Positions 1 to 64,000 of a DNA stretch of 64,000 bases are shown piece after piece. Location: positions 7,484-71,483 of the forward strand of contig CAYMOY010000001.1 of NCBI GenBank assembly GCA_964392435.1, written 5' to 3'. Numbering within the stretch: position 1 is the stretch's first letter; each line of letters starts with the position of its first letter. A model generated the notes under the pieces. It did no database searches and was not told the origin of the DNA. It worked only from the letters and a program-made list of their open reading frames with translations. The position numbers were made by a program, and so were the translations under genes. Source of the DNA: Candidatus Micrarchaeota archaeon. Its GTDB lineage: Archaea; Micrarchaeota; Micrarchaeia; Anstonellales; Anstonellaceae.

Positions 1-1338
1 GCTTGCCCTCATTCTTGCCATGGTGGTAGCGCACGCATAGGGGCAGCACGGCATCAGGCGAGCCCTTGGTTATCACCAGATGCTCATGGCCCTCCTTCAC
101 CACCACGCTCATTCGCCTGCGCACGAAATCGAAAGGTATCTCATCTATCTTGCTGGTGCCAGCCAGCCTCTTCTTTCCCAATGCCTCGTCGTGCGCAAGC
201 ACTGCGCCGTCCATAGGGTTTTTCAGCCCGGTCTGGTAATAGGAGTTCAGGTAAGCAAGCTTCAGCACGCGCACGTCCTCCTGGAAATCTATGTTGACAT
301 GGCGCACCAGCTCTATCTTGTCCTCGGTCAGCGTCCCTGTCTTGTCCGTGCAAAGCACGTCCATGGCACCCAGGTTCTGGATGGAGGGCAGCCGCTTGAC
401 TATCGCCTCCTTCTTCGCCATGTTCTTCGCCCCCTGCGAAAGATTGGCAGTCACGATGACTGGCAGCATCTCCGGGGCCAGCCCGACAGCCACCGCAAGG
501 GAGAAGAGCACCGAGGCGATGATGTCGTTTTTGGTGAAGAAGTTGATGAGGAAAATGCCGACCACTAGGACGAGTATGAATTTCACCATGAGGTTGCTGT
601 AGTCGCTGATTCCCCTGTCAAACGCAGTCTCAGGCGCCGTCTGCTGCAACCGCCTGGCAAGCTCACCAAACTGCGTGTCCATGCCGGTCCGTATCACAAG
701 CACCTCCGCCGAGCCTGAAATCACGCTGGAGCCGAAGAAGACCGCGTTTGCCATTTCCTGCACCGGGGCATTTTGCCGCGACGGGCTGGCGCTTTTTTCA
801 ACAGGCAGCGACTCTCCAGTCAGGGCAGCCTGGTTGACGAAGAAGTCCTTGCACGAAGCCACCCTGCAGTCCGCAGGCACCAGGTCCCCTGCGGAGAGCC
901 TGACGATGTCCCCTGGGACCAGGAACTTTAGGGGGATTTCGCGCACGTTGCCGTCCCTGACTACGGTTGCGGTGTTGCGTATCATCTTGCGCAGCTTCTC
1001 TGCAGCGTCGCGCGCGGTGTATTCCTGGTAGAAGCTGAGCGACACGGACACGAACACCATCGCCGCGATGATTTCTGCAGAGAGGCTGTTCCCGAGGAAA
1101 TAGGAAACGGTTGCGACGGTGAGGAGAAGGAGCATGAGCGGGCTGGCGAAATAAGAGAGGAAAAGCAAGAGCGCGCCCCGCTTTTTTTTCGGAGCCAGCT
1201 CGTTCTTGCCGAAAATCCCCTGCCGCTTCTCAGCCTCGTGCTCAGATATTCCGGTTTGCGATGCCACAAGAAGCTCGTATGCTTGCTCCAGGGGCACTGA
1301 CCACAGGTGCGCCTTTTTCAGGCTCTCGCGCGAGAACA
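1..1338 (-). CDS. P-type cation-transporting ATPase, MgtA-like (N-terminal ~445 aa; C-terminus runs off window start)
   Basis: Manual minus-strand translation from ATG at 1338: MFSRESLKKAHLWSVPLEQAYELL...; contains DKTGTLTEDK phosphorylation motif and LNSYYQTGLKNPMD (MgtA-like). Not in ORF track because no in-window stop. Confidence 0.75.
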
Positions 1339-1467
1339 TCGCTTCAATTGCTTGGTATAGGTATTTATTAGGGTGCCAAAAAGTTGCTTTCGCACATTGG
1401 CACTCAGGTTTCCCCCAGCGAAAGAGCCGTCGCTCTTTTATTCTGCTCGCATTCAAAACTTTCAGAT

Positions 1468-1612
1468 GGGCCCGTAGTCGAACAACCCTTTTGCTCGCTC
1501 CAGATGGGGACGCTCGCAAAAGCGTTGACGGAAAATTGCAAAGGGGTTCGACAATGGTTAAGACGTCGCTCTTACACAGCGAAGATTCGGAGTTCGATTC
1601 TCCGCGGGCCCA
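1468..1612 (+). tRNA. tRNA-Val (anticodon TAC) with ~72-nt non-canonical intron in the D-loop
   Basis: Acceptor GGGCCCG/CGGGCCC, D-stem GTCG/AGAC, anticodon stem TCGCT/AGCGA with loop CTTACAC, T-arm CGGAG-TTCGATT-CTCCG, discriminator A; 5' exon 1468-1482 separated from rest (1555-1612) by intron. Confidence 0.6.
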
Positions 1613-1648
1613 CTGATATTCGGAGTTCGACCGCAAACTGCGCGGCAG

Positions 1649-3406
1649 CTAGCACACCTGGCTGGCTGGAGGGCAAACCGGATTCTGCCCAGGGCAATCG
1701 GTGCATGGGTGCTCCGTCTTCCAGGTGCTTATGGGCCCAAGGCAGCAGCAGCCGTAGGAAAAGGAATTGAACGAAAGCGAAAGGTAGGTGCTGTTCGTGC
1801 TTGAATACCTGCAGGTGGTGAAACACTGTCTGGCTTGAATTGCGGCAAGCGCAGCATTGACATCTGCAGCTATTTTCTGTTCGCACGCGGCGCGCGCGTT
1901 TTCTCCCTGCGCATAGGCGGTCAGCCCTATTCCCTGGCATTCGATTGCGCAGTTCACCGGGACAGGGTCGCAAACATCTCCAATCCCATCCCCGTCATGG
2001 TCGGACTGGCTTGGGTTGTAGCTGCTCGGGCAATTATCTGCAAAGTCGCATTTCCCGTCGGCATCAGTATCCTGGCAGGCGCATAGGCATGACTGGGAGC
2101 AGGAATAGTTTTGCGGGCAGGAGCCAGCATTCCCGTCGCACTCCTCGCCGCCTTCCTTCACTCCGTTTCCGCAGGCTGCGGGCGCTACTGTGTTCTGGCA
2201 GGAACACTGCTGGTTGCAAGTCTGGCTGCCCGAACAAGCGTTTCTATCAGCACCGTCGCACTGCTCGCTTCCCTCGCGGACATTGTTGCCGCACACTGCT
2301 TGCGCGGCTGTTGCCCAGCAGTAGCAGTTGGAGCAGGTCTGTGTCGCATTGCAGTAGCCCCGGTCCGCCCCGTCGCACTGCTCGCTTCCTTCGCGAACAT
2401 TGTTGCCGCACGTGGCGGTGGTGACAGAATCGATTATCAGCACCAGCCCCTTGGTGCTCTGGTTCACAGGGCATCTGCAGTTTGGCTGGCACACTGCGCC
2501 GCCGCAAAGCTCGGCTGATGCCCCGTCGCACTGCTCGGTTATTTCCCTTATCCCGTTGCCGCACACCCCCTTCGTGCCCACCACGCATTCGCACTCTGAT
2601 GAGCATACCTCGTTTGAATCGCAGTACCAGTCCTGATTGCCGTCGCACTCCTCCATCGCCTCCTTGAAATTGTTGCCGCAGGTGTGCGAGGTCACATCCT
2701 TTGGTATGCACGTGCAGGTCCTCAGGTCGCACTTGTAGTCCATGCCGAACAGGTCCGAGCAGTCGTCGCCGCAAGAGGGCAGGGTGGTCCAGATGAAATT
2801 GTTGAGCCCTGTGGATGAGGCGTACTGGTGGTTCGCCTTGCAGCTTATGGGCATTGCCGCGGTGTAGCATTTGCAGCCGCTGCAGTATTCCCCACCGCGG
2901 CATCCGTTGGCTGATGGCTTGTCCTTGCTGCCGACATCGCAAACCTCCCCAGAATCAAGGGTGCCGTCCCCGCAATAAGGCTGGGCGGCCTTGGGCGCAG
3001 GCGGAGCCGTGGTGTTGTTCTGCATCCCTTGCCCTGCGGCATCGGCAGGCTTTGCCTTGCACAGGCAACTGGAAATATTGCATTGCCGATTGGCATCCTG
3101 GCATGCGATGCCCCCCTCGCACTGCTCGCCCCCCTCCAGCTTGCCATTGCCGCAAGATGGAGCTGGCGGTTGCTCTGTTTTGTTTTCTGCGGATGGCGCG
3201 GCAGCCGGGGCAGGTGGCTGGGCATCCTTCTTCACGCACTTGCAAGACCTGCATATTTCATCGATGCCAGCGCAGCCAGCGTCGCTTTCGCACACTTCGC
3301 TCGCATCCAGCCTGCCATCGCCGCAAACAGGGGCAGGCTGCGTGCATCCGAAATACAACAAGGCTGATGATAGCAGAACAAGCAGCAACAAACGGGAAAA
3401 CTCCAC
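1649..3406 (-). CDS. Secreted cysteine-rich repeat protein (Myxococcus-type Cys-rich repeats CGNGxxExxEQCDG plus thrombospondin type-3-like DxDxDGxxDxxDNCP repeat)
   Basis: ORF 1649..3493; probable GTG start at 3406 gives a signal peptide (M)EFSRLLLLVLLSSALLYFGC. Repeated VCGNGIREITEQCDG / TCGNNVREGSEQCDGADR units; DTDADGKCDFADNCPSSYNPSQSDHDGDGIGDVCD. Confidence 0.7.
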   Translation of the reverse strand: MEFSRLLLLVLLSSALLYFGCTQPAPVCGDGRLDASEVCESDAGCAGIDEICRSCKCVKKDAQPPAPAAAPSAENKTEQPPAPSCGNGKLEGGEQCEGGIACQDANRQCNISSCLCKAKPADAAGQGMQNNTTAPPAPKAAQPYCGDGTLDSGEVCDVGSKDKPSANGCRGGEYCSGCKCYTAAMPISCKANHQYASSTGLNNFIWTTLPSCGDDCSDLFGMDYKCDLRTCTCIPKDVTSHTCGNNFKEAMEECDGNQDWYCDSNEVCSSECECVVGTKGVCGNGIREITEQCDGASAELCGGAVCQPNCRCPVNQSTKGLVLIIDSVTTATCGNNVREGSEQCDGADRGYCNATQTCSNCYCWATAAQAVCGNNVREGSEQCDGADRNACSGSQTCNQQCSCQNTVAPAACGNGVKEGGEECDGNAGSCPQNYSCSQSCLCACQDTDADGKCDFADNCPSSYNPSQSDHDGDGIGDVCDPVPVNCAIECQGIGLTAYAQGENARAACEQKIAADVNAALAAIQARQCFTTCRYSSTNSTYLSLSFNSFSYGCCCLGPISTWKTEHPCTDCPGQNPVCPPASQVC

Positions 3407-3504
3407 ATTCCCACCCCCTGAGGTTATCCTCGTTTCGGTTTTTATTTCTTTTGGGCATCCCGAAGCATCATGCTCAAAGCACGCTCCTTCCAAGCCAGGA
3501 AAAA

Positions 3505-4137
3505 TTAGCCCGAATTATTCTGGCTTGGGGAAAGGCGGGGCTCGGCCGGAAGCTCAAAGTCTGCCTCGCCCACAAAATAGGCGATGTCCGTCAAATACTC
3601 CACCTTGATGCCCTTCCCAGTCGCGTTCTGCTCGTCGTAGGCAACCACCCCTCTGTCAGTCAGGCAAACCTTCCTGGTTTCGAATTGCAAGGTGGGCATA
3701 ATGTAGCATCTGCCCTTCGTGTTTCCTATAGCCACCTCTTCCGCCTCCTTCGCGCCTGACAGGTCCGGGGGCGCGAAGAATATTTCCGCGTCTTTTTTGC
3801 TCAGTCCGGCGCTGATGTCAAAGCAGAGGGCATCCGGTCCAGCCCCCCTGCACGAATAAGCCCGGTTTCCCAAAAAGTAAAACCCCAGCCCCCCTTCTTG
3901 GCCTGAGGAGAACTGCAGCCGCATCTTTTGCCCGCTGCGCCACACCTCCTTGACAGTCTCAACTCCGTTGTCATTGATTATGTAGCGCGCCGAATAATCC
4001 AGGCTGCTTTGCGGCACCATGAAGCTTCCAGTATGCATCCCGGCTGAGGGGGGCAGACCGCCTTGAGGTTTCCCTTCCTGCGCGCAGCCGGCAAGAAGAA
4101 CCATTGCCGCAAGCAAGAGGGGCAAGCAGAGTCTCAT
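3505..4137 (-). CDS. Hypothetical secreted/lipoprotein (lipobox LAGC)
   Basis: Internal Met MRLCLPLLLAAMVLLAGCAQEG is a signal peptide; upstream part of the ORF (to 4368) unlikely to be coding. Confidence 0.5.
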   Translation of the reverse strand: MRLCLPLLLAAMVLLAGCAQEGKPQGGLPPSAGMHTGSFMVPQSSLDYSARYIINDNGVETVKEVWRSGQKMRLQFSSGQEGGLGFYFLGNRAYSCRGAGPDALCFDISAGLSKKDAEIFFAPPDLSGAKEAEEVAIGNTKGRCYIMPTLQFETRKVCLTDRGVVAYDEQNATGKGIKVEYLTDIAYFVGEADFELPAEPRLSPSQNNSG

Positions 4138-4188
4138 GGCTCGATTTCTTGTAGAACTTTTATTAGCCTTGTCCGGCAAATCCCAGCC

Positions 4189-4482
4189 ATGTACCTCAAG
4201 CTCCACAACACGCCTGCCGGCCAGGTGGTGGCTGTCTGCGACGCCGCCATCATGGGCAAAGTTCTCTGCGAGGGCAACCGCAGGCTGGATTTGGAAGCCC
4301 ACTCTGGATTTTACCGGGGAAAAAAGGTCGGCTTGCCCGAGGCGGCAGAGGCGCTTTCTGGCGCGCAAAACGCCAACCTGGTCGGGGAGAAGTCAATAAA
4401 AGCGGCATCTTTGGCAGGGCTTGACGTTTCTGGCGCAATCACAATCTCCGGTGTTCCGCACCTGCAGGTTTACAGGTTTTAA
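4189..4482 (+). CDS. Hypothetical small conserved protein
   Basis: ORF 4063..4482; plausible start MYLKLHNTPAGQVVAVCDAAIMGK at 4189. Confidence 0.35.
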   Translation: MYLKLHNTPAGQVVAVCDAAIMGKVLCEGNRRLDLEAHSGFYRGKKVGLPEAAEALSGAQNANLVGEKSIKAASLAGLDVSGAITISGVPHLQVYRF

Positions 4483-4530
4483 CCCATTTGGCAGGGGCAT
4501 CTCAATATAATTGTTCTTGCTGATTTAGGG

Positions 4531-4941
4531 TTGGTCTGCATGAAACAGATAGCCATAGTTTCCGATGACAAGGTGGGCCTGCTTGCCGATATCTCATACA
4601 TTCTTGGCAAGGCAAGGATAAACATCGAGTCAATCTCAGTCCAGACGCACGGGGGCAAGGGCGTCATCAACCTTACGGTCAAAGACGACCAAAAAGCGAT
4701 AAAGATGCTCTCCTCAAACGGCTTCGAGGTTCTCTCCTCCGAGATTATGCTAATCAGGCTCAAGGACGAGCCTGGAGAGATGTCTAAAATGACCAAGATG
4801 CTCAAGGACAACCACGTCAACATCGAATCTCTTTATATCGTGGCCCGGGGGGAAGATGGGTTTGCCATACACGCGCTCAAGGTGGACAAGCCCAAAAAGG
4901 CGAAGAAGCTGCTTTCCCACTCAATAATGACTTCAGACTAG
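4531..4941 (+). CDS. ACT-domain protein (tandem ACT-like)
   Basis: IAIVSDDKVGLLADISYILGKARINIESISV... ; C-terminus KVDKPKKAKKLL shared with next gene. Confidence 0.6.
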   Translation: MVCMKQIAIVSDDKVGLLADISYILGKARINIESISVQTHGGKGVINLTVKDDQKAIKMLSSNGFEVLSSEIMLIRLKDEPGEMSKMTKMLKDNHVNIESLYIVARGEDGFAIHALKVDKPKKAKKLLSHSIMTSD

Positions 4942-5049
4942 CCAGTCAGGTCTTGTTTTAGGGTGCCCGCAGTAGGCTGTCCTGCTTGCGGCAGAACGCT
5001 TTTATACTCCGGCAGCGATTGTTTGCCGGGAGGTGGGTCTGTGAAGCAG

Positions 5050-5436
5050 ATGACTCTAGTCGCCCATGACAGGGTGGGGGTACTTGCCGAAATCTCCCGC
5101 ATCCTGGGCAAGGCTAAAATAAACATAGATTCCGTTTCCGCTGTCTCAATCGGCGACAGGGCTATCCTCACCTTCCTTCTTAAGAATGAAAAAAAAGCGG
5201 CAGGCCTGCTTCGCCGCAGCGGCTACCATGTGCTGGAATCCGAAATATTCGTGGTGCGCCTGAGAGACGAGCCAGGCGCGCTCTCAGCACTCTCTTGCAG
5301 GATGGTGGATGAGAAAATAAACATCATCAACCTTTACATAGTCGCAAAAGAGCCAGGGGTTTCAGTTGTCGCACTTAAGGTGGACAAGCCAAAAAAAGCA
5401 AAGAAGCTGCTTGCCCCATACATGAATTTCGACTAG
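5050..5436 (+). CDS. ACT-domain protein, paralog of the upstream gene
   Basis: MTLVAHDRVGVLAEISRILGKAKINIDSVSA...; same KVDKPKKAKKLL C-terminus; ORF track start 4963 probably too far upstream. Confidence 0.6.
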   Translation: MTLVAHDRVGVLAEISRILGKAKINIDSVSAVSIGDRAILTFLLKNEKKAAGLLRRSGYHVLESEIFVVRLRDEPGALSALSCRMVDEKINIINLYIVAKEPGVSVVALKVDKPKKAKKLLAPYMNFD

Positions 5437-5474
5437 GCAACTGACGAGTTGGGTGGCGATGGGAAAGCTTCTGC

Positions 5475-6371
5475 TCACCCAACTTCAATTTCCAGCACCG
5501 CCCCCTTCAGAATCGCGCCCCTGCCGGAAAGCCAGCCGTTTATCTCCGCCTCGCTTCTCCCCTCTTTTTTCATGCGCCGCACCTGGGTCAAAAGCGCCTC
5601 TGCCCTTTCAAAGTCCGAATATATGGCATCGCCTGAAAGCTTTGCCGCCTTCTTTTCAGCAATCAGCCCCTCGACAGATTTTTGCTGCAGCTCCAGCCTC
5701 TGCTGCAGACTGGCGATTTTATGCGCAGCCTCCTTTTGCGCCTCGCTTTCTTCCTTCTGGTTCGCATAGTAAAAGTCCGCAGCTTCTGAAAATGTTTTGA
5801 ACGGCACATCGGTTTGTGCGGCTTGCAATGAATAGGAAACCGGCACCCCCTTCTCGTCCAATTTCACCCCGAACACTGGCTTTTGTGGAAGCTTAAGCTC
5901 AAATGAGGTCTCACGCGGGTAACAGTATTTCTCGCCTCTTGCTATCTTCCGCCCGCCGGCTTCCTCCCTGTTCAGGCACGATATGATGACCCCGTCTTCT
6001 CCCACAAAAATCAGATTGCCTTTCCTGAAAAGCTCGAAAACAAGCCTTTCATTGCTTTTTGTCCCTATCTCCACTATCCTGTCGGTTTTGTACTGGCTTA
6101 TCCTCTGCGCTGTTTTCCCCTCGAGATTCTTCCTCAAAAAGGCGACAAATCCGTCTGGCGCGCCCATCGCCTGGTGCGCCTGCATTGTGAGGTGGAACCT
6201 GACAGTCGGCTCAAACAGCAGCTCCGCCCCCCCTATCTTGAACAGGAAAACGCCCCGGTCGGTTTTCCTTATTTTAGCTATCCTCTTCCCCTCCAAAAGC
6301 TTCAGCTCAGAAACTGCAAAATGAAGGTCGGCACCGGACATTTTCTGCATGCCTTGCTTGAAGCGCGGCAT
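5475..6371 (-). CDS. NFACT-N / FbpA-like domain protein (Rqc2/NEMF-family N-terminal domain homolog)
   Basis: ...LHFAVSELKLLEGKRIAKIRKTDRGVFLFKIGG...FEPTVRFHLT... typical NFACT-N; ORF to 6491, likely start MPRFKQG at 6371. Confidence 0.55.
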   Translation of the reverse strand: MPRFKQGMQKMSGADLHFAVSELKLLEGKRIAKIRKTDRGVFLFKIGGAELLFEPTVRFHLTMQAHQAMGAPDGFVAFLRKNLEGKTAQRISQYKTDRIVEIGTKSNERLVFELFRKGNLIFVGEDGVIISCLNREEAGGRKIARGEKYCYPRETSFELKLPQKPVFGVKLDEKGVPVSYSLQAAQTDVPFKTFSEAADFYYANQKEESEAQKEAAHKIASLQQRLELQQKSVEGLIAEKKAAKLSGDAIYSDFERAEALLTQVRRMKKEGRSEAEINGWLSGRGAILKGAVLEIEVG

Positions 6372-6412
6372 AGTTAATATAATATATTGTGCAATGAAGA
6401 GCCGGGGATTCC

Positions 6413-7702
6413 ATGTCCAAGGTAAAGGATATTTCGCTTGCAAAAAAAGGGGAGCTGGAGCTTGAGTGGGCACGGCGCAACATGCCAGCACTTGGCGAAA
6501 TAAAGGCGCGCTTCGAGCGGGAAAAGCCGTTTTCCGGCCTCACCGTCGCAACAGCGCTGCACCTTGAGAAAAAAACCGGCATACTGCTTGAAGCTCTCGC
6601 GGCGGGCGGAGCCCGCGTTTTCGCCTCCTCTTGCAACCCCATGACAACTGATGACTCGGTTGCAGCGGCGATCGCCAAAGGGGGCAAGATAGAGGTTTTT
6701 GCCTGGGCGGGCCAGACAAATGAAGAGTATTACTTCTGCTTAAACTCCGTTCTTGACGCAAAGCCAGACATAATTATAGACGACGGCTGCGACCTTATCA
6801 ACTTGCTGCATACCTCCCGCAAATCAGAGCTTCCCAAGGTGAAAGGTGCGTGCGAGGAGACCACAACGGGCATAGTGCGCCTGCAGGCGATGCAGAAAGC
6901 AGGCAAGCTTCTCATTCCGGTTTTCGCGGTGAACAACGCCTACTCCAAGTTCCTGCTGGACAACCAGTTCGGCACCGCGCAATCCACTGTCGCGGCAATC
7001 GCGCAGGCGACCAATCGGCTGCTCGCAGGCAAGACTGTGGTGGTGGCAGGTTACGGCTGGTGTGGCAGAGGCATAGCCTCCCGTATGAAGGCGATGGGTG
7101 CGAATGTGATAGTGGTGGAGATAGACGGCACGCTCGGGCCGCACGAGTCGGGCCTGCAACGGGGGCTGTCCGCGCTTTACGACGGCTTTAGGGTGATGGA
7201 TATGCCCCAGGCGGCGGCGCAAGGCGACATATTCATCACAGCCACCGGCAACAAGCATGTCATCTCCTCGCAGCATTTCCCCCTGATGAAGGATGGGGCA
7301 ATGCTTTGCAATGCCGGGCACTTCAACGTGGAGATAAACGAGCCTTCCCTAAGGAAAATGAGCAGGGCGGTGGAGGAGCTGAAAGACAACATCTCCGGCT
7401 ATAGCCTAAAAAACGGCAAGACGCTCTATCTCCTGTCAGAAGGGAGGCTTGTGAACCTGGCGCGCCCCTCTGGGCAAGGGCACCCCATAGAGATAATGGA
7501 CGGCAGCTTTGCCATACAGGCGCTCTGCTGCGAAATGCTGGCAAAATCGAAAAAAGGCGGCATGAAGCCAGGCGTGCACAGCGTCCCCAAGGAAACGGAC
7601 GATGCCGTGGCGAGGCTCATCTTGCGCTCCCAGAACGTGCGGCTTGAAAAGCCGACATCGGAGCAGCTTGAGTACTCGGAGAGCTTTGACGAAGGGACGT
7701 AA
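6413..7702 (+). CDS. ahcY: S-adenosyl-L-homocysteine hydrolase
   Basis: 429 aa; NAD-binding VVVAGYGWCGRG, CEETTTGIVRL, DDGCDLINLLH; full-length archaeal-type SAHH. Confidence 0.9.
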   Translation: MSKVKDISLAKKGELELEWARRNMPALGEIKARFEREKPFSGLTVATALHLEKKTGILLEALAAGGARVFASSCNPMTTDDSVAAAIAKGGKIEVFAWAGQTNEEYYFCLNSVLDAKPDIIIDDGCDLINLLHTSRKSELPKVKGACEETTTGIVRLQAMQKAGKLLIPVFAVNNAYSKFLLDNQFGTAQSTVAAIAQATNRLLAGKTVVVAGYGWCGRGIASRMKAMGANVIVVEIDGTLGPHESGLQRGLSALYDGFRVMDMPQAAAQGDIFITATGNKHVISSQHFPLMKDGAMLCNAGHFNVEINEPSLRKMSRAVEELKDNISGYSLKNGKTLYLLSEGRLVNLARPSGQGHPIEIMDGSFAIQALCCEMLAKSKKGGMKPGVHSVPKETDDAVARLILRSQNVRLEKPTSEQLEYSESFDEGT

Positions 7703-7866
7703 AGGGCACACTTCTGGCTGCCATTGGCTTGGAACACTGGATAATGGTCAAGCCCAATCATCTCCGGACGCGTTCGAAGAAAGGCTGCCCGCAAGCTATT
7801 TATGCCTTTTCCACTTTAACCCTCCTTCGCTCTTAATTTAGATTAATGTGTGGGGGGACAGATATC

Positions 7867-8154
7867 ATGAAAATAAGCGAATTGAAATCCGGAACGGGCA
7901 ACGTGGATATCGAAGGCGAGCTTGTGAGCAAGGAAGAGGGCCGCGATGTCATCACCAAGTTCGGGAAGAAGACCCGCGTGGCAAACGCGACCATGAAAGA
8001 CGACTCTGGGGAAATCACCCTCTCGCTTTGGGGCGACGATGCCGACGCATTTTCGCAGGGAGACAAGATAAAGATTGAGAAGGGCTGGGTTTCCGAGTAC
8101 AAGGGCAACCTGCAGCTTTCAGCCGGCAAGTTCGGGAAAATCTCCAAGCTTTAA
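7867..8154 (+). CDS. OB-fold ssDNA-binding protein (SSB/RPA-like)
   Basis: MKISELKSGTGNVDIEGELVSKEEGRDVITKFGKKTRVANATMKDDSGEITLSLWGDDA... single OB fold; start at second Met of ORF 7846..8154. Confidence 0.55.
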   Translation: MKISELKSGTGNVDIEGELVSKEEGRDVITKFGKKTRVANATMKDDSGEITLSLWGDDADAFSQGDKIKIEKGWVSEYKGNLQLSAGKFGKISKL

Positions 8155-8176
8155 GAAAGTGGCAAAATGTGGATAA

Positions 8177-8225
8177 GTTAATACGATATTGACATATATT
8201 TAAAAATGTTAATACTGTATTGACA
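8177..8225 (+). promoter_or_regulatory. Two tandem 18-bp direct repeats (GTTAATACGATATTGACA / GTTAATACTGTATTGACA) upstream of thermosome gene; TATA-like AAATTTATAG at ~8256
   Basis: Repeats at 8177-8194 and 8208-8225, each preceded by AAAATGT; 60-100 bp upstream of ths start. Confidence 0.4.
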
Positions 8226-8283
8226 GAAGCCTTGGTTCAGGTCTGCTCTAAGTGTCCAAGTAAAATTTATAGAGGTGGTTTAG

Positions 8284-9945
8284 ATGGCAAAGAATCTAGA
8301 AGGACAACAGGTAATGGTTCTCCCCGAGGGGAGCAACCGCGTGCTTGGGCGGGACGCGCAGCGCATAAACATAGCCGTGGCTTACGCGGTTGCAAACATC
8401 GTGCGCACCACGCTTGGGCCAAAGGGCATGGACAAGATGCTGGTTTCCGAGCTTGGCGACATTGTGATAACAAACGACGGGGCGACCATCCTTGAGGAGA
8501 TGAATGTCGAGCACCCGGCGGCAAAGATAATGGTGGAAATTGCCAAGACGCAGGACAAGGAGGTCGGCGATGGCACCACCACCTCTGTCATGCTCGCAGG
8601 GATGCTTCTGAAGAAGGCGGGCGACCTTCTGGACCAGGACATACACGCCTCCACCATAGTGAAGGGCTACGACCTGGCTTCAAAGAAGACAAATGAGTTT
8701 CTGAACAAGATAGCCACCAAAGTGTCCATAAGCGACAAGGCAATCCTGGAGAAAATCGCATCCATTGCGATGGGCTCCAAGTCAATAGGCGTGGGCACCA
8801 ACAAGGATGCGCTTGCAAAGCTGGTGGTCACCGCCGTCACGCAGGTGGCGGAGCTGAAGAACGGCGCCTACTTCGTGGACGACGAGCTTGTCAAGATTGA
8901 GAAAAAGGCGGGCGGGGACATCAACGACACCGCGCTCATACAGGGTGTGCTTGTCGACAAGGAGATAGTCCACCCGGGCATGCCGAAAAACATCAAGAAC
9001 GGGAAGATTGCCCTTCTGGACTGCGCCCTTGAGATAGAGAAGACCGAAATCGACGCAAAGATAGAGATAACCTCGCCAGACCAGATGCAGGCTTTCCTTG
9101 GGCAGGAGGAAAAGATGCTTCGTGACATGGTGGACAAGATAGCGGCAACAGGGGCGAACGTGGTCTTCTGCCAAAAAGGCATTGACGATGTCGCGCAGCA
9201 CTTTTTGAACAAGAAGGGAATCTCAGCAGTGCGCCGCGTGAAGAAGTCGGACATGGAAAAGCTCGCCCGCGCTACAGGTGGCAAGATAGCCACCACGCTG
9301 GATGACCTGTCAGCAAAGGACCTCGGCTTTGCAGGCGATGTGAACGAGAAGTCAATTGCCGGCGAGAAGATGGTCTTCGTGGAAAACTGCAAGGACGCCA
9401 AGTCGGTGACAATATTCGTGCGCGCCTCCACGGACCACGTGGTCTCGGAAGGCGAGCGGGCGATAACCGACGCGATTGGCGCGGTTTCCTCGGCAATAGA
9501 GGACGGCAGGTACGTGACAGGCGGAGGCTCCACTGAAATCGAGCTTTCCATACAGCTTGGCAAGTACGCAACCGAAATCGGAGGAAGGGAGCAGCTTGCC
9601 ATACAGGCATTCGCAGAGGCGCTGGAGACAGTGCCGCGCACGCTTGCGGAAAACGCGGGCATGGACGCGATTGACGCGCTTGTCAGCTTGCGCTCCAAGC
9701 ACAAGAAGGAGGGCGGGGAGCACTTCGGCGTGGACGTTTACGGCGGGCAGGTTTCCGACATGAAGGCAATCGGGGTGTTCGAGCCACTCAAGGTGAAAAC
9801 ACAGGCAATCGCCAGCGCCTACGAGGCAGCGAAGATGCTGCTGCGCATTGACGACATGATTGCCTCCAAAGGAAAGAGCGGCGGAATGCCTCCTGGCGCA
9901 GGCGGCCCTGGCGGCATGGGCGGCGGCATGGGCGGGGACTACTAA
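8284..9945 (+). CDS. ths: Thermosome (group II chaperonin) subunit
   Basis: 553 aa; [24 protein letters not shown] motifs; C-terminal GGM repeat tail [21 protein letters not shown]. Confidence 0.92.
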
Positions 9946-9962
9946 GGCTTTTTTCTTTTTTT
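9920..9962 (+). repeat. Direct repeat copy 1 (thermosome 3' end + T-rich terminator), matches 11321-11362
   Basis: gcggcggcatgggcggggactactaaggcttttttcttttt identical 42 nt at both sites. Confidence 0.8.
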
Positions 9963-10147
9963 ATTTTCTTTTTTTCCCGGGCTTTTTCACATCAAGCCCG
10001 GAATCCGTTTTTTGCAAATCCCTTCTGCTTTTCCGAAAGGTTTTCAAGTGCGGCTTGTCCAAACTGCCGGCAAACCATCGCCCAATCCCATCAATCATCA
10101 AGCCGGATTTTAAAAATGAGATAATTTATTGCAGTCGTTAGTGTTTT

Positions 10148-10176
10148 TACTAGATTAAATATATTCAAATCTAGTA
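10148..10176 (+). promoter_or_regulatory. Perfect 9-bp inverted repeat TACTAGATT-N11-AATCTAGTA embracing a TATA-like box upstream of the NTase gene
   Basis: tactagattaaatatattcaaatctagta, ~40 bp upstream of 10215 start. Confidence 0.35.
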
Positions 10177-10214
10177 ATAACAAGCTTTATATGTTTTCAG
10201 GCTAAAGCAATACC

Positions 10215-10805
10215 ATGGACAATGCATTCGGCAGAAAATACAAGCGGGTGCTGGAGATACTCCCAGATGTTGCGGAGTGCGCAGGGGAAAAACTGATCCT
10301 GGTGGGCGGGACCGCCCTTGCCCTCTTCCATTTGAAACATCGCGTCAGCGTAGATTTGGATTTCGTGCCTGCCGGCGGCAACGACATCAGGCTAAAGGAA
10401 GAGCTCAAAGGCTGTATGTCAAAGAGAGGCTACCGGACCTCTCCTGGGCGCTTCAAAAACCAGTTCGTGGTGCAGTTTGAGGACACCAGCATAAAAGTGG
10501 AGATTTTCATCCCAGACAGGAAAATCAAGCGCGTCGAAGAGCACGAATTTTGCGCCAGAAAGATACGGGTGGCTTCCTGCGAGGACATTTTTCAGATGAA
10601 AATTGCCGCCTATAAGGACAGGAGAGAGGCGCGCGACCTGTTTGACATATTCTGCATACTTCAGGCCCGCGGGCGGGATTTTGGCATGGTGAAGAAACTA
10701 TTATCCGGCGGCATGCCGAAAAATATCGGCGACCTGGAGATTATGGCGCTTAACCGGTCTGATGCGACTGGATTGCGGAAGGTGATTCTTGATGCTTCTT
10801 CCTAA
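10215..10805 (+). CDS. Nucleotidyltransferase-fold protein (AbiEii/DUF1814- or MNT-like toxin/antitoxin-type NTase)
   Basis: Pol-beta NTase motif LILVGGTALALFHLKHRVSVDLDF (hG[GS]...DxD). Confidence 0.55.
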   Translation: MDNAFGRKYKRVLEILPDVAECAGEKLILVGGTALALFHLKHRVSVDLDFVPAGGNDIRLKEELKGCMSKRGYRTSPGRFKNQFVVQFEDTSIKVEIFIPDRKIKRVEEHEFCARKIRVASCEDIFQMKIAAYKDRREARDLFDIFCILQARGRDFGMVKKLLSGGMPKNIGDLEIMALNRSDATGLRKVILDASS

Positions 10806-11346
10806 GCAGGCAATCAGTTTCCGGTCTCTTTTCGCCCAGGGCTTTGCCAAAACAGAAATCTCATCAATGTCCGCTTCTCTCAAGCTGTTTCCCTCCCCTT
10901 TCAAGGGGATTTATTATGTGCCTTTGGAGGAGGAAAGGAAAGGCGGGTTCATCGAAAAGCCGCTTGCGGCGCTATCCCAGGCAATTCGCATTTTCCTGGG
11001 AAATAGCAATTTTTATTTCAGCTGCCAGACCGCTGAGGAGGCGCTCGGATTTGACTGGCAGCCCTCGGGCAGCGTGCATGTGGTCAATGAGAGGCTTTCC
11101 AGGCGGATAAACCTGAACCGAAGGATTGAGGCAAACCGTGCAAAAGGCAGCTGGCGCTCAAGGAAAATTGCGAAGCTGCTTTCATTTTACGGGACCGAGA
11201 TAGTGTTCCATCGCGGCAGCATTGAACGCGCCAGGACAAAACAGATGCCTTACGGGCAATTCGCGCGCCTGTCGCAAATAAAAAAAGACAGGAAAAGGTT
11301 CAGGGAAATCAAGGGAAACAGCGGCGGCATGGGCGGGGACTACTAA
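10789..11346 (+). CDS. Hypothetical partner protein of the NTase; C-terminal residues NSGGMGGDY are encoded by the duplicated thermosome tail
   Basis: Overlaps upstream gene by 17 nt; ORF terminates with the same stop codon context as ths. Confidence 0.4.
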   Translation: MMLLPKQAISFRSLFAQGFAKTEISSMSASLKLFPSPFKGIYYVPLEEERKGGFIEKPLAALSQAIRIFLGNSNFYFSCQTAEEALGFDWQPSGSVHVVNERLSRRINLNRRIEANRAKGSWRSRKIAKLLSFYGTEIVFHRGSIERARTKQMPYGQFARLSQIKKDRKRFREIKGNSGGMGGDY

Positions 11347-11362
11347 GGCTTTTTTCTTTTTT
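11321..11362 (+). repeat. Direct repeat copy 2 (duplicate of thermosome 3' end), right boundary of inserted cassette
   Basis: Identical to 9920-9961. Confidence 0.8.
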
Positions 11363-11420
11363 ACTTTTTTTGTTTCTTCCTTTTCTTTCTATAGTGCTTG
11401 TCATGCGCTTTTCCATGCAC

Positions 11421-12449
11421 TCACTTCTCATCCGGCGCACACAGCCTTTCCGATATTTTCTTTCCTGAAGGAAGGTATTTTGAGAGGCTATGCGGCAGCT
11501 GCGCGGTCATCCTATAAGTGGAAACACCGATTGGTTTTTTTACCTCTTTCAGCGCATACTCCACAATCGTCCTGTCCTTGCTCTTGCAGATGATTATTCC
11601 AATCGAAGGCTTTTCGCCCCCCATTCTCACCTTGTCATCAAGCACCGAGAGATAGAATTGCATCTTTCCCGCGTACTCAGGCATGAACTCCCCGACTTTT
11701 AACTCTATTGCCACGAGGCATTTCAACTTCCTGTGGTAAAGCAGCAGGTCAACAAAAAACTCGCTGCCGCCGACTTCAAGCCGGAACTGGTTCCCAATAT
11801 AGCAGAAACTGCCGCCCATTTCCACAAGAAAGCTTCTCACCCGTTTCATGAGCGCGCCTTTCAGTTCTTTTTCAGAATGCTCCCCTCCCAGCTCAAGAAA
11901 ATCAAACGTGTACTCATCTTTGACTGCCAGCTTTGCCTGCCCTTTGTACCTGGCTGGCAAGGCTTTATCGAAATTAGTCTGGTTTGTGAGATATTTCTCA
12001 TACGACCTATTCTCAATCTGGTGGATAAGCACGCTTTTCGTCCAGCCAAACTTCCGGATCATTTTGATATAGAACTCCCTTTCAAGGTCGTTTTTGCACT
12101 TCTCCATGACAACTAGGTTCTTAGCCCAGCTGATTTCTCGCACCAATGGTGCGAGTTTTGCATTTTTGCAGTAGCTTTGGTAGAAATTCCGCATTCTCCA
12201 AAGACTGGCGGGGGAAAAGCCATGCACACCGGGATACTCCTTCTGCAGATCAAACGCAAGCCTTTCTACAATCGCCTTGCCCCAGCTGAACTTTTCCTGC
12301 TTCTCGGCTATTTCCCTGCCGATGTCCCAGTAAAGATTAACGAGCTCCTTATTGACTGCCTTCAGCGCGGAATACTGCGCCTCCCGTATCCTGTTCTTAA
12401 TCTCAATTACAAAATCCCTGTAGCCAGATTCCTTTACGAGCGCACTCAT
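11421..12449 (-). CDS. PDDEXK-nuclease family protein (DUF1016/YhcG-like)
   Basis: N-terminal ...AVNKELVNLYWDIGREI... and C-terminal LVAIELKVGEFMPEYAGKMQFYLSVLD match DUF1016; start at internal Met (12449) of ORF 11421..12500. Confidence 0.6.
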   Translation of the reverse strand: MSALVKESGYRDFVIEIKNRIREAQYSALKAVNKELVNLYWDIGREIAEKQEKFSWGKAIVERLAFDLQKEYPGVHGFSPASLWRMRNFYQSYCKNAKLAPLVREISWAKNLVVMEKCKNDLEREFYIKMIRKFGWTKSVLIHQIENRSYEKYLTNQTNFDKALPARYKGQAKLAVKDEYTFDFLELGGEHSEKELKGALMKRVRSFLVEMGGSFCYIGNQFRLEVGGSEFFVDLLLYHRKLKCLVAIELKVGEFMPEYAGKMQFYLSVLDDKVRMGGEKPSIGIIICKSKDRTIVEYALKEVKKPIGVSTYRMTAQLPHSLSKYLPSGKKISERLCAPDEK

Positions 12450-12524
12450 TTCAACCACATCGCGCAAATGTGGGCAGTTCCACGCATTAAAAACATTCAC
12501 AGGGTAGCATGCCAGTAGTTTTTC

Positions 12525-13409
12525 TCACTTCCTTTCCCATCCCCTTGCCATCTCCTTTTCCAGGAATCTCACCAGGGGCGCCACCCCGCGATTGGTCTCG
12601 TAAGCGTGAAGCGCAGAATAGTAGGCGTGCCTTTTCCGGTAAAAGATGACCACGGGCGGCAGGCCGTTTTTCAGCAGTATGTTGTTCATCAGCAGCCTTC
12701 CCACCCTGCTCGTGCCTTCACGGAAAGGGCGGATGTTCTCGAACTGGCAATGCACCAGTGCGGCAAGCACCAGCGGATGGCGCCTTTCCCTGTTGTTATT
12801 ATACCATTCCGCCAGCCCAAAAAGCAAGCCCTTCACCTGGCTCCAGGGGGCGCCCCTGTGCACAATCTCGCCCTGCCGGTTCCTTACCACCAAGTCGACG
12901 CGCCTCAGTTTCCCTGCAAACGGCTCGGAATTCCTGAAAGCCGCCTTGTGCAGCTCCAGCATCAAAGGAACGGACAGGTGCGTTTTTGTCTCAGCCAGCA
13001 TCCTTGTTGCTCTTGCAACCCCGTAGGTTTCGGCAATGTCCTCCTTTGGCTTGTCGGGCCAGAGGTTGTTCTTCAATATCTCGCCTGCCTCCCTCCGGGT
13101 AATGCTTGAGCCTTCGATGGCATTGCTGTTGTAGGTGAAATCCACCACAAATTCCTCCCACTTCTTTTTTCCCACCCTTGCCCTCATTGCCCTTGCCTCC
13201 ACGCTGCCAAATGCGATTTCCCACTGCCCCATCAGCTTTTCCCTGCCCTCAAGCTGCTTTCTGGCAGCCTCGTGTTTGAGCACCAGCTCCTCCCTTCCCA
13301 AATTGGTGCCCAGGTAAACCCTGTCTTTCCTCACCTTCTGCCCCTGCCGGTACGAGCGGGTCAGGTAGAATTTCCTCATTTTCCTTTTTCCCCTTGCCTC
13401 AATGTACAT
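12525..13409 (-). CDS. Fic/DOC family protein with degenerate active-site motif (RPFREGTSRVGR instead of HPFx[DE]GNGRxxR)
   Basis: FTYNSNAIEGSSIT N-terminal Fic motif; core motif has His->Arg and GNG->GTS; TATA-like TTAATAAAT ~25 bp upstream of ATG 13409. Confidence 0.65.
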   Translation of the reverse strand: MYIEARGKRKMRKFYLTRSYRQGQKVRKDRVYLGTNLGREELVLKHEAARKQLEGREKLMGQWEIAFGSVEARAMRARVGKKKWEEFVVDFTYNSNAIEGSSITRREAGEILKNNLWPDKPKEDIAETYGVARATRMLAETKTHLSVPLMLELHKAAFRNSEPFAGKLRRVDLVVRNRQGEIVHRGAPWSQVKGLLFGLAEWYNNNRERRHPLVLAALVHCQFENIRPFREGTSRVGRLLMNNILLKNGLPPVVIFYRKRHAYYSALHAYETNRGVAPLVRFLEKEMARGWERK

Positions 13410-13735
13410 GCACCATCTTGGGTGCCTACAATTTATTAATGCTTTCCAAAAGGTGACCACAAAACAGGCAAATCTTCCTCTGCTCCCCCCTTTTTTCCCA
13501 TCTGCCCCCGCCGCAAGAAAGCGCATCCGGCCCTTCCAAAAGCTGAACCGGCGCATCCTTGGCTCTTTGCGCGCGCAAGGGGGGCGAAGAAATGCTTAAA
13601 AACATTACTTTCGAAGCGTCTGAACGTGGAAGGCAGAATACAGGGCAGTTCAGACTTTTCCAGATGCGAGCACGAGCCCAGCCCCCACAAGGCAATAATT
13701 TTCAGCCAGCGTCAGTACTAATCGAGGTGAGCCAT

Positions 13736-16700
13736 ATGGTGTCCCAAAACACAAAGCAAACGTCCGCGCGCATCTTTTCCGCGATTCTATTCGTAGCGCT
13801 TTTCGCCGGGACGGTTGCTGCCGCGTCAAGTGTAACATCGGTTTCAGCAACTACTGCAAACGGTTCCTATAAGGCCGGTTCCTTCATAAATATAACAGTA
13901 ACATTCAACGAATCGACCTATTATATCGGCGGTATTGGAAATCCCTATTTGCTTTTGAATGTGACTACTGGTGGAAGAAATGTGTCCATATTCTCTCCAG
14001 CTCCTGGAATGGGCTCATTGATATTTAACTTCAACTATACAGTTCAGGAAGGCGACACTTCTGCAGTTTTAGACTATATGAACAATGCATCTCTCACCGG
14101 TAGCATTAAGACCATGGAGGACTCTTCGTCATCCATCTTGACTCTTCCAAATCCTGGTGCGGCAGGTTCGCTTGGCGCGAACAAGAATATTACAATCGAC
14201 ACGTCCATCCCAGGAATCACATCAATCAGCACCAACACAACCGACGGCTCTTACAAGGCAGGGACCAAAATCTACCTGTTCGTTGTCTACAACGACTCTG
14301 TAACAGTGTCAGGCGGAACGCCGACAATCGACCTTAACTCAGCAGGAACTGCCCAGTATGTGGGCGGCTCAGGCTCCACCAACCTCTCCTTCCTATACAC
14401 TGTCGCTGCAGGCGAGAACTCTGCAGGGCTGGTCTACAACACGACAACTTCTCTTAACCTCAACGGCGCCACAATCAGGGACGCTGCAGGCAACGACGCG
14501 GTCGAAACCCTGCCAGCAACCGCGACATTCACAGGGGCACACGCAATTGTCATCGACACCATACCCCCGGTAATCACCGGCCTTGCGCTTTCCCCAAGCA
14601 GCGGCTACGCCAAGATAGGTGATGTAATCCACCTGGCGATAACAGCTGACGCGGCAGGCTACACCAACACATCAATAACGGTCAACGGCATCCCGGCAGA
14701 GGATTTCGAGGACCTGACCGGCGGCGCCTACGGAGTTAACTACACAATCGCAACCGGCCACAGCGACAGGGCAGCAGGGTTAGTCCCTGCAAGCGTCACC
14801 CTGTCCGACGCCGCTGGCAACTCAGTGACGTATTCCACAGTGGGTGCGAACACACTTGAAATAATCGCAAATGCGCCAATAGTCTCCTCAAACGCAATTG
14901 TCACTCCCGCGGGCTCCTACAAGGCTGCGGATGTTTTGAGCTTCTCGGTAACCTACAACAAGACAGTGGTGGTGACCGGCACGCCCAGAATAAAGCTCAA
15001 TGTTGTGGGAGCTGCCACCAGGTATGCGAATTTTGTCTCAGGCAACGATTCGGCCATTCTGGTGTTCAATTACACGGTGGTTGACGGAGACAACTCGGCT
15101 GACCTTGGGGCTGAGGACACAAGCTCGCTTGATCTGAACAGCGGCACAATAAAGGACCTGGCCGGCAACAACGCGGTCAACACGCTTGATGACGACTTCA
15201 CAGGAAGCAGCGTGGTAGTTGACACGTCCATCCCTGGAATAACGTCAATCAGCACCAACACAACCGACGGCTCTTACAAGGCAGGGACCAAAATCTACCT
15301 GTTCGTTGTCTACAACGACTCTGTAACAGTGTCAGGCGGAACGCCGACAATCGACCTTAACTCAGCAGGAACTGCCCAGTATGTGGGCGGCTCAGGCTCC
15401 ACCAACCTCTCCTTCCTATACACTGTCGCTGCAGGCGAGAACTCTGCAGGGCTGGTCTACAACACGACAACTTCTCTTAACCTCAACGGCGCCACAATCA
15501 GGGACGCTGCAGGCAACGACGCGGTCGAAACCCTGCCAGCAACCGCGACATTCACAGGGGCACACGCAATTGTCATCGACACCATACCCCCGGTAATCAC
15601 CGGCCTTGCGCTTTCCCCAAGCAGCGGCTACGCCAAGATAGGTGATGTAATCCACCTGGCGATAACAGCTGACGCGGCAGGCTACACCAACACATCAATA
15701 ACGGTCAACGGCATCCCGGCAGAGGATTTCGAGGACCTGACCGGCGGCGCCTACGGAGTTAACTACACAATCGCAACCGGCCACAGCGACAGGGCAGCAG
15801 GGTTAGTCCCTGCAAGCGTCACCCTGTCCGACGCCGCTGGCAACTCAGTGACGTATTCCACAGTGGGTGCGAACACACTTGAAATAATCGCACATCTGCC
15901 TGTGGTTTCTTCAGTTAGCTCGGATGGTCGGACATTCAATACTGGGGGCAGTTCAACCTCTATAATAACAGTTACTTTCAACAAGAGCATGAGTGTTGCC
16001 CCCTCAATATCTGTCAACAGCTTAAGTTTAACAGTGAATGACTGTGGCGACTCGAATGCAACGACTTTCTGCATTGCCTACCAAATACCGAGCTCATACG
16101 CAGGCAGTATGACTATACAGATTTCCGGGGCAAAGGACCTGGCAGGAAACACGATGGCGGCGGACAACTCGCACACTTTCGATGTTGACACCGTCCTGCC
16201 CACAGTGACCGCATCCTCGCCGCAGGGAGGCACTTCCGCATCCTCGCCCATTACAATTAACGTGACCACCAGCATAGCGGCATACTGCAAGTATGACACG
16301 CAGGACCGGTCGTATGCCACAATGGCATACAACTTCAGCAACGGGCAGGGAACAACCGCGCACACAAGCAGCGTGGCACTCGCCTCGCAGGGGCTCAACA
16401 ACATCTACGTGGCTTGCGCGAGCATGAACGGAAGCGCAATGACCTCATCTGTGAGGCTGTACACCACATATGACACCACCAGCAACTTCAACTACACCAA
16501 GCAGCTCAACCTTGGGTGGAACGACATGCCTCTGCCCAGAGTGGTTCTGGAGGACCTCGACTCGTTCTCTGACGGGAACTACAGCGTGGTGAACGTGCTT
16601 GAGACAAAGGGCGGGATAGGCGGCAGCTACGACTACCTGTACTACCGCAACGGCACCTCCTGCTCGTCGCAGAACGGGAGCTGCTGGCTGTTCTACGACC

Positions 16701-16798
16701 CGTCACTTGTGACTGGCACCCTGTCTGAGTTCAACGACTGGGACAACCTGCCATACTGGATACACATGAACGCCAGCGACAGGCTGGAGCTCAACTAG
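13736..16798 (+). CDS. Large secreted surface (S-layer-like) glycoprotein with repeated Ig-like domains and internal perfect DNA repeats
   Basis: SD GAGGTGA then MVSQNTKQTSARIFSAILFVALFAGTVAAA signal; >60 N-x-S/T sequons; repeated ~110-aa SYKAG...LNGATIRDAAGNDAVETL modules. Confidence 0.75.
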   Translation: MVSQNTKQTSARIFSAILFVALFAGTVAAASSVTSVSATTANGSYKAGSFINITVTFNESTYYIGGIGNPYLLLNVTTGGRNVSIFSPAPGMGSLIFNFNYTVQEGDTSAVLDYMNNASLTGSIKTMEDSSSSILTLPNPGAAGSLGANKNITIDTSIPGITSISTNTTDGSYKAGTKIYLFVVYNDSVTVSGGTPTIDLNSAGTAQYVGGSGSTNLSFLYTVAAGENSAGLVYNTTTSLNLNGATIRDAAGNDAVETLPATATFTGAHAIVIDTIPPVITGLALSPSSGYAKIGDVIHLAITADAAGYTNTSITVNGIPAEDFEDLTGGAYGVNYTIATGHSDRAAGLVPASVTLSDAAGNSVTYSTVGANTLEIIANAPIVSSNAIVTPAGSYKAADVLSFSVTYNKTVVVTGTPRIKLNVVGAATRYANFVSGNDSAILVFNYTVVDGDNSADLGAEDTSSLDLNSGTIKDLAGNNAVNTLDDDFTGSSVVVDTSIPGITSISTNTTDGSYKAGTKIYLFVVYNDSVTVSGGTPTIDLNSAGTAQYVGGSGSTNLSFLYTVAAGENSAGLVYNTTTSLNLNGATIRDAAGNDAVETLPATATFTGAHAIVIDTIPPVITGLALSPSSGYAKIGDVIHLAITADAAGYTNTSITVNGIPAEDFEDLTGGAYGVNYTIATGHSDRAAGLVPASVTLSDAAGNSVTYSTVGANTLEIIAHLPVVSSVSSDGRTFNTGGSSTSIITVTFNKSMSVAPSISVNSLSLTVNDCGDSNATTFCIAYQIPSSYAGSMTIQISGAKDLAGNTMAADNSHTFDVDTVLPTVTASSPQGGTSASSPITINVTTSIAAYCKYDTQDRSYATMAYNFSNGQGTTAHTSSVALASQGLNNIYVACASMNGSAMTSSVRLYTTYDTTSNFNYTKQLNLGWNDMPLPRVVLEDLDSFSDGNYSVVNVLETKGGIGGSYDYLYYRNGTSCSSQNGSCWLFYDPSLVTGTLSEFNDWDNLPYWIHMNASDRLELN
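14222..14869 (+). repeat. 648-bp perfect direct repeat, copy 1 (inside surface protein gene)
   Basis: Identical to 15245-15892 (offset 1023 bp); ORF track shows identical spurious ORFs 14358..14573 and 15381..15596. Confidence 0.9.
15245..15892 (+). repeat. 648-bp perfect direct repeat, copy 2
   Basis: See copy 1; flanking 25 nt nearly identical with 3 mismatches. Confidence 0.9.
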
Positions 16799-16855
16799 CC
16801 CCCATTTTTTATTTTTTTCATTTTTTTGTTTTTCAAGCTTTAAACGAGGTGTACT

Positions 16856-18445
16856 ATGGTCGCAAAAAACGCGCTGCTCTTCGCAGCATTGCTTGCAAGC
16901 TCCATGTTGTCTGCCGGTATGGGGAGTTGGTACGGGCAGGTGCTCATCAACGGCACGCTGGCAGCTGACGGCACCCTGGTTTGCGCCTATGTGAACGGTG
17001 TTGAAAATTCCAGGGCTTCAGTTGGCAGTTGCCCAGGCAGCCATTATTGCATGACTGTGATAGGCAACACCGGTGACAACGTAACTTTCAAAGTTTTCTG
17101 CGACAGCAATTATCCAGCAAAAGAAGGGGTGCAGGCATGGTCTGCAAGCCCCCCGACCAACATACTAAACCTCACTGTTGATTATGCCTCGGTTGAGGGC
17201 AACGCTTCGGATATAGTCACAAACGGCACCGGCACCCTCAACATAACGATAAACGGCACCGTCCCGGGCAACACCACCTATTATAACGACGTAGAGACCG
17301 TGACCATCTCTTCCCCAAGCGGAGCCATCCTGTCGTTTGGCTACAATTTCAGCAATTCGTTCCTTAATCTTTCCACCATCAGCATAGCAAACGGAACAAG
17401 CGGCGGCGCCTCCTACATATCGGTCAGCGGGGTGAACAACAGCGGCGGGCAGTTCGGCACCAAGACGCTCGTGGTCTACAACACGAGTCCATCATACAAC
17501 TCCATCTGCGTGAAAGACGCTGAAGGGGTGACATACCTGAACATAACCGCCGCCTGCACCGACGCAAATGAGGTGCAGGTGCCCTGCACCGGCACGGCAA
17601 GCGGAATAACCTGCACGAAGTCAGGGACCACCCTCACCATTTCAGGGCTGGTGCACTCCGCAGCCATGCAATTCAACATAGTCACTCCAACGCCAACTCC
17701 CTCGCCTTCAGGCAGCTCATCAAGCGGAGGCGGCTCGGTCGGCGGAGGAGCGGCTGGGGCAACCTCCACCAAGCTGTCCACCGATTATGTTGTGGACATA
17801 GGCACGGCAAACTGCACAGTCAGCCTGAAGCGCGAGCTTGTTTCAGGCAACGTTTCGGTGCTAACAACCAATGTTGAGAACAAAGGGGGAAGCGAGTGCA
17901 CCATGGCGGACTTTGTCTTTTCAGACACCATACCTGACAGCTTCGCATCGATGAACGAGATAAACTTCACCCCGGCATACACCTCGCGCGAGGGCTGGAA
18001 GGTGGCGTTCACTTTCCCGACATTCGTGGGCGGCGAATCCAAGTCAATAACCTACTCGGTTGGCAAGCGGGTGCCCCCCTCAAGGGTGAATAACTTCACC
18101 ACTGTGGAGATGTCTGCGGAGAAGAAGTTGCCTGCGCCCAAGGTCAATGCCCCAACAACAACGCCCAAGGAAGAGCCTGAAGTTGCGCCTCCGGCGCCAG
18201 GTTCCGACAAGGACATACACGGCTGCATAGGCTCGGCAGGCTATGCCTGGTGCGAGGCAAAGCAAAAGTGCCTGCGCGCCTGGGAGGAGGAGTGCGTTGC
18301 GCCGGCAAAGGCCGCCCCGCAGGAGCAGGCGAAATCTGACAACACCGCGCAGATGGCGCTCATAGCTGCAGTCATTCTTGCGGGCATTGCCATAGTCGGC
18401 GCAGGAGTTTACTTTTTGGCAAAGAGGAAGCACAAAAGCAGCTAA
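16856..18445 (+). CDS. Secreted surface glycoprotein with Pro/Thr/Ser/Gly linker and C-terminal transmembrane anchor
   Basis: Signal peptide MVAKNALLFAALLASSMLSAG; many NxS/T sequons; PTPTPSPSGSSSSGGG linker; C-terminal MALIAAVILAGIAIVGAGVYFLAKRKHKSS. Confidence 0.7.
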   Translation: MVAKNALLFAALLASSMLSAGMGSWYGQVLINGTLAADGTLVCAYVNGVENSRASVGSCPGSHYCMTVIGNTGDNVTFKVFCDSNYPAKEGVQAWSASPPTNILNLTVDYASVEGNASDIVTNGTGTLNITINGTVPGNTTYYNDVETVTISSPSGAILSFGYNFSNSFLNLSTISIANGTSGGASYISVSGVNNSGGQFGTKTLVVYNTSPSYNSICVKDAEGVTYLNITAACTDANEVQVPCTGTASGITCTKSGTTLTISGLVHSAAMQFNIVTPTPTPSPSGSSSSGGGSVGGGAAGATSTKLSTDYVVDIGTANCTVSLKRELVSGNVSVLTTNVENKGGSECTMADFVFSDTIPDSFASMNEINFTPAYTSREGWKVAFTFPTFVGGESKSITYSVGKRVPPSRVNNFTTVEMSAEKKLPAPKVNAPTTTPKEEPEVAPPAPGSDKDIHGCIGSAGYAWCEAKQKCLRAWEEECVAPAKAAPQEQAKSDNTAQMALIAAVILAGIAIVGAGVYFLAKRKHKSS

Positions 18446-18486
18446 GCTCCCTTTTCTCTTTTTATTTTTTTCCTGAAGAATGGCTA

Positions 18487-19599
18487 GTGGTGGATATGCA
18501 AAAAACAATACTGATTTTGGCGCTTGCCTGCCTTATTGCCCCTGCTTGGGCTTCATTCCCCTATGAAAATTTTGTCCCTGACAACATGAGCTACTCAATA
18601 GAGAATTTCACCCACCAGGGAAAGGTCCATCAGGCGCTGCTGGTGCAATCGCAGCTTTACGCCTTTCTTATGCCCCATAATGATTCCACTCTCAAGCCCG
18701 TAGGCGAAATTGGGCTGATAAAAAGCCTTCTTCACAGCTACCATCTCTCCACCGGATACTCCCCGGACACAGTGCAGAACCTGCAGAAGGTGCATGCTGG
18801 GATAGACAACATAAGGAATGCCCGCAAAGAGGGCGAGGCGAAATGCCGGACATTGCTTGGCACAGACCGCCTTCCCTGCGAAAGCTTTGAGACGTGCCTG
18901 CAGGCGTGCTATTCGGTCACCTCGTTCTGCCAGCCAGTCGCCTTGGGGGCTGGCAGGCCATTCATAAACACCGTGTGGGAGTTTGAGAACAACAGCCGCA
19001 TGCTGGATGAGGCGTATGATGCAGAAGCTGCCGCCTACGAGGAGGTCTCAAAGGGAGCAACCTATGAAAACCTGAAGGCATACCTCTCCTCGATAGAGCA
19101 GATAAACAGGCGGGCGACCAAGGCTTCCTCCAGCCAGCTTTACGATTCATACTCATACTGCTTCTCGCCAGACTACTCCATGCCGGCGCTCACCAACCTG
19201 CAGCTTCTGGCGCAAAAGAGCTACTCCAACTTCTCCCGCTTCTTTGAGCTTGATTTTGACTCGCAGGTCATATTGAACCTGACAAATTATGGGCTGAAGA
19301 AAATGGAGTACCTTCGGGCATCCGCCCAGGCAAGCGCTGGCGGGGGGGAACAGAACCAGAGCGTTGGGGGCAGCGAGCTTGCCGAAAAATACCGTTTCCT
19401 CGAAATCACCAGGGGGCTTTTCAAGCTGGGCCCCTACAACCAGTCCTGGGCAAAAAAAGCCGAGCCTGCTCAACCACAGGATGAGGGGCAGCATTTCAAC
19501 ATCCAGACCCTGATGATAGCCTCTCTTGTCTCATTTGGGGCAATCGTGGTGGCAATCCTGGTTTTTTTCAAGATGCGCGATGCCCGGGACAGGCTCTAG
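18487..19599 (+). CDS. Secreted protein with C-terminal TM anchor (surface protein, unknown function)
   Basis: Signal peptide ILILALACLIAPAWA; C-terminal LMIASLVSFGAIVVAILVFF TM; NxS/T sequons. Confidence 0.55.
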   Translation: MVDMQKTILILALACLIAPAWASFPYENFVPDNMSYSIENFTHQGKVHQALLVQSQLYAFLMPHNDSTLKPVGEIGLIKSLLHSYHLSTGYSPDTVQNLQKVHAGIDNIRNARKEGEAKCRTLLGTDRLPCESFETCLQACYSVTSFCQPVALGAGRPFINTVWEFENNSRMLDEAYDAEAAAYEEVSKGATYENLKAYLSSIEQINRRATKASSSQLYDSYSYCFSPDYSMPALTNLQLLAQKSYSNFSRFFELDFDSQVILNLTNYGLKKMEYLRASAQASAGGGEQNQSVGGSELAEKYRFLEITRGLFKLGPYNQSWAKKAEPAQPQDEGQHFNIQTLMIASLVSFGAIVVAILVFFKMRDARDRL

Positions 19600-19672
19600 C
19601 CCCGCCTGCGAACTATTATTAAATTTTTATACTATTATATAGAATGTATAATAGTCATTCAGGGGTGCAATC

Positions 19673-21028
19673 ATGGCTGAAAAGAAAAAAATAACGCCTG
19701 CTAAAGGGAAGCTGGGGGTGCTCACTCCCGGCCTTGGCGCGGTCTCCACCACTTTCATAGCGGGCGTCATGCTTGCGAGGAAAAACGGCATGCTTCCTGC
19801 GGGGAGCCTCACGCAGATGCAGACGATACGCCTTGGGAAGCGCGACGAGAACCGCTCGCCTTTGATTAAGGATTTCGTGCCCCTCGCCTCCCTTTCCGAC
19901 CTGGAATTCGCGGCATGGGACATCTTCCCTGACAACGCCTACGAAGCCGCGAGGAAAGCCGGCGTGCTTTCCGCCGAGCACCTCGATTTGGTGAAAGGCG
20001 AGCTTGAAAAAATCAAGCCCATGAAGGCGGTATTCGACCGCAATTTCATCAAGAACATCAACGGGCCGAACGTGAAAACCGGCGCGAACAAGATGGAGCT
20101 TGCACAACAGGTAAGAGACGACATCCGCCGCTTCAAGAAGGAGAAGAACCTCTCGCGCATGGTCGCGGTCTGGTGCGCAAGCACCGAGACTTATACCGAG
20201 CAGCAGCCCGTGCACGCATCGCTTGTTGCATTCGAAGAGGGGCTTGCCAAAAGCGACCCCGCGATAGCCCCCTCGATGATTTACGCGTACGCCGCTCTGA
20301 TGGAAGGTGTGCCGTATGTGAACGGCTCCCCGCAACTGACACTGGACATTCCCGCGCTTGAGGAGCTTGCAAGAAAGCAGGGTCTTCCGATTGCAGGAAA
20401 GGACTTCAAGACAGGGCAGACCCTGGTAAAAACCACGATTGCGCCCATGTTCAAGACAAGAATGCTTGGCGTCAAGGGCTGGTTTTCCACGAACATACTG
20501 GGCAACCGCGACGGGCTTGTGCTTGACGACGCCGGCTCATTCAAGAGCAAGGAAATGAGCAAGAAGTCATCGCTGGACTTCATATTCCAGCCCGCAATGT
20601 ACCCCGACTTGTACAAGGACATGTACCACAAGGTAAGAATCGAGTACTATCCCCCGAAGGGCGACGACAAGGAGGGCTGGGACAACATAGACATATTCGG
20701 CTGGATGGGCTACCCCATGCAGATAAAAATCAACTTCCTGTGCAAGGACAGCATCCTCGCCGCGCCGATTGTCCTTGACTTGGCGCTGTTCATGGATTTG
20801 GCGCAAAGGGCCGGCATGGTGGGCATGCAGGAGTGGCTGTCGTTTTACTTCAAGGCGCCCATGCACGCGCCGACAGTTTCTCCGGAACACGATATCTCCA
20901 TCCAGCACATGAAGTTGAAAAACACGCTTAGGTACATCATGGGCGAGGATTTGATTACCCATCTGGGCGTGGAATACTACGACTATTGGGGCAAGGGGAA
21001 GCAGGCAGCCGAAGGGAAAGGCACTTAA
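19673..21028 (+). CDS. ino1: myo-Inositol-1-phosphate synthase
   Basis: Motifs VAVWCASTETY (LWTANTERY-like), NGSPQLT (NGSPQNT), STNILGNRDG (SYNHLGNNDG); 451 aa. Confidence 0.85.
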   Translation: MAEKKKITPAKGKLGVLTPGLGAVSTTFIAGVMLARKNGMLPAGSLTQMQTIRLGKRDENRSPLIKDFVPLASLSDLEFAAWDIFPDNAYEAARKAGVLSAEHLDLVKGELEKIKPMKAVFDRNFIKNINGPNVKTGANKMELAQQVRDDIRRFKKEKNLSRMVAVWCASTETYTEQQPVHASLVAFEEGLAKSDPAIAPSMIYAYAALMEGVPYVNGSPQLTLDIPALEELARKQGLPIAGKDFKTGQTLVKTTIAPMFKTRMLGVKGWFSTNILGNRDGLVLDDAGSFKSKEMSKKSSLDFIFQPAMYPDLYKDMYHKVRIEYYPPKGDDKEGWDNIDIFGWMGYPMQIKINFLCKDSILAAPIVLDLALFMDLAQRAGMVGMQEWLSFYFKAPMHAPTVSPEHDISIQHMKLKNTLRYIMGEDLITHLGVEYYDYWGKGKQAAEGKGT

Positions 21029-21061
21029 ACCTGTGTCTGCACAAATTCCTGTGTGATTTAA

Positions 21062-21367
21062 ATGGCAAATATAACACTTTCAATACCCGACGCAATCCGC
21101 GTGCAGATGGACCAGCACTCCGAGATAAAGTGGAGCGAAGTCGCAAAGAGCGCCATCGCGGCAAAGGTAATCGAGCTTCACAAGCTTTCCATCCTCAAAA
21201 AATACATCGACAAAGAACCCATTTCCGAGGCGGACTGGGCGTGGATGGACCAGCACGATTGGCATCCTGTGGACGAACTACCAATGAAAAAATCATTCAT
21301 TGCCAGCCTGAAGGCTTCGCGCAAGGAAAAGTCCAGTCCGACTACCATCGACGCGCTTTTCAAGTGA
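21062..21367 (+). CDS. Putative ribbon-helix-helix antitoxin
   Basis: N-terminal NITLSIPDAIRVQMDQHSEIKWSEVAKSAIAAKV fits beta-strand + two helices of RHH; directly upstream of RelE-like gene. Confidence 0.45.
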   Translation: MANITLSIPDAIRVQMDQHSEIKWSEVAKSAIAAKVIELHKLSILKKYIDKEPISEADWAWMDQHDWHPVDELPMKKSFIASLKASRKEKSSPTTIDALFK

Positions 21368-21371
21368 GCCG

Positions 21372-21632
21372 ATGTATTCCCTTGAAAAAACAGACCACTG
21401 CAAGCTGCAAATACGCAAGCTTACTTCCAAAAACAAGCGGTTGGAAAATGCCCTGCGGAGCAAAATTGATGAAATACTGGAAAACCCCTATCATTTCAAG
21501 CCATTGGGCAACGTTATGGCTGGCATGCGCAGGGTCCACATAATGGGGTGTTTTGTGCTGACTTATGACATTGACGAGCCAAGCGGGAAAGTTATCCTGA
21601 AGCGCTTTTCCCACCACGACGAGGCTTATTGA
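21372..21632 (+). CDS. RelE/ParE-family toxin
   Basis: 86 aa; C-terminal GMRRVHIMGCFVLTYDIDEPSGKVILKRFSHHDEAY matches RelE/YoeB pattern (R..g.yRiiY.id...v.il.i.hR.d.Y); 4-nt overlap with next gene. Confidence 0.6.
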   Translation: MYSLEKTDHCKLQIRKLTSKNKRLENALRSKIDEILENPYHFKPLGNVMAGMRRVHIMGCFVLTYDIDEPSGKVILKRFSHHDEAY

Positions 21633-22237
21633 TGGCACTGAAAAAAATCCCAGTTCTATTATCCATTCAAAAGTCAGCGGGGCGCATCTTTGCCGCGCTC
21701 CCCTTCTCCGCGAACCAGATAACGGTTTCCTCGGTCGTTCTTGCGGCAATCGGCTTTTTCTTTTCCCTCTCGCAGCAGCTCTATCCCTCGCTGTTCTTCT
21801 TCCTGCTTTCCGCGGCGGCTGACGCGCTTGACGGGGCGGTCGCACGCGCAAAGAAGCAGGTGTCCGCCCGCGGGGCGTACATAGACGGCATAACTGACAG
21901 GCTGGTGGAATTCCTCTTCATCCTCTCGCTTCTTGCCTATCCCCTGCCCTCATTCATCATTTCAGCCCCGCTGCTGCTGATAATCATCCTCTTCTTCGGC
22001 TCGGCAATGACTTCCTTTGCAACCGCCTACGCGGAGCACAGGCATGTTGCCGACGCGAAGAAGATAGCCGCCCAGCCCGGCATCCTCCCGCGTGCGGAAC
22101 GCATTATCCTGCTCGCGCTGGCGATGATAACGATTCCCGCCAATCCGGCTTTCGCGTCAGGCGTGCTGTTCGCAACAGCCGCGCTGTGCATGGTGACATT
22201 CGCGCAGAGGTTTTGCTACTTTGCCGCTGATGATTAG
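21629..22237 (+). CDS. CDP-alcohol phosphatidyltransferase (probable archaetidylinositol-phosphate synthase)
   Basis: DGAVARAKKQVSARGAYIDGITD = D-G-x2-A-R-x8-G-x3-D-x3-D motif; multi-TM; adjacent to ino1. Confidence 0.8.
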   Translation: MMALKKIPVLLSIQKSAGRIFAALPFSANQITVSSVVLAAIGFFFSLSQQLYPSLFFFLLSAAADALDGAVARAKKQVSARGAYIDGITDRLVEFLFILSLLAYPLPSFIISAPLLLIIILFFGSAMTSFATAYAEHRHVADAKKIAAQPGILPRAERIILLALAMITIPANPAFASGVLFATAALCMVTFAQRFCYFAADD

Positions 22238-22635
22238 GCGAAGTAATTGAATTCTTCCCTGTTTTTGTCCTTTATCTCCGTGTTATCCTTTACTGGCTTC
22301 ATGAAAAAGGCAGTCAGGAAATTCAAGTCTACCTGGCTTTGGGGGAGCCTATTGCTTCGCGCCTGCTCGCCCACGAGCCGGGCAAGCTCCTTTTCCACTC
22401 TGGCTGCAAAATCGCCAAGCCCGTTATTTCGAAGCGCCCCTAGGAACTCTTTTCTTTCAGACTCCACCTTAAGGTCGTATTGGGTGGTCGTCTCCACCTG
22501 CGTATTTTTGGAAAATACGCTTATTGTTCCAGTCATCTTGCTAACATCCACTCTCACAGTTGTTATGGAATCCGGCGTCTCTTTCCGGACTGATTGGTCC
22601 GTTGTCTTGAGGGCCACCAGCTGCATAAGCATCAT
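22234..22635 (-). CDS. Hypothetical protein
   Basis: 133 aa ORF translationally coupled (ATGA overlap) to upstream minus-strand gene. Confidence 0.35.
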   Translation of the reverse strand: MMLMQLVALKTTDQSVRKETPDSITTVRVDVSKMTGTISVFSKNTQVETTTQYDLKVESERKEFLGALRNNGLGDFAARVEKELARLVGEQARSNRLPQSQVDLNFLTAFFMKPVKDNTEIKDKNREEFNYFA

Positions 22636-23369
22636 AATTTAGCACCATAAGTCGGGTCAACTCTCACGCTAGTCGATCCATCTGGGGAAAAATGCACCAG
22701 ATAGCCCAGTATTGCCGGGTCCCGCATGTCCGCGCCACCTTCTGCGGGCGTGAATTTCGGGTTTTGCAGGTCTGGAAAGTTGCTATCGGAGTCCTTATTC
22801 ACGTACAATTTGCCCCCCTTCCCGGTAATAATCATGGAAGAAGTCGGCGTAGTTGCGAAGATTGCTCCGTTTGGGGCAATAAAAATCTGCTCCGGGCCAA
22901 TGAAGATCCGGCTTGAGTCATCAGCGTATATGAATGACACCCTGGCTGTTCTGTTCTTGGCATCCGGGGCAACCCTCATTATCCCATCTGTGAAAACAAG
23001 ATAAGCGCTCTTTCCTATGCCCTCGACTTGGGCGTAAATCACCAGCCTGATGCCGCTGAGGGTCAGCTTCGCAAGCCAGCTGTCTTTCAATTGCCTGGCA
23101 AAATCAACCTCTAAGTCGTAGTGCTGCCCCTCGAACTCAAAGCCTTTTAGGCGCAACACCCCGTCTTTCAGGCTGTCAATGTCGAAATATTTCTTCCCGC
23201 GGACCTCAAAGCCTGTTTGCTGCCAGACCAACCCGCTCGGGTCGCGATCCCTTGTCTGCGCCAGGGTGCCGCTTTGATTTTGCGCAATCGAGAATACCGC
23301 GGCCATTATGGTCGCAGCGTAAATAGGATGCCTCAACGCGAACCTGCCCGCCCTCAGGGCCTCCTTCAT
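22632..23369 (-). CDS. Hypothetical secreted protein
   Basis: Signal peptide from internal Met MKEALRAGRFALRHPIYAATIMAAVFSIAQN; ORF track extends to 23696. Confidence 0.45.
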   Translation of the reverse strand: MKEALRAGRFALRHPIYAATIMAAVFSIAQNQSGTLAQTRDRDPSGLVWQQTGFEVRGKKYFDIDSLKDGVLRLKGFEFEGQHYDLEVDFARQLKDSWLAKLTLSGIRLVIYAQVEGIGKSAYLVFTDGIMRVAPDAKNRTARVSFIYADDSSRIFIGPEQIFIAPNGAIFATTPTSSMIITGKGGKLYVNKDSDSNFPDLQNPKFTPAEGGADMRDPAILGYLVHFSPDGSTSVRVDPTYGAKL

Positions 23370-23515
23370 TCTCCTTCTGAAAACAGAATCAGAGCGCAAT
23401 TTTTCTGACCTATCGGCAGCTTGGGTTTGGATTTTTTTTCTCAGGGCTGGCATTTGCATTGCCTTTGGTCGCATGTTTGTCTGCTGCAAGCGAATATTTA
23501 ACCCTTTCTGCAAAT

Positions 23516-24127
23516 TTACTGCGTGTCTTTTGCCAAGTCGAACTCGCGAAGGATCTTTTTCACGCCTTGCTCGATGAAAAGAACAAGCTTGCTCTCCTTG
23601 CCGTTCACATCCGTGACGGTTATTATCGCCCACTTGTCCTTGCCCTTGCCGTAAGAAACTGCATTCCCTGAGACTATCTCCGCCGCGCTTTCCCACAAAT
23701 CGTCAATCTGGTCGCGGCTTCCCCTGCCTTCCCTGCTGGCAACAACGCCGTGCTTCATTATCAGTATCGGGATGCCCCCGCTGTTGTACATCAGCAAAAC
23801 ATCGCTGTTCTGGGCCTCTTCCTCCCCGGTTCTTCCCGCCGCCTTACTCAGGACAGAAGGGGATATGACCATGGTGGTGTTGTAGACCTTTCCGTATTCA
23901 TTGGCGAAATTGTTCACGCTCAGCCAGCCGCCGCTTTTCAGCTCCCCAATTATCCTTACCGGGCCGTCTGGCTGTTTGGTCTCCTGCATCAGCAGGCTGT
24001 TTTCATTGATGGGCTTGTCAAAGAATTTGCCGAAGGCCCCCTGCGGGATTTTCGCATCCAGCTTGGCAGCTCCAGTCGCAAGCATCCCAACTGCAAGAAA
24101 AACGGCTGTACTTTTTCTCATCTCCAC
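23516..24127 (-). CDS. Hypothetical secreted protein
   Basis: Signal peptide MEMRKSTAVFLAVGMLATGAAKLDA. Confidence 0.5.
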   Translation of the reverse strand: MEMRKSTAVFLAVGMLATGAAKLDAKIPQGAFGKFFDKPINENSLLMQETKQPDGPVRIIGELKSGGWLSVNNFANEYGKVYNTTMVISPSVLSKAAGRTGEEEAQNSDVLLMYNSGGIPILIMKHGVVASREGRGSRDQIDDLWESAAEIVSGNAVSYGKGKDKWAIITVTDVNGKESKLVLFIEQGVKKILREFDLAKDTQ

Positions 24128-24248
24128 ACCCCCGTTAAACTGGGAAAATATGGGCGGCGTGGTATTTATTGGTTTGCCAAAAATGGCAAAAAGCGTATAA
24201 GCTATTCAGCCCGCCCTTCTCAACAAAGCCTGCCTGTGAAAACCAAGC

Positions 24249-25082
24249 TCACCCTGCGCGGCGCAGCAGCGCCTGCCTTCCCTTGCGCGTGAGCCGGTAA
24301 TAGACGAATTTCCGCCCTGGCGTGGCAAGCCTTTCGACAAATCCGGCGGAAAGAAGCGCTTCCAAATGCTCCACCACAGTTGCCTTGCTCTTTCCAAGCC
24401 GGGCTGACAGGTCGGTGGGAATCTTGTCCGCAGCTGACAGCTCCTCCATTATGCCCGCGCGGGTCCGGTTCTCAAGAAGCCGCTCCTCCTGAGGGTCAAG
24501 CTGCACCTGGGCCTGCCTTTGCTGCAAGACAAGATATGAGGCAACAATCACAAGCACGAATGCGCCCACCAGCTGGGCAACCTGCTCAAGTGAAATCTTC
24601 GATGGTGGAACGGCAGCCCTGGCGGCTGCATCCGAGTATTGTTCGCCTTCCCCCCCAAGACCGATGTCCTGCGCAGCCATTTTCTGCGCAGCAGCCTCTG
24701 GCGAACCGTTTTTTGTGGCCATCATGCACTCCAGCGTCTGGTCGCAATCCAGCCAATTGCCATTTGCGCAATAATAATTCCGGTAGGAAAGCGCGTAAAG
24801 CGCGGTGCTGTTGCAGCCAGTCTGAAGCGCCCTGTTTTCCGCCAGCCACTCTAGCTCCAAAACAAGAGCCTGCTGGCTTGCCTCCTGCCCGCTCACTGAT
24901 ACATACGCGGGCTGGGGAAAGGCATTTGCAAAGACGGCATAGTTCCCGAAATGCCCCTCAAAAGTGGCGTTTTGCCCAGAAAGGGCAAATGCCGACTCTG
25001 GAGAAAAGTAAGCCCTGTACTCTGCTGCGGCTGACAGCGAAAGCAGGAGCGCGAGGCTTGCTGCCAATAGCGGAATTCTCAT
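24249..25082 (-). CDS. Membrane-anchored transcriptional regulator: signal peptide + extracellular domain + TM helix + cytoplasmic winged-helix (ArsR/MarR-like) domain
   Basis: MRIPLLAASLALLLSLSAAAEY; TM QLVGAFVLVIVASYLVL; C-terminal IMEELSAADKIPTDLSARLGKSKATVVEHLEALLSAGFVERLATPGRKFVYYRLT; TATA TTTATATT ~28 bp upstream of ATG 25082. Confidence 0.55.
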   Translation of the reverse strand: MRIPLLAASLALLLSLSAAAEYRAYFSPESAFALSGQNATFEGHFGNYAVFANAFPQPAYVSVSGQEASQQALVLELEWLAENRALQTGCNSTALYALSYRNYYCANGNWLDCDQTLECMMATKNGSPEAAAQKMAAQDIGLGGEGEQYSDAAARAAVPPSKISLEQVAQLVGAFVLVIVASYLVLQQRQAQVQLDPQEERLLENRTRAGIMEELSAADKIPTDLSARLGKSKATVVEHLEALLSAGFVERLATPGRKFVYYRLTRKGRQALLRRAG

Positions 25083-25117
25083 GCAATTCTTCCCCCTGCC
25101 CGTGAATATAAATCGTT

Positions 25118-25200
25118 CGGTTTTTATTCGGCGCACCGAATAAAAATCTGATGCATTTTCGTTGCAACGAAAATGGCACATCGGTTTTTATTCGGCGCAC
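25118..25200 (+). promoter_or_regulatory. Palindrome cluster: IR TTTTTATTCGG-N4-CCGAATAAAAA (25121-25146), perfect 18-bp palindrome TTTTCGTTGCAACGAAAA (25156-25173), second copy of CGGTTTTTATTCGGCGCAC (25182-25200)
   Basis: Located between histone 3' end and the start of the membrane-anchored regulator gene. Confidence 0.45.
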
Positions 25201-25364
25201 TGAACAATAAGCGATGCGTTCTGCAGCGCAAAACCGCGCCCCTTTTTGCCCCGCAAAAAAGACGCCTTCCACACCTCTGTGATGGTGGCAAAGGGGGAAA
25301 AGACGATTTGCAGCTATGACTCTGATTCCGTAAAACAGGCCAGGCGCCAGGGGCCTGAATGGGG

Positions 25365-25562
25365 CTAGGGCTTTGCCAGCTTGATGTCTGCTGCGGTTAC
25401 TGTCTTTCTGCCCGCGTGCTTGGCGAATCTTATTGCCCTTGAGGAAATCTCCAGCCCCGCCCTCTCCAATATCTCGGCCAGCTCTTCTGCGGCATCGTCG
25501 CTGACCCGGTCAGCGCCAGCCTCGCGTATTATCTTTTCAACAGGGGCTTTCGGAAGTATCAT
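25365..25562 (-). CDS. Archaeal histone (HMf-like histone fold)
   Basis: 65 aa: [61 protein letters not shown]. Confidence 0.85.
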
Positions 25563-25621
25563 CTTTCCACCGGCAATCTTGTGCAGTCATGTAATTAAAT
25601 GCTATCTTCGTTTTCTGGCGC

Positions 25622-27247
25622 ATGGCAGGAATCATCAGGCCAGGCATCCTCCCGAGGGCCTACCAGCTGGCAATAGCCTCCTCCGCATTGGCAAAAGGCA
25701 ACACGCTGGTTGTGCTGCCCACAGGCCTGGGAAAGACGCTAATCGCCTTTCTGGTGATTGAAGGGCGGATAAATGGGGGAAGGGTGATTTTCCTGGCCCC
25801 AACAAAGCCTCTGGTCTCCCAGCACCACCGGACTTTTCTCGAATCGGCAGACTTTCTGGAGCAGGACTGCTCGCTTATCACCGGGGAGGTGGCACCGAAA
25901 AAACGCGAAGAGCTTTGGAAAAGGCGCGTGTGCTTTTCCACCCCGCAGTCCTTCCAAAACGACATCAAGGCTGGGCGCACGGACGGCGCCTGCTCGGTCT
26001 GCGTCATAGATGAGGCGCACCGCTCGGTGGGAAGCTATGCCTACACGTTTGTGGCCAAGAAAGTCGCAACGTCGGGCGGGCAGCTTTTGGGGCTTACTGC
26101 CTCTCCCGGGGGAAGCAGGCAGAGGATACAGGAAATAGTGGATGCTCTTGGCATACAGAACATAGAGATACGAACTGCGCAGGACGGGGATGTTGCGCCA
26201 TATGTCAAGCGCCTGGAGATATCGTACATACGCGTTCCTTTGGGCCAGCGCTTTTCCGAAATCCGCCGCCAGCTGCAGCTGATGCTTTTTGACAACGCCA
26301 AGTGGCTCTCCAGCCTGGGCTTCCACGCCCCGCTGCGCTCGAAAAAGGGCCTTGTGGAGCTTCGGGGGAAAATACTGCGCGCTTCGGACCGCGTCAAGTA
26401 TTCCGCGCTTTCCTACTACACGACAATATTCAACCTGGTGCACATGCTGGAGCTTATAGAGACCCAGGGGCTTGCCACTTTTCTTGCCTATGTGGAGAAG
26501 CTCAAGGCAAGGGACGAGACGAAGGCAAAAAGGCGCCTGCTCTCGGACGAGCGGTTCAAAATCGCGCTGGAGCTTTGCCAGTCTGCGCAGGAGCACCCCA
26601 AACTCGAGGAGCTTATCGGGCTTCTTGAGAAAAGGCGGGGGGAAAAAGTGCTGGTCTTTGCGCAGTACCGCAAGCAGGTCGAGACCATAGTCGGGGCACT
26701 GCGCGCAAAAGGCTGGAAGGCTGAGCGCTTCTTGGGGAAAAAGGAAGGGGTAACATCCGAGGAGCAGAAAATCACCATAGAGCGGTTCAGGAAAGGCGAG
26801 TTTGATGTGATGGTGGCCACCTCCATCGGGGAGGAGGGGCTGGACATACCCTCTGTGGACACTGTGGTCTTTTTTGAGCCAATCCCCTCAGAAATACGCT
26901 CGATACAGAGGCGGGGAAGGGCAGGCAGGCTCAAGGCAGGCAATGTTTTCGTGCTGATAACAACTGACACGCGCGACGAGGCATCATACCGCTCCTCGAA
27001 AAAGAAGGAGGAGAATATGCATCGCATAGTGGGGCATATGAAGCGGCAATTTTCAAGCGGGGCCCGCATGATGCAAAACGCAGGGCTTTCTGGCGAGCAA
27101 AAGCAGGCAATCGCAACTGGCGGGGCAGGGCAGGAAAAATCCGAAGCCTCGGGCAAAGGGCGGCTTTTGAAGGATGCGGCTTATCCGATGCCATCTGCGA
27201 AAAAAAAGCGCAACGAGCAATCGCAATCCAGGCTGACGGACTTCTGA
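25622..27247 (+). CDS. hef: Hef/FANCM-family DEAH-box helicase (helicase domain only, no nuclease domain)
   Basis: RAYQLAIA...VVLPTGLGKT (motif I), VIDEAH (motif II), C-terminal helicase motifs VATSIGEEGLDIP, QRRGRAGR. Confidence 0.75.
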   Translation: MAGIIRPGILPRAYQLAIASSALAKGNTLVVLPTGLGKTLIAFLVIEGRINGGRVIFLAPTKPLVSQHHRTFLESADFLEQDCSLITGEVAPKKREELWKRRVCFSTPQSFQNDIKAGRTDGACSVCVIDEAHRSVGSYAYTFVAKKVATSGGQLLGLTASPGGSRQRIQEIVDALGIQNIEIRTAQDGDVAPYVKRLEISYIRVPLGQRFSEIRRQLQLMLFDNAKWLSSLGFHAPLRSKKGLVELRGKILRASDRVKYSALSYYTTIFNLVHMLELIETQGLATFLAYVEKLKARDETKAKRRLLSDERFKIALELCQSAQEHPKLEELIGLLEKRRGEKVLVFAQYRKQVETIVGALRAKGWKAERFLGKKEGVTSEEQKITIERFRKGEFDVMVATSIGEEGLDIPSVDTVVFFEPIPSEIRSIQRRGRAGRLKAGNVFVLITTDTRDEASYRSSKKKEENMHRIVGHMKRQFSSGARMMQNAGLSGEQKQAIATGGAGQEKSEASGKGRLLKDAAYPMPSAKKKRNEQSQSRLTDF

Positions 27248-27283
27248 TTCCCCTTTTTAATCCTTTTTTGCCATTCTTATAAC

Positions 27284-29947
27284 ATGGGAGACGAATATTG
27301 GCATTCTTACACGCTGGGCAGGCTTTTCTCGCAGCTGCGCACTTCTTCCCGCGGGCTTTCGGAAAAGGAAGCGGGCCAAAGGCTTTCCTCTTATGGCGCA
27401 AACGAGATTTCCGAGGTGAAAAAGGACGAGTGGTATGTCATGCTTTTCAGGCAGTTCTCCAGCCTGCCCATCCTGCTTTTGATTGCAGCGGCGGCAATCT
27501 CGCTTGCCCTGGGGATGACGGTTGATGACAAGAAAATAATCGACGCGATTGCCATAACCGCGGCGGTCCTGATTGCCGTCTCATTCGGATTTTTCCAGGA
27601 ATACCGGGCTGAAAAGGCGCTTGCAGCCCTGAAGAAAATGGTGGTGCTCCGCTCTGTCGTACTGCGCGGCGGAAAGGAGATAGCAATCGAATCCCGCGAG
27701 CTTGTTCCTGGCGACATAGTGATACTTGAGGAGGGTAACCGGGTGCCAGCGGACATGCGGCTGATGGAGTCTGCCAACCTGGCGGTTGAGCAGTCCGCGC
27801 TGACAGGCGAGTCCGTTCCCTCGCAAAAATCGGTATGCACCCTTGCCAAAAAGACGGTGCTCTCGGACAGGGAAAACATGCTCTTCGCAGGCACCACTAT
27901 AGTGCGCGGGCACTGCAAGGGCATGGTGGTTGAAACCGGGATGAAAACTCAATTCGGCAAGATAGTTGGCTATGTAGAGGGGGAAGGGGAAAAGGAAACC
28001 CGGCTGCAAAAAGACATAACAGAGCTTTCCAAGAACCTGGGGTATGCCGGCATTTTCCTTGCATTGGTCTTTTTCGCAATAGGGATTCTCCGCGGGGAAA
28101 CCGCCACTGATATGTTCGTGGTGGCAGTCACATTGGCGGTAGCCGTTATCCCTGAAGGGCTTCCTACGGTGCTTGCGATAACGCTGGCGCTCGGGGTTCA
28201 GAAAATGGCAAAGCAAAACGCAATCGTGCGCAAGATGCCTGCCGTGGAAACGCTTGGCTCGGCAACGGTCATATGCACAGACAAGACAGGGACAATCACG
28301 CAAAACAGGATGACTGTGCAGGAGATAGTCCTGGTGCAAAGCTCATATGCGATTGCGCAGGGCAGTCTTGACCCAAGCTTTATCCGCAAGAATCCCGCGC
28401 TGCGCCGCGCTGTTGAGATAATGGCGCTTTGCAACAACTCGATGGCAATCGAGTCTTACGGCAAGAAGGTCTTAAGCGGGGACCCGACCGAGACCGCGCT
28501 TCTCTCCGCGGTCTCATCGTGCGGCGGGAATGAAAAGAAACTGCGCTCCGAGCACAGGCTGGTCGGGGAGGTCCCCTTTGATTCCGAGCGCAAGATGATG
28601 AGTGCGATTCGCATCTACAATGGTAAAAGGCTTGCATTGGTCAAAGGCGCCCCTGAAAAGGTTCTTCCCCGCTGCTCAAGGCTCCTGACAAACTCTGGCG
28701 AGGAAATCATGCGCCCTGAAAGAAGGAAGAAGGCGCTTTCCGATTCCCATGATTTGGGCAACGAGGGCAAGCGGGTGCTTGCATTGGCTTACCGCCCGAT
28801 AGGGAAAATGGCGAAATACACCCCTGCCGCGACCGAGCGCTCGCTGGTGTTTGTCGGCCTGGTGAGCATGGAAGACCCGCCCCGCCCTGAAGTGCCAGAA
28901 GCAATATCCCTCTGCCGCTCTGCGGGCATACGGGTGGTGATGATTACCGGGGACTCGCTTGCAACCGCCCGTGCGATAGCCATGAAAGTCGGGCTTTTGG
29001 AGCAGGGCAAGAGGGCATTGGACGGCTCTGAACTGGAAAACATCTCAAACTCCAAGCTGGAGGCGCTGCTGCCCCAGGTTGCGGTTTTTGCGCGCGTGAC
29101 CCCGGAGCAAAAATACAAGATAGTCTCAGCCTTCATGCGGATGGGGGAGATAGTCGCAGTGACTGGGGACGGGGTCAATGATGCGCCTGCCATAAAGAAG
29201 GCAGACATAGGGGTTGCAATGGGGATTTCGGGCACCGATGTCACCAAGGAATTGTCCGACATGGTGCTTACAGACGACAATTTCACCTCAATAGTCAACG
29301 CGGTCAAGTACGGCAGGACAATCTTCAACAATATCAAGTCATTCGTGCGGTACCAGATATCCACAAATGTCGCCGCCCTTTCGCTGATGTTCGCAGCCCC
29401 GGCGCTCTCGCTTCCGCTTCCCCTGCTTCCGCTGCAGCTTTTGTGGATAAACATCATGATAGACGGGCCGCCAGCCCTTGCTCTCGGCGCCGAGCCGCCC
29501 TCGCATGATGAGATGAGAAAACCGCCCCGCAACCCCAAGGCGAGCTTTGTGAACAGGAACATGGTCCTCTCGATTTTCATGCTGGGGCTGCTGATGGCTG
29601 CAATAGCACTGGCGGTTTTCGGTTTTTACCTGTCGTATTCCCCGGAAAAGGCATACACGGTGGTCTTCACGCTATTCGTCTTTTTGCAGCTTGCAAACGC
29701 GCTCAACTGCCGCTCTGCGCAGGATTCGCTTTTCAGCCGCCTGTTTTCCAACCCGTATGTCTTCCTGGCCATCATAATTTCCTTCGCCCTTCAGATGGCG
29801 ATAGTCTACTATTCGCCCCTTGAGGACATATTCAAGACAGTGCCGCTTGCCGCAGAAGACCTTGCGGTCATATCCTGCGCCTCGTTATTGGTGCTGATTT
29901 TCGAGGAGCTCAAGAAAAGGTTCTTCAGGCAGACTACGGTCTATTGA
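27284..29947 (+). CDS. P-type Ca2+/cation-transporting ATPase (type IIA)
   Basis: 887 aa; CTDKTGTITQNRMTV, TGDGVNDAPAIKKADIGVAMG, TGES, 10 TM. Confidence 0.85.
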   Translation: MGDEYWHSYTLGRLFSQLRTSSRGLSEKEAGQRLSSYGANEISEVKKDEWYVMLFRQFSSLPILLLIAAAAISLALGMTVDDKKIIDAIAITAAVLIAVSFGFFQEYRAEKALAALKKMVVLRSVVLRGGKEIAIESRELVPGDIVILEEGNRVPADMRLMESANLAVEQSALTGESVPSQKSVCTLAKKTVLSDRENMLFAGTTIVRGHCKGMVVETGMKTQFGKIVGYVEGEGEKETRLQKDITELSKNLGYAGIFLALVFFAIGILRGETATDMFVVAVTLAVAVIPEGLPTVLAITLALGVQKMAKQNAIVRKMPAVETLGSATVICTDKTGTITQNRMTVQEIVLVQSSYAIAQGSLDPSFIRKNPALRRAVEIMALCNNSMAIESYGKKVLSGDPTETALLSAVSSCGGNEKKLRSEHRLVGEVPFDSERKMMSAIRIYNGKRLALVKGAPEKVLPRCSRLLTNSGEEIMRPERRKKALSDSHDLGNEGKRVLALAYRPIGKMAKYTPAATERSLVFVGLVSMEDPPRPEVPEAISLCRSAGIRVVMITGDSLATARAIAMKVGLLEQGKRALDGSELENISNSKLEALLPQVAVFARVTPEQKYKIVSAFMRMGEIVAVTGDGVNDAPAIKKADIGVAMGISGTDVTKELSDMVLTDDNFTSIVNAVKYGRTIFNNIKSFVRYQISTNVAALSLMFAAPALSLPLPLLPLQLLWINIMIDGPPALALGAEPPSHDEMRKPPRNPKASFVNRNMVLSIFMLGLLMAAIALAVFGFYLSYSPEKAYTVVFTLFVFLQLANALNCRSAQDSLFSRLFSNPYVFLAIIISFALQMAIVYYSPLEDIFKTVPLAAEDLAVISCASLLVLIFEELKKRFFRQTTVY

Positions 29948-29966
29948 GCTTGGCAGAGGTGATTGT

Positions 29967-30719
29967 ATGGATGCTTTGACAGCAGAGAAAAAGGCAGTCT
30001 CCTTCATCCGCGCATATTTCCGCAAATCTGGACGGAAAATGGCTGTGCTGGGGCTTTCCGGGGGGCTGGACTCCGCTGTGGCACTCGCTCTTTGCGTCCG
30101 GGCGCTTGGCGCAAAAAACACGATTGCCGCCATTCTTCCCTCGGATTCCACCCCCAAAGCAGACCTTCGCGATGCCCTGGGGCTTGCAAAAAGGCTCAAT
30201 GTGAGGGTAATAAAATCAAACATCGAGCCGGCCCTTTACGCATTCGGCTGGCTCTCGGAAAACACTATGGGCAGGGCGAACCTATCCGCCCGCGTGCGCA
30301 TGGCAGTTCTCTATTCCCTTGCCCACAAGTATAATGGGCTGGTGGTGGGCACAGGAAACAAATCAGAGCTTTTGCTTGGCTACTTCACCAAGCACGGGGA
30401 CGGCGCGGCTGACCTTTTCCCGCTGGCAGGGCTTTACAAGACCGAAGTGAAGCGCCTGGGGGCTCACCTTCGCCTGCCAAAACGCATGCTGGGCAAGCCG
30501 CCCTCACCCGCTTTGTGGGGGGGGCAGACTGCGGAAAAAGAGCTGGGCTTTTCCTACGAAGAGGCGGACGGGATACTGATGGGGCTTGAAAAGAGGACTC
30601 CGGTTGCTGCGCTATGCAGGAAATTTTCCAAGAAGACTGTGCAATCAGTGCTTAGGCTCATGAGACAAAACAGGCACAAGCTTTTTCCCGCCCCAATCTG
30701 CAAGATGCCAGGCATTTAA
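29967..30719 (+). CDS. nadE: NH3-dependent NAD+ synthetase
   Basis: PP-loop LGLSGGLDSAV; 250 aa. Confidence 0.85.
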   Translation: MDALTAEKKAVSFIRAYFRKSGRKMAVLGLSGGLDSAVALALCVRALGAKNTIAAILPSDSTPKADLRDALGLAKRLNVRVIKSNIEPALYAFGWLSENTMGRANLSARVRMAVLYSLAHKYNGLVVGTGNKSELLLGYFTKHGDGAADLFPLAGLYKTEVKRLGAHLRLPKRMLGKPPSPALWGGQTAEKELGFSYEEADGILMGLEKRTPVAALCRKFSKKTVQSVLRLMRQNRHKLFPAPICKMPGI

Positions 30720-30771
30720 TTTGCCCCGGGGGCGTATCCATTTCCCTCGCCTAGCCTGCGGGTCAGCTTCT

Positions 30772-30897
30772 GGAAAAAGCTCACGCTTTTTCCATCTTAT
30801 CTGAGCCTGTCGGCTCAGATTCAGGAAAAATCTATCAAGATTTTTCCATCCGATTGGAATTGAGATTCCAAGTCTGGAAAAAGCTCACGCTTTTTCC
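30772..30897. repeat. Array of five hairpins in convergent intergenic region: GGAAAAAGCTCACGCTTTTTCC (30772-30793 and identical 30876-30897), variant GGAAAAATCTATCAAGATTTTTCC (30824-30847), interleaved with palindromes CTGAGCCTGTCGGCTCAG (30801-30818) and TTGGAATTGAGATTCCAA (30854-30871)
   Basis: 52-bp periodicity of the GGAAAAA/TTTTTCC units; T5/A5 runs on both strands suggest bidirectional terminators. Confidence 0.6.
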
Positions 30898-31391
30898 ATC
30901 CTATCCAAAAAGCCCTGCGCCTTTTTCCGTATGCCCTGGCTGCCCAGAGGCACCACCACCGCGCCGGCATCGGGCTGCCCGTAAACAAGGGTGCCCCCCT
31001 TTGCGCGTGCCATAACAAGAAGGGAAGTCAAATCGTCCTCGCCAACCACAAATATCGCGCCGCTGCCTGCCGCAAGCACGCTGTCCACGGCTGATGAAAG
31101 CTCGTCGGTTATAACTCCGGGCGGGGAGAGGACCACAAAAGCGCTTGCAGCATGCAAAGCAAAGGTTTTTTTCATATCCAAAGGTATTTCCGCCCGCTTT
31201 ATCTTGAAATCAAATGCCAGTATGTCAGGCGCATTGCCAAGCCGTATCATGTCAAATGCGCATTGGTCCCCAACCGATATGAGCGGCCTTTTCGCCGCGG
31301 CAAGGGCAGCTTCCAGTTTTTCCTTTCCCAAAACAGTGCCAAAGGGCTTGCGCACCTCGTCTCTTAGGTGTTCTGGCAATCTCAGCATCAA
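30885..31391 (-). CDS. DUF359-family protein (possible GTP-dependent dephospho-CoA kinase)
   Basis: 168 aa; weak recollection-based family assignment (ISVGDQCAFDMIRLGNAPDILAFDFKIKR). Confidence 0.4.
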   Translation of the reverse strand: MMLRLPEHLRDEVRKPFGTVLGKEKLEAALAAAKRPLISVGDQCAFDMIRLGNAPDILAFDFKIKRAEIPLDMKKTFALHAASAFVVLSPPGVITDELSSAVDSVLAAGSGAIFVVGEDDLTSLLVMARAKGGTLVYGQPDAGAVVVPLGSQGIRKKAQGFLDRMEKA

Positions 31392-31392
31392 A

Positions 31393-32064
31393 CTACCTTA
31401 TTTTTCTGGCAGTCCCATCCTCATTTCCCACAATCACAACCGGCTTTTTTTGTGTGAACAGCCCGTTGTCCACAACTCCCGCTATGCAGTTTATCTCATC
31501 TTCGAGGCGCCGCGGGTCCTTTATCTGGGGGAACAGGGCATGCAAAATCAGGTTGGAGTTGTCAGATATGAACTTCCTTCTCCCATCCATGCGCGTCTCG
31601 AACCGTCTGGCGCCAAGCTTCACCAAGTCGCGCTTGACAGCATCCTCGGCAAGGGGTATCACCTCTACCGGCACGATTCCGGACAGACATCTGGCAAGCT
31701 TGTTCTCCCCTACCATGACTGCGAAAGTCTCAGACCGGTAGTCGACTATCTTTTCGCGCACCAGCGCCCCCCCGAGCCCCTTTATCAGGTTGAGGTTCTT
31801 ATCCACCTGGTCTGCCCCGTCAAACGCGATATCCAGCCTGGAAAGCGTGTCAAAGCCCTCCAGGCGAAGCCCGAGTTTTTTAGCCTGGTATTCTGATGCG
31901 ACGGAGGTGGCTATGCAGGTAAGGTCCAAATGTTCCCTCCTGTTCCTCTCGCCTAGCAGGTCTATGAAAACCTTCGCGGTGCTGCCTGTCCCAAGGCCAA
32001 TATTCATGCCTGGCCTGACCATGCTAAGTGCGGCCTGGGCTGAGGCCGCCTTCGACTTGTCCAT
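31393..32064 (-). CDS. rpiA: Ribose-5-phosphate isomerase A
   Basis: GLGTGSTA, DGADQVD, KGLGGALVREK motifs. Confidence 0.85.
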   Translation of the reverse strand: MDKSKAASAQAALSMVRPGMNIGLGTGSTAKVFIDLLGERNRREHLDLTCIATSVASEYQAKKLGLRLEGFDTLSRLDIAFDGADQVDKNLNLIKGLGGALVREKIVDYRSETFAVMVGENKLARCLSGIVPVEVIPLAEDAVKRDLVKLGARRFETRMDGRRKFISDNSNLILHALFPQIKDPRRLEDEINCIAGVVDNGLFTQKKPVVIVGNEDGTARKIR

Positions 32065-32141
32065 GCAGGGCTAACCCAGATTAGCGTTAAAACCCTTCGC
32101 TAGGCGGCAGGCTCGTCCACTAGATTTTCAGGCGGGCAAAG

Positions 32142-32684
32142 CTAGATGGACTTGAGAAGGTCCGCCTTGGTGATTATGCCCGCAACCTCCCCCCGCCGCA
32201 GCACCAGCACAGCAGGGTAGTGCTGCAATAGTGGCGCTATGGAGGAAATCGGGGCATCTGGCAATATTGTGGGGAAAGCCTCGCCCATTGCTTCGCAAAC
32301 ACGGCAGCGCGCAAGGCTTTTTCCTGCGGAAAACTGCTCCAGCATGGTCTGCTCGCTTATGCTGCCGATTATTTTCTTCCCATCTGCAACAGGGAGCTGG
32401 GAAATGCCCTTTTTCCTCATCAGCGAGGCGGCAAAATGCAGCGTTTCATCGCATGAGACCGTCGCCACCCCCTCATGCATCACGTCCTTGGCTTTTTTCT
32501 CAGATGAATGGCGCATGCTGCGCAGCGAGTCGATTATCCTGGACGCCTTGGAATATGCAGGGTCTATGCTCCCAGCCTCTATCTTTGCCACAAGCGACTG
32601 CGAAACACCGGCTGCCTTGGCAAGGGCGTGCTGCGTGATGCCAAGCCGCCGCCGCATCTCCTTTATCGCACGTAGGTCTTCCAT
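32142..32684 (-). CDS. Transcriptional regulator, XRE-type HTH fused to CBS-domain pair
   Basis: MEDLRAIKEMRRRLGITQHALAKAAGVSQSLVAKIE... then two CBS motifs; start at internal Met 32684. Confidence 0.65.
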   Translation of the reverse strand: MEDLRAIKEMRRRLGITQHALAKAAGVSQSLVAKIEAGSIDPAYSKASRIIDSLRSMRHSSEKKAKDVMHEGVATVSCDETLHFAASLMRKKGISQLPVADGKKIIGSISEQTMLEQFSAGKSLARCRVCEAMGEAFPTILPDAPISSIAPLLQHYPAVLVLRRGEVAGIITKADLLKSI

Positions 32685-32724
32685 GCAGAACCAGTGCCGA
32701 TGGCCATTTATATTCCTATCGGAA

Positions 32725-32925
32725 TTAATGTATGGTTTCAGGCTTTGGCTTGGATTTCTCGGCTTTCCTCTCAAAATCCGCATTTCTGCCCGCAAAAGCC
32801 GTGCCGTATCCTGCCAGCGCGCCGGTCTTGGTTATGTCTTTTGTCGGGTTGAACCGGTATTTCTCGCCGTTTATTGCCACTATCTGGCCTCCCCGCCCGC
32901 CGCCAATCACTGTTTTTTGAGTCAT
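32725..32925 (-). CDS. Small hypothetical protein (Gly-rich)
   Basis: SD GAGGTG 7 nt before ATG; MTQKTVIGGGRGGQIVAINGEKYRFNPTKD... Confidence 0.35.
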   Translation of the reverse strand: MTQKTVIGGGRGGQIVAINGEKYRFNPTKDITKTGALAGYGTAFAGRNADFERKAEKSKPKPETIH

Positions 32926-33412
32926 GAGCCGCACCTCATCTTCCTTGGCGGTGCAAGACGTTTATATAGTTCCCTGAAAGTTTTATTCTGATAAGAATTA
33001 GGCTGCGCTTTTTTCCAAAAATGAAGCGCCGGCATCGTTTTCCTGATGGGAACGGCCGCCATCGTTATGAGTAAAATGTGCCACGCTATTTTTGCCTGCG
33101 GACAAAAATGCGCAGCCTTTTTTGCTGAAGCAAAAAAGTGCCAAGGGCGTGATTTGTTCGTGCGCCAAAACGCGGGGTTTGGGCGGAATTGAACACGCGG
33201 CTTCCAGATTTCTCGGTTTGCTGCGCGCAACATTCTGCACGCAGAGTGTCATTTTATATCATCGCTGAACGGTCAGCTCATCACTCAAATTATGCGGGTT
33301 CCCTCCTGCGAAGTCCCCCAAATATGAGTCTGGCACTCTAACCAAGCTGAGTTACCTTGGCACGGATGATTGTTGGGGGGAAAGGCATTAAAAGCAGTTC
33401 ATCTTCCAATAA

Positions 33413-33722
33413 TGCGGAGCGGCGGGAGGACGGCTCACCGCGCCCTGCTTTGCGGGGCGGGGAGGAAGTTCTGCCCACCGGAAAGAGTCCAAATCGCTTA
33501 AGGCGATATCGGGAACAGAAACGATTAACCGCCCCCTCCGATGAGAATGACGAAAGGAGAGGGGGGGAGCGGGTTGAAACGGCCCGTGCTTGGAAACAAG
33601 ATGCACGGTGCAAGGCCTTGTGCCGCTTGTCCATCCGCGAGGATGGATAGCTGGGGGGCAAAAGCCCTCCGGATAGTCCAATGCCGTCTGAAACAGAAGG
33701 CAGACTACTACCTGCCGCTCCT
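33413..33722 (+). ncRNA. rnpB: RNase P RNA (archaeal type A)
   Basis: GGGGAGGAAGTTCTGCCCACC (cf. GGAGGAAAGUCCGGGCUCC, P4 5' strand), GAAACAGAAGGCAGACTA (ACAGAAnCCGGCUUA, P4 3' strand), GGTGCAAGGCC (conserved GCAAGGCC), GNRA loops, P1 pairing GGAGCGGC/GCCGCTCC; TATA-like CATTAAAAG ~25 bp upstream; overlapping ORFs are low-complexity. Confidence 0.65.
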
Positions 33723-33739
33723 CATACTGAAGTGGGATA

Positions 33740-34738
33740 ATGGATTTCTCTCCTGAAGAAAAAGAAGAAGAGGCCAAGCGGCTGTATGCCAAGCTTTCCA
33801 CATTGGGCTGGAGCCTGGATGCCTGCAGGGTTTCATCCCCGCTCACCCTTGAGGTAAACAGGCTGAAAAAGGAAAAGGACGCGGTTGTGCTTGCGCATTC
33901 CTACCAGACTCCGGATATCATTTACGGGGTTGCTGATTTTACCGGCGACTCATATGCGCTATCTCTTCAGGCAAGCAAAACCAGCGCAAAAACTATTGTT
34001 TTCGCAGGGGTGCGCTTCATGGCGGAGACCGCCAAGCTTCTCAACCCTGAGAAGCGCGTGTTCATCCCCTCTCTCGAAGCAGGCTGCTCGCTTGCAGACG
34101 GAATAACTGCGCAAGAGGTGCGGCAGCTTAAGGCAAAGCACCCTGGCGCCCCGGTGGTCTGCTATGTGAACACCAGCGCCGCGGTGAAGGCCGAGTCAGA
34201 TGTGTGCTGCACCAGCGCCAATGCGGCAAAGATAATCTCAAGCTTCAAGGAAAAGGAAATAATATTCGTCCCAGACCAGTTCATGGCGGAAAACCTTTCG
34301 CGCCAGACCGGCAAGAAGCTCATAGGCTGGCATGCCAGATGCGTGGTGCACCAGGATTTTGACCAGAAAAAAATAGACGCAATCCGCGCCGGTTTCCCGG
34401 GCGTGAAGGTGCTTGCGCATTCCGAGTGCCCGCCATCGGTTGCAAAAGCCGCTGACCTGGTGGGCGGCACCGCGGACATGGAGCGGTTCGTAAAATCTTC
34501 AAATGCACCCTCCTTCATGCTGGTGACTGAATGCGGGCTTTCAGACAGGCTGCGGGCCCAGTCTGGCGGCAAGCAGTTCCTGGGCATGTGCTCGCTTTGC
34601 CCTTATATGAAGAAGAATTCGCTGCCTAGTATAATTTCTGCTCTTAAAGGCGGAGAAAAGGGAAATGAAATAGTGCTGGATGAAATCATTGCAACTAGGG
34701 CAAGGAAGTCGTTAGAGCGTATGCTCGCCCTGTCCTAG
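33740..34738 (+). CDS. nadA: Quinolinate synthase A
   Basis: 332 aa; VLAHSYQTPDI, FMAETAK, three conserved Cys regions (CSLADG, CYVNTS, HSECPP). Confidence 0.85.
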   Translation: MDFSPEEKEEEAKRLYAKLSTLGWSLDACRVSSPLTLEVNRLKKEKDAVVLAHSYQTPDIIYGVADFTGDSYALSLQASKTSAKTIVFAGVRFMAETAKLLNPEKRVFIPSLEAGCSLADGITAQEVRQLKAKHPGAPVVCYVNTSAAVKAESDVCCTSANAAKIISSFKEKEIIFVPDQFMAENLSRQTGKKLIGWHARCVVHQDFDQKKIDAIRAGFPGVKVLAHSECPPSVAKAADLVGGTADMERFVKSSNAPSFMLVTECGLSDRLRAQSGGKQFLGMCSLCPYMKKNSLPSIISALKGGEKGNEIVLDEIIATRARKSLERMLALS

Positions 34739-34743
34739 CCTTC

Positions 34744-34983
34744 TTAGTCGCCGCCGCCCTTGTTGAGCTTGGAAAGCAGGATGAAGACCATAACAGCCGC
34801 CACTAGGCCTGCTGCGTATGGGACGTACCACTCATCAAGCCCCATCCGGTTTTCGCTCCACACCCAGGCTATTGCGTAGCCCACTACCAATGCCAAAGCC
34901 AGCTTGGCAAACCCGAGTATTGCCCGGGTCTTGTCAGATCCCATGCAATCGATTTTCCAGCCAACGCTTAAAAGCCTGCCCAA
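34744..34983 (-). CDS. Small hypothetical membrane protein (2 TM)
   Basis: 79 aa ORF; weak. Confidence 0.3.
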   Translation of the reverse strand: MGRLLSVGWKIDCMGSDKTRAILGFAKLALALVVGYAIAWVWSENRMGLDEWYVPYAAGLVAAVMVFILLSKLNKGGGD

Positions 34984-35072
34984 AGCGGAATTCCCCGGCA
35001 GCTCCAGGCTTTGGTTTAAAACGTTTTTCCCCCGTATCCTTGCGCTCCCATTTTTTGGGGGAGGTTGGTTTG

Positions 35073-35297
35073 ATGGTGGAAAAAAGACCTTTTGACATAC
35101 TAAATGGCGCCCTGAACAACACCGTGGTGGTGGGCCTCAAGGGAGGCAGGGAGCTTCGCGGAACAATGGCATCCTACGATGTCCACATGAACATAGTGCT
35201 TGAAAAGGCGGAACATTTGGAAAACGGGGAGGTCAAGCGCGGGCTGGGCACTGTCCTGGTGCGCGGAGACTCGGTCGTGTACATTTCCCCTTCCTGA
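35073..35297 (+). CDS. Sm-like (LSm/SmAP) protein
   Basis: SD GGGGGAGGT; MVEKRPFDILNGALNNTVVVGLKGGRELRGTMASYDVHMNIVLEKAEHLENGEVKRGLGTVLVRGDSVVYISPS. Confidence 0.85.
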   Translation: MVEKRPFDILNGALNNTVVVGLKGGRELRGTMASYDVHMNIVLEKAEHLENGEVKRGLGTVLVRGDSVVYISPS

Positions 35298-35311
35298 GTT
35301 TTTTCTCAACC

Positions 35312-35416
35312 GGGCTTGTGGCGCAACGGTAGCGCGCCTGCATGGCATGGCCATTTCGCAGCGGCGGAATGGGCACATAGTGCAGGAGGCTGGGGGTTCG
35401 AATCCCCCCGAGTCCA
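35312..35416 (+). tRNA. tRNA-Ala (anticodon GGC) with 33-nt canonical intron (after position 37)
   Basis: G3:U70 identity pair, A73, D-arm GCGC/GCGC, anticodon stem CCTGC/GCAGG, loop ATGGCA|intron|T, T-arm GGGGG-TTCGAAT-CCCCC. Confidence 0.75.
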
Positions 35417-35575
35417 TACCTAAAACCTTAGGGGCAGCAGAGGCCCATTCTATCCCCATATAGGTCACCCCTGGTCTAGTTCACTCCAATCCAGGTCTCC
35501 CCTTCGGGCTCTCCAGCATCCCCTTGCCGCCCTACCAATAGGGTTATTATTCTCCTCTAGTTATTTTTCGCAGGT

Positions 35576-37204
35576 GTGGGAATGGCGGAGCAGTTTACTG
35601 ACAAGGAGAAGGCGATACTCTCGCAGTTTTGCACCAACCTGGACAGCGACTGCTTTGTGCTGGTCAACCTCCCGGAGGCGGTGAAGGGCGCGCTTTTCTC
35701 CCGCTATTCGCGCTCCTCAAAGTCATTGCGCCGCGTGCTTCTCGAGGAATTCATACAGAGCCCCGAGTCAGGCTTTGAGGCGATTGTCGGTTCAGCGCAG
35801 GGCAGGGGGGAGTCGCAGCTTGTCGCAACCAAAAAAGCGGAAGATTTCTACGACCGCGTGCTGGTGGGCTATGGCGACGACTCGGTTGCGGAACTTGGCG
35901 GGGCGCACCTTGCGGCAGAGAACATCTCAAACTTAGTGACAAAAGTGATGCAGGACAGCAGAATAGGCGTTTCCCCGCTTGAAAAGTCCACGCGCTACGT
36001 TTACTTCGACCAGAAAGAGAACGGGCGCTACCGCTACTTGCGCGAGGATCGCATCATGTCCTCCAAGTTTGCGGATGAATACGTGCGTGTGTGCGACCTT
36101 CTATTTGAAACTTATGCATCCCTCATAGCTCCTTTGACCGAGGTTGAGCAGAAGAAAAATCCGCGTGGAGCGGATGTCTCTGACAGGGCATACGCATCCA
36201 CGATAAGGGCAAAAGTGTGCGACCTGCTCCGGGGCATATTGCCATCCAGCACACTCACCAACGCCGGCTTTTACGGGAACGGGCGCGCATTCGAGTACAT
36301 GCTTGCCAAAATGTACGCCTCCCCCCTTTCCGAGGCGCGCTCAGTTGCCAAAAGTGCCCAGGCAGAGCTGTCCAAAGTTATCCCCTCGTTCGTGAAGCGG
36401 GCGGATGACAAATACGGCAAGGAGCTGCAGGGCTATATCTCTGCGAACAGGGAGGCGATAGAAAAGCTTGCTTCAGGCTACCTGCAGCTGCAAGCGGCAT
36501 CACCAGACACCGCGCACGTTTCTCTCATTGACTATGACAAGGATGCAGAAGACAAAATCCTCGCAGCCATTATCTTCTCCGCTTCTCACTCAGAGATGAA
36601 TGAGGTCAAGGCTGCAGTCCAGAAAATGCCGCCCTCTGAAAAGCAGCAGCTCCTCTCAGCATACATCGGCACGCGCGCCAACAGGAGGCAAAAGCCGGGC
36701 CGCGCGTTCGAAGCGGCTTACTACACGTTCTGCGTCACAGGCAACTTCGGCATGTATCGCGACTTGCACCGCCATAGGATACTCACCCAGGAGCGGCAAT
36801 TGCTCACTACGAAACACGGGTTCGATATGCCCCCGCAGCTGGTGGATGCCGGCTTTGCTGAAAAAGTTTCAGCCGCAGTGGCAGCGGCAGACGCCCTCTT
36901 CACGCGCATGTCTCCTTCCATGCCCTACGAGGCGCAGTATATTGTGCCGCTTGGCTGCCGCATGCGCTGGTACATCAGGATGAACCTGCGCGAGTGCTAC
37001 CATTTCTGCGAGCTTCGCTCAATGCGACAGGGCCACCTGGACTACAGGCGGGTTGCGCAGGACATCCACAGGCTGATTGCCTCGGTGCACCCGAATCTGG
37101 CGGCAGGGATGAAGTTCGTGGACTATGGGAGCTACGAGCTTGAGCGGCTGGAAGCAGAGAAAAAGATAGACAGGAAGCTTGATGCTCTCAAGAAAAAAGG
37201 CTAG
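35576..37204 (+). CDS. ThyX-like (flavin-dependent thymidylate synthase family) protein, apparently with duplicated domain
   Basis: C-terminal half has LHRHRILTQERQ and LRSMRQGHLDYRRVAQDIHRLI resembling ThyX RHR and aQWEiR motifs; N-terminal half FSRYSRSSKSLRR degenerate. Tentative. Confidence 0.4.
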   Translation: MGMAEQFTDKEKAILSQFCTNLDSDCFVLVNLPEAVKGALFSRYSRSSKSLRRVLLEEFIQSPESGFEAIVGSAQGRGESQLVATKKAEDFYDRVLVGYGDDSVAELGGAHLAAENISNLVTKVMQDSRIGVSPLEKSTRYVYFDQKENGRYRYLREDRIMSSKFADEYVRVCDLLFETYASLIAPLTEVEQKKNPRGADVSDRAYASTIRAKVCDLLRGILPSSTLTNAGFYGNGRAFEYMLAKMYASPLSEARSVAKSAQAELSKVIPSFVKRADDKYGKELQGYISANREAIEKLASGYLQLQAASPDTAHVSLIDYDKDAEDKILAAIIFSASHSEMNEVKAAVQKMPPSEKQQLLSAYIGTRANRRQKPGRAFEAAYYTFCVTGNFGMYRDLHRHRILTQERQLLTTKHGFDMPPQLVDAGFAEKVSAAVAAADALFTRMSPSMPYEAQYIVPLGCRMRWYIRMNLRECYHFCELRSMRQGHLDYRRVAQDIHRLIASVHPNLAAGMKFVDYGSYELERLEAEKKIDRKLDALKKKG

Positions 37205-37207
37205 CCT

Positions 37208-37978
37208 TCAGCCTGGCACACTCTTCAGCCCGAACCAGTCGCCCAGCACCTTTCCGATGAGCCAGCCGGTTATTGCCGCGAGCATTCCGATGACTGCCAT
37301 CTCAAGCCCGCTCTTCCACCATTGCCCGACTGTTATCTTCGCCTTGTAAGCCCCGACTGCGAAAAGCACCAGTGTTGAAAGAACAAGCGAAACAGGTATT
37401 GCGACAGAAACAGGCAGGAAGGCGAAGGGTGCCAGGGGCAGCGCCGAGCCTATTATCGCCGAGCCGCCCACCACCGCCGCTGCCTTGACGGGGTTGGAGC
37501 TTTCAATCGGGGCAAGCCCCAGCTCCTCTGTCATCATCACCGAGAGCCAAAGCTCCTCGTTGGAGGTCACTGACCTGACCATGCGCTCAAGCTCGGCGCC
37601 CCTAAAGCCCTTCTGCATGTAGATAAGCCTAATCTCTTCTGTTTCCACTTCGGGCACATGCTTTATCTCCCATTTCTCATTCTCAAGCTCAGACCTGTAG
37701 TGGTCCTGCTCTGCCCGCGTGGAGGTATAGGCAACAGCAGCCATTGAAATTGACTCTGCAAAGGTGGCGACCAGCCCTGCCACCAGCACTATGAAATGGT
37801 CGTTGGTGGCAGAGGCGACTCCCAGCACAATGCCAAGCACGTTGACCAGCCCGTCCTGCCCGCCGAGTATCACGTCTGAGAGCATGCCCGCCCCGCCGCG
37901 CTTCTTTTCCTCCTCCAAATGAGACTGCACCTTGGCGGTGAACTCTTTCATTTCAGAAGGGCTGCGTTTTTTTGCCAT
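37208..37978 (-). CDS. VIT1/CCC1-family iron/manganese transporter
   Basis: GGQDGLVNVLGIVLGVASA... and C-terminal TM bundle typical of VIT family. Confidence 0.7.
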   Translation of the reverse strand: MAKKRSPSEMKEFTAKVQSHLEEEKKRGGAGMLSDVILGGQDGLVNVLGIVLGVASATNDHFIVLVAGLVATFAESISMAAVAYTSTRAEQDHYRSELENEKWEIKHVPEVETEEIRLIYMQKGFRGAELERMVRSVTSNEELWLSVMMTEELGLAPIESSNPVKAAAVVGGSAIIGSALPLAPFAFLPVSVAIPVSLVLSTLVLFAVGAYKAKITVGQWWKSGLEMAVIGMLAAITGWLIGKVLGDWFGLKSVPG

Positions 37979-38016
37979 GTGAAAACCGGATTCCTTCTGC
38001 CTTCTTTCGCATCCAC

Positions 38017-39210
38017 CTATTTCTTCCCTACGCCAAGCTTCTTCCCCACTTTTTCAAACGCCCCAAGCGCATCGTTGAGGTCGTCCTTGGAGTGCGCCGC
38101 GGTAATCATCGTCCTTATCCTCGCTTTGTCGCGCGCCACCATAGGAAAGACAATGGGCAGGGCGAACACGCCCTCTGCAAAAAGCTCCTTGGAGAAGTCC
38201 TGTGCCAGCTTGCTGTCCCCCAGCATCACCGGGGTAATGGGTGTCTCGCTCTCACCCGTGTCAAAGCCGAGCTTCTTGAGGCCCTTCTTCCAGTAGCGCG
38301 TGTTCCTCCAAAGCTTTTTCACCAGCCTGTCGTCAGACTCCAGAAGCTCAAGGGATGCCTTGCATGCCGCCACTGTTGCCGGCGGCGCAGAGCCTGAAAG
38401 CAAAAATGAGCGCGCCTTGTTCTGCAAGAATTCGCAAAGCGCAGCGCTGCCTGCCACATAGCCGCCCACCACCCCGAACCCTTTGGAAAAAGTGCCCATC
38501 TCAGCCTCTATTTTCCCTTCGAGCTTGAAGTGCGAGACAATCCCCCTGCCATGCTCGCCAAGCACGCCGTCCCCGTGCGCGTCATCCACGTATATGTGGG
38601 CGCCGTACTCGTGCGCAAGCTTCTCTATCTTGTCCAAGGGGGCGATGTCTCCGTCCATTGAGAAAACCCCGTCGGTTATCACCCAGATTTTCTTGTAGGT
38701 GCCCTTTGCCTTGGCCTCGGAAAGCACGCGCTGCAAATCCGCCATGTCCTTGTGCTTGAATATGGCCCTTTCAGCCTTGGTCAGCCTCACCCCGTCGATT
38801 ATGCTGCCGTGGTTCAGCTCGTCTGAAATCATGAGGTCCCCCTCTATCCCCAGCTGGGGCAGCGAGCCTTGGTTTGCCGCAAAGCCGGTCTGGAAGTAAA
38901 GGGCGGCCTGGGTGTGCTTGAAGCGCGCAATAGTCTTCTCCAGCTCAAGGTGCAGGTCCATTGTCCCTGCAATCGCGCGGACTGAGCCTGAGCCGACCCC
39001 GTGGGATTTTGTCGCCGCTATGGCGGCTTTCTTCAGTTTTTTGTTCTCGGACAGCCCCAGGTAGTTATTCGAGCAGAGCATGATGACGTCTTTCCCCTCC
39101 ACATTGCAGCGCGGCTTGCTCCCGCCGGACAGCTTCCGCAGCTGCCAGTTGAGGCCCTTTTCCTTAAGTGAATTTACCTCTGACATAAAGTATTCGTCCA
39201 AAGCCATCAT
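38017..39210 (-). CDS. PLP-dependent alpha-oxoamine synthase (2-amino-3-ketobutyrate CoA ligase / 8-amino-7-oxononanoate synthase family)
   Basis: ~398 aa from MMALDEYF; GFAANQG, FSKGFGVVGGY (PLP Lys) regions; ORF track start 39348 too long. Confidence 0.8.
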   Translation of the reverse strand: MMALDEYFMSEVNSLKEKGLNWQLRKLSGGSKPRCNVEGKDVIMLCSNNYLGLSENKKLKKAAIAATKSHGVGSGSVRAIAGTMDLHLELEKTIARFKHTQAALYFQTGFAANQGSLPQLGIEGDLMISDELNHGSIIDGVRLTKAERAIFKHKDMADLQRVLSEAKAKGTYKKIWVITDGVFSMDGDIAPLDKIEKLAHEYGAHIYVDDAHGDGVLGEHGRGIVSHFKLEGKIEAEMGTFSKGFGVVGGYVAGSAALCEFLQNKARSFLLSGSAPPATVAACKASLELLESDDRLVKKLWRNTRYWKKGLKKLGFDTGESETPITPVMLGDSKLAQDFSKELFAEGVFALPIVFPMVARDKARIRTMITAAHSKDDLNDALGAFEKVGKKLGVGKK

Positions 39211-39393
39211 CTCACCGGTTTTCACTGGTTTGGCAATATTTAAACAGCTAATGCCAGCCCTGGGAAAGTGCCGCCTCCATGCCTGGCAATTTCTCAGCCC
39301 CCTTATCTGGCAACGCGGCAAAAGCTCTGCTTTCATTCCCAGCGGCATTGCGCCCGGATAAGAGTTTTAAACCGAGTTGATTGTAATGCTGCC

Positions 39394-40179
39394 ATGTTCC
39401 ATTTGCTGCGCTTCTACTCTGGCGAGGGCAAGCCTGTTCTCCTTTCCAGAGGTGAAAGCGGCGAGGTTGGATGCGTTGGGCTTTCTCAAGGGAGCAGCGC
39501 AGACATAAGCTTCGGCGACCTTTTTTGTTGCATCGGCTACCGCACCCCGGAAAAATACATCCATTGCCCAAACAAGGCAACGCACACCCGCCAATGCCCC
39601 ACTTGCGCAGCCCGCGATGTTGCCAAGGCATACACAGTGGGCGATTTTTCGGGGTATCCAGCGCTTTATGCAGAGGCGCAGCATGAACAGTACTGCCTCT
39701 ACCTTGCCCAGTTCGGGGAAGAAATAACCAAGTGCGGAGTGACCCGCAAGGAGCGCTTTTCTGAGCGCATGCGCGAGCAGGGGGCTGATTTCGGCTGCGT
39801 AATCGCATCATTTATCGGGCCTGACGAGGTCTATGGCGCGGAATCCGCGGTGCAATCGCGCTTCTCGTTTGCGAATTCGGTGAGGCTGGCGCAGAAGTTG
39901 CGGCTTATCTCATTTGACTCCTCTGTTGCCAAGGAACGCATTTCCTCCTCAGTTGAGCTGGTGCGCTCCTCCGGCATTCTGCCGGATTTCACCCCCCAGA
40001 TAGAGGATTTCTCGCAGCACTATCCGCGCGTAAGGAATGTCCGGCAGACTTATTCGGTGCTCGGGGAGATACTCGGGGCTAAAGGGGAAATACTACTTTT
40101 TCGCTCAGACTCTGGCAAGGATTTCGCAGTCAACATGCGTTCCAAGGTGGGCAGCTTCTTCAGCATGGACGGGCAATAG
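39394..40179 (+). CDS. Hypothetical protein with Cys/His cluster (CPNKATHTRQCPTC)
   Basis: Start uncertain (ORF 39268..40179). Confidence 0.35.
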   Translation: MFHLLRFYSGEGKPVLLSRGESGEVGCVGLSQGSSADISFGDLFCCIGYRTPEKYIHCPNKATHTRQCPTCAARDVAKAYTVGDFSGYPALYAEAQHEQYCLYLAQFGEEITKCGVTRKERFSERMREQGADFGCVIASFIGPDEVYGAESAVQSRFSFANSVRLAQKLRLISFDSSVAKERISSSVELVRSSGILPDFTPQIEDFSQHYPRVRNVRQTYSVLGEILGAKGEILLFRSDSGKDFAVNMRSKVGSFFSMDGQ

Positions 40180-40182
40180 CGC

Positions 40183-40890
40183 TTACCTGACCGGGTCGTA
40201 GTGCTTGGCAGGCGAGGCGAGGAAGTGCGATCGTATGAAATTTCCAGTATGGAATGCGATGTATTTCAAATAGCCCCACTTGTGCACGCGGCGCATGGAT
40301 GCCCTGACATTGGCATTGTTTACGAACCTGAACCGCCCTGCTTTGCGCAGCCGTATCGCCAGGTCAGTATCCTCTCCGGTGATAAGCTCGGGCTTGAATC
40401 CGCCAGCCTTGCGGTAAACCTTTTCCTTGCAGACCATGTTCTCCGCATAAACATAGGGCAGGCAAAGAAAATTCATCAGCATGGCAATTGGGCGCAGAAT
40501 GAAGACAAGCGCTTCGTCCAAGGGCGTTCCGTCCAGGGGGGTGACGCTGCCAAGCACCCAGTCCGCCTTGCCCTCCTCAAGCGGCGCAATAGCCTTTTCG
40601 AGCCAGTCTGGCGCCACTTCAACATCTGCTCCTGTGAATGCAAGTATCCTTCCCCTCGCCTTCATAGCTGCGGCATACCTCCCTCCTGATGGCGTGCCAT
40701 ATTTTTCAGTTACCACCCGCGCCCCATAATCGCGGGCAATCTTGGCGGTCCTGTCCTTGCTGCACCCGTCCCCGATAACTATCTCATAGGTTTTCGAGAA
40801 TTTCTGGCGGCGTATCGAGCTTAGCGCAGCCCCGATGTATTTTTCCTCGTTGTAGGTCGGTATGATTATCGACACCTCGGGTTTTTTCAT
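40183..40890 (-). CDS. Family 2 glycosyltransferase
   Basis: MKKPEVSIIIPTYNEEKYI... DGCSKD... GED; start at internal Met 40890. Confidence 0.75.
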   Translation of the reverse strand: MKKPEVSIIIPTYNEEKYIGAALSSIRRQKFSKTYEIVIGDGCSKDRTAKIARDYGARVVTEKYGTPSGGRYAAAMKARGRILAFTGADVEVAPDWLEKAIAPLEEGKADWVLGSVTPLDGTPLDEALVFILRPIAMLMNFLCLPYVYAENMVCKEKVYRKAGGFKPELITGEDTDLAIRLRKAGRFRFVNNANVRASMRRVHKWGYLKYIAFHTGNFIRSHFLASPAKHYDPVR

Positions 40891-40894
40891 AAAA

Positions 40895-41737
40895 TCACCT
40901 TGAAAGCGCAGCGCCTTCCTCGCACGTTTTCGCCCTGAGCAATAGCTTCGGCTTGCTGGAAAGCTTAAGCGGAATGTCCGAGAAGAGCGTCTGCCCCACC
41001 ATCGCCATGCCCGCGCGCGGGTTTTTTTCCATCTCGCCCTCGCACCAATGGGCGAGCCCTGACTGGAGCGCGAACTGCCTTGAGGCGGCAACAAAGCCGT
41101 CCCAGCTTTTTTCCCCAAACAGCCCCTCCAGGGCATCTTTGCCAGCGCGGTTGACCTTTTCCTTCCAAGACTCATCGCGGATTACGCTTGCTGTTTTTAT
41201 CGGGGAGAAAAAGGCGAGCTCCAATCCCTTTTCCTCAAAAGGCAGCTTAACAGGCGTGCTATCCAGGTCTTTGCGCGCCAAAATCCCTCCCACAGCCTCG
41301 GCGTCCACGCCCGAAAGGCCTGTGCCGCACTCCACGTCCGCATCATGCGCGATTTTCACGCACTCTTGCCGCGAAAAGCCAGCCCCGAGAAATTCGTTTA
41401 GCGCAAGCGAAAGGGAGAGCGCCCCTGCAGCGCTCATGCCAAGCCCGTATCCAATCGGCACGTCTGTGGCGTGATTTATCTCCAGCAGCCCGATTTTTCC
41501 GCAGCGCTTTGCGTATCGCCTCAGCACGGATTTGGAAACCGGCGCATCCGATTCCTTGCCGTTTATAGTTATCCTTGTGCTGCCGCTTTTCCTTTCTGAG
41601 ACCTCGGTTGCCATCCTGCGGTCGATTGCAAAGCCGGCTCCGGCGGCATCATTCTCCCCTATTGTGAAAATGCCGGTCAGGTAGGCTGGGCAAAACGCAG
41701 AGATTTTCTTCATGGAAAGGGTGCTCTGTAAACCCAT
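40895..41737 (-). CDS. GHMP-family kinase, pantoate-kinase-like (COG1829)
   Basis: PIGYGLGMSAAGALS (GHMP PxGxGLGSSAA motif); N-terminal AFCPAYLTGIF. Confidence 0.5.
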   Translation of the reverse strand: MGLQSTLSMKKISAFCPAYLTGIFTIGENDAAGAGFAIDRRMATEVSERKSGSTRITINGKESDAPVSKSVLRRYAKRCGKIGLLEINHATDVPIGYGLGMSAAGALSLSLALNEFLGAGFSRQECVKIAHDADVECGTGLSGVDAEAVGGILARKDLDSTPVKLPFEEKGLELAFFSPIKTASVIRDESWKEKVNRAGKDALEGLFGEKSWDGFVAASRQFALQSGLAHWCEGEMEKNPRAGMAMVGQTLFSDIPLKLSSKPKLLLRAKTCEEGAALSR

Positions 41738-41775
41738 TTAAATATTGGGTATCACAAAAATCGTGCTTTCTGATT

Positions 41776-41880
41776 GGGCCCATAGTCGAATGGCCGCCTG
41801 TCCTTGGGGCTGCGGCTCGACAATGGTAAGACGTCTGCTTGACGTGCAGAAGACTCGGGGTTCGATTCCTCGTGGGCCCA
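41776..41880 (+). tRNA. tRNA-Val (anticodon GAC) with 33-nt non-canonical intron in the D-loop
   Basis: Acceptor GGGCCCA/TGGGCCC, D-stem GTCG/AGAC, anticodon stem TCTGC/GCAGA loop TTGACGT, T-arm CGGGG-TTCGATT-CCTCG, A73; intron 41794-41826 (CCGCC...AATGG). Confidence 0.6.
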
Positions 41881-41947
41881 TTCCGAACCCAGGGGAACCT
41901 ACGGTTCCCCTAGGTTTGAGGTTCTTCCGTAACCCCTCCCTTTTTCT

Positions 41948-42030
41948 GAAGACTCGGGGTTCGACCGCCAACTGCGAAGCAGTTGGGGGGACAGGAGAGC
42001 CGCAGCTCTCCTGGATTCCTCGTGGGCCCA
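41948..42030 (+). repeat. Partial duplicate of tRNA-Val(GAC) positions 42-73 with a 50-nt insertion in the T-loop
   Basis: GAAGACTCGGGGTTCGA + CCGCCAACTGCGAAGCAGTTGGGGGGACAGGAGAGCCGCAGCTCTCCTGG + ATTCCTCGTGGGCCCA; insertion contains GAGCCGCAG complementary to CTGCGGCTC in the tRNA's own D-loop intron. Confidence 0.6.
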
Positions 42031-42129
42031 CTCCCATAGGGGGCAGATGCAAACAGTCTGTCCCCCTAAGGGTTTCACCCCCTCTGGATTCCTTAGGTGC
42101 CCACGTTTTTCACTGCTTCGCAGAGGCTC

Positions 42130-42669
42130 TCAAAGCCTTTTCTGCCCGTAAAATTCGCGCCTTATTTCGCGCATAAGCTTCTGGACGAATGTTTCGTCCT
42201 TGAAAAACTGCTTTATCATCTCGTAAACCGCGCGCCCGTCAGCTTTGAGGGGCTTGCCCCTGCCACTCACGAATCCCGTGCGGCTTATGCCATAAAACGG
42301 GTCCAGGCATAGCTCCAGCAGGCTGTTGCGGTTGTTCTCATCGGACAAGGCGCGTCTGCCGACCTCTCCCGCCCTATCCACCAGCTTTCCCAGGTTTTTC
42401 CTCACCAGCGTTTCTGCGCCCATGCTCCCCCAGGTGCAGCTTCGCACCAATCTCGCATTGCCAAAAAGCATTTCTGCAGGCTCGCGAAAGCCTGGCTTGA
42501 GGGCAACCTTCAGCAGCCCGCCATCCTGAGCCAGGGCGAGCTTGCGTTTGCGTTTCTTTGGCACAGCTGCCAAATCCTCATTGAGGATGCCCTGGAATTC
42601 CCTCAGGCGGGCACTTATAGGCAACTGCGCCGTTATTTTGGCAGCAGGGGGCTTGGGCTTCAGCTTCAT
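42130..42669 (-). CDS. Hypothetical basic protein (KRKRK motif), co-oriented with dnaG
   Basis: ORF 42130..42711; start likely MKLKPKPP. Confidence 0.4.
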   Translation of the reverse strand: MKLKPKPPAAKITAQLPISARLREFQGILNEDLAAVPKKRKRKLALAQDGGLLKVALKPGFREPAEMLFGNARLVRSCTWGSMGAETLVRKNLGKLVDRAGEVGRRALSDENNRNSLLELCLDPFYGISRTGFVSGRGKPLKADGRAVYEMIKQFFKDETFVQKLMREIRREFYGQKRL

Positions 42670-42771
42670 CTTCCCACGCCAAAATAAGGGGCAGAAGGGA
42701 ATAAAAAACAAGGGCAGAATAAAAGAAAAAAGGGAGAAACAAAAGAAAAAATTGGCGCTTGCGCGCCGAAT

Positions 42772-44127
42772 TTACGTTTTGGTGTGTATCAGCACGCTTG
42801 CGGGTTTCCTAAACACGTTGCCAAGCTTCATGGCCGCCAGAATTCCGACCTTCTTGTTCTCGGCCATATCAGCCAGCCTCTGCGTGATGATGCCGTCGAA
42901 GACGATGGCGAAGACTTCCTTCTCCTCCTCAAGCGACTTTATCATGTCCCGCACTGGCATCTCCTTTGTCGAGGCAAGCTCGGCGTTGTAGAAGCGAGCG
43001 CGCAAGGTGTTTTCCAGCTCGTCAAGCGACGACAAAAGCGCCGGTGGCACTTCCGCGGGCTTGTTCTGGGCTGGCGTTTCCTCCTTGGGCGGCTCTGGCG
43101 CCTTGGCCTCAGCCATCTGTGGGGCTTGCGCTTCGGAAGGCGGGCTGGCTATCTGCACAGGGGCGCTCTGCCCATCACGCATGGGGCGGTCCCGTTCCCC
43201 CCGCCTGTCATCCCTTCCCTCGCGCCGCCTGTCGTCCCGCTCAAAACGCCTTCCGCCGCGGTCGCGCCTGTCATACTCGCGCCTTTCCTCCCCGCCTTCC
43301 TTCTGGCTGTTCCCCTGCTCAAAGGGCATTTTCGCCCTCAGGCACTTTATCAGTTCCTTGCGGGTCAGCTCCTCCACTTCCTTTCCAGCCGGAGCGCGGG
43401 CAACGAAATCGATGTCCGCCACGCGGGCAAGCTCGGTAAGGATGATGTCCCCGCCGCGGTCGCCGTCCAAAAAGACGGTCACCTCCTTTTCGCGGGCAAG
43501 CTTGGCAATCGCATTGGTCACATTCGCCCCGCCAACCGCAACCACGTTGGTCACGTCGTTTTTCAGAAGATTGATGACGTCCGCCCGACCCTCGACGATT
43601 ATTATCGAGTCCACCTTGTCAATCCCTGGCCCGCAGGGCAGCTTTTCAGGCCCGTACTCCTCTATTTCTGCAACCTTCACTTCCTGGCGGACCATTTCCG
43701 AAATTTCCTTGCTTTCCGGTATTTCGTTTGTCAGCAGGCTTTTGAGAAGATTCTTTGCCCTGTCCACCAGAACCTTGCGCTTGGAGTTGCGGGTGTCCTC
43801 CACCTTTTCTATCGCGATTTTCGCTTCGCAGGGGCCCACCCTGTCCACTGTTTCCAGCGCGGCTGCCAGTATGCAGGTTTCCACCATGTCTAAGGACGAT
43901 GGCAGCTTTATCTTGCCCACGCTCCTTCCTCCGCGGGGCTGCAAATCAACCTCTATCCGGCCTATCCTGCCGTTTTTCTGCAAATCCCGCAAGTCCAGCT
44001 CGTCGCCAAGCAGCCCTTCGGTCTGGCCAAAGACAGCGCCGACCACATCGGGCTTCTCGACCATTCCGTCTATCTCCACGTTAGCGTACACCAGGTATTT
44101 CACTGTGTCAATGTATGTCTTTCCCAT
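42772..44127 (-). CDS. dnaG: Archaeal DnaG-type primase (Toprim domain)
   Basis: MGKTYIDTVKY..., IIIVEGRADVINL, FLDGDRGGD Toprim motifs; Arg/Asp/Glu-rich low-complexity insert. Confidence 0.85.
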   Translation of the reverse strand: MGKTYIDTVKYLVYANVEIDGMVEKPDVVGAVFGQTEGLLGDELDLRDLQKNGRIGRIEVDLQPRGGRSVGKIKLPSSLDMVETCILAAALETVDRVGPCEAKIAIEKVEDTRNSKRKVLVDRAKNLLKSLLTNEIPESKEISEMVRQEVKVAEIEEYGPEKLPCGPGIDKVDSIIIVEGRADVINLLKNDVTNVVAVGGANVTNAIAKLAREKEVTVFLDGDRGGDIILTELARVADIDFVARAPAGKEVEELTRKELIKCLRAKMPFEQGNSQKEGGEERREYDRRDRGGRRFERDDRRREGRDDRRGERDRPMRDGQSAPVQIASPPSEAQAPQMAEAKAPEPPKEETPAQNKPAEVPPALLSSLDELENTLRARFYNAELASTKEMPVRDMIKSLEEEKEVFAIVFDGIITQRLADMAENKKVGILAAMKLGNVFRKPASVLIHTKT

Positions 44128-44144
44128 ATTTTCACCTTTTGCTC

Positions 44145-44402
44145 TCATTCCTTCAACTTTGCAAGCAGCTGTTCCGGTGTGCAATCCGCGGCAAGAGTCT
44201 TTCTCCTGCTTGCTTTTCCCGCAACTATGCCCACCGGGCAGCCCAGCATCTTCTCAAGGCAAGAAACCAGCACCCTGTTTGCCTCGCCTTTCACAGGCTC
44301 GGCGGGTATCTCCACGCGCAGGGCAATCGGATTTTTGGAAAGCAGGCGGGCTGAAAAACTCCCCTTGCTTGCCGATGCCCTGACGGAAAATACTGTTGCC
44401 AT
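44145..44402 (-). CDS. DUF167 (YggU-like) family protein
   Basis: LRVEIPAEPVKGEANRVLVSCLEKMLGCPVGIVAGKASRRKTL. Confidence 0.55.
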   Translation of the reverse strand: MATVFSVRASASKGSFSARLLSKNPIALRVEIPAEPVKGEANRVLVSCLEKMLGCPVGIVAGKASRRKTLAADCTPEQLLAKLKE

Positions 44403-44929
44403 TCCAATGGCTCCAATACAAAGACACGGGGTCCTCCCGTTTCCTCAGCTGGCTTGCAGCTGCGGATTCGCGCCTCGCGCCGGCACGCTTCGCCGGCTTT
44501 TTCAGCAAGTTTCCTTGCCCCGCAGCCCAAAAGGGCAACGGAAATGAGCGTGAAATCCTTGTGATGCCTGGTCTTGCCAGGCTGTGATGCTTTTTTCTTG
44601 TTTGAAATCCGGGGTGCATTGCCCCCTTCTGCTTGTCATGTGCGGTGCGTTGAGCCTGCTGGCTCCTCGTCCGACACAGTTCTGCTGAACTTGTGCGGTG
44701 CGCCGGGCTTTGTTGTGGTGCTGTTGCGCCACTTAGCCGCAAAGTGCGTCGCACTTCCGCGGTCGCCCGCCATCCGCCAATTGCTGTTGCAATTGTGCGG
44801 TGCGCTGTTGACAGTGGATTCATTGCCTTGCGGCTCCTGCTGCCATCCACGCACAGCAACTCAGCCTATGGATTTTGGGGTATATAAGCCTTCGCTTCCG
44901 AAAACGGTTTTAAGTGTTTGTATTAGATT

Positions 44930-45316
44930 ATGGGCAATGGTGGTTTGATGCAATATATACACAGCCAGGCAAAAAAGGCATATGCGAGCGGTATAATTCC
45001 CTTCAGCTTCAGCAGCGAGGCCCGCGCAATAGGCATAACGCGGTACAAAAACAAGGACTATCTTGTGGCTACTAGCAAATCCAACGAAATACTCAGGCTT
45101 TACGGGCAGTGCAAATCAATAGAACGCGGCCTGAAAGACAAGCCTGCCGCATCCGGGCTTGTTGGTCGGGAATTTTTCCTCAAGGTTTCCAACCACTTCA
45201 CTGACCGTTCTGACTACTACTCGTTCATTCACCTTCGGGCAGACGAGCGGGCGAAGCTTGTTTCTGGGATGAACAAGGGCAGGAGCGGGCACAAGGACTC
45301 TGTGGGGAGAAACTAG
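44930..45316 (+). CDS. Hypothetical protein
   Basis: 128 aa ORF preceded by TATA-like GTATATAAG at ~44880. Confidence 0.4.
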   Translation: MGNGGLMQYIHSQAKKAYASGIIPFSFSSEARAIGITRYKNKDYLVATSKSNEILRLYGQCKSIERGLKDKPAASGLVGREFFLKVSNHFTDRSDYYSFIHLRADERAKLVSGMNKGRSGHKDSVGRN

Positions 45317-45498
45317 TTGGTCTTGAAAAGGTAGTATGCGACCAGCAGGAAGACTATTGCCATTATCAGGCCGGACCAGGGTGCGTATGGCAGCGCCACA
45401 TCTATCCTCACCCCTGCAAAAGGCATCAGCATTTCTACTCCAAGCAGGAAGAGCATCCCGGATATGAAGCTTTTGAACTCCATTTTTTCACTCCGCAC
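45313..45498 (-). CDS. Small hypothetical membrane protein
   Basis: 61 aa, two hydrophobic helices. Confidence 0.3.
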   Translation of the reverse strand: MRSEKMEFKSFISGMLFLLGVEMLMPFAGVRIDVALPYAPWSGLIMAIVFLLVAYYLFKTN

Positions 45499-45551
45499 TC
45501 TTTAGGCAAGTTCATTTTAAAAACTTTGATTGCGATTCTCCCATTGGAGGT

Positions 45552-46100
45552 GTGGACATGGCGGTTGATGTGAAGATAGGGCAATGTATGACAGTGGGTG
45601 TGTTCACTCTTCCAGCGGACAAGACAGTGCGCGATGCCGCGCGCCTGTTGCGCAAAACCAACGTGGGCTCGGTCATAATCACCCAGAAGGGCAAGGCAAA
45701 GGGAATTATCACTGAGCGGGACATAGTCTACAAAGTAATTGCCGTAGGGCGCGACCCGGCGAAAACCAAGCTCAAAAGCGTGATGAGCCGCCCCCTGAAG
45801 GTAATCAAGGCTTCAGACCGGATAGACTCTGCCGCAATGGCGCTAAGAAACAACAAGGTGAAGCGCTTGCCGGTTGTGGACAAGGGCGGCAGGCTGGTTG
45901 GCATAATAACCGAGGGGGACCTGCTTCGCGTCTATCCGGGCATGGTGGATGTGGTTTCCGAAATGCGGGAAATACGTCCTGGCAAGCCCAACGAGTTTTT
46001 CACAGGAGTTTGCGAGAGTTGCGGCTGCTATGCCGAAGACCTCAAGCGCGAGGGAGGCAAGCTCAAGTGCGAAGAGTGCTTAGAGGAAGAAGAAGTCTGA
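45552..46100 (+). CDS. CBS-domain pair protein with C-terminal C4 zinc ribbon
   Basis: Two CBS motifs; C-terminal CESCGCY...CEEC. Confidence 0.7.
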   Translation: MDMAVDVKIGQCMTVGVFTLPADKTVRDAARLLRKTNVGSVIITQKGKAKGIITERDIVYKVIAVGRDPAKTKLKSVMSRPLKVIKASDRIDSAAMALRNNKVKRLPVVDKGGRLVGIITEGDLLRVYPGMVDVVSEMREIRPGKPNEFFTGVCESCGCYAEDLKREGGKLKCEECLEEEEV

Positions 46101-46152
46101 AACTGGATTTTTGCACCTGCCCGCCAAAAGCAATTTCCAGCTAATTTTCTTT

Positions 46153-46908
46153 TCATTGCCTTACTGCCAACAGCGCGGCTATTGCGCATGCTGCCGCCAA
46201 TCCCAAAGCAAGCGCTATGATGGGCAGCCGCCTGTCCTTGCACGAAAATGCGTCTGGCAAAAGTTCGAAGAGGGTGACAAACGCCATCGCGCCTGCTGAA
46301 AAGGCAAGCGCAACCGGGGTGAGCGTGGTGGTGGCTGCTATCAAAAAAAAGCCGACAATTGCCGCGCCTGCCTCGACCGCGCCCGAGAAAACGCCCCAGA
46401 AAACCGACTGTTTTTTGCTGATTCCATAAGCCGCAAGGGGAGCCGAGACAATCAGCCCCTCTGGGAAGTCCTGGACTGCCATTGAAACGGACACCAGCCA
46501 TCCAAGAGGGCTTGAGGCTGCAAACGCAGCGGCTATTGCAAACCCCTCGGGAATATTGTGGAGAGTGATGGTTCCTCCGACAAGCAACGCCTTTTTCCCC
46601 TCCTCCGACATGCCCGGCGCCTTTTTTCCCTTCACAAACGCATGCGCGTGGGGAATCAGCCGCTCCATTGCAAACAGGACAGCTCCCCCGAGCAAAAAGC
46701 TTCCAATCACCCTCCACAATCCCAACAGAGCATAAGCCTGCAACAGCATTTCTCCGGCGGAAAAGAGCATGACTCCGGATGAGAAAGCGATTATCGCAAG
46801 ATGCTCGCGGCGTCCAAGTTTTTTTATCAAAAACAATCCGGCTGCCCCTGCGGCTGTTGCGGCAAACGCCAGCATCGCCCCGAAAAATACATCCGGTATC
46901 TCAAGCAT
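46153..46908 (-). CDS. ZIP-family metal (Zn/Fe) transporter, ZupT-like
   Basis: HNIPEGFAIA and DFPEGLIVS signature regions; 8 TM. Confidence 0.8.
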   Translation of the reverse strand: MLEIPDVFFGAMLAFAATAAGAAGLFLIKKLGRREHLAIIAFSSGVMLFSAGEMLLQAYALLGLWRVIGSFLLGGAVLFAMERLIPHAHAFVKGKKAPGMSEEGKKALLVGGTITLHNIPEGFAIAAAFAASSPLGWLVSVSMAVQDFPEGLIVSAPLAAYGISKKQSVFWGVFSGAVEAGAAIVGFFLIAATTTLTPVALAFSAGAMAFVTLFELLPDAFSCKDRRLPIIALALGLAAACAIAALLAVRQ

Positions 46909-47008
46909 ATGCGGTTGTATCCAATCGCACCATTCTTATTCCTTGCTTCCATCATCTATCTGCCAATATGGGCCGCTAGGCGGTTTCCAGGCTGGCAAGG
47001 GTTTTTCA

Positions 47009-47395
47009 ATGGCATTTGGCACCTATCGCAAAGGCGCGAGGGCTGAGCGCGAGCTTATACACTATTTCTCCAGCCACGGCTTTGAGGTAATCCGCGCCGC
47101 AGGCTCCGGGGTCAATTCCCTCTCGCCCGACCTTCTTGCCTTCAGGGCTGGCAGGCAATACGCAATAGAGTGCAAGGCATGGGACAAGTCTTCCCTCTCA
47201 TTCGATAAAGAGAGGCTTTCAGGCATGAAAAGGTGGGAGGAAGTGACTGGCATCACCTATCTTATTGGCTGGAGGCAAAACAGGGAGGGGTGGCTCTTCT
47301 TCCCAATCCATATGCTCGAGGAGCAGAATAAGAGCTTCACCATCACGCTTTCCAAGGCAAGGCTGATTGGGCAGAAGATTGAAGAACTGGTCTAG
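47009..47395 (+). CDS. hjc: Holliday junction resolvase Hjc
   Basis: KGARAERELIHYFSSHGFEVIRAAGSG...DLLAFRAGRQYAIECKA... typical Hjc; start at internal Met 47009 of ORF 46769..47395. Confidence 0.8.
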   Translation: MAFGTYRKGARAERELIHYFSSHGFEVIRAAGSGVNSLSPDLLAFRAGRQYAIECKAWDKSSLSFDKERLSGMKRWEEVTGITYLIGWRQNREGWLFFPIHMLEEQNKSFTITLSKARLIGQKIEELV

Positions 47396-47408
47396 TGGTA
47401 ATACTCGC

Positions 47409-47468
47409 GGCAAATGATGACAAGTACGACTCCGATTCCAAATGACGATGTGACTTGACTCTGATGCC
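47409..47468 (+). ncRNA. Probable C/D-box sRNA
   Basis: GGCA-aATGATGA(C)-12nt-CGAT(D'-like)-5nt-ATGACGA(C')-12nt-CTGA(D)-TGCC with 4-bp terminal stem; second C-box/D-box pair at 47475-47503. Confidence 0.45.
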
Positions 47469-47566
47469 CAAAAAATGATGACATCAGCAACCAAAAGCGC
47501 TGAGGCGCGGCTTGGGGGGCCCCTGAAAAGCCCAGGCTAGGCAAATTCATTTCCGGGCAAAAAGCT

Positions 47567-47779
47567 TCAGGCGGGCTGGGAAACAAACCCGATCTTGACC
47601 AGAAGCTCTTCCTTTTCCTTCTTTGAAAGCTTCGGATGTTCCACTATTCCCTGCTTGAAAATGCGGCAGTAATCCTCGTGCTGGGTGGTGCTGCCCTCGT
47701 TCTTCCGATAGCGCTTTGACTGCTCGTCGGCATAGCGGTTCCACGCAGTTATTATTTGCAGTTTTATCTCATCACTCAT
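47567..47779 (-). CDS. Small hypothetical protein
   Basis: 70 aa ORF. Confidence 0.3.
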   Translation of the reverse strand: MSDEIKLQIITAWNRYADEQSKRYRKNEGSTTQHEDYCRIFKQGIVEHPKLSKKEKEELLVKIGFVSQPA

Positions 47780-48091
47780 GCTTTCATCTCCTAATCAGAG
47801 CAGATACTTTGGCCTTGAACTAAATTCAGAAGGCGTAGTTTTATCTTATGCTCAAACATGTTTAAATAGCTTGCTACTGCGGCGACTGAGGGCGGTCTGC
47901 GGCAGGAAGGGGGCTGCGGGGCTGCCAAACGCAAGACACTGGCTTGCCTTGGGAGGGGAAAGCGCGCAAGCGGCTGGCTGCAAACGATAAATAGGCTCCG
48001 GTTGCAATCAATGCGCGCGCGGATGAGGAAAACGTGGATTCTAGCAGCCGTGTCTAGCGGCAATGGCTTCAATCTGGAGATCTGACGTGCG

Positions 48092-49246
48092 CTAAGCTTC
48101 TCTGCAGTCTCCAGCCTGCAGTCCAGTTTTTTTCTGCGCGCCAATCAGCTTCATGCTCCAGGCTGCGTACAAGATGAGGGAGAGGGCGCAAGCCAGGAAA
48201 ATCGGGGCAAAACCAAGGCTTTGCACGGCGAAGCCTGAGGCTGCCGAAGCTAAAAACACAGCAACCGTCCCGGGCGCATGCAAAAGCGCGATGTCGGTAG
48301 CCCTTTTCTTGCTCGGCTTTGCCTGCAGGTAAATCATTTCTTCCCAAACCAGCGCAAGGTTGGCGTCTCCCAGGGCCATTATCAGGAAAAAAAGCGGCAC
48401 AAGATGATTGGGGGCAGCAACAATCCCAGCAATGGCAATCGCAAAAATTGCGGCGCCAAAAGTCGCAGCTCTTTGGGTTCCCCAGCCCCGATGCGAAATG
48501 TATTGCAGTGTAAAGCCGAAAATCAGGAAATACGCGGCATAGATGAGCCCTATTTCAAAAGCGGAAAAGCCCGTCATGCTCAGGAAAAGGGGCGCGAGCA
48601 GGTAAAGCATGACCATGTAAAAGGTGCTTCCAACCGCCATTGCTGCAGAGGTTTCGTAGAAAGTTTTGCTCCGGCCTAGCATCGCAAGGTCAGACCACCG
48701 CACTTTTTCCCTTGCCGGGCTGTTTTTCACCCCAAAAGAAAGGTAAAGCGTTATCAGCGCCACTATTATGGCGAGCAGGAACAGCATACTGTAGCCGGCT
48801 AGCGGGGCAAGCAAGGCTACTGATAGGCTGCCAAGGGCGAAATACACCTGCCTTCCGCCCACCATGCTGCCCAGCGTGAAATGCTCATCATGGGGCTTGG
48901 CTGCGATTATGCTGCTTCGGTTGACCGCCCATATGAGCGAGCCTCTCGCCCCGTCGAAAAGCTTGCCGGCTGCAAACCCGAGTGCGGTTGGCGAAAAAAG
49001 GTAGGCTGCCCCCTGCGCGGCATTTGAGGCTGCGCTGAGGCTGTAGCAAATCCTCTCCCCTGCCAAATCCGCCAGCACAGAAGCTGCCATCCTTACTGCA
49101 AGGGCGGCTAGTGGCGCTGCTGCAAAAACCAGGCCAATTAGGGCAAGATCGATTTCCTGCTCCAGCATGGCAAGCGGGACCGCCAAGGTTACAATTCCCC
49201 CTATGAAGGCATCGAAGAAATTAAGCCAGAAAACGCGGCGCACCAT
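48092..49246 (-). CDS. MFS-type transporter
   Basis: 384 aa, ~12 predicted TM helices. Confidence 0.65.
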   Translation of the reverse strand: MVRRVFWLNFFDAFIGGIVTLAVPLAMLEQEIDLALIGLVFAAAPLAALAVRMAASVLADLAGERICYSLSAASNAAQGAAYLFSPTALGFAAGKLFDGARGSLIWAVNRSSIIAAKPHDEHFTLGSMVGGRQVYFALGSLSVALLAPLAGYSMLFLLAIIVALITLYLSFGVKNSPAREKVRWSDLAMLGRSKTFYETSAAMAVGSTFYMVMLYLLAPLFLSMTGFSAFEIGLIYAAYFLIFGFTLQYISHRGWGTQRAATFGAAIFAIAIAGIVAAPNHLVPLFFLIMALGDANLALVWEEMIYLQAKPSKKRATDIALLHAPGTVAVFLASAASGFAVQSLGFAPIFLACALSLILYAAWSMKLIGAQKKTGLQAGDCREA

Positions 49247-49325
49247 TGTTCTGTTTTCTTTAGAGGAGATTAAAAATCCGAGCCAGAAAGCCAGTCAGAT
49301 CCGAATAAGCAATGGGATAATGCCT

Positions 49326-50039
49326 TTAGGGCCTGTAGGCATCCATATCGTCCTGCATGAATTCCACGGCTTCCAGCACTTCTATTGCAAGCTTAACTGT
49401 TTTTATTTCACCGGGACTGAATTTTCCGCTTTTTCTCATCTTTGCGGCCAGCCAATCTTTCCCATCCAAATACTGCTTTGGCGATTCAAGCACCAGCCCC
49501 TGGTCATATATAATCACATTGAGCCTGCCTGCCAGAATCTCATTTGCAATATCGGGCAGCTTCTCCGAGGCTTTGGCGATGATGGAGTATATCTGAAAAG
49601 CAGCCTTTGCGTGCTGGTTGTTTGCCCCTGAGGCGAGGTAAGAGTCCGCTTCCCCGCCGCAGAAGCAATTGCGCAATATTTCCAGGCAATCAAAGATGGT
49701 CTGCAAATCCTTTACAGACGCATTGCCTGCCTTCACATTCTCGATTGCCTTGCCCGCATTCTTAAGCCTCATCGGGTTAAGGCGGTATTCTACCGCCCCC
49801 GGCCAAGCTTTCCTGATGGCCCCAATCAATCCGGCAACATCGATGTTGTCAAGCTCCCCGGTGTTTTTCCTCAATCTGCACACATCATTTATCCTTTCAG
49901 TCAGATTTGCCGGCACAGGCTCGGTGATGCTGCGGTTCAAGAATGCCGTTCCTGGGGCGTTTGTGCGGATTGCCCCGCATCTGCCTGTGGCCTGCAAGAT
50001 AATCGATGAAGCATCAATTGGTTTGGTCTTAATGTTCAA
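49326..50039 (-). CDS. Hypothetical protein
   Basis: 237 aa ORF, no recognisable motif. Confidence 0.4.
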   Translation of the reverse strand: MNIKTKPIDASSIILQATGRCGAIRTNAPGTAFLNRSITEPVPANLTERINDVCRLRKNTGELDNIDVAGLIGAIRKAWPGAVEYRLNPMRLKNAGKAIENVKAGNASVKDLQTIFDCLEILRNCFCGGEADSYLASGANNQHAKAAFQIYSIIAKASEKLPDIANEILAGRLNVIIYDQGLVLESPKQYLDGKDWLAAKMRKSGKFSPGEIKTVKLAIEVLEAVEFMQDDMDAYRP

Positions 50040-50186
50040 GCTCTCACCTGGCTCATCTGTGTATGCAAGTGTATTTAAATGTATTTATCTTGGGCTTTGC
50101 CCGGTTGCCGGGCAGCTTCAACACTCTTTGCGCAGCAGCTTCTTGGGTCTCTTTTTTATAACCATCTCCCCTTAACCGATATCAGT

Positions 50187-50260
50187 GGCCACGGTGGTGT
50201 AGCCTGGTAGCACGGGAGACTGTGGATCTCTTAGCCCGAGTTCAAATCTCGGCTGTGGCC
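50187..50260 (+). tRNA. tRNA-His (anticodon GTG)
   Basis: G-1 opposite C73, acceptor GCCACGG/CTGTGGC, anticodon stem GGAGA/TCTCT with loop CTGTGGA, T-arm CCGAG-TTCAAAT-CTCGG. Confidence 0.75.
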
Positions 50261-50296
50261 TCACTTCGTTCAGCCACAGTCTCGCCGCCTTTCGGC

Positions 50297-50380
50297 GTCG
50301 ATCGGCTGTGGCCCTCGCAATGCGTTGCTCGTGCCACATCTGTCGCAAACCTAAGGGTTTGCTCCATCGGCTGTGGCCCT
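50297..50380 (+). repeat. Two partial copies of tRNA-His 3' end (TCGGCTGTGGCC) downstream of the gene, first preceded by CCGCC-type insert, second by hairpin GCAAACC-TAA-GGGTTTGC
   Basis: cggctgtggcc at 50301-50311 and 50368-50378 vs tRNA 3' end 50250-50260. Confidence 0.55.
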
Positions 50381-50432
50381 TCGCTTCGCCTTTTTGGCAA
50401 ATCTAATTAAACTTCACCTGGGAAATTGGCGC

Positions 50433-51020
50433 ATGAAGACATCGGTGCTGCTCTTGCTGCTCATCGGAGTGGCCCTAGCCATATCATTTTACGTATTCCT
50501 CAAGCCTGCTTATCCGATGACAGAGGCGGATGCGAAGAGGTTTTTCCTTGAGGACCTGAAGGAAAAATACCCCGCGGCGGACGTGCGGGAAATAATGGAG
50601 ATAATCTCCCTGACTGCGCAGGATGGAACCCCGTACTACCAGCTCAAGGCAAGGGTTACAACCGGCATCTATTCGCCATGCCCTGAGCGCATCCACGTAT
50701 ACTATGATTATCCGCCGAAGAATTTCGTTTCCCAGCCCCCTGAGTACATCACGCGCGGCTGCCAGATATGCATCAACGAACCCAATTGCATAATCGCGTT
50801 TCCTGAAGAGGCTATAATCGCTTCGCACACTTATCCGGGGGCCGAAAAAGTCGCAAATTTCATAAGGAATAACGCGGATGCCGCAGCCGAGCTGCCAGTC
50901 TCTCTGGATAGCTACAATGGCTATTCTGGCGTCTGGAGGGTCAAGTGGAACTCGGCTTCAAGCGGGGGGTCCATCTCGGTGATAGTTCTCAAGTCGCAAA
51001 ACAAGGTGCTGCCCGAATAG
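50433..51020 (+). CDS. Hypothetical secreted/membrane-anchored protein
   Basis: MKTSVLLLLLIGVALAISFYVF signal anchor. Confidence 0.45.
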   Translation: MKTSVLLLLLIGVALAISFYVFLKPAYPMTEADAKRFFLEDLKEKYPAADVREIMEIISLTAQDGTPYYQLKARVTTGIYSPCPERIHVYYDYPPKNFVSQPPEYITRGCQICINEPNCIIAFPEEAIIASHTYPGAEKVANFIRNNADAAAELPVSLDSYNGYSGVWRVKWNSASSGGSISVIVLKSQNKVLPE

Positions 51021-51036
51021 CGCCCCGCCTTCTTTC

Positions 51037-52857
51037 TCAGCCCTCGTAATAGTAGTACTCGCCAGCCTCCTTTTGTTCGCGGTCAAGCGCAGAATCCGGC
51101 TTGTTTATGCGCGGCCTCCTGGAATCCTTGTCTCGCCTCAAGGTTATACCCACACCGGCAAGGAAACGGTTCATTCCCTCCCGCTTGCCTGATGGAGCCA
51201 AAGCGCGCCCCTGCACCCCGGGCTTGCCCTCAAATATCGCCATGCGCGAGGAAATGGCATCCAGCAGCACCAGGTCATGGTCTATGACAAACGCGCATTT
51301 TTTCGAGTCCACTATCAGATGCTGCAAAAGGGATGCGAATTCCAGCCTCTGCTCAATATCCAAAAATGCGGAAGGCTCGTCGAACAGATAGATGTCGGCT
51401 TCTTTTGAAAGCGAAAGGCCTATTGAAACGCGCTGCAGCTCGCCCCCCGAAAGCGTGGTGAGGCTTTTTTCCATAAGCGTGTTGAGGTTCAGCCTGCGCT
51501 TTGCCTGCTCCGCAACTGCCATGTCAAGAGAGGATGCGGCAGCCCCGCCCAAGGCATCTGAGGATGGGCAAAGGTCGCGTTCCCCGGTGAAAAGCTGGCG
51601 CACTTCGATTCCCTCCTCTGGTTTCACATACTGCGGCTTGTAAGAGACGCGAAGCGCGTTTCCAACCTCTCCGTTGTCTGGCTTTTCAGCCCCGGCAATC
51701 ATCTTTATGAAAAGCGATTTGCCAATCGCGTTTTGCCCAAGCAGGCCGATTATCTCCCCTTCCATTATGCTGCCCTGCTCCGAGGAAAATGAGAATCTGT
51801 CGAATTTCTTCTCAAGCTTGGGGTAGGCAAACTTTGTCTTGTTCGCCTTTATCTGCCCTGCCGATGCGACTGAGAACGTGATTGAATGGTCCCTGAAGCG
51901 CGTGTTTTCCTCCCTCAAAAACCCTTCCAGATACTCGTTTATTCCGCTTCGCGCTGCCTTTACTCCAGAGACTGCGCCGTATGCGTTCTCCTGGCCGTAA
52001 AAGACGTGCACGTAATCCGAGAGATAGTCGAATATCGCAAGGTCGTGCTCGATTACCACCACGCTTTTTTGTTCTGAGAGTTCCTTGAGGGCGCGCGCTG
52101 CAGCCAGCCTCTGCATTATGTCAAGATAAGCTGCCGGCTCGTCGATGTAATAGATATCTGCATCTTTGCAATACGCCACAGCTATCGCCAGGCGCTGCAG
52201 CTCGCCGCCGGACAGGACCGACACGCGCTTTTCCATTATTTCTGATAGGAAAAACGCCTCTTCGGCTTTTTTCGCAGCATGCCTCTCGTCTGATTTTTCC
52301 AAAAGCTGCCTGGCGGTCCCACTGAAAAGCTCAGGTATCCTGTTTATGTTCTGCGGCTTGAGCGCAACACGGAGCTTCTTGTCAAGTATGGTCTTGAAGT
52401 AATTCTGCAAGTCGGGCGAAAGCCGTTTGAGTATCTCCTCCGGCTCCGGCTTTTTTTCAAAATCTGCGAAGTTGGGAGATAGCTGGGCTGCCATCAGCTT
52501 TATCGCAGTGCTTTTGCCTATCCCGTTCTTGCCGATAAGGCCCACCACCCCTTTTTGGGGGAGCGGAAGGCCGTAGAGCCGAAATGAGTTCTCCCCATAT
52601 TGGTAGATGGGGTGGGACATTTCCTGCGCGAGGTTGATGATTGTGATGCAGTCTGCCGGGCATTTTTTTGGGCATATGCCGCAGCCGGTGCAAAGCTGCT
52701 CCGATATGATGGGAAAGCCATCAGCATCCACGATGACCGTGTCGTCTCCCATGCGCACTCCAGGGCAAACTTTCATGCATAGGTAGCCGCATTTCTCCTT
52801 GAGGCACTTGTCCCTTTCAATGACTGCAATGCGGGTCTTCCCGAAATAATTTTCCAT
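51037..52857 (-). CDS. ABCE1/RLI ribosome-recycling ATPase (Fe-S domain + twin ABC cassettes)
   Basis: N-terminal CxxCxxCxxxCP ferredoxin motifs; two Walker A GxNGxGKST, two LSGGELQR signatures. Confidence 0.9.
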   Translation of the reverse strand: MENYFGKTRIAVIERDKCLKEKCGYLCMKVCPGVRMGDDTVIVDADGFPIISEQLCTGCGICPKKCPADCITIINLAQEMSHPIYQYGENSFRLYGLPLPQKGVVGLIGKNGIGKSTAIKLMAAQLSPNFADFEKKPEPEEILKRLSPDLQNYFKTILDKKLRVALKPQNINRIPELFSGTARQLLEKSDERHAAKKAEEAFFLSEIMEKRVSVLSGGELQRLAIAVAYCKDADIYYIDEPAAYLDIMQRLAAARALKELSEQKSVVVIEHDLAIFDYLSDYVHVFYGQENAYGAVSGVKAARSGINEYLEGFLREENTRFRDHSITFSVASAGQIKANKTKFAYPKLEKKFDRFSFSSEQGSIMEGEIIGLLGQNAIGKSLFIKMIAGAEKPDNGEVGNALRVSYKPQYVKPEEGIEVRQLFTGERDLCPSSDALGGAAASSLDMAVAEQAKRRLNLNTLMEKSLTTLSGGELQRVSIGLSLSKEADIYLFDEPSAFLDIEQRLEFASLLQHLIVDSKKCAFVIDHDLVLLDAISSRMAIFEGKPGVQGRALAPSGKREGMNRFLAGVGITLRRDKDSRRPRINKPDSALDREQKEAGEYYYYEG

Positions 52858-53067
52858 CCCAACCGCGCCTTATTTGCCCTATTCAGTTTAATAGCTTCTT
52901 CCTCTTTTTTTGTTGTAGCAAGTGTAAAGGTAAGTTTATATAGGCTTTGTGGCATAAGCTGGTCAGGCGGGCTATCCGTCGGTGTGGGGGATGGAAGCGA
53001 AACAAACTTCCGAACAAGATAAGTTTTCCAAGAACGGCCGGCCCGCCGCACGCTTCAAAAAGATGGG

Positions 53068-54447
53068 GTGAATCTCATGGCAGAATTCAAGCAGTTGCAA
53101 ACCACCGGCCAGAGAAACCCCCCAAGGGGCGAGATAAAAGGCTCCCCTGTGATAAGTCAATTCATCAAAATGCACCCCCTGGCAAACCGCCATCTTGCGC
53201 TTAGGGACTGGGGTGAATCCCCCTGGAAAATCGGGCTCATTGTTTCGGAAGCCATTCTTGCCCTTGAGCGGGAGTCTGGGAACGTTCAGAAAAAAGAGCT
53301 GGCAGCAAAAACAATCAAAGATGTGCGGGAAAGAATAAACGGGGCCAAGCAGCTTTACAAGGAAATTTTTGATGAAAATGGCGGTGAAAGCGAAGCCGCC
53401 CTCAAGCTGCTCGACGACATATCGTTCATGGAAAACATGTGCAACATAATCGAGGCGCAGGTAAACGGTCTGGTATCACGGCAGAATAGCTGGAAAGCAA
53501 GAGTCTACGACATCGGGGAGAGATACACCAAGCAAGTCTTGATTTCCACCCCTTGGGAAAACATCCGTAAGAAAAACCCCTGGATAACCATTGCAATGGG
53601 CGCAGGCGTGGGGCTTGCTGCCGCCTGGTTCACCAACGGCTGGAACGCGGCGGTGCAGATGACCCAATATGTCCTGCAGCTGGGGCACCAAAGCACGTTT
53701 ATTCTTGAGAGGATAAAGCCAATTACCGATTTCGCATCCGGGGTGATTTCAACCCTTGGGGCAGGCGCCATTTTTTACAAACTTTCAAAATCAGATGCCT
53801 TGCGAAGGTTCTACACCAAGCACATCAGGGGCAACCAGGCGGCAATAATGAAGCACGCCTCCTGGATTGGGGCTGCCGCAGGCATGGCATCCGGCTTTGC
53901 GCTTTTCGCCTCGGGGCAGCTGGACGGGGCGATACACGCAATGCAGTATTTCTGGAAGACCCTTCATACAGACCCGGCAATCAAGAATTTCATCAATCCG
54001 CTCACAGAATTCTTCTGGAATGTCGGGGGGATGATTTTTTTCGGGTGGGGCGTGAACAAGCTGGACCGGGAGTCCTTCAAGAAGAAAGAGAAGCTTGCAG
54101 ACGAGTGCGAGCAAAAGCAGCTTGCCATAGTTGAGGAGGAAAAGCTGTTCCGCAGGAAGACAATTGCGATAATAAAGCAAAAGGCGATACTTCTTTCTGC
54201 CCTGTATGGATACTGCGCAGAGCTAGACTTGGTGGATCCTGAAATTTCTGCGCTTGCCGAAGCCGGGAATTTTGGGAAAATAAACGAAATCCACAAGGAG
54301 AGGATGCGGGAGATTTTCGGGGATGAAAAGATTCCCGACTATCTTCTGGATGCCGCCAGCCAAGACTCCACATCCACAGACAGCGTTGTTAAAGTGCCGG
54401 AGGCTCCCATCACCAAGGAAATCCGCCCTTCCAAGCCAACCAATTAA
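53068..54447 (+). CDS. Hypothetical membrane protein
   Basis: 459 aa, hydrophobic core. Confidence 0.45.
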   Translation: MNLMAEFKQLQTTGQRNPPRGEIKGSPVISQFIKMHPLANRHLALRDWGESPWKIGLIVSEAILALERESGNVQKKELAAKTIKDVRERINGAKQLYKEIFDENGGESEAALKLLDDISFMENMCNIIEAQVNGLVSRQNSWKARVYDIGERYTKQVLISTPWENIRKKNPWITIAMGAGVGLAAAWFTNGWNAAVQMTQYVLQLGHQSTFILERIKPITDFASGVISTLGAGAIFYKLSKSDALRRFYTKHIRGNQAAIMKHASWIGAAAGMASGFALFASGQLDGAIHAMQYFWKTLHTDPAIKNFINPLTEFFWNVGGMIFFGWGVNKLDRESFKKKEKLADECEQKQLAIVEEEKLFRRKTIAIIKQKAILLSALYGYCAELDLVDPEISALAEAGNFGKINEIHKERMREIFGDEKIPDYLLDAASQDSTSTDSVVKVPEAPITKEIRPSKPTN

Positions 54448-54471
54448 ATCCCATCGCCCCATCTTCTTCAC

Positions 54472-55512
54472 ATGAAGCTTGGCAAGCAGGACCCAAAAGA
54501 GGGCGAAATCAGGCTCACTCCCGAGAACACAGAGGACTTGTGGCACATAGAGCGCATACTCCAGCCTGGCGACAGGGTGCTCTCCAAGTCGTTCCGGCGC
54601 TACAAGGCAACCGAGGGGGACGCGGGCGAGAAAAAGCCGGTCACAATCAAGCTTCTTGTGGAAAAGGTGGAGTTCTCCCGCTTTGCCAACCGGCTGCGCG
54701 TCACAGGCAAAATACTCGAGGGCACGCCGGCTGAATTTGTCCAGCAGGGCTCCTACCATACAGTGGACATAGAGCAGGATTTCCCTGTTTCAATAATCAA
54801 GGACAAATGGATGTCCCATCATCTTTCGCGCATCAAGCAGGCGGTTGCCGAGACGAAACGCCCCAGGCTCGGCATGCTGGTGATGGATGAGAGCAAGGCG
54901 ATTTACGCGACATTGCGCGGCTACGGTGTGGAATACGAGCTTGAACTGGAGAACTGCGCGAGCAAGCGAGACGACAGGTTCGATGAGAAAAAACTTGCGT
55001 TTTTCGGCGAAATCACAAAAAAGCTCCAATCCTCCCAGGTTGGGCGGATTATTGTCGCTGGGCCAGGCTTTGGCGCTGAGAACCTCATGAAGTTCATAAA
55101 GCAGAAATTCCCTGAGCTTGCCAAGAAAATAATAGTGGAGCACTGCACCTACGCAGAGCGCACGGGCATAAACGAGCTTCTCAAGCGCGGAGTTGTCTCA
55201 AAGGTGGCTTCTGAGGAGAGGGCGGGAAACGAGCTTGCGCTCATGGAAGAGTTCTCAACCCGGCTGAGAAAGGATTCTGGCCTGGTTGCCTATGGTCTTG
55301 CGGAGGTGCAAAACGCAGTTGCCGCATCATCCGCCCAAACCATCATGGTGATAGATGAGCTTCTGCGCAACAAAAAGGAAATAGAGGCTGTTGTGGAGGA
55401 GGCGGAAAAGAAAAAAGTAAAGCTGGTCGTCTTCTCGCACGAGTCCGACGGCGGGCGCGAGCTTGAGGGGTACGGCGGCTTTGCCGCGCTTCTCCGGTTC
55501 AGGGTGCGGTGA
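54472..55512 (+). CDS. pelA: Pelota (Dom34-like mRNA surveillance factor)
   Basis: 346 aa; eRF1-like domain order; conserved N-terminal MKLGKQDPKEGEIRLTPENTEDLWHIERIL. Confidence 0.85.
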   Translation: MKLGKQDPKEGEIRLTPENTEDLWHIERILQPGDRVLSKSFRRYKATEGDAGEKKPVTIKLLVEKVEFSRFANRLRVTGKILEGTPAEFVQQGSYHTVDIEQDFPVSIIKDKWMSHHLSRIKQAVAETKRPRLGMLVMDESKAIYATLRGYGVEYELELENCASKRDDRFDEKKLAFFGEITKKLQSSQVGRIIVAGPGFGAENLMKFIKQKFPELAKKIIVEHCTYAERTGINELLKRGVVSKVASEERAGNELALMEEFSTRLRKDSGLVAYGLAEVQNAVAASSAQTIMVIDELLRNKKEIEAVVEEAEKKKVKLVVFSHESDGGRELEGYGGFAALLRFRVR

Positions 55513-55647
55513 ATTTAAAAAAATAAAAAAAGGAACAGTTTCTTGCTGCGCAGGGCGATGCTCCCCCAGAGGCCAGCAAAGCTTTAGGTCAGGACGCTAT
55601 GTTGGCTTTCCAAAACCTGGCAGACGCACGCATTTTTCGCACATGCC

Positions 55648-55866
55648 TCATCTCCAGGCTGGAGAAAAAGCAACTGGCGCCTCTGGTTCGCCAGAACGGA
55701 CAATCGCCCTCCAAACAGTCATGTGCGACACCTTCATGGCATCAGCCACCTCTCTGACTGGCATGCCCTCGCTGAAGTAAAGCTGCAGCGCCAGGGCGAC
55801 TTGCTCCCGTGTCATCTTTCTGGGTCTTCCGGCCCAGCATTTCTCAGCATTTCCGAATTTTTCCAT
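55648..55866 (-). CDS. Small HTH-domain protein (resolvase/transposase-type HTH; possible IS N-terminal remnant)
   Basis: GRPRKMTREQVALALQLYFSEGMPVREVADAMKVSHMTVWR. Confidence 0.35.
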   Translation of the reverse strand: MEKFGNAEKCWAGRPRKMTREQVALALQLYFSEGMPVREVADAMKVSHMTVWRAIVRSGEPEAPVAFSPAWR

Positions 55867-56167
55867 TGCAAACCCCTCCGTTTTTCCCTATTCCAAAAGG
55901 GGCGCAAAAAGTGCGACCGCTAATGGTCATACGGTCCGGAGGCCCGTGCAGTTTGCCAGCCACACAAGCCAGTGCTCATCCAGCACAGACAAGCTTCAGA
56001 ATAAGAGCGGTGCTGGGCATGGGCGAAAAATGCCTATATGCGAATTTTTTCCCAGCCATTTTCTGCACCGCAAAACTCAGTATATGCTTGACTGGGAAAG
56101 AGTATTTATATGTTTGTAACAGGCCGTGTTGCATCTGAAATGAGGTTTGCGCATCTTGTTTTTCTGC

Positions 56168-57121
56168 TTATTTTATCAGCAGCAGCTGGGCCAAAAGCGC
56201 CTCGACCTGCAGCATCTCATTCGCGCCTTCGACCAGCCTGAAGTTGTACTCGCCAATCTTGTCAACGATTGCGACTTTTTCCCGCTCGGTTATGGTAAGC
56301 GCATCCACGGTCCGGTACATCTGCAGCAGCACGTCCTCCCCTGACATCCCATAGCTTATCATCAGCTGATGCAGCTTTTTTCTGGCATCTATAAACTTCC
56401 TGTCCAGCGCCAGCTCCATCATCTGCTTCACTTCGGCGGGCTCTGCCCTGCTTGAGGACTTGTAAACAGACTCTGCGGTGATGCTTTTCGAGTGCAGCGC
56501 AGCCCCCTGCAGCGCGTTTATGGCCCTGCGCATGTCCCCCTCGGATACATAAAGAAGGGCCTCCATCGCCTTTCCGTCAACCTTCAGTTTCTGCCCGTTT
56601 GACACCCGGTCTATCATCTCCTTGCATTCCTCCGCGCTTAGAGGGCGGAAGCGGAAAACGGAGCAGCGAGACTGGATGGGCTCTATTATCTTCGATGAGT
56701 AGTTTGCAGATAGTATGAAGCGCGTCACGTTCACGTAGATTTCCATCGTCCTGCGAAGGGCGTTTTGCGCGTCATTGGTGAGCGAGTCAGCTTCGTCCAG
56801 AAAGATTATCTTGAAAGGCACCTCGCCCAGCGAGACGGTGCGGGCAAAGTCCTTTATCTTGCCCCTAACAACATCTATGCCCCTCTCATCCGAGGCATTC
56901 AGTTCCAATATGCTCTCCTTGTAGCTCTCGCCGTACAAGTCCCGGGCAAGCGCAATGGCGGCAGTGGTTTTCCCAATGCCGGGCGGCCCGGCAAAAAGCA
57001 GGTTGGGCATGTTCTTTTCCTTGACGTAAGCCTTGAGTATTGATACGGTTTCTTTCTGGCCCACAATGTCCTTCAGGCTGCGCGGGCGGTATTCCTCAGT
57101 CCAAGGCGTGTATTCCGACAT
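56168..57121 (-). CDS. rfcS: Replication factor C small subunit
   Basis: PWTEEYRP, GPPGIGKTT Walker A, DEAD-like FLDEADSL, SRC motif. Confidence 0.9.
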   Translation of the reverse strand: MSEYTPWTEEYRPRSLKDIVGQKETVSILKAYVKEKNMPNLLFAGPPGIGKTTAAIALARDLYGESYKESILELNASDERGIDVVRGKIKDFARTVSLGEVPFKIIFLDEADSLTNDAQNALRRTMEIYVNVTRFILSANYSSKIIEPIQSRCSVFRFRPLSAEECKEMIDRVSNGQKLKVDGKAMEALLYVSEGDMRRAINALQGAALHSKSITAESVYKSSSRAEPAEVKQMMELALDRKFIDARKKLHQLMISYGMSGEDVLLQMYRTVDALTITEREKVAIVDKIGEYNFRLVEGANEMLQVEALLAQLLLIK

Positions 57122-57197
57122 GTTCCCCCCCTCTTACTTGCTGCGACAAATACTTATATACATTGGGCATAACAATTAGCCAGCATCGGGGAAAGCT

Positions 57198-57527
57198 ATG
57201 GATGATTTCACATTTTCGCTTGCGGCAGGGGCAGCAGTTTCGGCGCTAGCACTGCTTCTGTTTTCCCCAAGCGGTTTTTCGCTTGCCGCATTCATCTTCC
57301 TTCTGGCGCTTTCGCAGGCGGGTTTTTTCGCCCGGTCAGCGCTTTTGAAATCGGGTTTTGCCCCAAAGCGAGCGGAATACATGTTCATCGCTGCCGTTGT
57401 TGCCTGTTTTTTTGCCGCAGCATTGTCCCTGGGGGTAAAATTCGGGGAAATGACCCAGGTTTTTCCGGTTCCTCTGGCTCTTTGTGCCGCTCCGGCGGCT
57501 TTGCTGTCCAAGCATTACTTCTCTTAG
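57198..57527 (+). CDS. Small hypothetical membrane protein
   Basis: 109 aa, 3 hydrophobic helices. Confidence 0.35.
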   Translation: MDDFTFSLAAGAAVSALALLLFSPSGFSLAAFIFLLALSQAGFFARSALLKSGFAPKRAEYMFIAAVVACFFAAALSLGVKFGEMTQVFPVPLALCAAPAALLSKHYFS

Positions 57528-57531
57528 GTGA

Positions 57532-60500
57532 TTGCCTTTGCATGACCAAGTGAAACTGGAGCATTCCATTCTGGATTTCTGGAAAAAGGAGAAGATATAT
57601 TCAGAGGTCAAGCTCCAGAACAAGGTGGGCAAGGCATTCTATTTCTGCGACGGGCCCCCTTATGCCACCGGGCAGATACATCCTGGCACAGCATGGAACA
57701 AGTCCATAAAGGACGCAATCTGCCGCTACAAGCGCGCAAATGGCTTTTCGGTGCGGGCGCAGCCTGGCTTTGACACGCACGGCCTTCCAATCGAGGTGAA
57801 AGTAGAGCAGACCCTCAAAATATCTGACAAGCGCCAGATTGAAAAGCTCGGGGTGGAGGCTTTTGTGGAGAAATGCAAGGTCTTTGCCACCCAATATATA
57901 GGCGTGATTTCGGACCAGTTCATCCGCTGCGGTGTCTGGATGGATTTCGAAAGCCCCTACATAACATACAAAGACAGCTATATCGAATCTTCCTGGAAAA
58001 CCCTTGCCGCAGCACACCAGAAAGGTTTGCTGCACGAGGGCGTGTATGTGGTGCCCTATTGCAGCCGCTGCGAAACCACGCTTGCCAACTACGAGCTGGA
58101 ATACTCAGAGCAGTCCGACCCGTCAATATATGTGAAATTCAAGTCGGTCTCTTCGGACAACGAATACTTCATCATTTGGACCACCACGCCTTGGACGCTG
58201 GTCTCCAACATGGCAATAATGGCGCACCCCATTTACACATATGTGAAGGTGAGGGTGGGGGACGAAATCTGGATATTGGCAAAGGACCGATTGGACCATC
58301 TGATGGGCTTGGTGGGGCAGCCATCCGCAGTGCTCGGGGAAATCTCGGGCAAGAAGCTTGAGAAAGAAAAGTACGAGCACCCCCTCCAGGACAAAATCGG
58401 AAAGCAATGCGAACGCAGGGTCGTCCTGTCTGACGAATTTGTCACCCTTGAGGATGGCAGCGGCTTGGTGCATTGCGCCCCGGGGCATGGGCCTGAGGAC
58501 TTCATAATCGGCAAGCGGTTCGGGCTGGAGATATTCTCACCTGTGGACGGGGCTGGCAAATTCACCCGGGATGCCGGAGCCTACCATGGCACACAGGTGA
58601 GGGCAGCCTCTGAAAAGGTGATAGAGGACCTTCGGGCTTGCAAAGCGCTGGTGCACTCCTCTTCAGTCACCCACAGGTATCCCCACTGCTGGCGCTGCAA
58701 AACGCCACTCATCTTCATGGCAACAGACCAGTGGTTCATCACGATAAGCAAGCTCAAGGAGAAGATGCTATCTGAGATAGAAAATTGCGACTGGAACCCT
58801 CCGTTTGCAAAAACGCGCTTCCGCGAATTCGTTGCAGGCGCCCCGGATTGGTGCATCAGTCGCCAGCGCTATTGGGGCATACCATTGCCCATCTGGAAAT
58901 GCGGAAGCTGCAGCCACCTCAAAGTGGTCAGCTCAAGGGCTGAGCTTCCCCCCGTTTCAGAGCTTCATCGCCCATACATAGACCGCGTGAAGCTCAAATG
59001 CGAAAAATGCGGCTCTGCCGCGCACAGGATACCGGACATACTCGACGTCTGGTTCGACTCTGGCAATGCGGTATGGGCATCACTCTCCGAAGAGGAGAGG
59101 CGCAACGAAGCCTTTGCGCGCACAGAATTCATAGTGGAGGGGAAAGATCAGACGCGCGGCTGGTTCTACTCGCTTTTAGGCTCAGGGGTTGTGCTCAATA
59201 ACGAGATACCTTACAAGACGCTTCTAATGCACGGATTTTTCGTTGATGAAAAAGGGGAAAAGATGAGCAAGTCGGTGGGCAATTTCGTACCTCTTGAAGA
59301 GGTGGTTGACAAGTACGGCGCAGATTCCTTCCGGCTTTGGGCGCTTTCCAACACAGTGTGGGAAGACCTGCGCTTCAACTGGAATGAGATAAAAGAAGCG
59401 CATGGGACGATAGGCACCATATACAACCTGGGCGTGTTCCTCTCACGATTCTGCAATTCACAGGCCAAGCCAATCATCCCATCCGATGAATATCTGCGCA
59501 TAGAGGATAAGTGGCTGCTTTCACGGCTTTCAGCAACCGTATCTGAATGCGGGGGAGCGTTCGATTCTTACAAGCCTCACCTGGCAGCCAAGGCGGTGCG
59601 CGAATTCCTTCTTGAGGACATCAGCAGGTTCTACATGAAGCTGGCAAAGCAGAGGATAGATGAGGAAGGCGATGGGTGCCCGGCAATTGCAGTGCTATAT
59701 TCTGCAATATTCGAATCCCTCTGCCTGCTTTCCCCCATCGCGCCATTCATATCCGAGGGAATCTACCAGTCATTCTATCGAAAATACGAGGGCAAGAAAT
59801 CAATAAGCCTGTTCTCCTGGCCTGTTGCTGACAAGAGGCGCCACGATGCATTGCTTGAGAAAAGGTTCGCAATCTCCCGCCAGATAGGCACGGCAATCGC
59901 CTCGGCAAGGCAAAAGGCGAATGTGCCTCTGCGCTGGCCAATGGATGAGGCGCGAATAGTCTCCGAGTCCACCGAAGTGCTTTCTTCTGTGGAGCACCTC
60001 TCCGGATTGATAGAGGCGCTTGGGAATGTGCGCCTGGTCCGGGCGGCCAAGCAGCCCAAGACGGAAATAATAGTCTCGATAAACCGCTCGAAAGTCGGGG
60101 CAAAATTCAAGCGGGAATCGCCAGCCGCAATCAAGGCATTGGAGCAAGTGCCCCCCGCTGAAATATCAGCCTGGATTTCTGGCGGTGGCAAGGAGCTGGT
60201 TCTGGCGGATAAGTTTGCAATCGAGCCTGACATGGTCAGCCTGGAGGAGACATCCGAGGGCTTTGCAATAGCCGCATTTGACGGCGGCAAGGTCTACCTC
60301 AAAAAAGAGATAAGGCGCGAGCTATATGAGGAGGCGATGGTGCGGGAGGTGGCCCGCCGCGTGCAGCTGATGAGGAAGGAAAGGAAGCTGGTGGAGTCCG
60401 ACGCAATATCTCTGCACATGCAAACAGATGACAAGGAGCTTGCCTCAATTTTGCGCAAGCACGCCTCGGAGCTCGCATCCCAGGTCAATGCGCAGGAAGT

Positions 60501-60600
60501 CATCTTCGCCAAAATATCAGGCGGCTTTTCCAAGGAATGGGCGATAGGCGAAGCGGAGGTTTCAATCTCATTTGAGAAGAAGCGAGGCTCCCCAGAATAA
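57532..60600 (+). CDS. ileS: Isoleucyl-tRNA synthetase
   Basis: DGPPYATGQIHPGTAWN (HIGH-region variant), KMSKS, WCISRQRYWGIPLP, Zn-binding Cys pairs; 1022 aa. Confidence 0.85.
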   Translation: MPLHDQVKLEHSILDFWKKEKIYSEVKLQNKVGKAFYFCDGPPYATGQIHPGTAWNKSIKDAICRYKRANGFSVRAQPGFDTHGLPIEVKVEQTLKISDKRQIEKLGVEAFVEKCKVFATQYIGVISDQFIRCGVWMDFESPYITYKDSYIESSWKTLAAAHQKGLLHEGVYVVPYCSRCETTLANYELEYSEQSDPSIYVKFKSVSSDNEYFIIWTTTPWTLVSNMAIMAHPIYTYVKVRVGDEIWILAKDRLDHLMGLVGQPSAVLGEISGKKLEKEKYEHPLQDKIGKQCERRVVLSDEFVTLEDGSGLVHCAPGHGPEDFIIGKRFGLEIFSPVDGAGKFTRDAGAYHGTQVRAASEKVIEDLRACKALVHSSSVTHRYPHCWRCKTPLIFMATDQWFITISKLKEKMLSEIENCDWNPPFAKTRFREFVAGAPDWCISRQRYWGIPLPIWKCGSCSHLKVVSSRAELPPVSELHRPYIDRVKLKCEKCGSAAHRIPDILDVWFDSGNAVWASLSEEERRNEAFARTEFIVEGKDQTRGWFYSLLGSGVVLNNEIPYKTLLMHGFFVDEKGEKMSKSVGNFVPLEEVVDKYGADSFRLWALSNTVWEDLRFNWNEIKEAHGTIGTIYNLGVFLSRFCNSQAKPIIPSDEYLRIEDKWLLSRLSATVSECGGAFDSYKPHLAAKAVREFLLEDISRFYMKLAKQRIDEEGDGCPAIAVLYSAIFESLCLLSPIAPFISEGIYQSFYRKYEGKKSISLFSWPVADKRRHDALLEKRFAISRQIGTAIASARQKANVPLRWPMDEARIVSESTEVLSSVEHLSGLIEALGNVRLVRAAKQPKTEIIVSINRSKVGAKFKRESPAAIKALEQVPPAEISAWISGGGKELVLADKFAIEPDMVSLEETSEGFAIAAFDGGKVYLKKEIRRELYEEAMVREVARRVQLMRKERKLVESDAISLHMQTDDKELASILRKHASELASQVNAQEVIFAKISGGFSKEWAIGEAEVSISFEKKRGSPE

Positions 60601-60651
60601 CATATATATTACTTTGCCCTTATATCGAGGTCAACGCTATTAGGTGATGGA

Positions 60652-60831
60652 TTGATTTGCGAAAGATGCTCCGACCAGTGCTATACGACTGAAAAATGCA
60701 ACTATTGCAGCAAGAACGTCTGCGAGGCTTGCAAGAAGTCTGCAAAGCGCGTCAAGAAAGTGCGCCGCTTCGTCATATGCAAGGACTGCTGGGGCAACAT
60801 AGCCAAGCGCAGCAAGTTCAAGGCGCTTTAG
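60652..60831 (+). CDS. Small zinc-ribbon protein (four CxxC pairs), TTG start
   Basis: SD AGGTGA 6 nt before TTG; (M)ICERCSDQCYTTEKCNYCSKNVCEACKKSAKRVKKVRRFVICKDCWGNIAKRSKFKAL; not in ORF track (<60 aa / non-ATG). Confidence 0.4.
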   Translation: MICERCSDQCYTTEKCNYCSKNVCEACKKSAKRVKKVRRFVICKDCWGNIAKRSKFKAL

Positions 60832-60882
60832 GCAGACCGAGAGTTTTTTTAACTATCACTGCTTCTTAATTCCGGTGAAGTC

Positions 60883-62154
60883 TTGCCTAGGATTACCAAA
60901 GTCATAGCCCGCGAAGTGCTCGACTCGCGGGGCAATCCGACCGTGCAGGCGGAAGTGTTCTCTGAAAAGGGATGGGGGAGGGCGACCGCGCCCTCAGGGG
61001 CATCGACAGGCGTGCACGAGGCTCTCGAGCTTCGAGACGGGGGAAGCCGCTATGGCGGCAAGGGCGTGACAAAGGCAATCGCCAGCGTCAACGGCCCGAT
61101 AGCCAAGGCTCTCTTTTCCGCAGAGGCATCGGACCAGCGCGCGATAGATGCGCTGCTTTGCGACCTGGACGGCACGCCCAACAAGTCAAGGCTTGGGGCG
61201 AACGCGACCACCGCGGTTTCGCTTGCTGTCGCGCAATGCGCAGCTTCAGAGGAAGGGGTGGGGCTTTATCGGATAATTGCCAGGGGAAAAAAGCCGATTC
61301 TGCCTTCTCCAATGATGAATGTCATCAACGGGGGCAAGCACGCCGGAAGCGGGCTTTCGATACAGGAGTTCATGATTTTCCCAATCGGCTTTCAAAAATT
61401 CTCAGAGGCTCTTCGCGCTGGCTCTGAGATTTACCATTCTCTTGGGGAGCTGATTGCGAAAAAATACGGCAAGCAGGCAACCGGGCTTGGGGATGAGGGG
61501 GGGTTTGCCCCTCCGTGCAAAACAACCGGCGATGCACTCGACCTTCTAGAATCTGCAACAGAGGATTGCGGTTACCTAAAAAAAGTGAAGTTTGCGATTG
61601 ATTCTGCGGCATCCTCTTTCTTCGAGGCAAAGTCTGAAAAGTACCTGGTGGACGGCAAGAAGCTCTCGGCAGGTCAGCTTTCAGACTTTTACGTGCGCCT
61701 TGCAAAAGAATACCCCCTGGAGTCAATCGAGGACCCATTTGAAGAAGAGGCGTTTGACGAGTTTGCGGCCCTTCACAAGAGGCTTTCCGGCAAGGTGCAG
61801 CTTGTGGGGGACGACATTTTTGTCACCAGCCTTTCCCGACTGAAGAGGGGCATAGCCACGAATTCAGCATCCGCGCTTCTCCTAAAAGTGAACCAGGTTG
61901 GCACGCTCACCGAGGCGCTTGACGCGGCAGAGCTTTGCAGGCAAAGCAGCATGGGCGTGGTGGTTTCGCACCGCTCTGGGGAAACGGAGGACACCTCGAT
62001 AGCGGACATTGCAACCGGAATAGCCTGCGGGCAGATAAAGACCGGCTCGCTTGCGCGGGCAGAGCGGACTGCAAAATACAACCGCCTCTTGCAGATAGAG
62101 GACGAGTTGCCTCCCACCAGCTTTGCGGCTGGGTCTAAGATAGCAAAGGGATGA
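60883..62154 (+). CDS. eno: Enolase
   Basis: 423 aa; SRGNPTVQAEV, GASTG, DDIFVT..., SHRSGETED motifs. Confidence 0.9.
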   Translation: MPRITKVIAREVLDSRGNPTVQAEVFSEKGWGRATAPSGASTGVHEALELRDGGSRYGGKGVTKAIASVNGPIAKALFSAEASDQRAIDALLCDLDGTPNKSRLGANATTAVSLAVAQCAASEEGVGLYRIIARGKKPILPSPMMNVINGGKHAGSGLSIQEFMIFPIGFQKFSEALRAGSEIYHSLGELIAKKYGKQATGLGDEGGFAPPCKTTGDALDLLESATEDCGYLKKVKFAIDSAASSFFEAKSEKYLVDGKKLSAGQLSDFYVRLAKEYPLESIEDPFEEEAFDEFAALHKRLSGKVQLVGDDIFVTSLSRLKRGIATNSASALLLKVNQVGTLTEALDAAELCRQSSMGVVVSHRSGETEDTSIADIATGIACGQIKTGSLARAERTAKYNRLLQIEDELPPTSFAAGSKIAKG

Positions 62155-62158
62155 CATC

Positions 62159-62572
62159 ATGCTTACATTCACTCTTGAGGAAAAAAGAAAATTCCCGCTG
62201 ATTTCGCTTCTGTTCAATATCTCCCTTGGCGCTCTGCTTTTGCTTGGCGCATTATCAATGTCATTTGCAAATTTCATGCTGGGGGCGATATTGTTTTCTC
62301 TGGGGCTGGTGCTGCTTCTTGGCAATGAATACCTGGCTTTCCGCCGCTTGAAGATACGCGGCTTTGCCAGGGCAAAAACCGTCTCGCCGACAGCGTTCCT
62401 TTCGGGTATTCTCAATTTTGCGATATTGGCTCTTTTCCCAGCAGTTGCCGCGCTGGTGCTTTATTTCGGCTTTGGGGCGGAAGAAAGAGTTCTGCTGCTG
62501 GTCTTCGCATCTCTTTGTGTTGCCAGCATAAAGGTGGCTGCCCGCACAGCCGAGCTATTCCTTGTAAAATAA
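62159..62572 (+). CDS. Hypothetical membrane protein
   Basis: 137 aa, 4 hydrophobic helices. Confidence 0.4.
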   Translation: MLTFTLEEKRKFPLISLLFNISLGALLLLGALSMSFANFMLGAILFSLGLVLLLGNEYLAFRRLKIRGFARAKTVSPTAFLSGILNFAILALFPAVAALVLYFGFGAEERVLLLVFASLCVASIKVAARTAELFLVK

Positions 62573-62624
62573 GCCCATAAAGTCCCGCTGCACCTGCCCC
62601 GGGCGAATGTGGGGGAAAAGGCGC

Positions 62625-62948
62625 TTACTGCAGACCATATTTTTTCCTTATTCCGTTTTCCGGATGCTCTGCGACGGCGCGCAGCTGCTCAACCAGAAAG
62701 CCCACAAGCGTCTTTGCAGCCTCGGCTTCCTTCTCGCTTTTGCCCTCAAGGCGGCTGTCTATGTTGCTGCGCCAGTTCCATTGGGCGGCAAGCTTGCTTT
62801 TGTCCCCTGTCCGGTCTACTTCGTGCAAGGTGGTAAGGACCAGAAGATAGGGCCTCCCATCGCTTTCTTTCATCAGCTTCTCATTCGCCTCATCGACTAT
62901 TTTGCGAACCCTTTCCTCTTCCTCGGTTATTTTTTTCTCGTCTGCCAT
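62625..62948 (-). CDS. Hypothetical acidic protein
   Basis: MADEKKITEEEERVRKIVDEANEKL... Confidence 0.4.
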   Translation of the reverse strand: MADEKKITEEEERVRKIVDEANEKLMKESDGRPYLLVLTTLHEVDRTGDKSKLAAQWNWRSNIDSRLEGKSEKEAEAAKTLVGFLVEQLRAVAEHPENGIRKKYGLQ

Positions 62949-63017
62949 GATGATTACCTCTTTTGCGCGCCAGCGCAAAACTGCACGGATGGCGAAGCGC
63001 CTCGGGCAGGATGGAGC

Positions 63018-63076
63018 AAACCGAAGGTTTGCGACAGCTTTGGAGCTTCAGCTCCAAACTGCACTGATGGCGAAGC
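63018..63076 (-). repeat. Partial duplicate of tRNA-Asn 3' end plus 20-nt trailer (TCCTGCCCGAGGCGCTTCGCCATCxGTGCAGTTT), separated from the gene copy by hairpins GGAGCTGAAGCTCC and GCAAACCTTCGGTTTGC
   Basis: Plus-strand ctgcacggatggcgaagcgcctcgggcagga (63022-63052) vs ctgcactgatggcgaagcgcctcgggcagga (63060-63090). Confidence 0.6.
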
Positions 63077-63205
63077 GCCTCGGGCAGGACTTGAACCTGC
63101 GACCTATGGATTGCTGCCGTTGCATTCGCAACAGTTAACAGTCCATCGCTCTACCGTTCAGTCTCAAGAGGGCGCACCCTCAAGAAAAGACTGAGCTACC
63201 GAGGC
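63077..63205 (-). tRNA. tRNA-Asn (anticodon GTT) with two introns: 33-nt D-loop intron and 24-nt canonical 37/38 intron
   Basis: Acceptor GCCTCGG/CCGAGGC, D-stem GCTC/GAGC, anticodon stem ATGGA/TCCAT, loop CTGTTA|intron|A, T-arm GCAGG-TTCAAGT-CCTGC, G73. Confidence 0.65.
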
Positions 63206-63237
63206 AGATTGTCCAAAACGTCTCTATAGTTTTGTCC

Positions 63238-63368
63238 ATGCCACTGGCCGGATTTGAACCAGCAACACATCGGTGCCGAAACCACCGGCGGATTTTGGCG
63301 CATCCTGCGTCCGTTACTCCGCTGGCAATTCTTCAGCCGATTGCTCTCCCAGGTTGAGCTACAGTGGC
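63238..63368 (-). tRNA. tRNA-Phe (anticodon GAA) with ~56-nt canonical intron
   Basis: Acceptor GCCACTG/CAGTGGC, D-arm GCTC-AACCTGGGA-GAGC, anticodon stem ATCGG/CCGAT with loop CTGAAG|intron|A, T-arm GCTGG-TTCAAAT-CCGGC; TATA-like TTTATTAA ~25 bp upstream (minus strand). Confidence 0.7.
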
Positions 63369-63401
63369 GTGCATTCGATTGTACGGAAAAACGTTAATAA
63401 A

Positions 63402-63818
63402 TCAAAGCCTATCCCCCAATGCCCGCCCGGCATGCTCCCTCATGAGGCACCTGTCCATCACAACCAGCAGCCCCGCCTCCTCCGCCTCCGAGGCGGCAGC
63501 AGGGCTTATTACACCCTCCTGCATCCAGACTGCCTTTGCCCCCAATTCAATTGCTGATGCAACTATGGGCGGTACCTTCTCGCTTTTCTGGAAAATGTTC
63601 ACCACGTCTATCTTGAATGGGACGGTTTCAAGGCTGGGATAGCTTTTCTCCCCCATCCACATCTGCACTGACGGGTTGACCGGCACCACGCGGTATCCTT
63701 GCATCTTGAGGTAAGATGCCACCCTGAATGAGGGCCTCTCCTTTTTGTCAGAAAGCCCGACTATCGCAACGGTCTTCATCCCAAGTATCTTCCCTATAGT
63801 TTCAGGCTCGTTCATCAT
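63402..63818 (-). CDS. CoA-binding domain protein (YccU-like)
   Basis: MNEPETIGKILGMKTVAIVGLSDKKERPSFRVASYLKMQGYRVVPVNP...; start at internal Met of ORF 63402..63896. Confidence 0.6.
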   Translation of the reverse strand: MMNEPETIGKILGMKTVAIVGLSDKKERPSFRVASYLKMQGYRVVPVNPSVQMWMGEKSYPSLETVPFKIDVVNIFQKSEKVPPIVASAIELGAKAVWMQEGVISPAAASEAEEAGLLVVMDRCLMREHAGRALGDRL

Positions 63819-64000
63819 TAAGCCTCGCCATTGCTCCTGCAAAGTGCGCTGATGATTTCTCCGTGCGGGGCATCTGTGCGCACCGCGGTCGGGCAAAAAT
63901 GCGTCCGCCCTGCCGCAAACCCTTTCTTTCTAAGGCTGCCAAGCGCCTCTTCAATCCCCATTATCCTGCCCTTCATTTTCTTTGCCAGATGGTGAAGGTC

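Follow-up and report, generated by a model that had tools for sequence, protein, structure and literature searches.

Arrays of small hairpin blocks that each close with a tRNA 3′-exon copy look like a family of tRNA-targeting insertions in Micrarchaeia

The window, by which we mean the whole 64-kb stretch of DNA that was analysed, is archaeal, as indicated by the RNase P RNA found in it by Rfam search. It carries six tRNA genes, several with non-canonical introns, and owing to these introns several of the genes were missed or truncated by ARAGORN and Rfam. These were completed by direct reading of the sequence, and the six genes are as follows.

1468-1612, plus strand: tRNA-Val(TAC); Rfam tRNA match at 1544-1612, missed by ARAGORN, D-loop intron at ~1483-1543 read from the sequence
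35312-35416: tRNA-Ala(GGC)
41776-41880, plus strand: tRNA-Val(GAC); D-loop intron read from the sequence, ARAGORN and Rfam calls truncated
50187-50260, plus strand: tRNA-His(GTG), from ARAGORN, Rfam and reading; its last 12 nt are TCGGCTGTGGCC (50249-50260)
63205-63076, minus strand: tRNA-Asn(GTT) with two introns (D-loop and canonical); weak Rfam match, aligned with locus L055
63368-63239, minus strand: tRNA-Phe(GAA)

An earlier account of this DNA, hereafter the sequence-only reading, had claimed that four of the six tRNAs are followed by partial copies of their own 3′ ends. This was borne out, as we located exact 12-17-nt copies of the own 3′ end 5-150 nt downstream of tRNA-Val(TAC), tRNA-Val(GAC), tRNA-His and tRNA-Asn. 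For every tRNA, the final 30 nt were searched for their longest exact match within the 250 nt that follow the gene, and the lengths obtained were set against 2000 dinucleotide shuffles; the matches of Val-TAC (12 nt), Val-GAC (17 nt) and Asn (16 nt) were reached by none of the shuffles, while that of His (12 nt) was reached by five of the 2000. In the same test the Ala and Phe flanks gave longest matches of 6 and 7 nt, which is the chance level. The shuffle test and the recurrence of the copies among relatives, presented below, agree with the earlier claim of a recurring architecture and ruled out a chance origin. The idea of a single repeat family at the four tRNAs had merged two things: at His and Asn, copies of 12-13 nt lie behind a conserved hairpin, whereas the relics at both Val loci are longer, being 3′ halves that carry a T-loop insert. 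His and Asn are composed as follows.

50261-50313, plus strand: His unit 1, consisting of a short loop, GCCACAG, the hairpin CGCCG..CGGCG and a copy of TCGGCTGTGGCC (50302-50313)
50314-50378, plus strand: His unit 2, consisting of the loop ctcgc..gctcgt, the complement GCCACA (50333-50338), an X module and a copy
50340-50367, plus strand: X module CTGTCGCAAACCtaagGGTTTGCTCCAT of His unit 2, then the copy TCGGCTGTGGCC (50367-50378)
62960-63075, minus strand: Asn array, in the order trailer, hairpin, X module, copy, repeated trailer, second hairpin
63058-63039, minus strand: terminator-like hairpin TTTGGAGC..GCTCCAAA of the Asn array
63037-63011, minus strand: X module of the Asn array, then the copy CCTGCCCGAGGCG (63010-62998)
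62980-62961, minus strand: second hairpin TTTTGCGC..GCGCAAAA of the Asn array, with compensatory changes

At the His locus TCGGCTGTGGCC thus occurs three times, starting at 50249, 50302 and 50367, and GCCACAG of unit 1 (50273-50279) is complementary to the acceptor 3′ strand. The 3′ exon of tRNA-Asn is CCTGCCCGAGGCG (63088-63076, minus strand), and it is included in a 52-nt repeat (62960-63011 versus 63038-63089) of 87% identity. A hairpin shared by His and Asn had been noticed before; it is present and its identity runs to 24 bases, CTGTCGCAAACC-loop-GGTTTGCTCCAT, which we call the X motif. The Asn copy reported earlier also exists, but it is located at 62998-63010, as the interval 63022-63052 assigned to it spans hairpins, and the CCGCC-initiated insert described at His is another hairpin than the Val inserts. 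The Val loci contain the following parts.

1618-1695, plus strand: relic 3′ half of tRNA-Val(TAC), beginning with an exact 13-nt copy of nt ~46-58 (1618-1630)
1631-1682, plus strand: Z-type hairpin insert of this relic, 52 nt, starting CCGCAAACTGCG
1683-1695, plus strand: degenerate 3′ exon TTCTGCCCAGGGC of this relic, ~8/13 identical to the tRNA
41948-42030, plus strand: partial copy of tRNA-Val(GAC), with nt 44-58 exact (41948-41964)
41965-42013, plus strand: 49-nt insert in this copy, with the two hairpins CCGCCAACTGC-gaa-GCAGTTGGGGG and CAGGAGAGC-cgca-GCTCTCCTG
42014-42030, plus strand: T-loop end and 3′ exon of this copy, exact
42084-42104, plus strand: third Val(GAC) 3′-end copy CTGGATTCCTTAGGTGCCCAC, degenerate, 81% identity

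Both Val copies are split after TTCGA by an insert which starts CCGC(A/C)AACTGCG..GCAG and finishes GGA; this T-loop split had been described earlier and was seen, with a length of ~49-52 nt. At Val-TAC, ATTCGGAGTTCGA (1585-1597) is repeated exactly at 1618-1630, so the beginning of the copy previously drawn at 1618-1690 stood, but its 3′ part is degenerate and lies at 1683-1695, partly beyond that end. The Val-GAC copy was correctly placed at 41948-42030 and both its flanking parts are exact, as GAAGACTCGGGGTTCGA (41849-41865) is repeated at 41948-41964 and GATTCCTCGTGGGCCCA (41864-41880) at 42014-42030; the 3′ exon of this tRNA is CCTCGTGGGCCCA (41868-41880).

Such relic halves bear on one explanation of the arrays, namely that they are scars of virus or plasmid elements with a tyrosine integrase, whose att core at nt ~61-73 was duplicated and which were then deleted down to their att-proximal arms, short remnants rich in hairpins being left. 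The intron-bearing relics at both Val genes would be the displaced original 3′ parts, and the Val-GAC locus is as predicted, an intact gene followed by a displaced 3′ part with T-loop insert. The mirror case was noticed in L068, where a 5′ tRNA fragment with introns lies upstream of a complete intronless gene. Archaeal att sites are typically the 3′ parts of tRNAs and direct repeats flank the elements (PMC3293823, PMC9897764). Relics of iterative att-site use, as suggested by the sequence-only reading, remain a live rival overlapping with the mobile-element reading.

The X motif directly before a copy of nt ~61-73 of the local tRNA was found at ~25 loci in Micrarchaeia genomes and metagenomes, six of them in Ca. 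Micrarchaeota/Micrarchaeia MAGs and ~19 on metagenome contigs, a set whose conservation and family composition are biased by its having been gathered through exact match to X. X arrays stand behind ~ten tRNA species, as read from anticodon loops, with up to five tandem copies, and all 21 tRNA-adjacent X units share the orientation of the tRNA. The blocks (~45-105 nt) and the inter-copy segments (41-137 nt) are non-coding. The duplicated exon corresponds to nt ~60/62-73, i.e. the T-stem 3′ strand, the acceptor 3′ strand and the discriminator; it is usually 11-14 nt long, with exceptions of 24 nt (L020), 52 nt (Asn) and 30 nt plus insert (Val-GAC). Copy junctions are precise at nt 60-62 and 73/74 in many tRNAs and genomes, and the final copy of each array is followed by the native T-rich trailer. 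Many units also contain, at a fixed offset, a 6-11-nt Watson-Crick complement of nt ~64-73 of the local tRNA, and no simple target-duplication or att model yields such a tRNA-specific segment. It is not a copy of the tRNA 5′ acceptor strand, being Watson-Crick where the tRNA has G.U and extending into the T-stem complement. A retroviral-type primer-binding site was rejected as the TGG complementary to the CCA end is missing, snap-back self-priming of a 3′-exon fragment as the complement stops short of the fragment's 5′ end, and a C/D-box guide RNA as the complementary segments have no consistent flanking C or D boxes.

Rfam 15, at gathering thresholds and at E<=1, gave no relevant family besides tRNAs and RNase P RNA; a weak YrlA-like match over tRNA-Asn and X scored 26.7 bits against a 69-bit cut-off. 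A viral origin was rejected, since X had no match in IMG/VR viral contigs and six matches to the string of another module, Y, were unrelated coding sequence. Exact X-core matches from outside lay in dispersed hairpin repeats of Methanocorpusculum, in tandem repeats of Clostridiales MAGs, and in Actinobacteria, where no integrase was found downstream of the loci. These were not accepted as family members, as the TCCAT plus tRNA-copy feature is absent from them; by estimate, ~13 chance matches are expected for a 19-base pattern in 596 Gb.

The copies could have been peculiar to this DNA and lacking from relatives, a prospect raised in the sequence-only reading, but arrays were found at the same tRNAs in syntenic relatives. 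Orthologous loci, with flanking proteins 41-88% identical, have arrays of different units behind the same tRNAs, and the two His unit types occur in swapped order in the window and in L073/L047. Compared with the near-identical L058 and L074, L063 has one extra 61-nt unit directly after the tRNA. Blocks are therefore gained or lost as whole units, next to the tRNA in the single observed case. The most distal unit is common to L053 and L058/63/74 while the proximal units differ, the polarity so indicated being that of a single species group. The copies also change along with their tRNA: a T-stem change from G:C to A:T in Asn of L055 is present in its copy as well, and a difference of CTGTGGC versus CCTTGGC in His is mirrored by all copies. 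Mismatches are frequent in last or distal copies (L006, L016, L059, L066 and 42084-42104 of the window), and in L058 an internal copy has the mismatch and the last copy is exact.

At L064, the first 3′-exon copy adjoins a block of foreign, AT-rich DNA, at least 1.3 kb long, exactly at the position that the tRNA occupies in the near-identical L068, which shows that the boundary of the 3′-exon copy is also a breakpoint for larger DNA. The exact ending of this block at the first copy, and the native T-rich trailer after the last copy, as attR predicts, are in line with integrative scars. No integrase was seen within the 1.3 kb visible, however, nor were integrase fragments seen, and the failure of X to match IMG/VR viral contigs also speaks against such an origin. 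The same modules stand at ~ten tRNAs, yet one attP matches only one tRNA; the L063 polymorphism is a single clean 61-nt unit; and neither a recurrent grammar of 45-105-nt blocks nor an identical 24-nt motif across lineages is expected from random deletion. Hence we consider integrative scars unlikely, though they deserve to be kept in view.

It could also be argued that the rearrangements were purely local, arising when replication slipped or switched its template among hairpins that border highly transcribed tRNA genes; direct and inverted micro-duplications of the tRNA end would result, and small palindromes would be homogenised by gene conversion. The order copy-complement-copy (direct-inverted-direct) is expected from two template switches, the duplicated lengths vary, and L060 carries two identical units in tandem. 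Nevertheless, the precision of the junctions (nt 60-62 and 73/74) in a wide range of tRNAs and genomes, identical modules at unrelated loci and in distant genomes, and a fixed orientation all argue against it, which makes this explanation very doubtful.

The blocks are mosaics of a few hairpin modules, which were also noticed in tRNA introns and in other intergenic hairpin clusters. Module Y follows X in L053/64/66/68 and sits within the Z-hairpin loop in L058; Y alone shows no target duplication, and it follows CAT or CTT. A double module TTTTTGC..GCAAAAA is present both in a trailer (L059) and in the D-loop introns of L058 and L006. Z modules are built as CCGCC-hairpin-TGAC-NN|T, the same design as in the 59/60 T-loop BHB intron of L067, the only genuine one seen, in which a symmetric 7x7 loop, h2 GUCC/GGGC and a central helix UCA/UGA were found. 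Introns of this 59/60 T-loop type are documented in ARMAN-2 (PMC3239211). The trailer units did not show the features of a BHB (two 3-nt bulges, a 4-bp helix and an excision restoring the tRNA). Splicing of X from the T-loop was rejected, as GCTC, the 4 nt before the 3′ end of X, cannot pair with TTCR, and so was splicing between successive copies, which needs a self-complementary 4-mer held by only some tRNAs. Among the modules examined for BHB, the Z type is the only one that fits, along with the real L067 intron. At their 3′ ends the modules carry CCAT or ACAT, which is also the case in a non-tRNA intergenic hairpin cluster of the window (30771-30898), and this foot reads ATGG or ATGT on the antisense strand, where the X hairpin is 5′-ATGGAGCAAACC-GAA-GGTTTGCGACAG.

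Whichever strand is folded, the arrays are much more stable than shuffles (z -4 to -6). G.U accounts for ~5% of the pairs in sense as well as in antisense, and the stems of both strands consist almost wholly of Watson-Crick pairs; with no strand bias of G.U, selection at the RNA level was rejected. In 17 of the 18 arrays the antisense strand has a slight advantage in stability, and triloops are TNC in sense, i.e. GNA in antisense, by 15 against 1. The hairpins of the arrays behave as DNA palindromes, and Watson-Crick stems on both strands together with antisense GNA loops point to DNA-level hairpin elements rather than selected trailer RNA. The trailer-processing structure put forward in the sequence-only reading is disfavoured on these grounds and by the decay of distal copies.

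More broadly, the arrays might be a functional 3′-trailer or antisense RNA or a DNA structure, acting as a terminator or processing signal, as an acceptor/T-arm decoy or mimic, or as a site where a protein binds. The window and L055/L061 have X in 100% identical form although the adjoining trailer and hairpin sequences have diverged, and this conservation could reflect function rather than recent spread. The hairpin adjacent to X is maintained by compensatory changes, co-variation links the copy to the tRNA, and the complement could pair with either adjoining copy, whereby the X hairpin would be closed by an acceptor-like stem. On the other hand, besides the folding data, mismatches in the last or distal copies of L006, L016 and L059 would break the pairing with the tRNA, units are present or absent in near-identical strains and vary in order among relatives, two of the six window tRNAs have no array, and no Rfam family matches. 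T-runs opening many hairpins would be expected to end archaeal transcription before the distal units, and by reading neither a BHB between successive copies nor C/D boxes were present. Taking both sides together, we hold a functional structure to be rather improbable.

Combined together, these observations make the arrays look like a previously undescribed family of small tRNA-targeting insertions which leave the tRNA undamaged. Among the candidates named by the sequence-only reading, a tRNA-targeting MITE-like or mobile element is the best fit to the presence/absence polymorphism of units, the mosaic modules and the fixed orientation. As to how they arose, we see about even chances for a series of strand-specific insertions at the tRNA 3′ exon, in which small hairpin modules resembling REP/MITE elements or cassettes were added and the exon was duplicated every time. 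In a Micrarchaeia lineage, small hairpin-module blocks would be added one after another at the tRNA 3′ end, each terminating with a new copy of the host tRNA's 3′ exon; the tRNA would thus be kept intact, while older copies would be displaced downstream and decay. The putative inserter would be a DNA enzyme that is strand-specific and has hairpins or folded single strands as its substrate. Candidates are a HUH enzyme resembling those of REP/RAYT or IS200/IS605, a tyrosine recombinase of integron-like type, and a ruler-type integrase with the conserved T-loop as landmark; no transposase or integrase was noticed beside the arrays among ~30 window ORFs scanned and at the inspected loci. The tRNA-specific complement, the uneven length of the duplicated segment, the lack of terminal inverted repeats and the conservation of X also count against this reading. 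The duplication of nt ~61-73 would be a by-product of insertion, att-like or target-site-like, and the T-loop and D-loop introns may come from the same module pool. A module landing with a duplicated exon would not need splicing, while one landing without it would have to be removed as a BHB intron.

The ruler-type version, in which a Cas1/casposase-like or other integrase would use the T-loop as 'leader' and the ~13-nt 3′ exon as 'repeat' and add hairpin cassettes beside the tRNA, is in our judgement quite improbable. If true, it would provide a natural tRNA-anchored leader-repeat-insert array, of the type postulated as a casposon-to-CRISPR intermediate; in a variant of it, the tRNA-specific complement of the cassette may be a DNA guide directing insertion behind the chosen tRNA.

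Micrarchaeia are known to have unusually many tRNA introns at odd positions, and the specificity of their splicing endonuclease is relaxed. The same modules were found here in two states, behind an intact tRNA with a duplicated exon or inside the tRNA as an intron, and the two states together with the unit differences between strains offer a testable route to intron gain and tRNA gene fragments. The compact target (T-loop and 3′ exon) and the 24-nt conserved hairpin are a handle for finding the responsible enzyme, which, if Cas1-like or a guide-using integrase, would bear on the origin of repeat-insert arrays such as CRISPR. In practical terms, standard tRNA finders miss or mis-call most tRNAs in these genomes because of the arrays and introns.

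Known archaeal att scars of the SSV1 and pNOB8 types have repeats of ~40-50 bp, 2-120 kb apart, with the integrase gene included. Like these, the arrays have a direct repeat of the terminal tRNA beside an intact gene, relic halves can hold an intron, and reuse of one site gives several copies; a tRNA-segment direct repeat does flank the inserted DNA, with an intact tRNA at one end. Unlike these, the arrays have repeats of 11-14 nt at a spacing of 45-105 nt with non-coding DNA between them, no integrase or element genes were seen between the repeats when flanking ORFs were scanned, and the sequence is not specific to one tRNA, as the X, Y, Z and loop modules serve ~ten. Sugahara et al. (2012; PMC3293823) have modelled the scattering of tRNA fragments together with intron gain, and tRNA gene fragments are catalogued in PMC9897764. 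For introns, transposition in Thermoproteales is mentioned in the passage of PMC3239211 that cites Fujishima (2010). The arrays resemble the 59/60 BHB introns of ARMAN-2/Micrarchaeum in that the copies start at the 3′ splice junction of the 59/60 intron, Z shares the L067 intron design, and the same hairpin modules occur in D-loop and other introns; they differ in that the upstream tRNA is already complete, with nothing to splice, and X, Y and the other modules can form a BHB neither with the T-loop nor between successive copies.

Casposons, which like CRISPR arrays depend on Cas1-family integrases, insert next to tRNA genes with the T-psi-C region as upstream landmark and duplicate an adjacent ~15-bp segment, and tandem arrays split by the duplicated segment have been predicted and observed (PMC5137440). 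Most copies in the arrays are 11-14 nt and start right after the T-loop, 24, 30 and 52 nt also occurring, against a constant duplication of ~14-15 bp in casposons. The L063 polymorphism and the shared distal unit are consistent with a casposon-like polarity. The arrays depart from casposons in their inserts of 45-105 nt, fixed orientation, shared modules rather than captured sequences, and lack of terminal inverted repeats, the left ends being CTCGC.., TTTCG.. and TCAC.. and the right ends ..CTCCAT and ..GACGGT. The duplication lies wholly inside the tRNA (nt 61-73), whereas that of the A. boonei casposon overlaps only the last 5 bp of the tRNA, and no Cas1 or PolB gene was seen among the ORFs scanned in the 64-kb window. 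In integron arrays, attI comes first and every cassette behind it finishes with a folded attC (PMC3458562). The arrays here similarly have a fixed site, units in which complement and copy form an inverted pair that closes a centre rich in hairpins, polar addition, fixed orientation and candidate single-stranded hairpin substrates, but they have a tRNA-specific repeated core instead of GTTRRRY and tiny non-coding cassettes, and IntI was not seen.

REP/BIME sequences with RAYT, and other palindrome-associated elements derived from IS200/IS605, are short extragenic palindromes in mosaic clusters downstream of genes. IS200/IS605 elements have been reported in >65% of Micrarchaeota genomes (PMC13343696). 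Among the ORFs scanned, neither RAYT nor TnpA could be connected with the arrays, and REPs and PATEs differ from the arrays in having neither a 13-nt tRNA duplication nor a 6-11-nt target-specific complement; these elements insert 3′ of a 4-5-nt target and make no target duplication, and each unit here has its 11-14-nt copy of the tRNA end. At the same time, the arrays are strand-specific like REP and IS200/IS605-derived elements and share with them imperfect palindromes with a tetranucleotide at the hairpin foot (CCAT/ACAT here), mosaic extragenic clusters, and ends free of terminal inverted repeats.

Six tRNA genes were read manually in the window, against two called by ARAGORN and five by Rfam at gathering score; the programs undercount, missing or truncating genes, because several of these tRNAs carry D-loop or multiple introns.

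Features of the window (tRNA genes by sequence reading)
1468-1612, plus strand, tRNA-Val(TAC); D-loop intron 1483-1543
30771-30898, intergenic cluster of four perfect hairpins, TGGAAAAAGCtcacGCTTTTTCCA (twice), ATCTGAGCCtgtcGGCTCAGAT and GGAAAAATCTatcaAGATTTTTCC
33418-33719, archaeal RNase P RNA (Rfam)
35312-35416, tRNA-Ala(GGC)
41776-41880, plus strand, tRNA-Val(GAC); D-loop intron 41791-41823
50187-50260, plus strand, tRNA-His
63205-63076, minus strand, tRNA-Asn; D-loop intron 63188-63161
63368-63239, minus strand, tRNA-Phe(GAA)

The sequence-only reading had proposed that four of the six tRNAs are trailed by copies of their own 3' end, and we observed exact downstream copies at these four, Val-TAC, Val-GAC, His and Asn. 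The longest exact matches were 12, 17, 12 and 16 nt, respectively, and were equalled in 0, 0, 5 and 0 of 2000 dinucleotide shuffles of each 250-nt downstream flank, while in the same test the longest match in the Ala and Phe flanks was 6-7 nt, which is chance level. Both Val copies start in the variable loop or T-stem and are split by an insert, as had been noticed, the interruption falling after TTCGA and the inserts measuring about 49-52 nt and not about 48-50; their first ~20 nt (CCGC[A/C]AACTGCG..GCAG) and last GGA are common to both. The Val-GAC copy is perfect apart from its insert and is followed by a third, degenerate copy, and the Val-TAC copy is degenerate in its 3' part. The segment AGCCGTCGCTCTT at 1425-1437, ~30 nt upstream of tRNA-Val(TAC), is a 12/13 near-copy of that gene's anticodon-stem region (1561-1573) and may be a further relic fragment or a chance match, of which we roughly estimate 0.05 per 400-nt region. 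The His and Asn copies are short (12-13 nt) and are each directly preceded by the same 24 bases, hereafter module X, which form the hairpin CTGTCGCAAACC-loop-GGTTTGCTCCAT already recognized as common to the two loci. The coordinates earlier assigned to the Asn copy cover hairpins instead, the true copy being 62998-63010; the Asn repeat reaches 52 nt and takes in, besides the trailer, a terminator-like hairpin that shows compensatory changes between its two versions.

A scan of 185,579 species genomes with the X core, a search size at which we estimate about 13 chance matches, yielded six loci in Candidatus Micrarchaeota/Micrarchaeia MAGs. Five of these carry TCCAT and, next to it, a copy taken from the adjacent tRNA, of the 3' exon in four and of the 5' end in L032; the sixth, L050, is without a tRNA. 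The remaining matches (dispersed hairpin repeats of Methanocorpusculum, tandem repeats of Clostridiales, scattered bacteria) had no TCCAT plus tRNA-copy feature. A metagenome scan added ~19 related contigs. The whole data set was gathered through exact match to X and is biased accordingly; by our own reading of anticodon loops, arrays stand behind about ten tRNA species (Val-GAC, Val-TAC, His, Asn, Arg-CCG, Arg-TCT, Arg-TCG, Gln, Glu, Pro and one long-arm tRNA). The Methanocorpusculum loci (L005-L051) hold many dispersed hairpin clusters, in which TCGCAAnnn-loop-nnnTTGCTCC has GCTGAGG/GCTAAGG and another hairpin behind it; this is an abundant family of palindromic repeats in its own right, which shares its stem base with X. 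In two groups of Actinobacteria, Nonomuraea (L004, L013, L025, L041) and Frankia/Pseudofrankia (L035, L039), the same hairpin core TCGCAAACC-loop-GGTTTGCTCC lies behind a tRNA gene at a distance of ~20-25 nt, with no tRNA-end copy after it and no integrase nearby; the resemblance may be accidental, through terminator hairpins, or may reflect something in common.

The genes of the window include housekeeping archaeal ones (thermosome, ABCE1, Pelota-like protein, Hjc and DnaG in an ORF domain scan), and three of its stretches are syntenic with contigs bearing the same tRNA arrays. Protein identities were 46-79% to L047, a contig of a MAG labelled Candidatus Micrarchaeia, 41-88% to L061 and mostly 42-77% to L058/63/74/66. 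On these grounds we take the source to be a member of the Micrarchaeia (DPANN). The window also holds a defence/toxin-type cluster at 10215-13556 (AbiEii nucleotidyltransferase toxin, YhcG/DUF1016 PDDEXK nuclease, Fic/DOC protein), and, within 34818-35416, an LSM-domain (Sm-like) protein gene that stops 15 nt upstream of the array-free tRNA-Ala(GGC).

A common grammar was noticed in the units of these arrays. Each starts with a copy of tRNA nt ~60/62-73, ending exactly at the discriminator; then come a short loop, rich in T and C and belonging to one of a few sequence families (ctcgc..gctcgt, tYtcgcttcgctcaa, tcacttcgttc, tttctgcggaaatgt), a 6-11-nt Watson-Crick complement of local tRNA nt ~64-73 (or, in its place, an independent TTTTGnnn..nnnCAAAA hairpin), at least one hairpin module (X, Z, Y or others) and a closing T, after which the next copy follows. 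Z has the form CCGCCA-stem-loop-stem-TGACGG and Y is a double hairpin. Up to five tandem copies occur (L063), and the last lacks the complement and runs into the native T-rich trailer. All 21 tRNA-associated X modules lie in the tRNA's orientation. The same grammar holds at the tRNA 5' end in L032, with a 13-nt copy (leader plus nt 1-11), a 10/11 complement, X and the real tRNA.

The tRNA-specific inverted complement, carried by many units, is significant: it reached p<0.01 in 6 and p<0.05 in 9 of 39 inter-copy segments, of which ~25 are true units, the p values being taken before the fixed offset is considered. It recurs in the sole 5'-end case and forms Watson-Crick pairs with the tRNA 3' strand at positions that are G.U in pairing with the 5' strand of the tRNA itself; candidate explanations are a guide-like or attC-R''-like element, a template-switching product and a later adaptation.

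Comparison between relatives showed that the arrays change by whole units. L063 has one additional 61-nt unit directly behind the tRNA relative to the near-identical L058/L074, with an X stem GCGC/GCGC and the flanks CTGTC and TCCAT retained. Since L053 and L058/63/74 have the most distal unit of the Val-GAC array in common but not the proximal ones, the sequences suggest that new units are added at the tRNA-proximal end. Two unit types of the His arrays stand in the window in the reverse of their order in L073 and L047, and Y follows X in four contigs and sits within the Z-hairpin loop in L058. The copies track the local tRNA, even in Asn, where a compensatory T-stem change separates the window from L055, and in His, where L047 has an acceptor change; mismatches are frequent in last or distal copies, except in L058, where one lies in an internal copy. 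Most likely, small hairpin modules would have been inserted in one orientation at a boundary set by the T-loop and the tRNA 3' end, each event keeping the tRNA intact and placing a copy of nt ~61-73 downstream, and repeated events would have built the array. X is kept at 100% identity in the Asn arrays of the window and L055/L061, next to trailer and hairpin sequences that have diverged; strict conservation of X is the main support for reading the arrays as functional RNA, which we keep alive.

Scars of integrative elements are a plausible explanation for the two window Val relics, L068 and L064. L064 (1-1360) is near-identical to L068 downstream, but where L068 has tRNA-Arg, the first 3'-exon copy is directly preceded by an AT-rich block that spans at least 1.3 kb. 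Perfect 24-nt direct repeats (ACTCCTAACAGAGGTGTGGGCTAA) lie on either side of this block, whose three genes code for zinc-ribbon membrane proteins paralogous to one another; the block may be an integrated element, or the assembly may have been joined at the edge of the copy. In L068, at ~2060-2215 (reverse-complement coordinates), a second, incomplete tRNA-Arg(CCG) that comprises the 5' part (nt 1 to ~44) and two introns lies 36 nt upstream of the complete, intronless gene, an arrangement that mirrors the window Val-GAC locus.

Micrarchaeia have many non-canonical tRNA introns and a broad-specificity epsilon-2 splicing endonuclease, and 59/60 introns are on record for ARMAN-2 (PMC3239211). The window tRNA-Asn has a canonical intron besides its D-loop intron, and its ortholog in L055 conserves the former and lacks the latter. 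In L067 the T-loop carries a genuine insert at 59/60. Folded together with the T-stem, this insert forms an internal loop, symmetric at 7x7, and an inner helix of 4-5 bp, which makes it a relaxed bulge-helix-bulge (BHB). Its design, CCGCC..hairpin..TGAC-NN|T, is that of trailer Z modules, and its start resembles the inserts of both window Val relics; a double TTTTTGC..GCAAAAA module is likewise found both inside D-loop introns (L058, L006) and behind a tRNA, in the L059 trailer. This sharing argues that introns and trailers are probably populated from one module pool. BHB splicing was rejected for X, Y and other non-Z modules, which can form no BHB with the T-loop, and splicing between successive copies would require a palindromic 4-mer that most host tRNAs lack.

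On both strands the arrays were far more stably folded than shuffled sequences (z -4 to -6); across 18 arrays G.U made up ~5% of predicted pairs on either strand, and the antisense strand was more stable in 17. Among 50 distinct perfect hairpins the triloops were overwhelmingly TNC in sense, that is GNA in antisense, with GC-TTC-GC the commonest tip; its complement d(GCGAAGC) is a classic, very stable DNA mini-hairpin. Modules have CCAT or ACAT as their 3' ends, both in arrays and in the non-tRNA cluster 30771-30898, where three of the four hairpins have the CCAT end of X and one is similar to the module that opens the L060 tRNA array; by its sequence this cluster, which has no tRNA near it, resembles a BIME-type mosaic. 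A second pair of hairpins is present at 25121-25175. The both-strand folding, few G.U pairs, antisense stability, GNA loops and CCAT/ACAT ends agree with hairpin elements that act as DNA and are strand-specific, as in the REP/BIME, IS200/IS605 or attC kind, and agree less well with an RNA selected on the tRNA-sense strand.

Among known systems, REP/BIME or IS200/IS605-type single-strand hairpin elements, the latter reported in >65% of Micrarchaeota genomes (PMC13343696), are among the closest precedents, together with att duplications by integrative elements (PMC3293823, PMC9897764) and integron cassette arrays (PMC3458562). Casposon integration, equally among these precedents, uses the T-psi-C region as landmark and duplicates an adjacent ~15 bp (PMC5137440). 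However, the arrays have no coding content or integrase and no terminal inverted repeats, and they show a 13-nt duplication and a tRNA-specific core; each precedent misses at least one of the defining features tested, and we therefore file the arrays under none of them.

Follow-up and report, generated by a model that had tools for sequence, protein, structure and literature searches.

The window analysed here, a stretch of 64,000 nt, harbors six tRNA genes, five of which are interrupted by altogether six introns and, at 105-145 nt each, exceed normal tRNA size. The gene set combines Rfam hits with a custom scan that required a T-arm, next to it an acceptor 3' strand and, at most 300 nt upstream, a 5' strand able to pair with the latter; tRNA-Ala dropped out of the T-arm/acceptor scan owing to G.U pairs and was recovered via Rfam. 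The exons of each interrupted gene are contiguous and collinear within these 105-145 nt, so that none of them represents a split or permuted tRNA gene. Five of the six genes are preceded by TATA-like A/T boxes, identified by eye, at a distance of approximately 20-40 nt, that of tRNA-Asn lying nearer to its gene at about -27 to -17.

The tRNA-Val(TAC) gene (1468-1612, forward strand) is composed of exon 1 (1468-1482) and exon 2 (1555-1612), separated by a 72-nt intron (1483-1554) inserted into the D-loop between positions 15 and 16 (15/16). tRNA-Val(GAC) (41776-41880, forward strand) is organized in the same way, with a 33-nt intron at 15/16 (41791-41823) between exon 1 (41776-41790) and exon 2 (41824-41880). 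On the reverse strand, tRNA-Asn(GTT) (63205-63076) comprises three exons (63205-63189, 63155-63136 and 63111-63076) and two introns, a 33-nt intron 1 in the D-loop at 17/18 (63188-63156) and a 24-nt intron 2 at 37/38 (63135-63112). Single introns at 37/38 were found in tRNA-Ala(GGC) (35312-35416, forward strand; Rfam score 56.1 bits), which carries G3.U70, and in tRNA-Phe(GAA) (63368-63239, reverse strand; 49.9 bits), where they measure 33 nt (35348-35380) and 56 nt (63330-63275), respectively. tRNA-His(GTG) (50187-50262, forward strand), with an encoded G-1, is the sole intron-free tRNA gene in the window. For the three D-loop inserts, these coordinates and lengths are exactly those that an earlier note had read from this DNA, and its claims of a second intron at 37/38 in tRNA-Asn and of canonical introns in tRNA-Ala and tRNA-Phe were likewise borne out.

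Several features adjoin these genes. Immediately downstream of tRNA-Val(TAC) lies a 614-aa ORF (1649-3493, reverse strand) without a Pfam family at E <= 0.001. An LSm-domain ORF (34818-35297, forward strand) stops 15 nt before tRNA-Ala; its true start is probably located later, because only the C-terminal ~65 aa match LSm. tRNA-Ala itself lacks a clear TATA-like box and may share a transcript with this ORF. Further downstream, a 542-aa ORF (35576-37204, forward strand) includes two Thy1 (ThyX) stretches. ThyX proteins usually have about half this length, and the ORF may encode a tandem-domain thymidylate synthase.

A 34-nt direct repeat with 33 of 34 identical positions was observed at tRNA-Asn (63089-63056 and 63011-62978, reverse strand). 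Its first copy is made up of the last 14 nt of the gene and 20 nt of trailer, and the second copy follows 78 nt downstream, past two hairpins. A second CCGAGGCG was also kept in the syntenic loci L131 and L137, where it follows a hairpin ~50-60 nt downstream of tRNA-Asn. The repeat may have been left by an old integration event as an att-like footprint, or it may be a conserved element that acts in processing or as a terminator. Another partial copy of a tRNA 3' part was noticed at tRNA-Val(TAC), where the 13-nt sequence ATTCGGAGTTCGA of the variable loop and T-arm (1585-1597, forward strand) is repeated at 1618-1630, 5 nt past the 3' end of the gene.

The window encodes the housekeeping functions thermosome, ABCE1, IleRS, DnaG, RFC, Pelota, enolase and an LSm protein. 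Archaeal RNase P RNA, thermosome and ABCE1 mark the host as archaeal, with best matches in Micrarchaeota. Judged from its protein matches, the host is a Micrarchaeote (DPANN) rather than a member of the Thermoproteales or Korarchaeota, since ABCE1 shares 70-81% identity with proteins from genomes labelled Candidatus Micrarchaeota, Micrarchaeia and Anstonellaceae archaeon; Anstonellaceae-like MAGs constitute the closest lineage. The lineages which the earlier note had associated with such an intron load therefore narrow to its "uncultivated groups", while Thermoproteales and Korarchaeota drop out. The RNase P RNA (33418-33719, forward strand) reached 86.5 bits, which barely exceeds the Rfam gathering score of 84 and for this reason suggests a divergent or reduced molecule. 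Elsewhere in the window, a YhcG/DUF1016 PD-(D/E)XK nuclease (11421-12500, reverse strand) and a Fic-domain protein (12525-13556, reverse strand) belong to a cluster (10215-13556), possibly a small islet of defence genes or of mobile origin. Two ORFs of 1079 aa (13559-16798) and 529 aa (16856-18445), both on the forward strand, matched no Pfam family at E <= 0.001.

The interrupted genes were poorly recognized by tRNA finders, as had been predicted in the earlier note. The Rfam scan of the window returned, besides RNase P RNA, four tRNA hits above threshold and two just below. tRNA-Val(TAC) was truncated, with 37.8 bits, a missing 5' part and a wrong 5' end, and tRNA-Val(GAC) and tRNA-Asn scored 28.5 and 26.7 bits, under the gathering score of 29. 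Uninterrupted relatives scored 66-75 bits, and five interrupted tRNA-Val genes were missed in the relatives searched; the genes at loci L054, L109, L020 and L082 all went undetected by Rfam at the gathering score. ARAGORN in default mode reported only tRNA-His and a malformed 77-nt 'Val-GAC' at 41805-41881. The earlier note had held that continuous genes placed elsewhere by a tRNA finder would speak against its exon joins. This candidate is formally such a gene; we rejected it because its 8-bp acceptor stem includes a G.G mismatch as well as G.U pairs, its D-stem has about two pairs and its score (28.5 bits) also falls below the Rfam threshold, and the interrupted gene model stands. Genes called by ARAGORN -i on the raw window were likewise discarded as gene definitions, as they were assigned to the wrong isotypes, Tyr and Ser.

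Altogether, three of the six tRNA genes in the window were missed or mis-bounded by ARAGORN and the Rfam tRNA model. Since finders miss interrupted genes, apparent tRNA gaps in DPANN genomes can be annotation artefacts. Kaneta et al. 2018 considered that incomplete DPANN tRNA sets probably conceal undetected disrupted genes (PMC5829648), and tRNAscan-SE 2.0 has dedicated models for introns of the bulge-helix-bulge (BHB) type (PMC8450103).

Removal of the inserts yielded products of 72-74 nt that ARAGORN folded into full cloverleafs with the expected anticodons for Val-TAC, Val-GAC, Asn, Ala and Phe. All five spliced products feature 7-bp acceptor stems, U8, G18G19 and TTCRA T-loops; conserved G18G19 and T54 were the positions by which the earlier note had proposed to judge the exon joins. 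Spliced tRNA-Val(TAC) and tRNA-Asn, both 73 nt in length, formed perfect cloverleafs. Furthermore, the spliced Val and Asn products aligned without gaps at the join to uninterrupted genes in relatives and were 82-89% identical to them, the differences residing mostly in the anticodon stem. Spliced tRNA-Val(TAC), for instance, aligns collinearly (85% identity) with its uninterrupted Micrarchaeales counterpart in L072.

In BHB introns, a 4-bp helix is reportedly flanked by two 3-nt bulges, each holding a splice site between its second and third base, a geometry attributed to Marck & Grosjean 2003 and to the structure of an endonuclease-RNA complex by Xue et al. 2006. We applied this as a junction rule, in which the last six bases of exon 1 provide one strand of the central helix (H, 4 nt) plus two bases and the last six bases of the intron provide the opposite strand (H', 4 nt) plus two bases. 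When all possible junctions were scanned with this rule, the Val junctions of the earlier note gave by far the longest intron helix, with 11 bp in Val-TAC and 6 bp in Val-GAC. The central helix was paired at all four positions in Val-TAC, Val-GAC and both Asn introns, and a 3-nt bulge containing the 5' splice site as well as an intron-side helix (h') were present in all three D-loop introns. Moreover, the four junction regions were more stable than dinucleotide-shuffled sequences (z = -3.9, -3.3, -2.8 and -2.3; -3.88 for Val-TAC), and the minimum free energy (MFE) folds of both Val regions display the succession of helix, 3-nt bulge and helix.

In Val-TAC, the motif delimited by the rule scan and a constrained fold extends from 1477 to 1555 (forward strand). 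Its central helix pairs GTCG of the D-stem 5' strand (1477-1480) with CGAC (1549-1552), the first bulge is AA|C (1481-1483, the bar marking the splice site), the 3' site is AA|T (1553-1555), and h' consists of 11 bp (1484-1494 with 1538-1548), while the exon-side helix h is absent. Val-GAC likewise pairs GTCG (41785-41788) with CGAC (41818-41821), followed by the bulge AA|T and an h' of 6 bp. The motif of Asn intron 1 (63153-63194, reverse strand; same scan and constrained fold) pairs TCAG (63194-63191, tRNA positions 12-15) with CTGA (63162-63159), with bulges TC|T and AC|G, an h of 2 bp, and an h' of 4 bp, a 2x2 mismatch and a further 5 bp closed by a TGCG loop. In Asn intron 2, the central helix CTGT/GCAG (4/4 pairs) adjoins an h of 5 bp from the anticodon stem. 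The 37/38 introns of the two remaining genes have incomplete central helices. Ala forms three of the four central pairs when read by eye, a relaxed motif, and the strict 4/4 scan returned nothing at the Ala site; Phe, likewise read by eye, also has three of four pairs, with U33 unpaired, and the same central helix is kept in L131 and L137.

The folding of exon-intron junctions that the earlier note had suggested as a check thus revealed BHB motifs, which at the D-loop sites are relaxed HBh' motifs and not the strict type described as the '3-4-3 nt hBHBh' motif' in PMC3239211. The D-loop introns do not form the strict motif, since h measures 0 bp in Val and no more than 2 bp in intron 1 of Asn. 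For Val, classification as relaxed HBh' follows from the absence of an exon-side helix, which is 0 bp in all six Val D-loop introns considered (two in the window and four in relatives). From their predicted structure, the Val motifs would not serve a strict alpha4 or alpha'2 enzyme.

The sequences permit a 4-bp central helix in more than one register: Val-TAC has four such registers, Val-GAC has two and Asn has two to three. The helices can slip, and each register would give a different D-loop length. The introns could then be real but cut in a slipped register, leaving longer D-loops, e.g. 10 nt (AACAUGGUUA) in Val-TAC and 10 nt (AGUCUCGGUA) in Asn. Among archaea, D-loop lengths of 9-11 nt are frequent, and the unconstrained MFE structure uses a 5-bp helix shifted by one base. 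Among the strict 4-bp alternatives, however, 15/16 has the lowest energy in both Val genes: -29.8 kcal/mol in Val-TAC, compared to -27.0, -25.2 and -22.2 kcal/mol for the slipped registers (MFE -30.8), and -20.0 compared to -16.5 kcal/mol in Val-GAC (MFE -20.3). In Asn intron 1, the 17/18 register (-14.7 kcal/mol) lies 3.6 kcal/mol above an unbulged MFE structure (-18.3 kcal/mol), and this register is supported by the homologous sequences, not by energy.

Homology bears on the Val register as well. The uninterrupted Micrarchaeota tRNA-Val D-arm reads GTCGAATGGT(T)AAGAC in L032, L072, L102 and L109, with one-base loop variants in L019, L063 and L051, and the D-arm of spliced Val-GAC, GTCGAATGGTAAGAC, is that of the uninterrupted genes in L102 and L109. 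For Asn, the D-loop measures 8 nt in 13 uninterrupted genes sharing the same T-arm and acceptor; it reads AGTTGGTA or AGTTGGTG there, in agreement with the product AGTCGGTA. As uninterrupted homologues have exactly the D-arms produced by the 15/16 and 17/18 joins, we regard these registers as settled. The 15/16 register also gives 4/4 pairs in four related Val genes (L027, L020, L082 and L054), and cutting in a slipped register is very unlikely.

Relatives of the tRNA-Val genes were collected by a 15-mer scan of species-representative genomes, in which chance bacterial matches dominate. Approximately 13 of 120 loci among the matches listed contain a real tRNA-Val gene, and at least about a dozen of the matches listed are Micrarchaeota loci; the census of relatives is incomplete. 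An insert directly following GTCGAA was found in four relatives, L027 (33 nt), L020 (24 nt), L082 (45 nt) and L054 (27 nt). Together with the two genes of the window, all six tRNA-Val genes with such an insert carry CGAC or CGAT at positions -6 to -3 from the 3' junction. In each of the six genes, this tetranucleotide pairs 4/4 with GTCG in the register given by exon homology, although the intron bodies are unrelated. The calculated chance of 4/4 pairing is about (6/16)^4 = 0.02 per gene.

The locus L027 is syntenic with the window, with ACT-domain and NFACT genes 2.4-2.7 kb downstream (~55-63% amino-acid identity), and its Val-TAC gene has exons 100% identical to those in the window and an unrelated 33-nt intron at the same site. 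ACT-domain neighbours are also shared with L054, which is AT-rich and labelled Iainarchaeum; its Val-TAC gene (4860-5037) is interrupted by three introns, at 15/16, after the anticodon and in the T-loop. Such related tRNA-Val genes are broken up still more than those of the window. In L020 (7126-7361) and L082 (3175-3365, reverse strand), the 15/16 intron is accompanied by a long second intron near the anticodon (~140 and ~75 nt, respectively), and a tRNA-Val gene in L109 (5328-5444) contains a T-loop intron only. The syntenic Val-GAC gene in L063, which adjoins DnaG (80% amino-acid identity), is devoid of the intron, so that at least one presence/absence difference exists between fairly close relatives. 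The 15/16 site carries an intron in Val-TAC, Val-GAC and Val-CAC genes from five or more genomes, with intron bodies of 24-72 nt, and each of these introns includes a 3'-proximal CGAY, two bases before the splice site, which imitates the D-stem 3' strand. These alignments indicate that the site recurs across Val isoacceptors and genomes with complete turnover of the intron sequence.

Relatives of tRNA-Asn were retrieved from a metagenome scan with the 3' exon (20 loci). The gene order IleRS, enolase, tRNA-Asn, tRNA-Phe of the window recurs in L131 and L137 at 70-73% DNA identity, and each of these two loci has both Asn introns in the positions seen in the window. The three-way alignment shows no exon difference, all variation being confined to the introns. 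The helix segments of intron 1 are invariant, while its loop varies (TGCG, AAAG and ACAG), and the hairpin of intron 2 displays a compensatory change from CTGTTGC/GCAACGG to CTTCCTT/GAGGAGG. The adjacent Phe introns differ in length between the window, L131 and L137 (56, 51 and 24 nt by hand count). In a further locus, L139 (metagenome contig Ga0180009_10122716), a 161-nt tRNA-Asn apparently contains several inserts, one of them in the D-loop after AGT; no BHB was found at any register of this gene.

This conservation is relevant to the question of whether the genes are alive. They could be tRNA pseudogenes that small insertions have disrupted, the functional copies residing uninterrupted in other parts of the genome: the view is limited to 64 kb, which leaves room for paralogues, and the intron-free syntenic tRNA-Val(GAC) in L063 implies that the intron is dispensable. 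Against this, the exons are undamaged and 100% conserved among syntenic relatives, the flanking DNA of which shares only ~70% identity, and the inserts are always placed so that a 4-bp helix, a 3-nt bulge and a hairpin are able to form. Micrarchaeota genomes are moreover small, TATA-like boxes precede the genes, and small archaeal genomes usually contain one gene per anticodon. We consider decay into pseudogenes highly improbable.

The inserts might also be footprints of mobile or integrative elements, or self-splicing introns of group I or II. The partial tRNA 3' repeats just downstream of tRNA-Asn and tRNA-Val(TAC) hint at past integration, and group I introns occur in archaea including Micrarchaeota (PMC6125680). 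Yet the repeats are located outside the genes and are unrelated to the D-loop inserts, which are not flanked by target duplications. Furthermore, with 24-72 nt the inserts are far too short for a ribozyme core of several hundred nt, and the Rfam scan gave no intron family at E <= 10. The probability of either origin is close to negligible. Comparison of the introns within the window by eye for signs of transposition disclosed no similarity beyond the sequence required by the motif, and inspection of the 72-nt intron by eye likewise revealed no C/D-box motifs of a guide RNA.

Altogether, these data make it very probable that the window contains genuine, functional Micrarchaeote tRNA genes with introns of the archaeal endonuclease (BHB) type, which would be removed by splicing. 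In the proposed precursor, four bases of the 5' exon would pair with four intron bases located two positions upstream of the 3' splice site to form the 4-bp central helix. For Val, the exon partner would be the D-stem 5' strand at positions 10-13 (GUCG), with the intron's CGAC imitating the true partner AGAC; for Asn, it would be positions 12-15 (UCAG). Next to this helix, a 3-nt bulge would present the 5' splice site after its second base and lead into the intron-internal hairpin h', while the 3' splice site would be located in an unpaired part of the D-loop, two bases 3' of H'. Both sites would be cut by a splicing endonuclease tolerant of relaxed motifs, putatively of the epsilon2 type or another loop-bearing DPANN EndA. 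An RtcB-type ligase would then presumably join the exons and the D-arm would refold, and the 37/38 intron of tRNA-Asn would be released through its separate, near-canonical BHB. This predicts that the Micrarchaeote lineage needs an endonuclease accepting HBh' motifs without an exon-side helix. Within the 64-kb window, no EndA gene was found by motif scan and tblastn with M. jannaschii EndA, a query checked against PDB 1A79, and no gene for RtcB or another ligase was found.

The recurrence at 15/16 invites a further speculation, namely that Micrarchaeota and neighbouring DPANN lineages have long kept this position in tRNA-Val as an intron slot under selection. If this were true, the intron would not be neutral. 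It would keep the D-arm in an alternative pairing until splicing and might act, e.g., as a maturation or modification checkpoint or protect the gene against integrating elements; its sequence would change by wholesale replacement rather than drift, and L063 would represent a secondary loss. We regard this as unlikely.

The host shares its phylum with Candidatus Micrarchaeum acidiphilum ARMAN-2, in which 56% of the tRNA genes are disrupted according to Fujishima et al. 2011 (PMC3239211). The two belong to different lineages of the phylum, the window being closest to Anstonellaceae-like MAGs. The examples presented by these authors reside in the T-loop (53/54 and 59/60) and at 37/38; the window introns occupy 15/16, 17/18 and 37/38. 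The epsilon2 EndA of ARMAN-2 cuts strict and relaxed motifs in vitro (PMC3239211; structure PDB 4FZ2). The window introns add to this already known class. A high intron load has already been published for ARMAN-2 (PMC3239211), and the current view of archaeal tRNA splicing is unchanged.

Introns inside the D-loop are also known from other phyla. In pre-tRNA-Thr(UGU) of Aeropyrum pernix, a BHB intron within the D-loop is removed in vitro by the EndA of this organism; the endonuclease alone suffices, without guide RNA or modification, and requires its specificity loop (PMC3241643). A. pernix is a member of the Crenarchaeota with an (alpha-beta)2 enzyme and a motif described as a full BHB, in contrast to the Val introns of the window, which are without an exon-side helix. 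Pre-tRNA-Glu(UUC) of Methanopyrus kandleri has two introns, an HBh' intron in the D-loop and a canonical one at 37/38 (PMC5829648), which is also the architecture of tRNA-Asn(GTT) in the window. In this euryarchaeon, however, the D-loop intron is inserted at 20b/21, on the other side of the D-loop from 15/16 and 17/18. Multi-intron tRNA genes also occur in the Thermoproteales, with 0.84 introns per gene (PMC8450103, PMC4090602). Their load is comparable to that of the window (six introns in six genes), as are the varied positions and the turnover of introns at conserved sites. The Thermoproteales represent an unrelated phylum (TACK) in which transposition of introns between genes was shown, whereas no similarity beyond the motif was seen among the window introns. 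Together with its syntenic relatives, the window offers a small and clean set of cases for how tRNA introns evolve in archaea other than the TACK group, comprising unrelated introns at one site (window compared to L027 and L054), presence and absence of an intron (L063) and a two-intron gene with compensatory change (L131 and L137).

Follow-up and report, generated by a model that had tools for sequence, protein, structure and literature searches.

A short DNA segment inserted behind the thermosome gene (ths) of a Micrarchaeota (DPANN) archaeon is, judging from its sequence, a self-contained AbiE-type toxin-antitoxin (TA) cassette, with a predicted toxin gene, a predicted antitoxin gene and no integrase. 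This two-gene segment (1,359 bp, positions 9962-11320 of the window, as the whole 64-kb stretch of DNA that was analysed is called here) lies between two copies of a 42-nt direct repeat derived from the tail of ths. The features of the locus are listed below, and loci from other assemblies are referred to by L numbers.

8284..9945, plus strand: ths, intact, the insertion target (Pfam Cpn60_TCP1, E=2.4e-180)
9920..9961, plus strand: left copy of the 42-nt repeat (attL-like), made up of the final 21 coding nt of ths, its TAA codon and 16 nt of the T-rich terminator
9962..10124, plus strand: spacer specific to the lineage, with which the insert begins on the left, without homology to other copies of the cassette
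10147..10193, plus strand: control region of the cassette, with a palindrome, AACAAGC and a TATA-like box
10215..10805, plus strand: AbiEii-family (DUF1814) nucleotidyltransferase, putative toxin, 196 aa (Pfam AbiEii, E=7e-18)
10792 (alternative start 10789)..11346, plus strand: ORF B, divergent AbiEi-like putative antitoxin/repressor, 184 aa (PADLOC, AF2/Foldseek)
11321..11362, plus strand: right, orphan copy of the 42-nt repeat (attR-like), which gives ORF B its SGGMGGDY* ending, stop codon and T-rich terminator
11421..12500, minus strand: YhcG/DUF1016 PD-(D/E)xK nuclease (Pfam YhcG_C, E=5e-60; DUF1016_N, E=5e-44)
12525..13556, minus strand: Fic-domain protein (Pfam Fic, E=3e-15; PADLOC PDC-S04 / SoFic-like)
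13559..16798, plus strand: large surface-type protein, at which the conserved gene order of the relatives resumes (tblastn synteny)

The repeat is real, unique to its two sites in the window and far beyond chance. The sequence GCGGCGGCATGGGCGGGGACTACTAAGGCTTTTTTCTTTTTT is present exactly twice (9920-9961 and 11321-11362) even when three mismatches are tolerated, there is no third copy within the 64 kb, and none of 100 dinucleotide-preserving shuffles matched it, which confirms the exact duplication of the ths tail reported in the initial annotation. The left copy covers the last seven codons of ths, the stop codon and 16 nt downstream, and the two copies are identical at 42 of 42 positions, which argues for a recent event rather than a long decay; the insertion is thus apparently recent. 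Ungapped extension reaches 55 nt at 93% identity, the added 13 nt being merely T-rich. No other repeats of the same kind were found within the window, and none of 81 other thermosome loci carries a duplicated thermosome tail. The 42-mer does not behave as a common terminator module, an objection foreseen in the initial annotation, since it has only its two copies in the window and no match in the viral and metagenome contigs searched. It was not found on mobile contigs either, where that annotation had proposed to look for it: a pattern search of viral and metagenome contigs gave no match to any free element, virus or other contig, and no small circular contigs of the cassette family were found.

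ORF B runs into the right copy in the same codon phase as ths and ends in ...REIKGN-SGGMGGDY*, so its last eight codons and its stop codon lie inside the repeat. More than 100 homologues of ORF B stop 0-30 residues past a conserved ...DRKRFRE motif and none of them has the GGMGGDY tail, which indicates that the tail is borrowed and not native, as had been proposed. The junction between ORF B and the tail is reproduced in an independent Logan assembly of run SRR12133403 (L081), whose contig ends 30 nt inside the repeat, as expected for a branch in a k=31 graph. The thermosome gene itself is intact, and in the relatives its tail has the same GGMGGDY* or GMGDY* ending followed by a T-rich tract, in agreement with the regeneration of the target gene. 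The insertion spares an essential and highly expressed chaperonin gene, and the antitoxin gene still has a terminator.

Two related loci, L088 and L092, whose thermosomes are 90-92% identical to that of the window, have neither the cassette nor the YhcG and Fic genes. According to tblastn synteny they differ from the window by 3.6 kb: they retain the order ACT-ACT-NFACT-SAHH-OB-ths, and ths is directly followed by a homologue of the surface-protein gene, which in the window is found 3.6 kb further downstream. The G+C content is 0.55-0.60 in ths and only 0.45-0.52 between 9.8 and 12.4 kb, the segment being about 5-10 points below ths. These two relatives without the segment and its lower G+C identify it as an insertion, as previously suggested. 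Regarding the empty site that had been predicted, the relatives do lack the cassette, but the missing block measures 3.6 kb (AbiEii, ORF B, YhcG and Fic) and not a precise 1.4 kb, which means that the repeat encloses only the first part of a longer islet. The nearest relatives have about 84% nucleotide identity in ths, and their intergenic DNA is too diverged for placing the boundaries of the missing block with respect to the repeat. The cassette, the YhcG-like nuclease (which corresponds to the PADLOC candidate defence family PDC-S02, E=1e-142) and the Fic gene together constitute a small islet of defence genes behind ths. The closest homologue of the cassette (77%/75% amino acid identity) is found at L093, where it abuts ths convergently and without a duplicated tail.

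In nucleotide comparisons, homology among the copies of the cassette runs from the putative operator to the stop codon of ORF B, beginning only at around 10112-10142 of the window. The control region contains the palindrome ACTAGATT-N11-AATCTAGT, with arms at 10149-10156 and 10168-10175, 5' of AACAAGC, and a TATA-like box (TTTATAT, 10186-10192) located about 22 nt 5' of the toxin ATG, so that the cassette has its own predicted, archaeal-type promoter. The palindrome folds as DNA with z = -3.3 and is kept in 22 other loci with compensatory changes in its arms, for example CTAGGTTAAA..TTTAACCTAG. AbiEi antitoxins bind a palindromic repeat in their promoter and autoregulate (PMC3985639, PMC7319586), and by analogy with this biology (PMC7319586) the palindrome could be the operator. 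The putative toxin scores 65.9 bits against Pfam PF08843 (cut-off 22.5) and is matched by 18 PADLOC AbiEii models (best E=1.9e-17), with the GG[TS] and DxD motifs visible in its translation. Its gene overlaps ORF B by 14 nt in a bicistronic arrangement.

The affiliation of ORF B is more distant. It has no Pfam or NCBIfam match, and the PADLOC AbiEi profile matches it weakly (E=0.008). Its AF2 model (pLDDT 88, residues 176-185 disordered) finds Rv2827c (1zel) and the AbiEi of S. agalactiae (6y8q) as the best Foldseek hits, with a probability of 0.96-0.98 and E=0.009-0.014, at TM-scores of just 0.38-0.42. Together, Pfam, PADLOC and Foldseek agree with the nucleotidyltransferase toxin/antitoxin-type cargo proposed in the initial annotation. 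The cassette shares with the AbiE type IV TA systems the DUF1814 nucleotidyltransferase and the overlapping bicistron (PMC3985639, PMC7319586), as well as the palindromic repeat in the promoter, and its second protein may have the AbiEi/Rv2827c fold, which in AbiEi comprises an N-terminal winged helix-turn-helix and a C-terminal domain. The AbiE toxin stops growth, and the antitoxin counteracts it without direct binding. However, in AbiE the antitoxin gene comes first, whereas the toxin gene is first in the window and in every related locus, and the putative antitoxin of the window is too divergent for Pfam and NCBIfam and bears the borrowed eight-residue chaperonin tail. No relatives of ORF B were found in viral contigs, and its family appears to be specific to Micrarchaeota. 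These features define a Micrarchaeota-wide variant of AbiE in which the gene order is reversed and the putative antitoxin belongs to a family missed by current profile libraries.

The AbiEii and ORF B genes form an overlapping, almost invariably linked pair in more than 60 Micrarchaeota loci with many different neighbourhoods. Direct repeats bound the module alone in six further contexts, with a start-to-start spacing of 1,250-1,643 bp. Including the window, there are seven repeat-bounded units, all of them with the two-gene module and no other gene between the repeats. The repeat is a recognisable host-gene tail in four of the six other contexts: the tail of a 455-aa membrane protein is repeated in L095/L096 (243 nt) and in L098 (99 nt), a RuBisCO tail is duplicated around the module in L099/L156, and the tail of a class I aminoacyl-tRNA synthetase bounds it in L101. 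In L108 and in L084/86 the module is also repeat-bounded, and the repeat was matched to no host gene. Repeat lengths vary across loci (29-36, 42, 65-85, 67, 99 and 243 nt), and the orientation of the cassette relative to the duplicated tail differs between L101 and the window. In L099/L156, within the core region RuBisCO..lysW, four copies of the RuBisCO tail mark off an array of three single-function cassettes, and the other single-gene cassettes of these arrays are delimited identically.

L084 and L097 are 94% identical across the exact 1.3-kb unit and its right-hand repeat and show no identity outside it, and near-identical strains diverge exactly at the repeat 3' of ORF B. In the lineage of L084, L086 and L100 the repeats have a short common core with alternative arms, and the differences between strains begin exactly at the core. 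The orphan copy of L095/96 keeps about 99% identity over 196 nt, after which the identity falls sharply to about 62% and an indel and stop codons appear, the pattern expected of a replacement tail carried by the element.

A tyrosine integrase (Phage_integrase plus Zn ribbon) adjoins the module in L084/85/94 and in L100, and integrase remnants are present in L097 and L124. This family of tyrosine recombinases of about 400 aa with a Zn ribbon is abundant in Micrarchaeota: it gave 2,223 matches, and the named ones among the best 120 all belong to this group. None of these best 120 homologues lies on a contig of 518,378 bp, the length of the source contig of the window. In accordance with the absence of an integrase from the cassette noted in the initial annotation, a tblastn search of the 64-kb window with the cassette-linked integrase gave no match, and a Pfam scan of ten other ORFs of the window found no Phage_integrase. 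The array of three cassettes in L156 likewise showed no integrase within 10 kb.

With these data, we lean with modest confidence towards the entry of an integrase-less cassette by att-type (Campbell) insertion, with the recombinase supplied in trans. The incoming cassette would presumably have been a circle of 1,401 bp carrying a copy of at least 42 bp of the ths tail. A conservative Campbell-type crossover between the 3' tail of ths and this identical copy would leave the whole of ths in place, its stop codon and oligo-T terminator included (attL-like, 9920-9961), and the orphan tail at 11321-11362 (attR-like) would give the antitoxin gene its last eight codons, stop and terminator. The recombinase would most probably be provided in trans by the Zn-ribbon family described above. 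Once inserted, the TA pair would favour its own retention through addiction, and it may act in abortive-infection defence; AbiE has been described to stabilise an integrated element (PMC11062541). We infer the circular intermediate, the recombinase, the toxicity with its neutralisation and the operator binding, as well as the site-specific recombination itself. The site-specific integration proposed in the initial annotation gains from the tyrosine integrase adjoining the cassette and from the host-gene tails at other loci, but a single fixed att specificity is insufficient, since the same cassette bears the tails of different genes in either orientation, and a 42-bp identity could serve homologous recombination equally well. 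Also against it stand the negative searches described above for an integrase in the window, for the 42-mer on free elements, for ORF B relatives in viral contigs and for duplicated ths tails in 81 other thermosome loci, the larger 3.6-kb gap of the relatives, and the L093 cassette that abuts ths without a duplicated tail. That same annotation considered a decayed or minimal element. An integrase-bearing element could have entered the ths tail and later been reduced by deletion to the TA pair and its att sites, like a CIME (cis-mobilizable element); the integrases beside the module in L084/85/94 and L100, the remnants in L097 and L124, the CIME formation by decay documented in streptococci (PMC5704250) and the fact that TA genes withstand deletion better than the rest of an element (PMC11062541) are in line with this. 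Nevertheless, decay is unlikely, because when it occurs independently it would not halt at the same boundaries every time, and seven out of seven units, behind different genes and in different lineages, hold solely the two-gene module at a spacing of 1,250-1,643 bp. Moreover, the repeat-bounded units contain no integrase pseudogene fragments, the 163-nt spacer (9962-10124) holds no gene remnant, and the perfect identity of the repeats speaks for a recent event. A minimal cassette is thus more likely than a decayed element.

A duplicative insertion independent of any recombinase would account better than one att specificity for the varied repeat lengths, targets and orientations, which fit homology or microhomology, and also for the lack of an integrase within 10 kb in L156 and in the window (tblastn and scanned ORFs). 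It could have proceeded by a RadA-type single crossover, in which a circle with a previously acquired fragment of the ths tail integrated by homology, or by MMBIR-like template switching, in which the fork exits ths after 9961, copies the cassette from another molecule and re-enters 42 nt behind its exit. Such an origin seems improbable, as it leaves unexplained both the recurrent 1.3-kb unit with the same ends and the identical bounding of the other single-gene cassettes in the arrays. The common core with alternative arms in L084/L086/L100 is typical of a site-specific crossover, the drop from 99% to 62% in L095/96 fits an element-borne tail and not a one-step duplication, and 42 bp of homology is short for efficient homologous recombination. 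The repeat-insert-repeat topology is also what a loop in an assembly graph gives, and the Logan contig breaks within the repeat, leaving ORF B unlinked to the YhcG side. A free 1.4-kb circle sharing about 42 bp with the chromosome and threaded once through the shared node is nonetheless a very improbable explanation: 42 nt is shorter than the k-mers with which standard metagenome assemblers finish, so recombinant junction k-mers must be present in the reads, the architecture is repeated in independent assemblies and samples (L095, L096 and L098; L099 versus L156/L157), and the search for small circular contigs of the family found none. Even if it were true, the element would be a mobile cassette with a copy of the ths tail.

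The preferred insertion resembles several known systems. The prophages e14 and phage 21 insert within the 3' end of the housekeeping gene icd of E. coli, bring a replacement 3' end and displace an orphan tail, much like those seen in the window and in L095/96. However, they are complete prophages with their own integrase, and the replacement segment of the window is just 42 bp. In archaea, integrated mobile genetic elements (iMGEs) of Thaumarchaeota insert in the 3'-distal parts of protein genes and form tandem arrays (Krupovic et al. 2019, PMC6563490). The likeness includes the restored gene, the direct repeats as attL/attR, the tandem re-use of a site that leads to arrays and the verification against relatives without the insert (PMC6563490). 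A chaperonin gene as attachment site, regarded as unusual in the initial annotation, is consequently a new instance of a principle already documented for archaeal protein genes (PMC6563490). Nevertheless, those elements measure from kilobases to tens of kb and normally have their own integrase or casposase (PMC6563490), whereas the unit of the window has 1.4 kb, two TA genes, no recombinase, a DPANN host and a thermosome target. Elements flanked by att sites and lacking an integrase are also known: streptococcal CIMEs accrete in tandem where housekeeping genes have their 3' ends, lack integration and transfer genes, and can accumulate as several units at one site (PMC5704250). In contrast to CIMEs, which are heterogeneous and thought to arise by ICE/IME decay (PMC5704250), a single minimal module with constant ends is found here behind different genes, in an archaeon and with no conjugation context.

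The cassettes also share features with integron gene cassettes, as they are short, promoter-proximal, single-function units, each followed by a repeat resembling a recombination site, they are stacked in arrays (here in L099/L156 and L098), and the recombinase lies outside the cassette. In contrast to integrons, the repeats duplicate the tail of the host gene next to them, the array has no IntI/attI platform beside it and the cassettes have their own promoter. An integron cassette or CALIN was rejected for the window: the predicted folding of either strand of the repeat is no better than that of shuffled sequences (z = +0.9 and +1.1) and no hairpin is formed, so the repeat is not attC-like; it lacks R''/R' cores and is a copy of the ths tail. 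It is ths and not an integrase that precedes the cassette, which has its own promoter, and the array of L156 has no integrase within 10 kb.

A more general and rather doubtful proposal is that Micrarchaeota have an integron-like but mechanistically distinct system, in which short defence or TA cassettes with a single function, each ending in a copy of the adjacent housekeeping-gene tail, are stacked in arrays and moved by a recombinase encoded elsewhere or by an undescribed tail-copying mechanism. The cassettes of such a system may be the AbiE module, AAA ATPases and small TA pairs, its host genes may be those of the thermosome, RuBisCO, aminoacyl-tRNA synthetase and the membrane protein, and the ths cassette of the window would represent a newly inserted unit of it. 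The genomes of DPANN archaea are tiny, and to our knowledge almost nothing has been established about how they acquire and shuffle accessory genes. In this group, duplicated housekeeping-gene tails recur at the borders of the AbiE cassette and of other one-gene cassettes, which sometimes form arrays in core operon regions. Should these units be moved by a trans-acting recombinase or by another mechanism, Micrarchaeota would have a general route for the flux of defence genes, and archaea would offer a naturally occurring case of minimal att-plus-cargo cassettes.

A transposon or IS was also rejected, as the segment contains only two TA genes and the duplications are of variable length (29-243 nt); the sole terminal inverted match is a 17-nt low-complexity T-run/A-run. 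Concerning the 163-nt spacer (9962-10124), it matched no Rfam family above threshold, and fold prediction gives an 8-bp GC-rich hairpin, CCGGGCTT..AAGCCCGG, at about 9977-10001.

The sequence GCGGCGGCATGGGCGGGGACTACTAAGGCTTTTTTCTTTTTT was found at positions 9920-9961 and again at 11321-11362, and nowhere else in the 64-kb window does it match, even at a tolerance of 3 mismatches. Matches to this 42-mer appeared in 0 of 100 shuffles of the sequence, and the ungapped extension of the repeat reached 55 nt at 93% identity by adding bases that are merely T-rich. The initial annotation had considered that the 42-mer could be a common terminator module, which was ruled out since it is present only twice. 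The features of the region are the following:

Features of the cassette region (window coordinates)
8284..9945, forward strand: thermosome gene ths, full-length (Cpn60_TCP1, E = 2e-180)
9920-9961: left copy of the 42-nt repeat
10215..10805: AbiEii/DUF1814 nucleotidyltransferase, first gene of the cassette (Pfam E = 7e-18; 18 PADLOC AbiEii models)
10792..11346: ORF B, AbiEi-like
11321-11362: right copy of the 42-nt repeat
within 9946-13558, reverse strand: YhcG/DUF1016 nuclease (PADLOC PDC-S02)
within 9946-13558, reverse strand: Fic protein (PADLOC PDC-S04/SoFic)

The left copy consists of the terminal seven codons of ths, its TAA stop and 16 nt of an oligo-T tract. ORF B continues into the right copy in phase with the ths codons, and its product ends in ...RFREIKGN-SGGMGGDY*. 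This junction is also present in an independent Logan assembly of run SRR12133403, whose contig (L081) ends 30 nt inside the repeat, the behaviour expected of a k=31 graph when it meets a true repeat. Exact-protein look-ups matched the ATG-start version of ORF B (P0001), on a 938-bp Logan contig, and returned no record of ths or of the TTG-start version. Neither a third copy of the ths tail (including around the YhcG and Fic genes) nor further repeats of this type were found in the window. Thus, the duplication of the ths tail and the borrowing of its end by ORF B, both proposed in the initial annotation, were confirmed by the exact repeat, the in-phase fusion and the independent junction. The 42/42 identity of the copies, set against about 23% nucleotide divergence between the cassette of the window and that of its closest homologue (L093), implies either a recent event or concerted evolution.

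Regarding its contents, the segment between the copies appears to be an AbiE-type toxin-antitoxin cassette that is complete and includes its control region, since it holds a putative AbiEii toxin, the AbiEi-like ORF B and a promoter palindrome block. The toxin gene comes first, so the gene order is reversed. ORF B has no match in Pfam or NCBIfam, and its AbiEi match in PADLOC is marginal (E = 0.008). Its family includes more than 100 proteins, usually of 172-180 aa, and all those with an organism name belong to Micrarchaeota. The conserved part of the family stops at ...DRKRFRE and is followed by a brief variable tail; the GGMGGDY ending occurs in no ORF B homologue aligned and was ruled out as the native tail. 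The AlphaFold model of ORF B, built on the family alignment, has a pLDDT of 88 and is confident outside residues 176-185, which are the borrowed tail. Its best matches among solved structures are Rv2827c and the AbiEi of S. agalactiae, with a Foldseek probability of 0.96-0.98 and a TM-score of only about 0.4. A palindrome (ACTAGATT-N11-AATCTAGT) lies 5' of the toxin gene. After it comes AACAAGC-TTTATAT, some 22 nt ahead of the ATG. The block is kept in 22 other loci, where the arms change in compensatory fashion. Inverted repeats in promoters have been described as autoregulation sites of AbiEi antitoxins (PMC7319586; PMC3985639).

The integrase found next to the cassette elsewhere, used as a tblastn query, had no match across the whole window, no Phage_integrase domain appeared in the Pfam scan of ten further window ORFs, and the Rfam scan of 9500-14000 returned one sub-threshold chance match only. 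It should also be noted that ths (8977-9009) and the AbiEii gene (10710-10742) share an identical 14-nt stretch, GGCATGCCGAAAAA, with GMPKNI encoded in both. This is most likely a coincidence and not an exchange, since the motif is kept in AbiEii homologues at other loci.

Concerning the relatives, the closest ones with long context according to the thermosome (90-92% aa identity) came from the protein search, and the genome-contig scan with ths gave nearest species representatives that are 76% identical and lack downstream synteny. In L092 (GCA_026414185.1), the order ACT, ACT, NFACT, SAHH, OB-fold and ths is that found upstream in the window, and ths is directly followed by a large surface protein, a 351-aa gene, inositol-1-phosphate synthase and CDP-alcohol phosphatidyltransferase, homologues of the window ORFs at 13559, 18487, 19673 and 21629. 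In a second relative, L088, the surface-protein homologue lies 284 nt after ths. Compared with both, the window has an extra 3.6 kb (9946-13558) formed by the cassette, YhcG and Fic, and therefore the cassette belongs to a small islet of accessory (defence) genes behind ths, of which the 42-nt repeat frames the first 1.4 kb only. The G+C content is 0.45-0.52 over 9.8-12.4 kb versus 0.55-0.60 in ths. The intergenic DNA downstream of ths in the window aligned with that of L088, L089, L092 and L093, in a comparison aimed at telling which repeat copy retains the ancestral flank, with scores within the shuffled range, and at this divergence the exact empty site cannot be placed. In the comparison with related genomes suggested in the initial annotation, these two relatives, L088 and L092, are free of the cassette, but the absent block is 3.6 kb and exceeds it. 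In L088 (Ga0643848_0020767), the SAHH and OB-fold genes are separated by a ParE-toxin gene and an 81-aa partner (674-1216), which the window and L092 lack, making this a second small toxin-antitoxin insertion in the same neighbourhood, just upstream of ths.

The ths tail as a common att site was rejected, given that its duplication was found in none of 81 other thermosome loci. The closest homologue of the cassette (77% and 75% aa identity for its two proteins) lies next to a thermosome whose C-terminus has 94% aa identity:

L093 (Ga0247841_10044575), 2389-3524: module abutting ths, convergent; ORF B stop at 3496, ths stop (reverse strand) at 3522

No second copy of the ths tail is present in this 4.3-kb contig. 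Either insertions recur at the 3' flank of ths, or the two have long been neighbours and were rearranged.

In practically all of the approximately 60 loci with upstream sequence, the homologue of AbiEii lies beside that of ORF B and overlaps it, and the neighbourhoods of these pairs are unrelated. Nucleotide homology among cassette copies extends from the operator region (about 10112-10142 in the window) to the ORF B stop (about 11308), and the stretch 9962-10111 is unique to the window. Besides the window, direct repeats bound the module in six contexts:

Direct repeats bounding the module in other loci
L095/L096 (Ga0315284_10049469, Ga0315282_10019405): 243 nt, 3' tail of a 455-aa membrane-protein gene
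L098 (Ga0315293_10048931), 415-3553: 99 nt at 96%, the same membrane-protein tail as in L095/L096
L101: about 85 nt, tail of a class I aminoacyl-tRNA synthetase gene that converges on the module, duplicated through the stop
L108: 67 nt at 85%, source unassigned to any gene
L084/L086: about 30 nt, left copy decayed; common core CCTTGCCTTGCACC with alternative right arms
L099/L156: 29-36 nt, tail of the RuBisCO large subunit, four copies

In all seven cases, the window included, the unit is the two-gene module alone, with a spacing of 1,250-1,643 bp. The right copy begins 0-38 nt past the ORF B stop or takes its place, and the left copy ends 108-271 nt upstream of the toxin ATG. For this reason, of the decayed or minimal element proposed in the initial annotation, the minimal cassette fits better. 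No detectable repeat surrounds the module in about 40 other loci.

The L099/L156 locus (Ga0082335_1000919 and ENA ERZ27253369 k141_1042827) contains an array between RuBisCO and the lysW-lysK operon, whose RuBisCO-tail copies in L099 span 1901-5562:

1901-1929: true tail
3053-3081: second copy
4283-4311: third copy
5533-5562: fourth copy

These copies delimit three one-function cassettes, which carry, respectively, three small ORFs (one of them DUF2283), an AAA ATPase and the AbiE module, and no integrase was found within 10 kb. The array has an integron-like look, yet the repeat is the tail of a host gene. In L098, further tail remnants follow a neighbouring AAA_14/DUF4143 ATPase cassette.

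Recombinases do adjoin the module in other genomes. In L084/85/94, the post-ORF B repeat is directly followed by a tyrosine recombinase of about 398 aa, with Phage_integrase and, at the C-terminus, a Zn ribbon; the same type is directly upstream of the module in L100, and L097 and L124 keep N-terminal remnants of it. The family gave 2,223 matches at E<=1e-10, and the named ones among the best 120 of these 2,223 are all Micrarchaeota. Its members (P0229-P0348; L100, L158) have about 400 aa and the C-terminal Zn ribbon, some are annotated as 'XerA', and their genes are often in divergent pairs with variable cargo alongside, as well as beside ars genes in L158. The repeat after ORF B in the group L084/L085/L094, L086/L087, L097 and L100 (at 6553-6593 in L084) is the 41-nt sequence CAGACCCAAGCATCACCCTTGCCTTGCACCCCCTGCATCTT; it recurs 1.2-4 kb downstream, flanking other cargo, and in L084 the integrase gene begins about 100 nt beyond it. 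L084 and L097 are 94% identical exactly over the module unit and this repeat, with flanks unshared on both sides, and the 98.6% identical strains L084 and L086 diverge just past it. Moreover, in L100 the integrase-proximal repeat arm is fused to another distal arm, and the change occurs at the common core. Judging from these alignments, the repeat behaves like an att site with its core near GCACC|CCCTGCA.

A tRNA gene is a classical integration target. No tRNA genes were found at the repeats of the L084/L086/L097 lineage. Among the loci, only L120 (VFSW01003321.1, 703-820) has a tRNA gene abutting ORF B: 20 nt separate the end of ORF B from the 3' end of tRNA-Leu(TAG), a gene in convergent orientation; this contig begins inside AbiEii, leaving the left side outside it.

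The cassette locus has the anatomy of a Campbell-type insertion. In this model, a 1,401-bp circle with one ths tail would recombine with the chromosomal tail by means of a recombinase supplied in trans, giving an intact ths with the attL-like copy and an orphan, attR-like tail that provides the C-terminus, stop codon and terminator of ORF B. The comparison of loci favours conservative site-specific recombination with the enzyme acting in trans, on account of the core-plus-arms repeats of the L084 lineage, the integrase adjoining the module in several loci, the other cassettes bounded in identical fashion within the same arrays, and published precedents (PMC6563490; PMC5704250). In L095/96, identity of the orphan tail is about 99% over 196 nt and then drops at once to about 62%, where an indel and in-frame stops appear. 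This pattern fits a replacement tail that the element brought along and that meets host sequence at the crossover. A one-step duplication would be expected to age evenly along its length, and the pattern does not fit it.

However, four points are unaccounted for by the site-specific model: one cassette is found with tails of different genes, the repeat length ranges over 29-243 nt, either orientation relative to the tail occurs (L101 versus the window), and the L093 module abuts the ths stop, convergent, without a duplicate. Recombination between any two identical sequences has been reported for Int-pTN3, and an activity of that sort in a Micrarchaeota integrase would account for the variety of tails. 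Because of these four points, homologous single-crossover integration and replication template switching are live alternatives to site-specific recombination. An assembly artefact from a graph loop is unlikely, considering the 42-nt length of the repeat and the recurrence of the architecture across independent assemblies. A transposon target-site duplication was ruled out, as neither a transposase nor terminal inverted repeats are present and the duplications differ in length. The search for the duplicated tail on plasmid and virus contigs, also suggested previously, used a degenerate 33-nt pattern of ths tail plus terminator and gave 0 matches in viral and in metagenome contigs; neither an attP-bearing element nor a same-species contig was found. 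Likewise, no circular or terminally redundant small contigs of the cassette family and no ORF B relatives among viral contigs were found. The reading of the initial annotation, integration at the ths 3' end with a restored target, a toxin-antitoxin cargo and no integrase, largely holds in its outline, while the recombination mechanism is not proven.

Insertion into the 3' ends of archaeal protein genes has a precedent (PMC6563490) and is mentioned for other archaea (PMC8371274). In streptococci, CIMEs are att-flanked, integrase-less units that accrete at the ends of housekeeping genes (PMC5704250), and AbiE modules have been reported to stabilise integrated elements (PMC11062541). An integron attC site was ruled out, as the repeat has no hairpin and there is no IntI; integrons rely on an attC hairpin and an IntI/attI platform, whereas these cassette repeats have neither. 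The new aspects are DPANN/Micrarchaeota as host lineage and the thermosome gene as target, a unit that is minimal in the extreme, an AbiE variant whose genes are in reversed order and whose antitoxin family is unrecognised by profile libraries (the marginal PADLOC match apart), and the presence of the same cassette, together with arrays of other one-gene cassettes, bounded by different housekeeping-gene tails. These findings would matter more if tail-bounded cassette arrays were a general, mechanistically distinct system.

Other repeats were also observed in the window. A 300-nt direct repeat (14198-14497 and 15221-15520; 99% identity, 1,023 nt apart) sits in a surface-type ORF of 1,079 aa without Pfam match (13559..16798) and is a very recent internal domain duplication. 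At 2127-3155, a 48-nt unit occurs six times with a spacing of about 117-153 nt (final gap 474 nt) and the conserved core CCGTCGCACTGCTCG...GTTGCCGCA; the units lie within a 614-aa ORF (1649..3493, reverse strand) that looks like a repeat-domain protein. Finally, there are three close direct-repeat pairs (25117-25210, 30769-30905 and 62960-63089) of 30-52 nt, with 87-97% identity and a spacing of 64-104 nt, two of which hold hairpin-like palindromes such as TCTGGAAAAAGC..GCTTTTTCCA.
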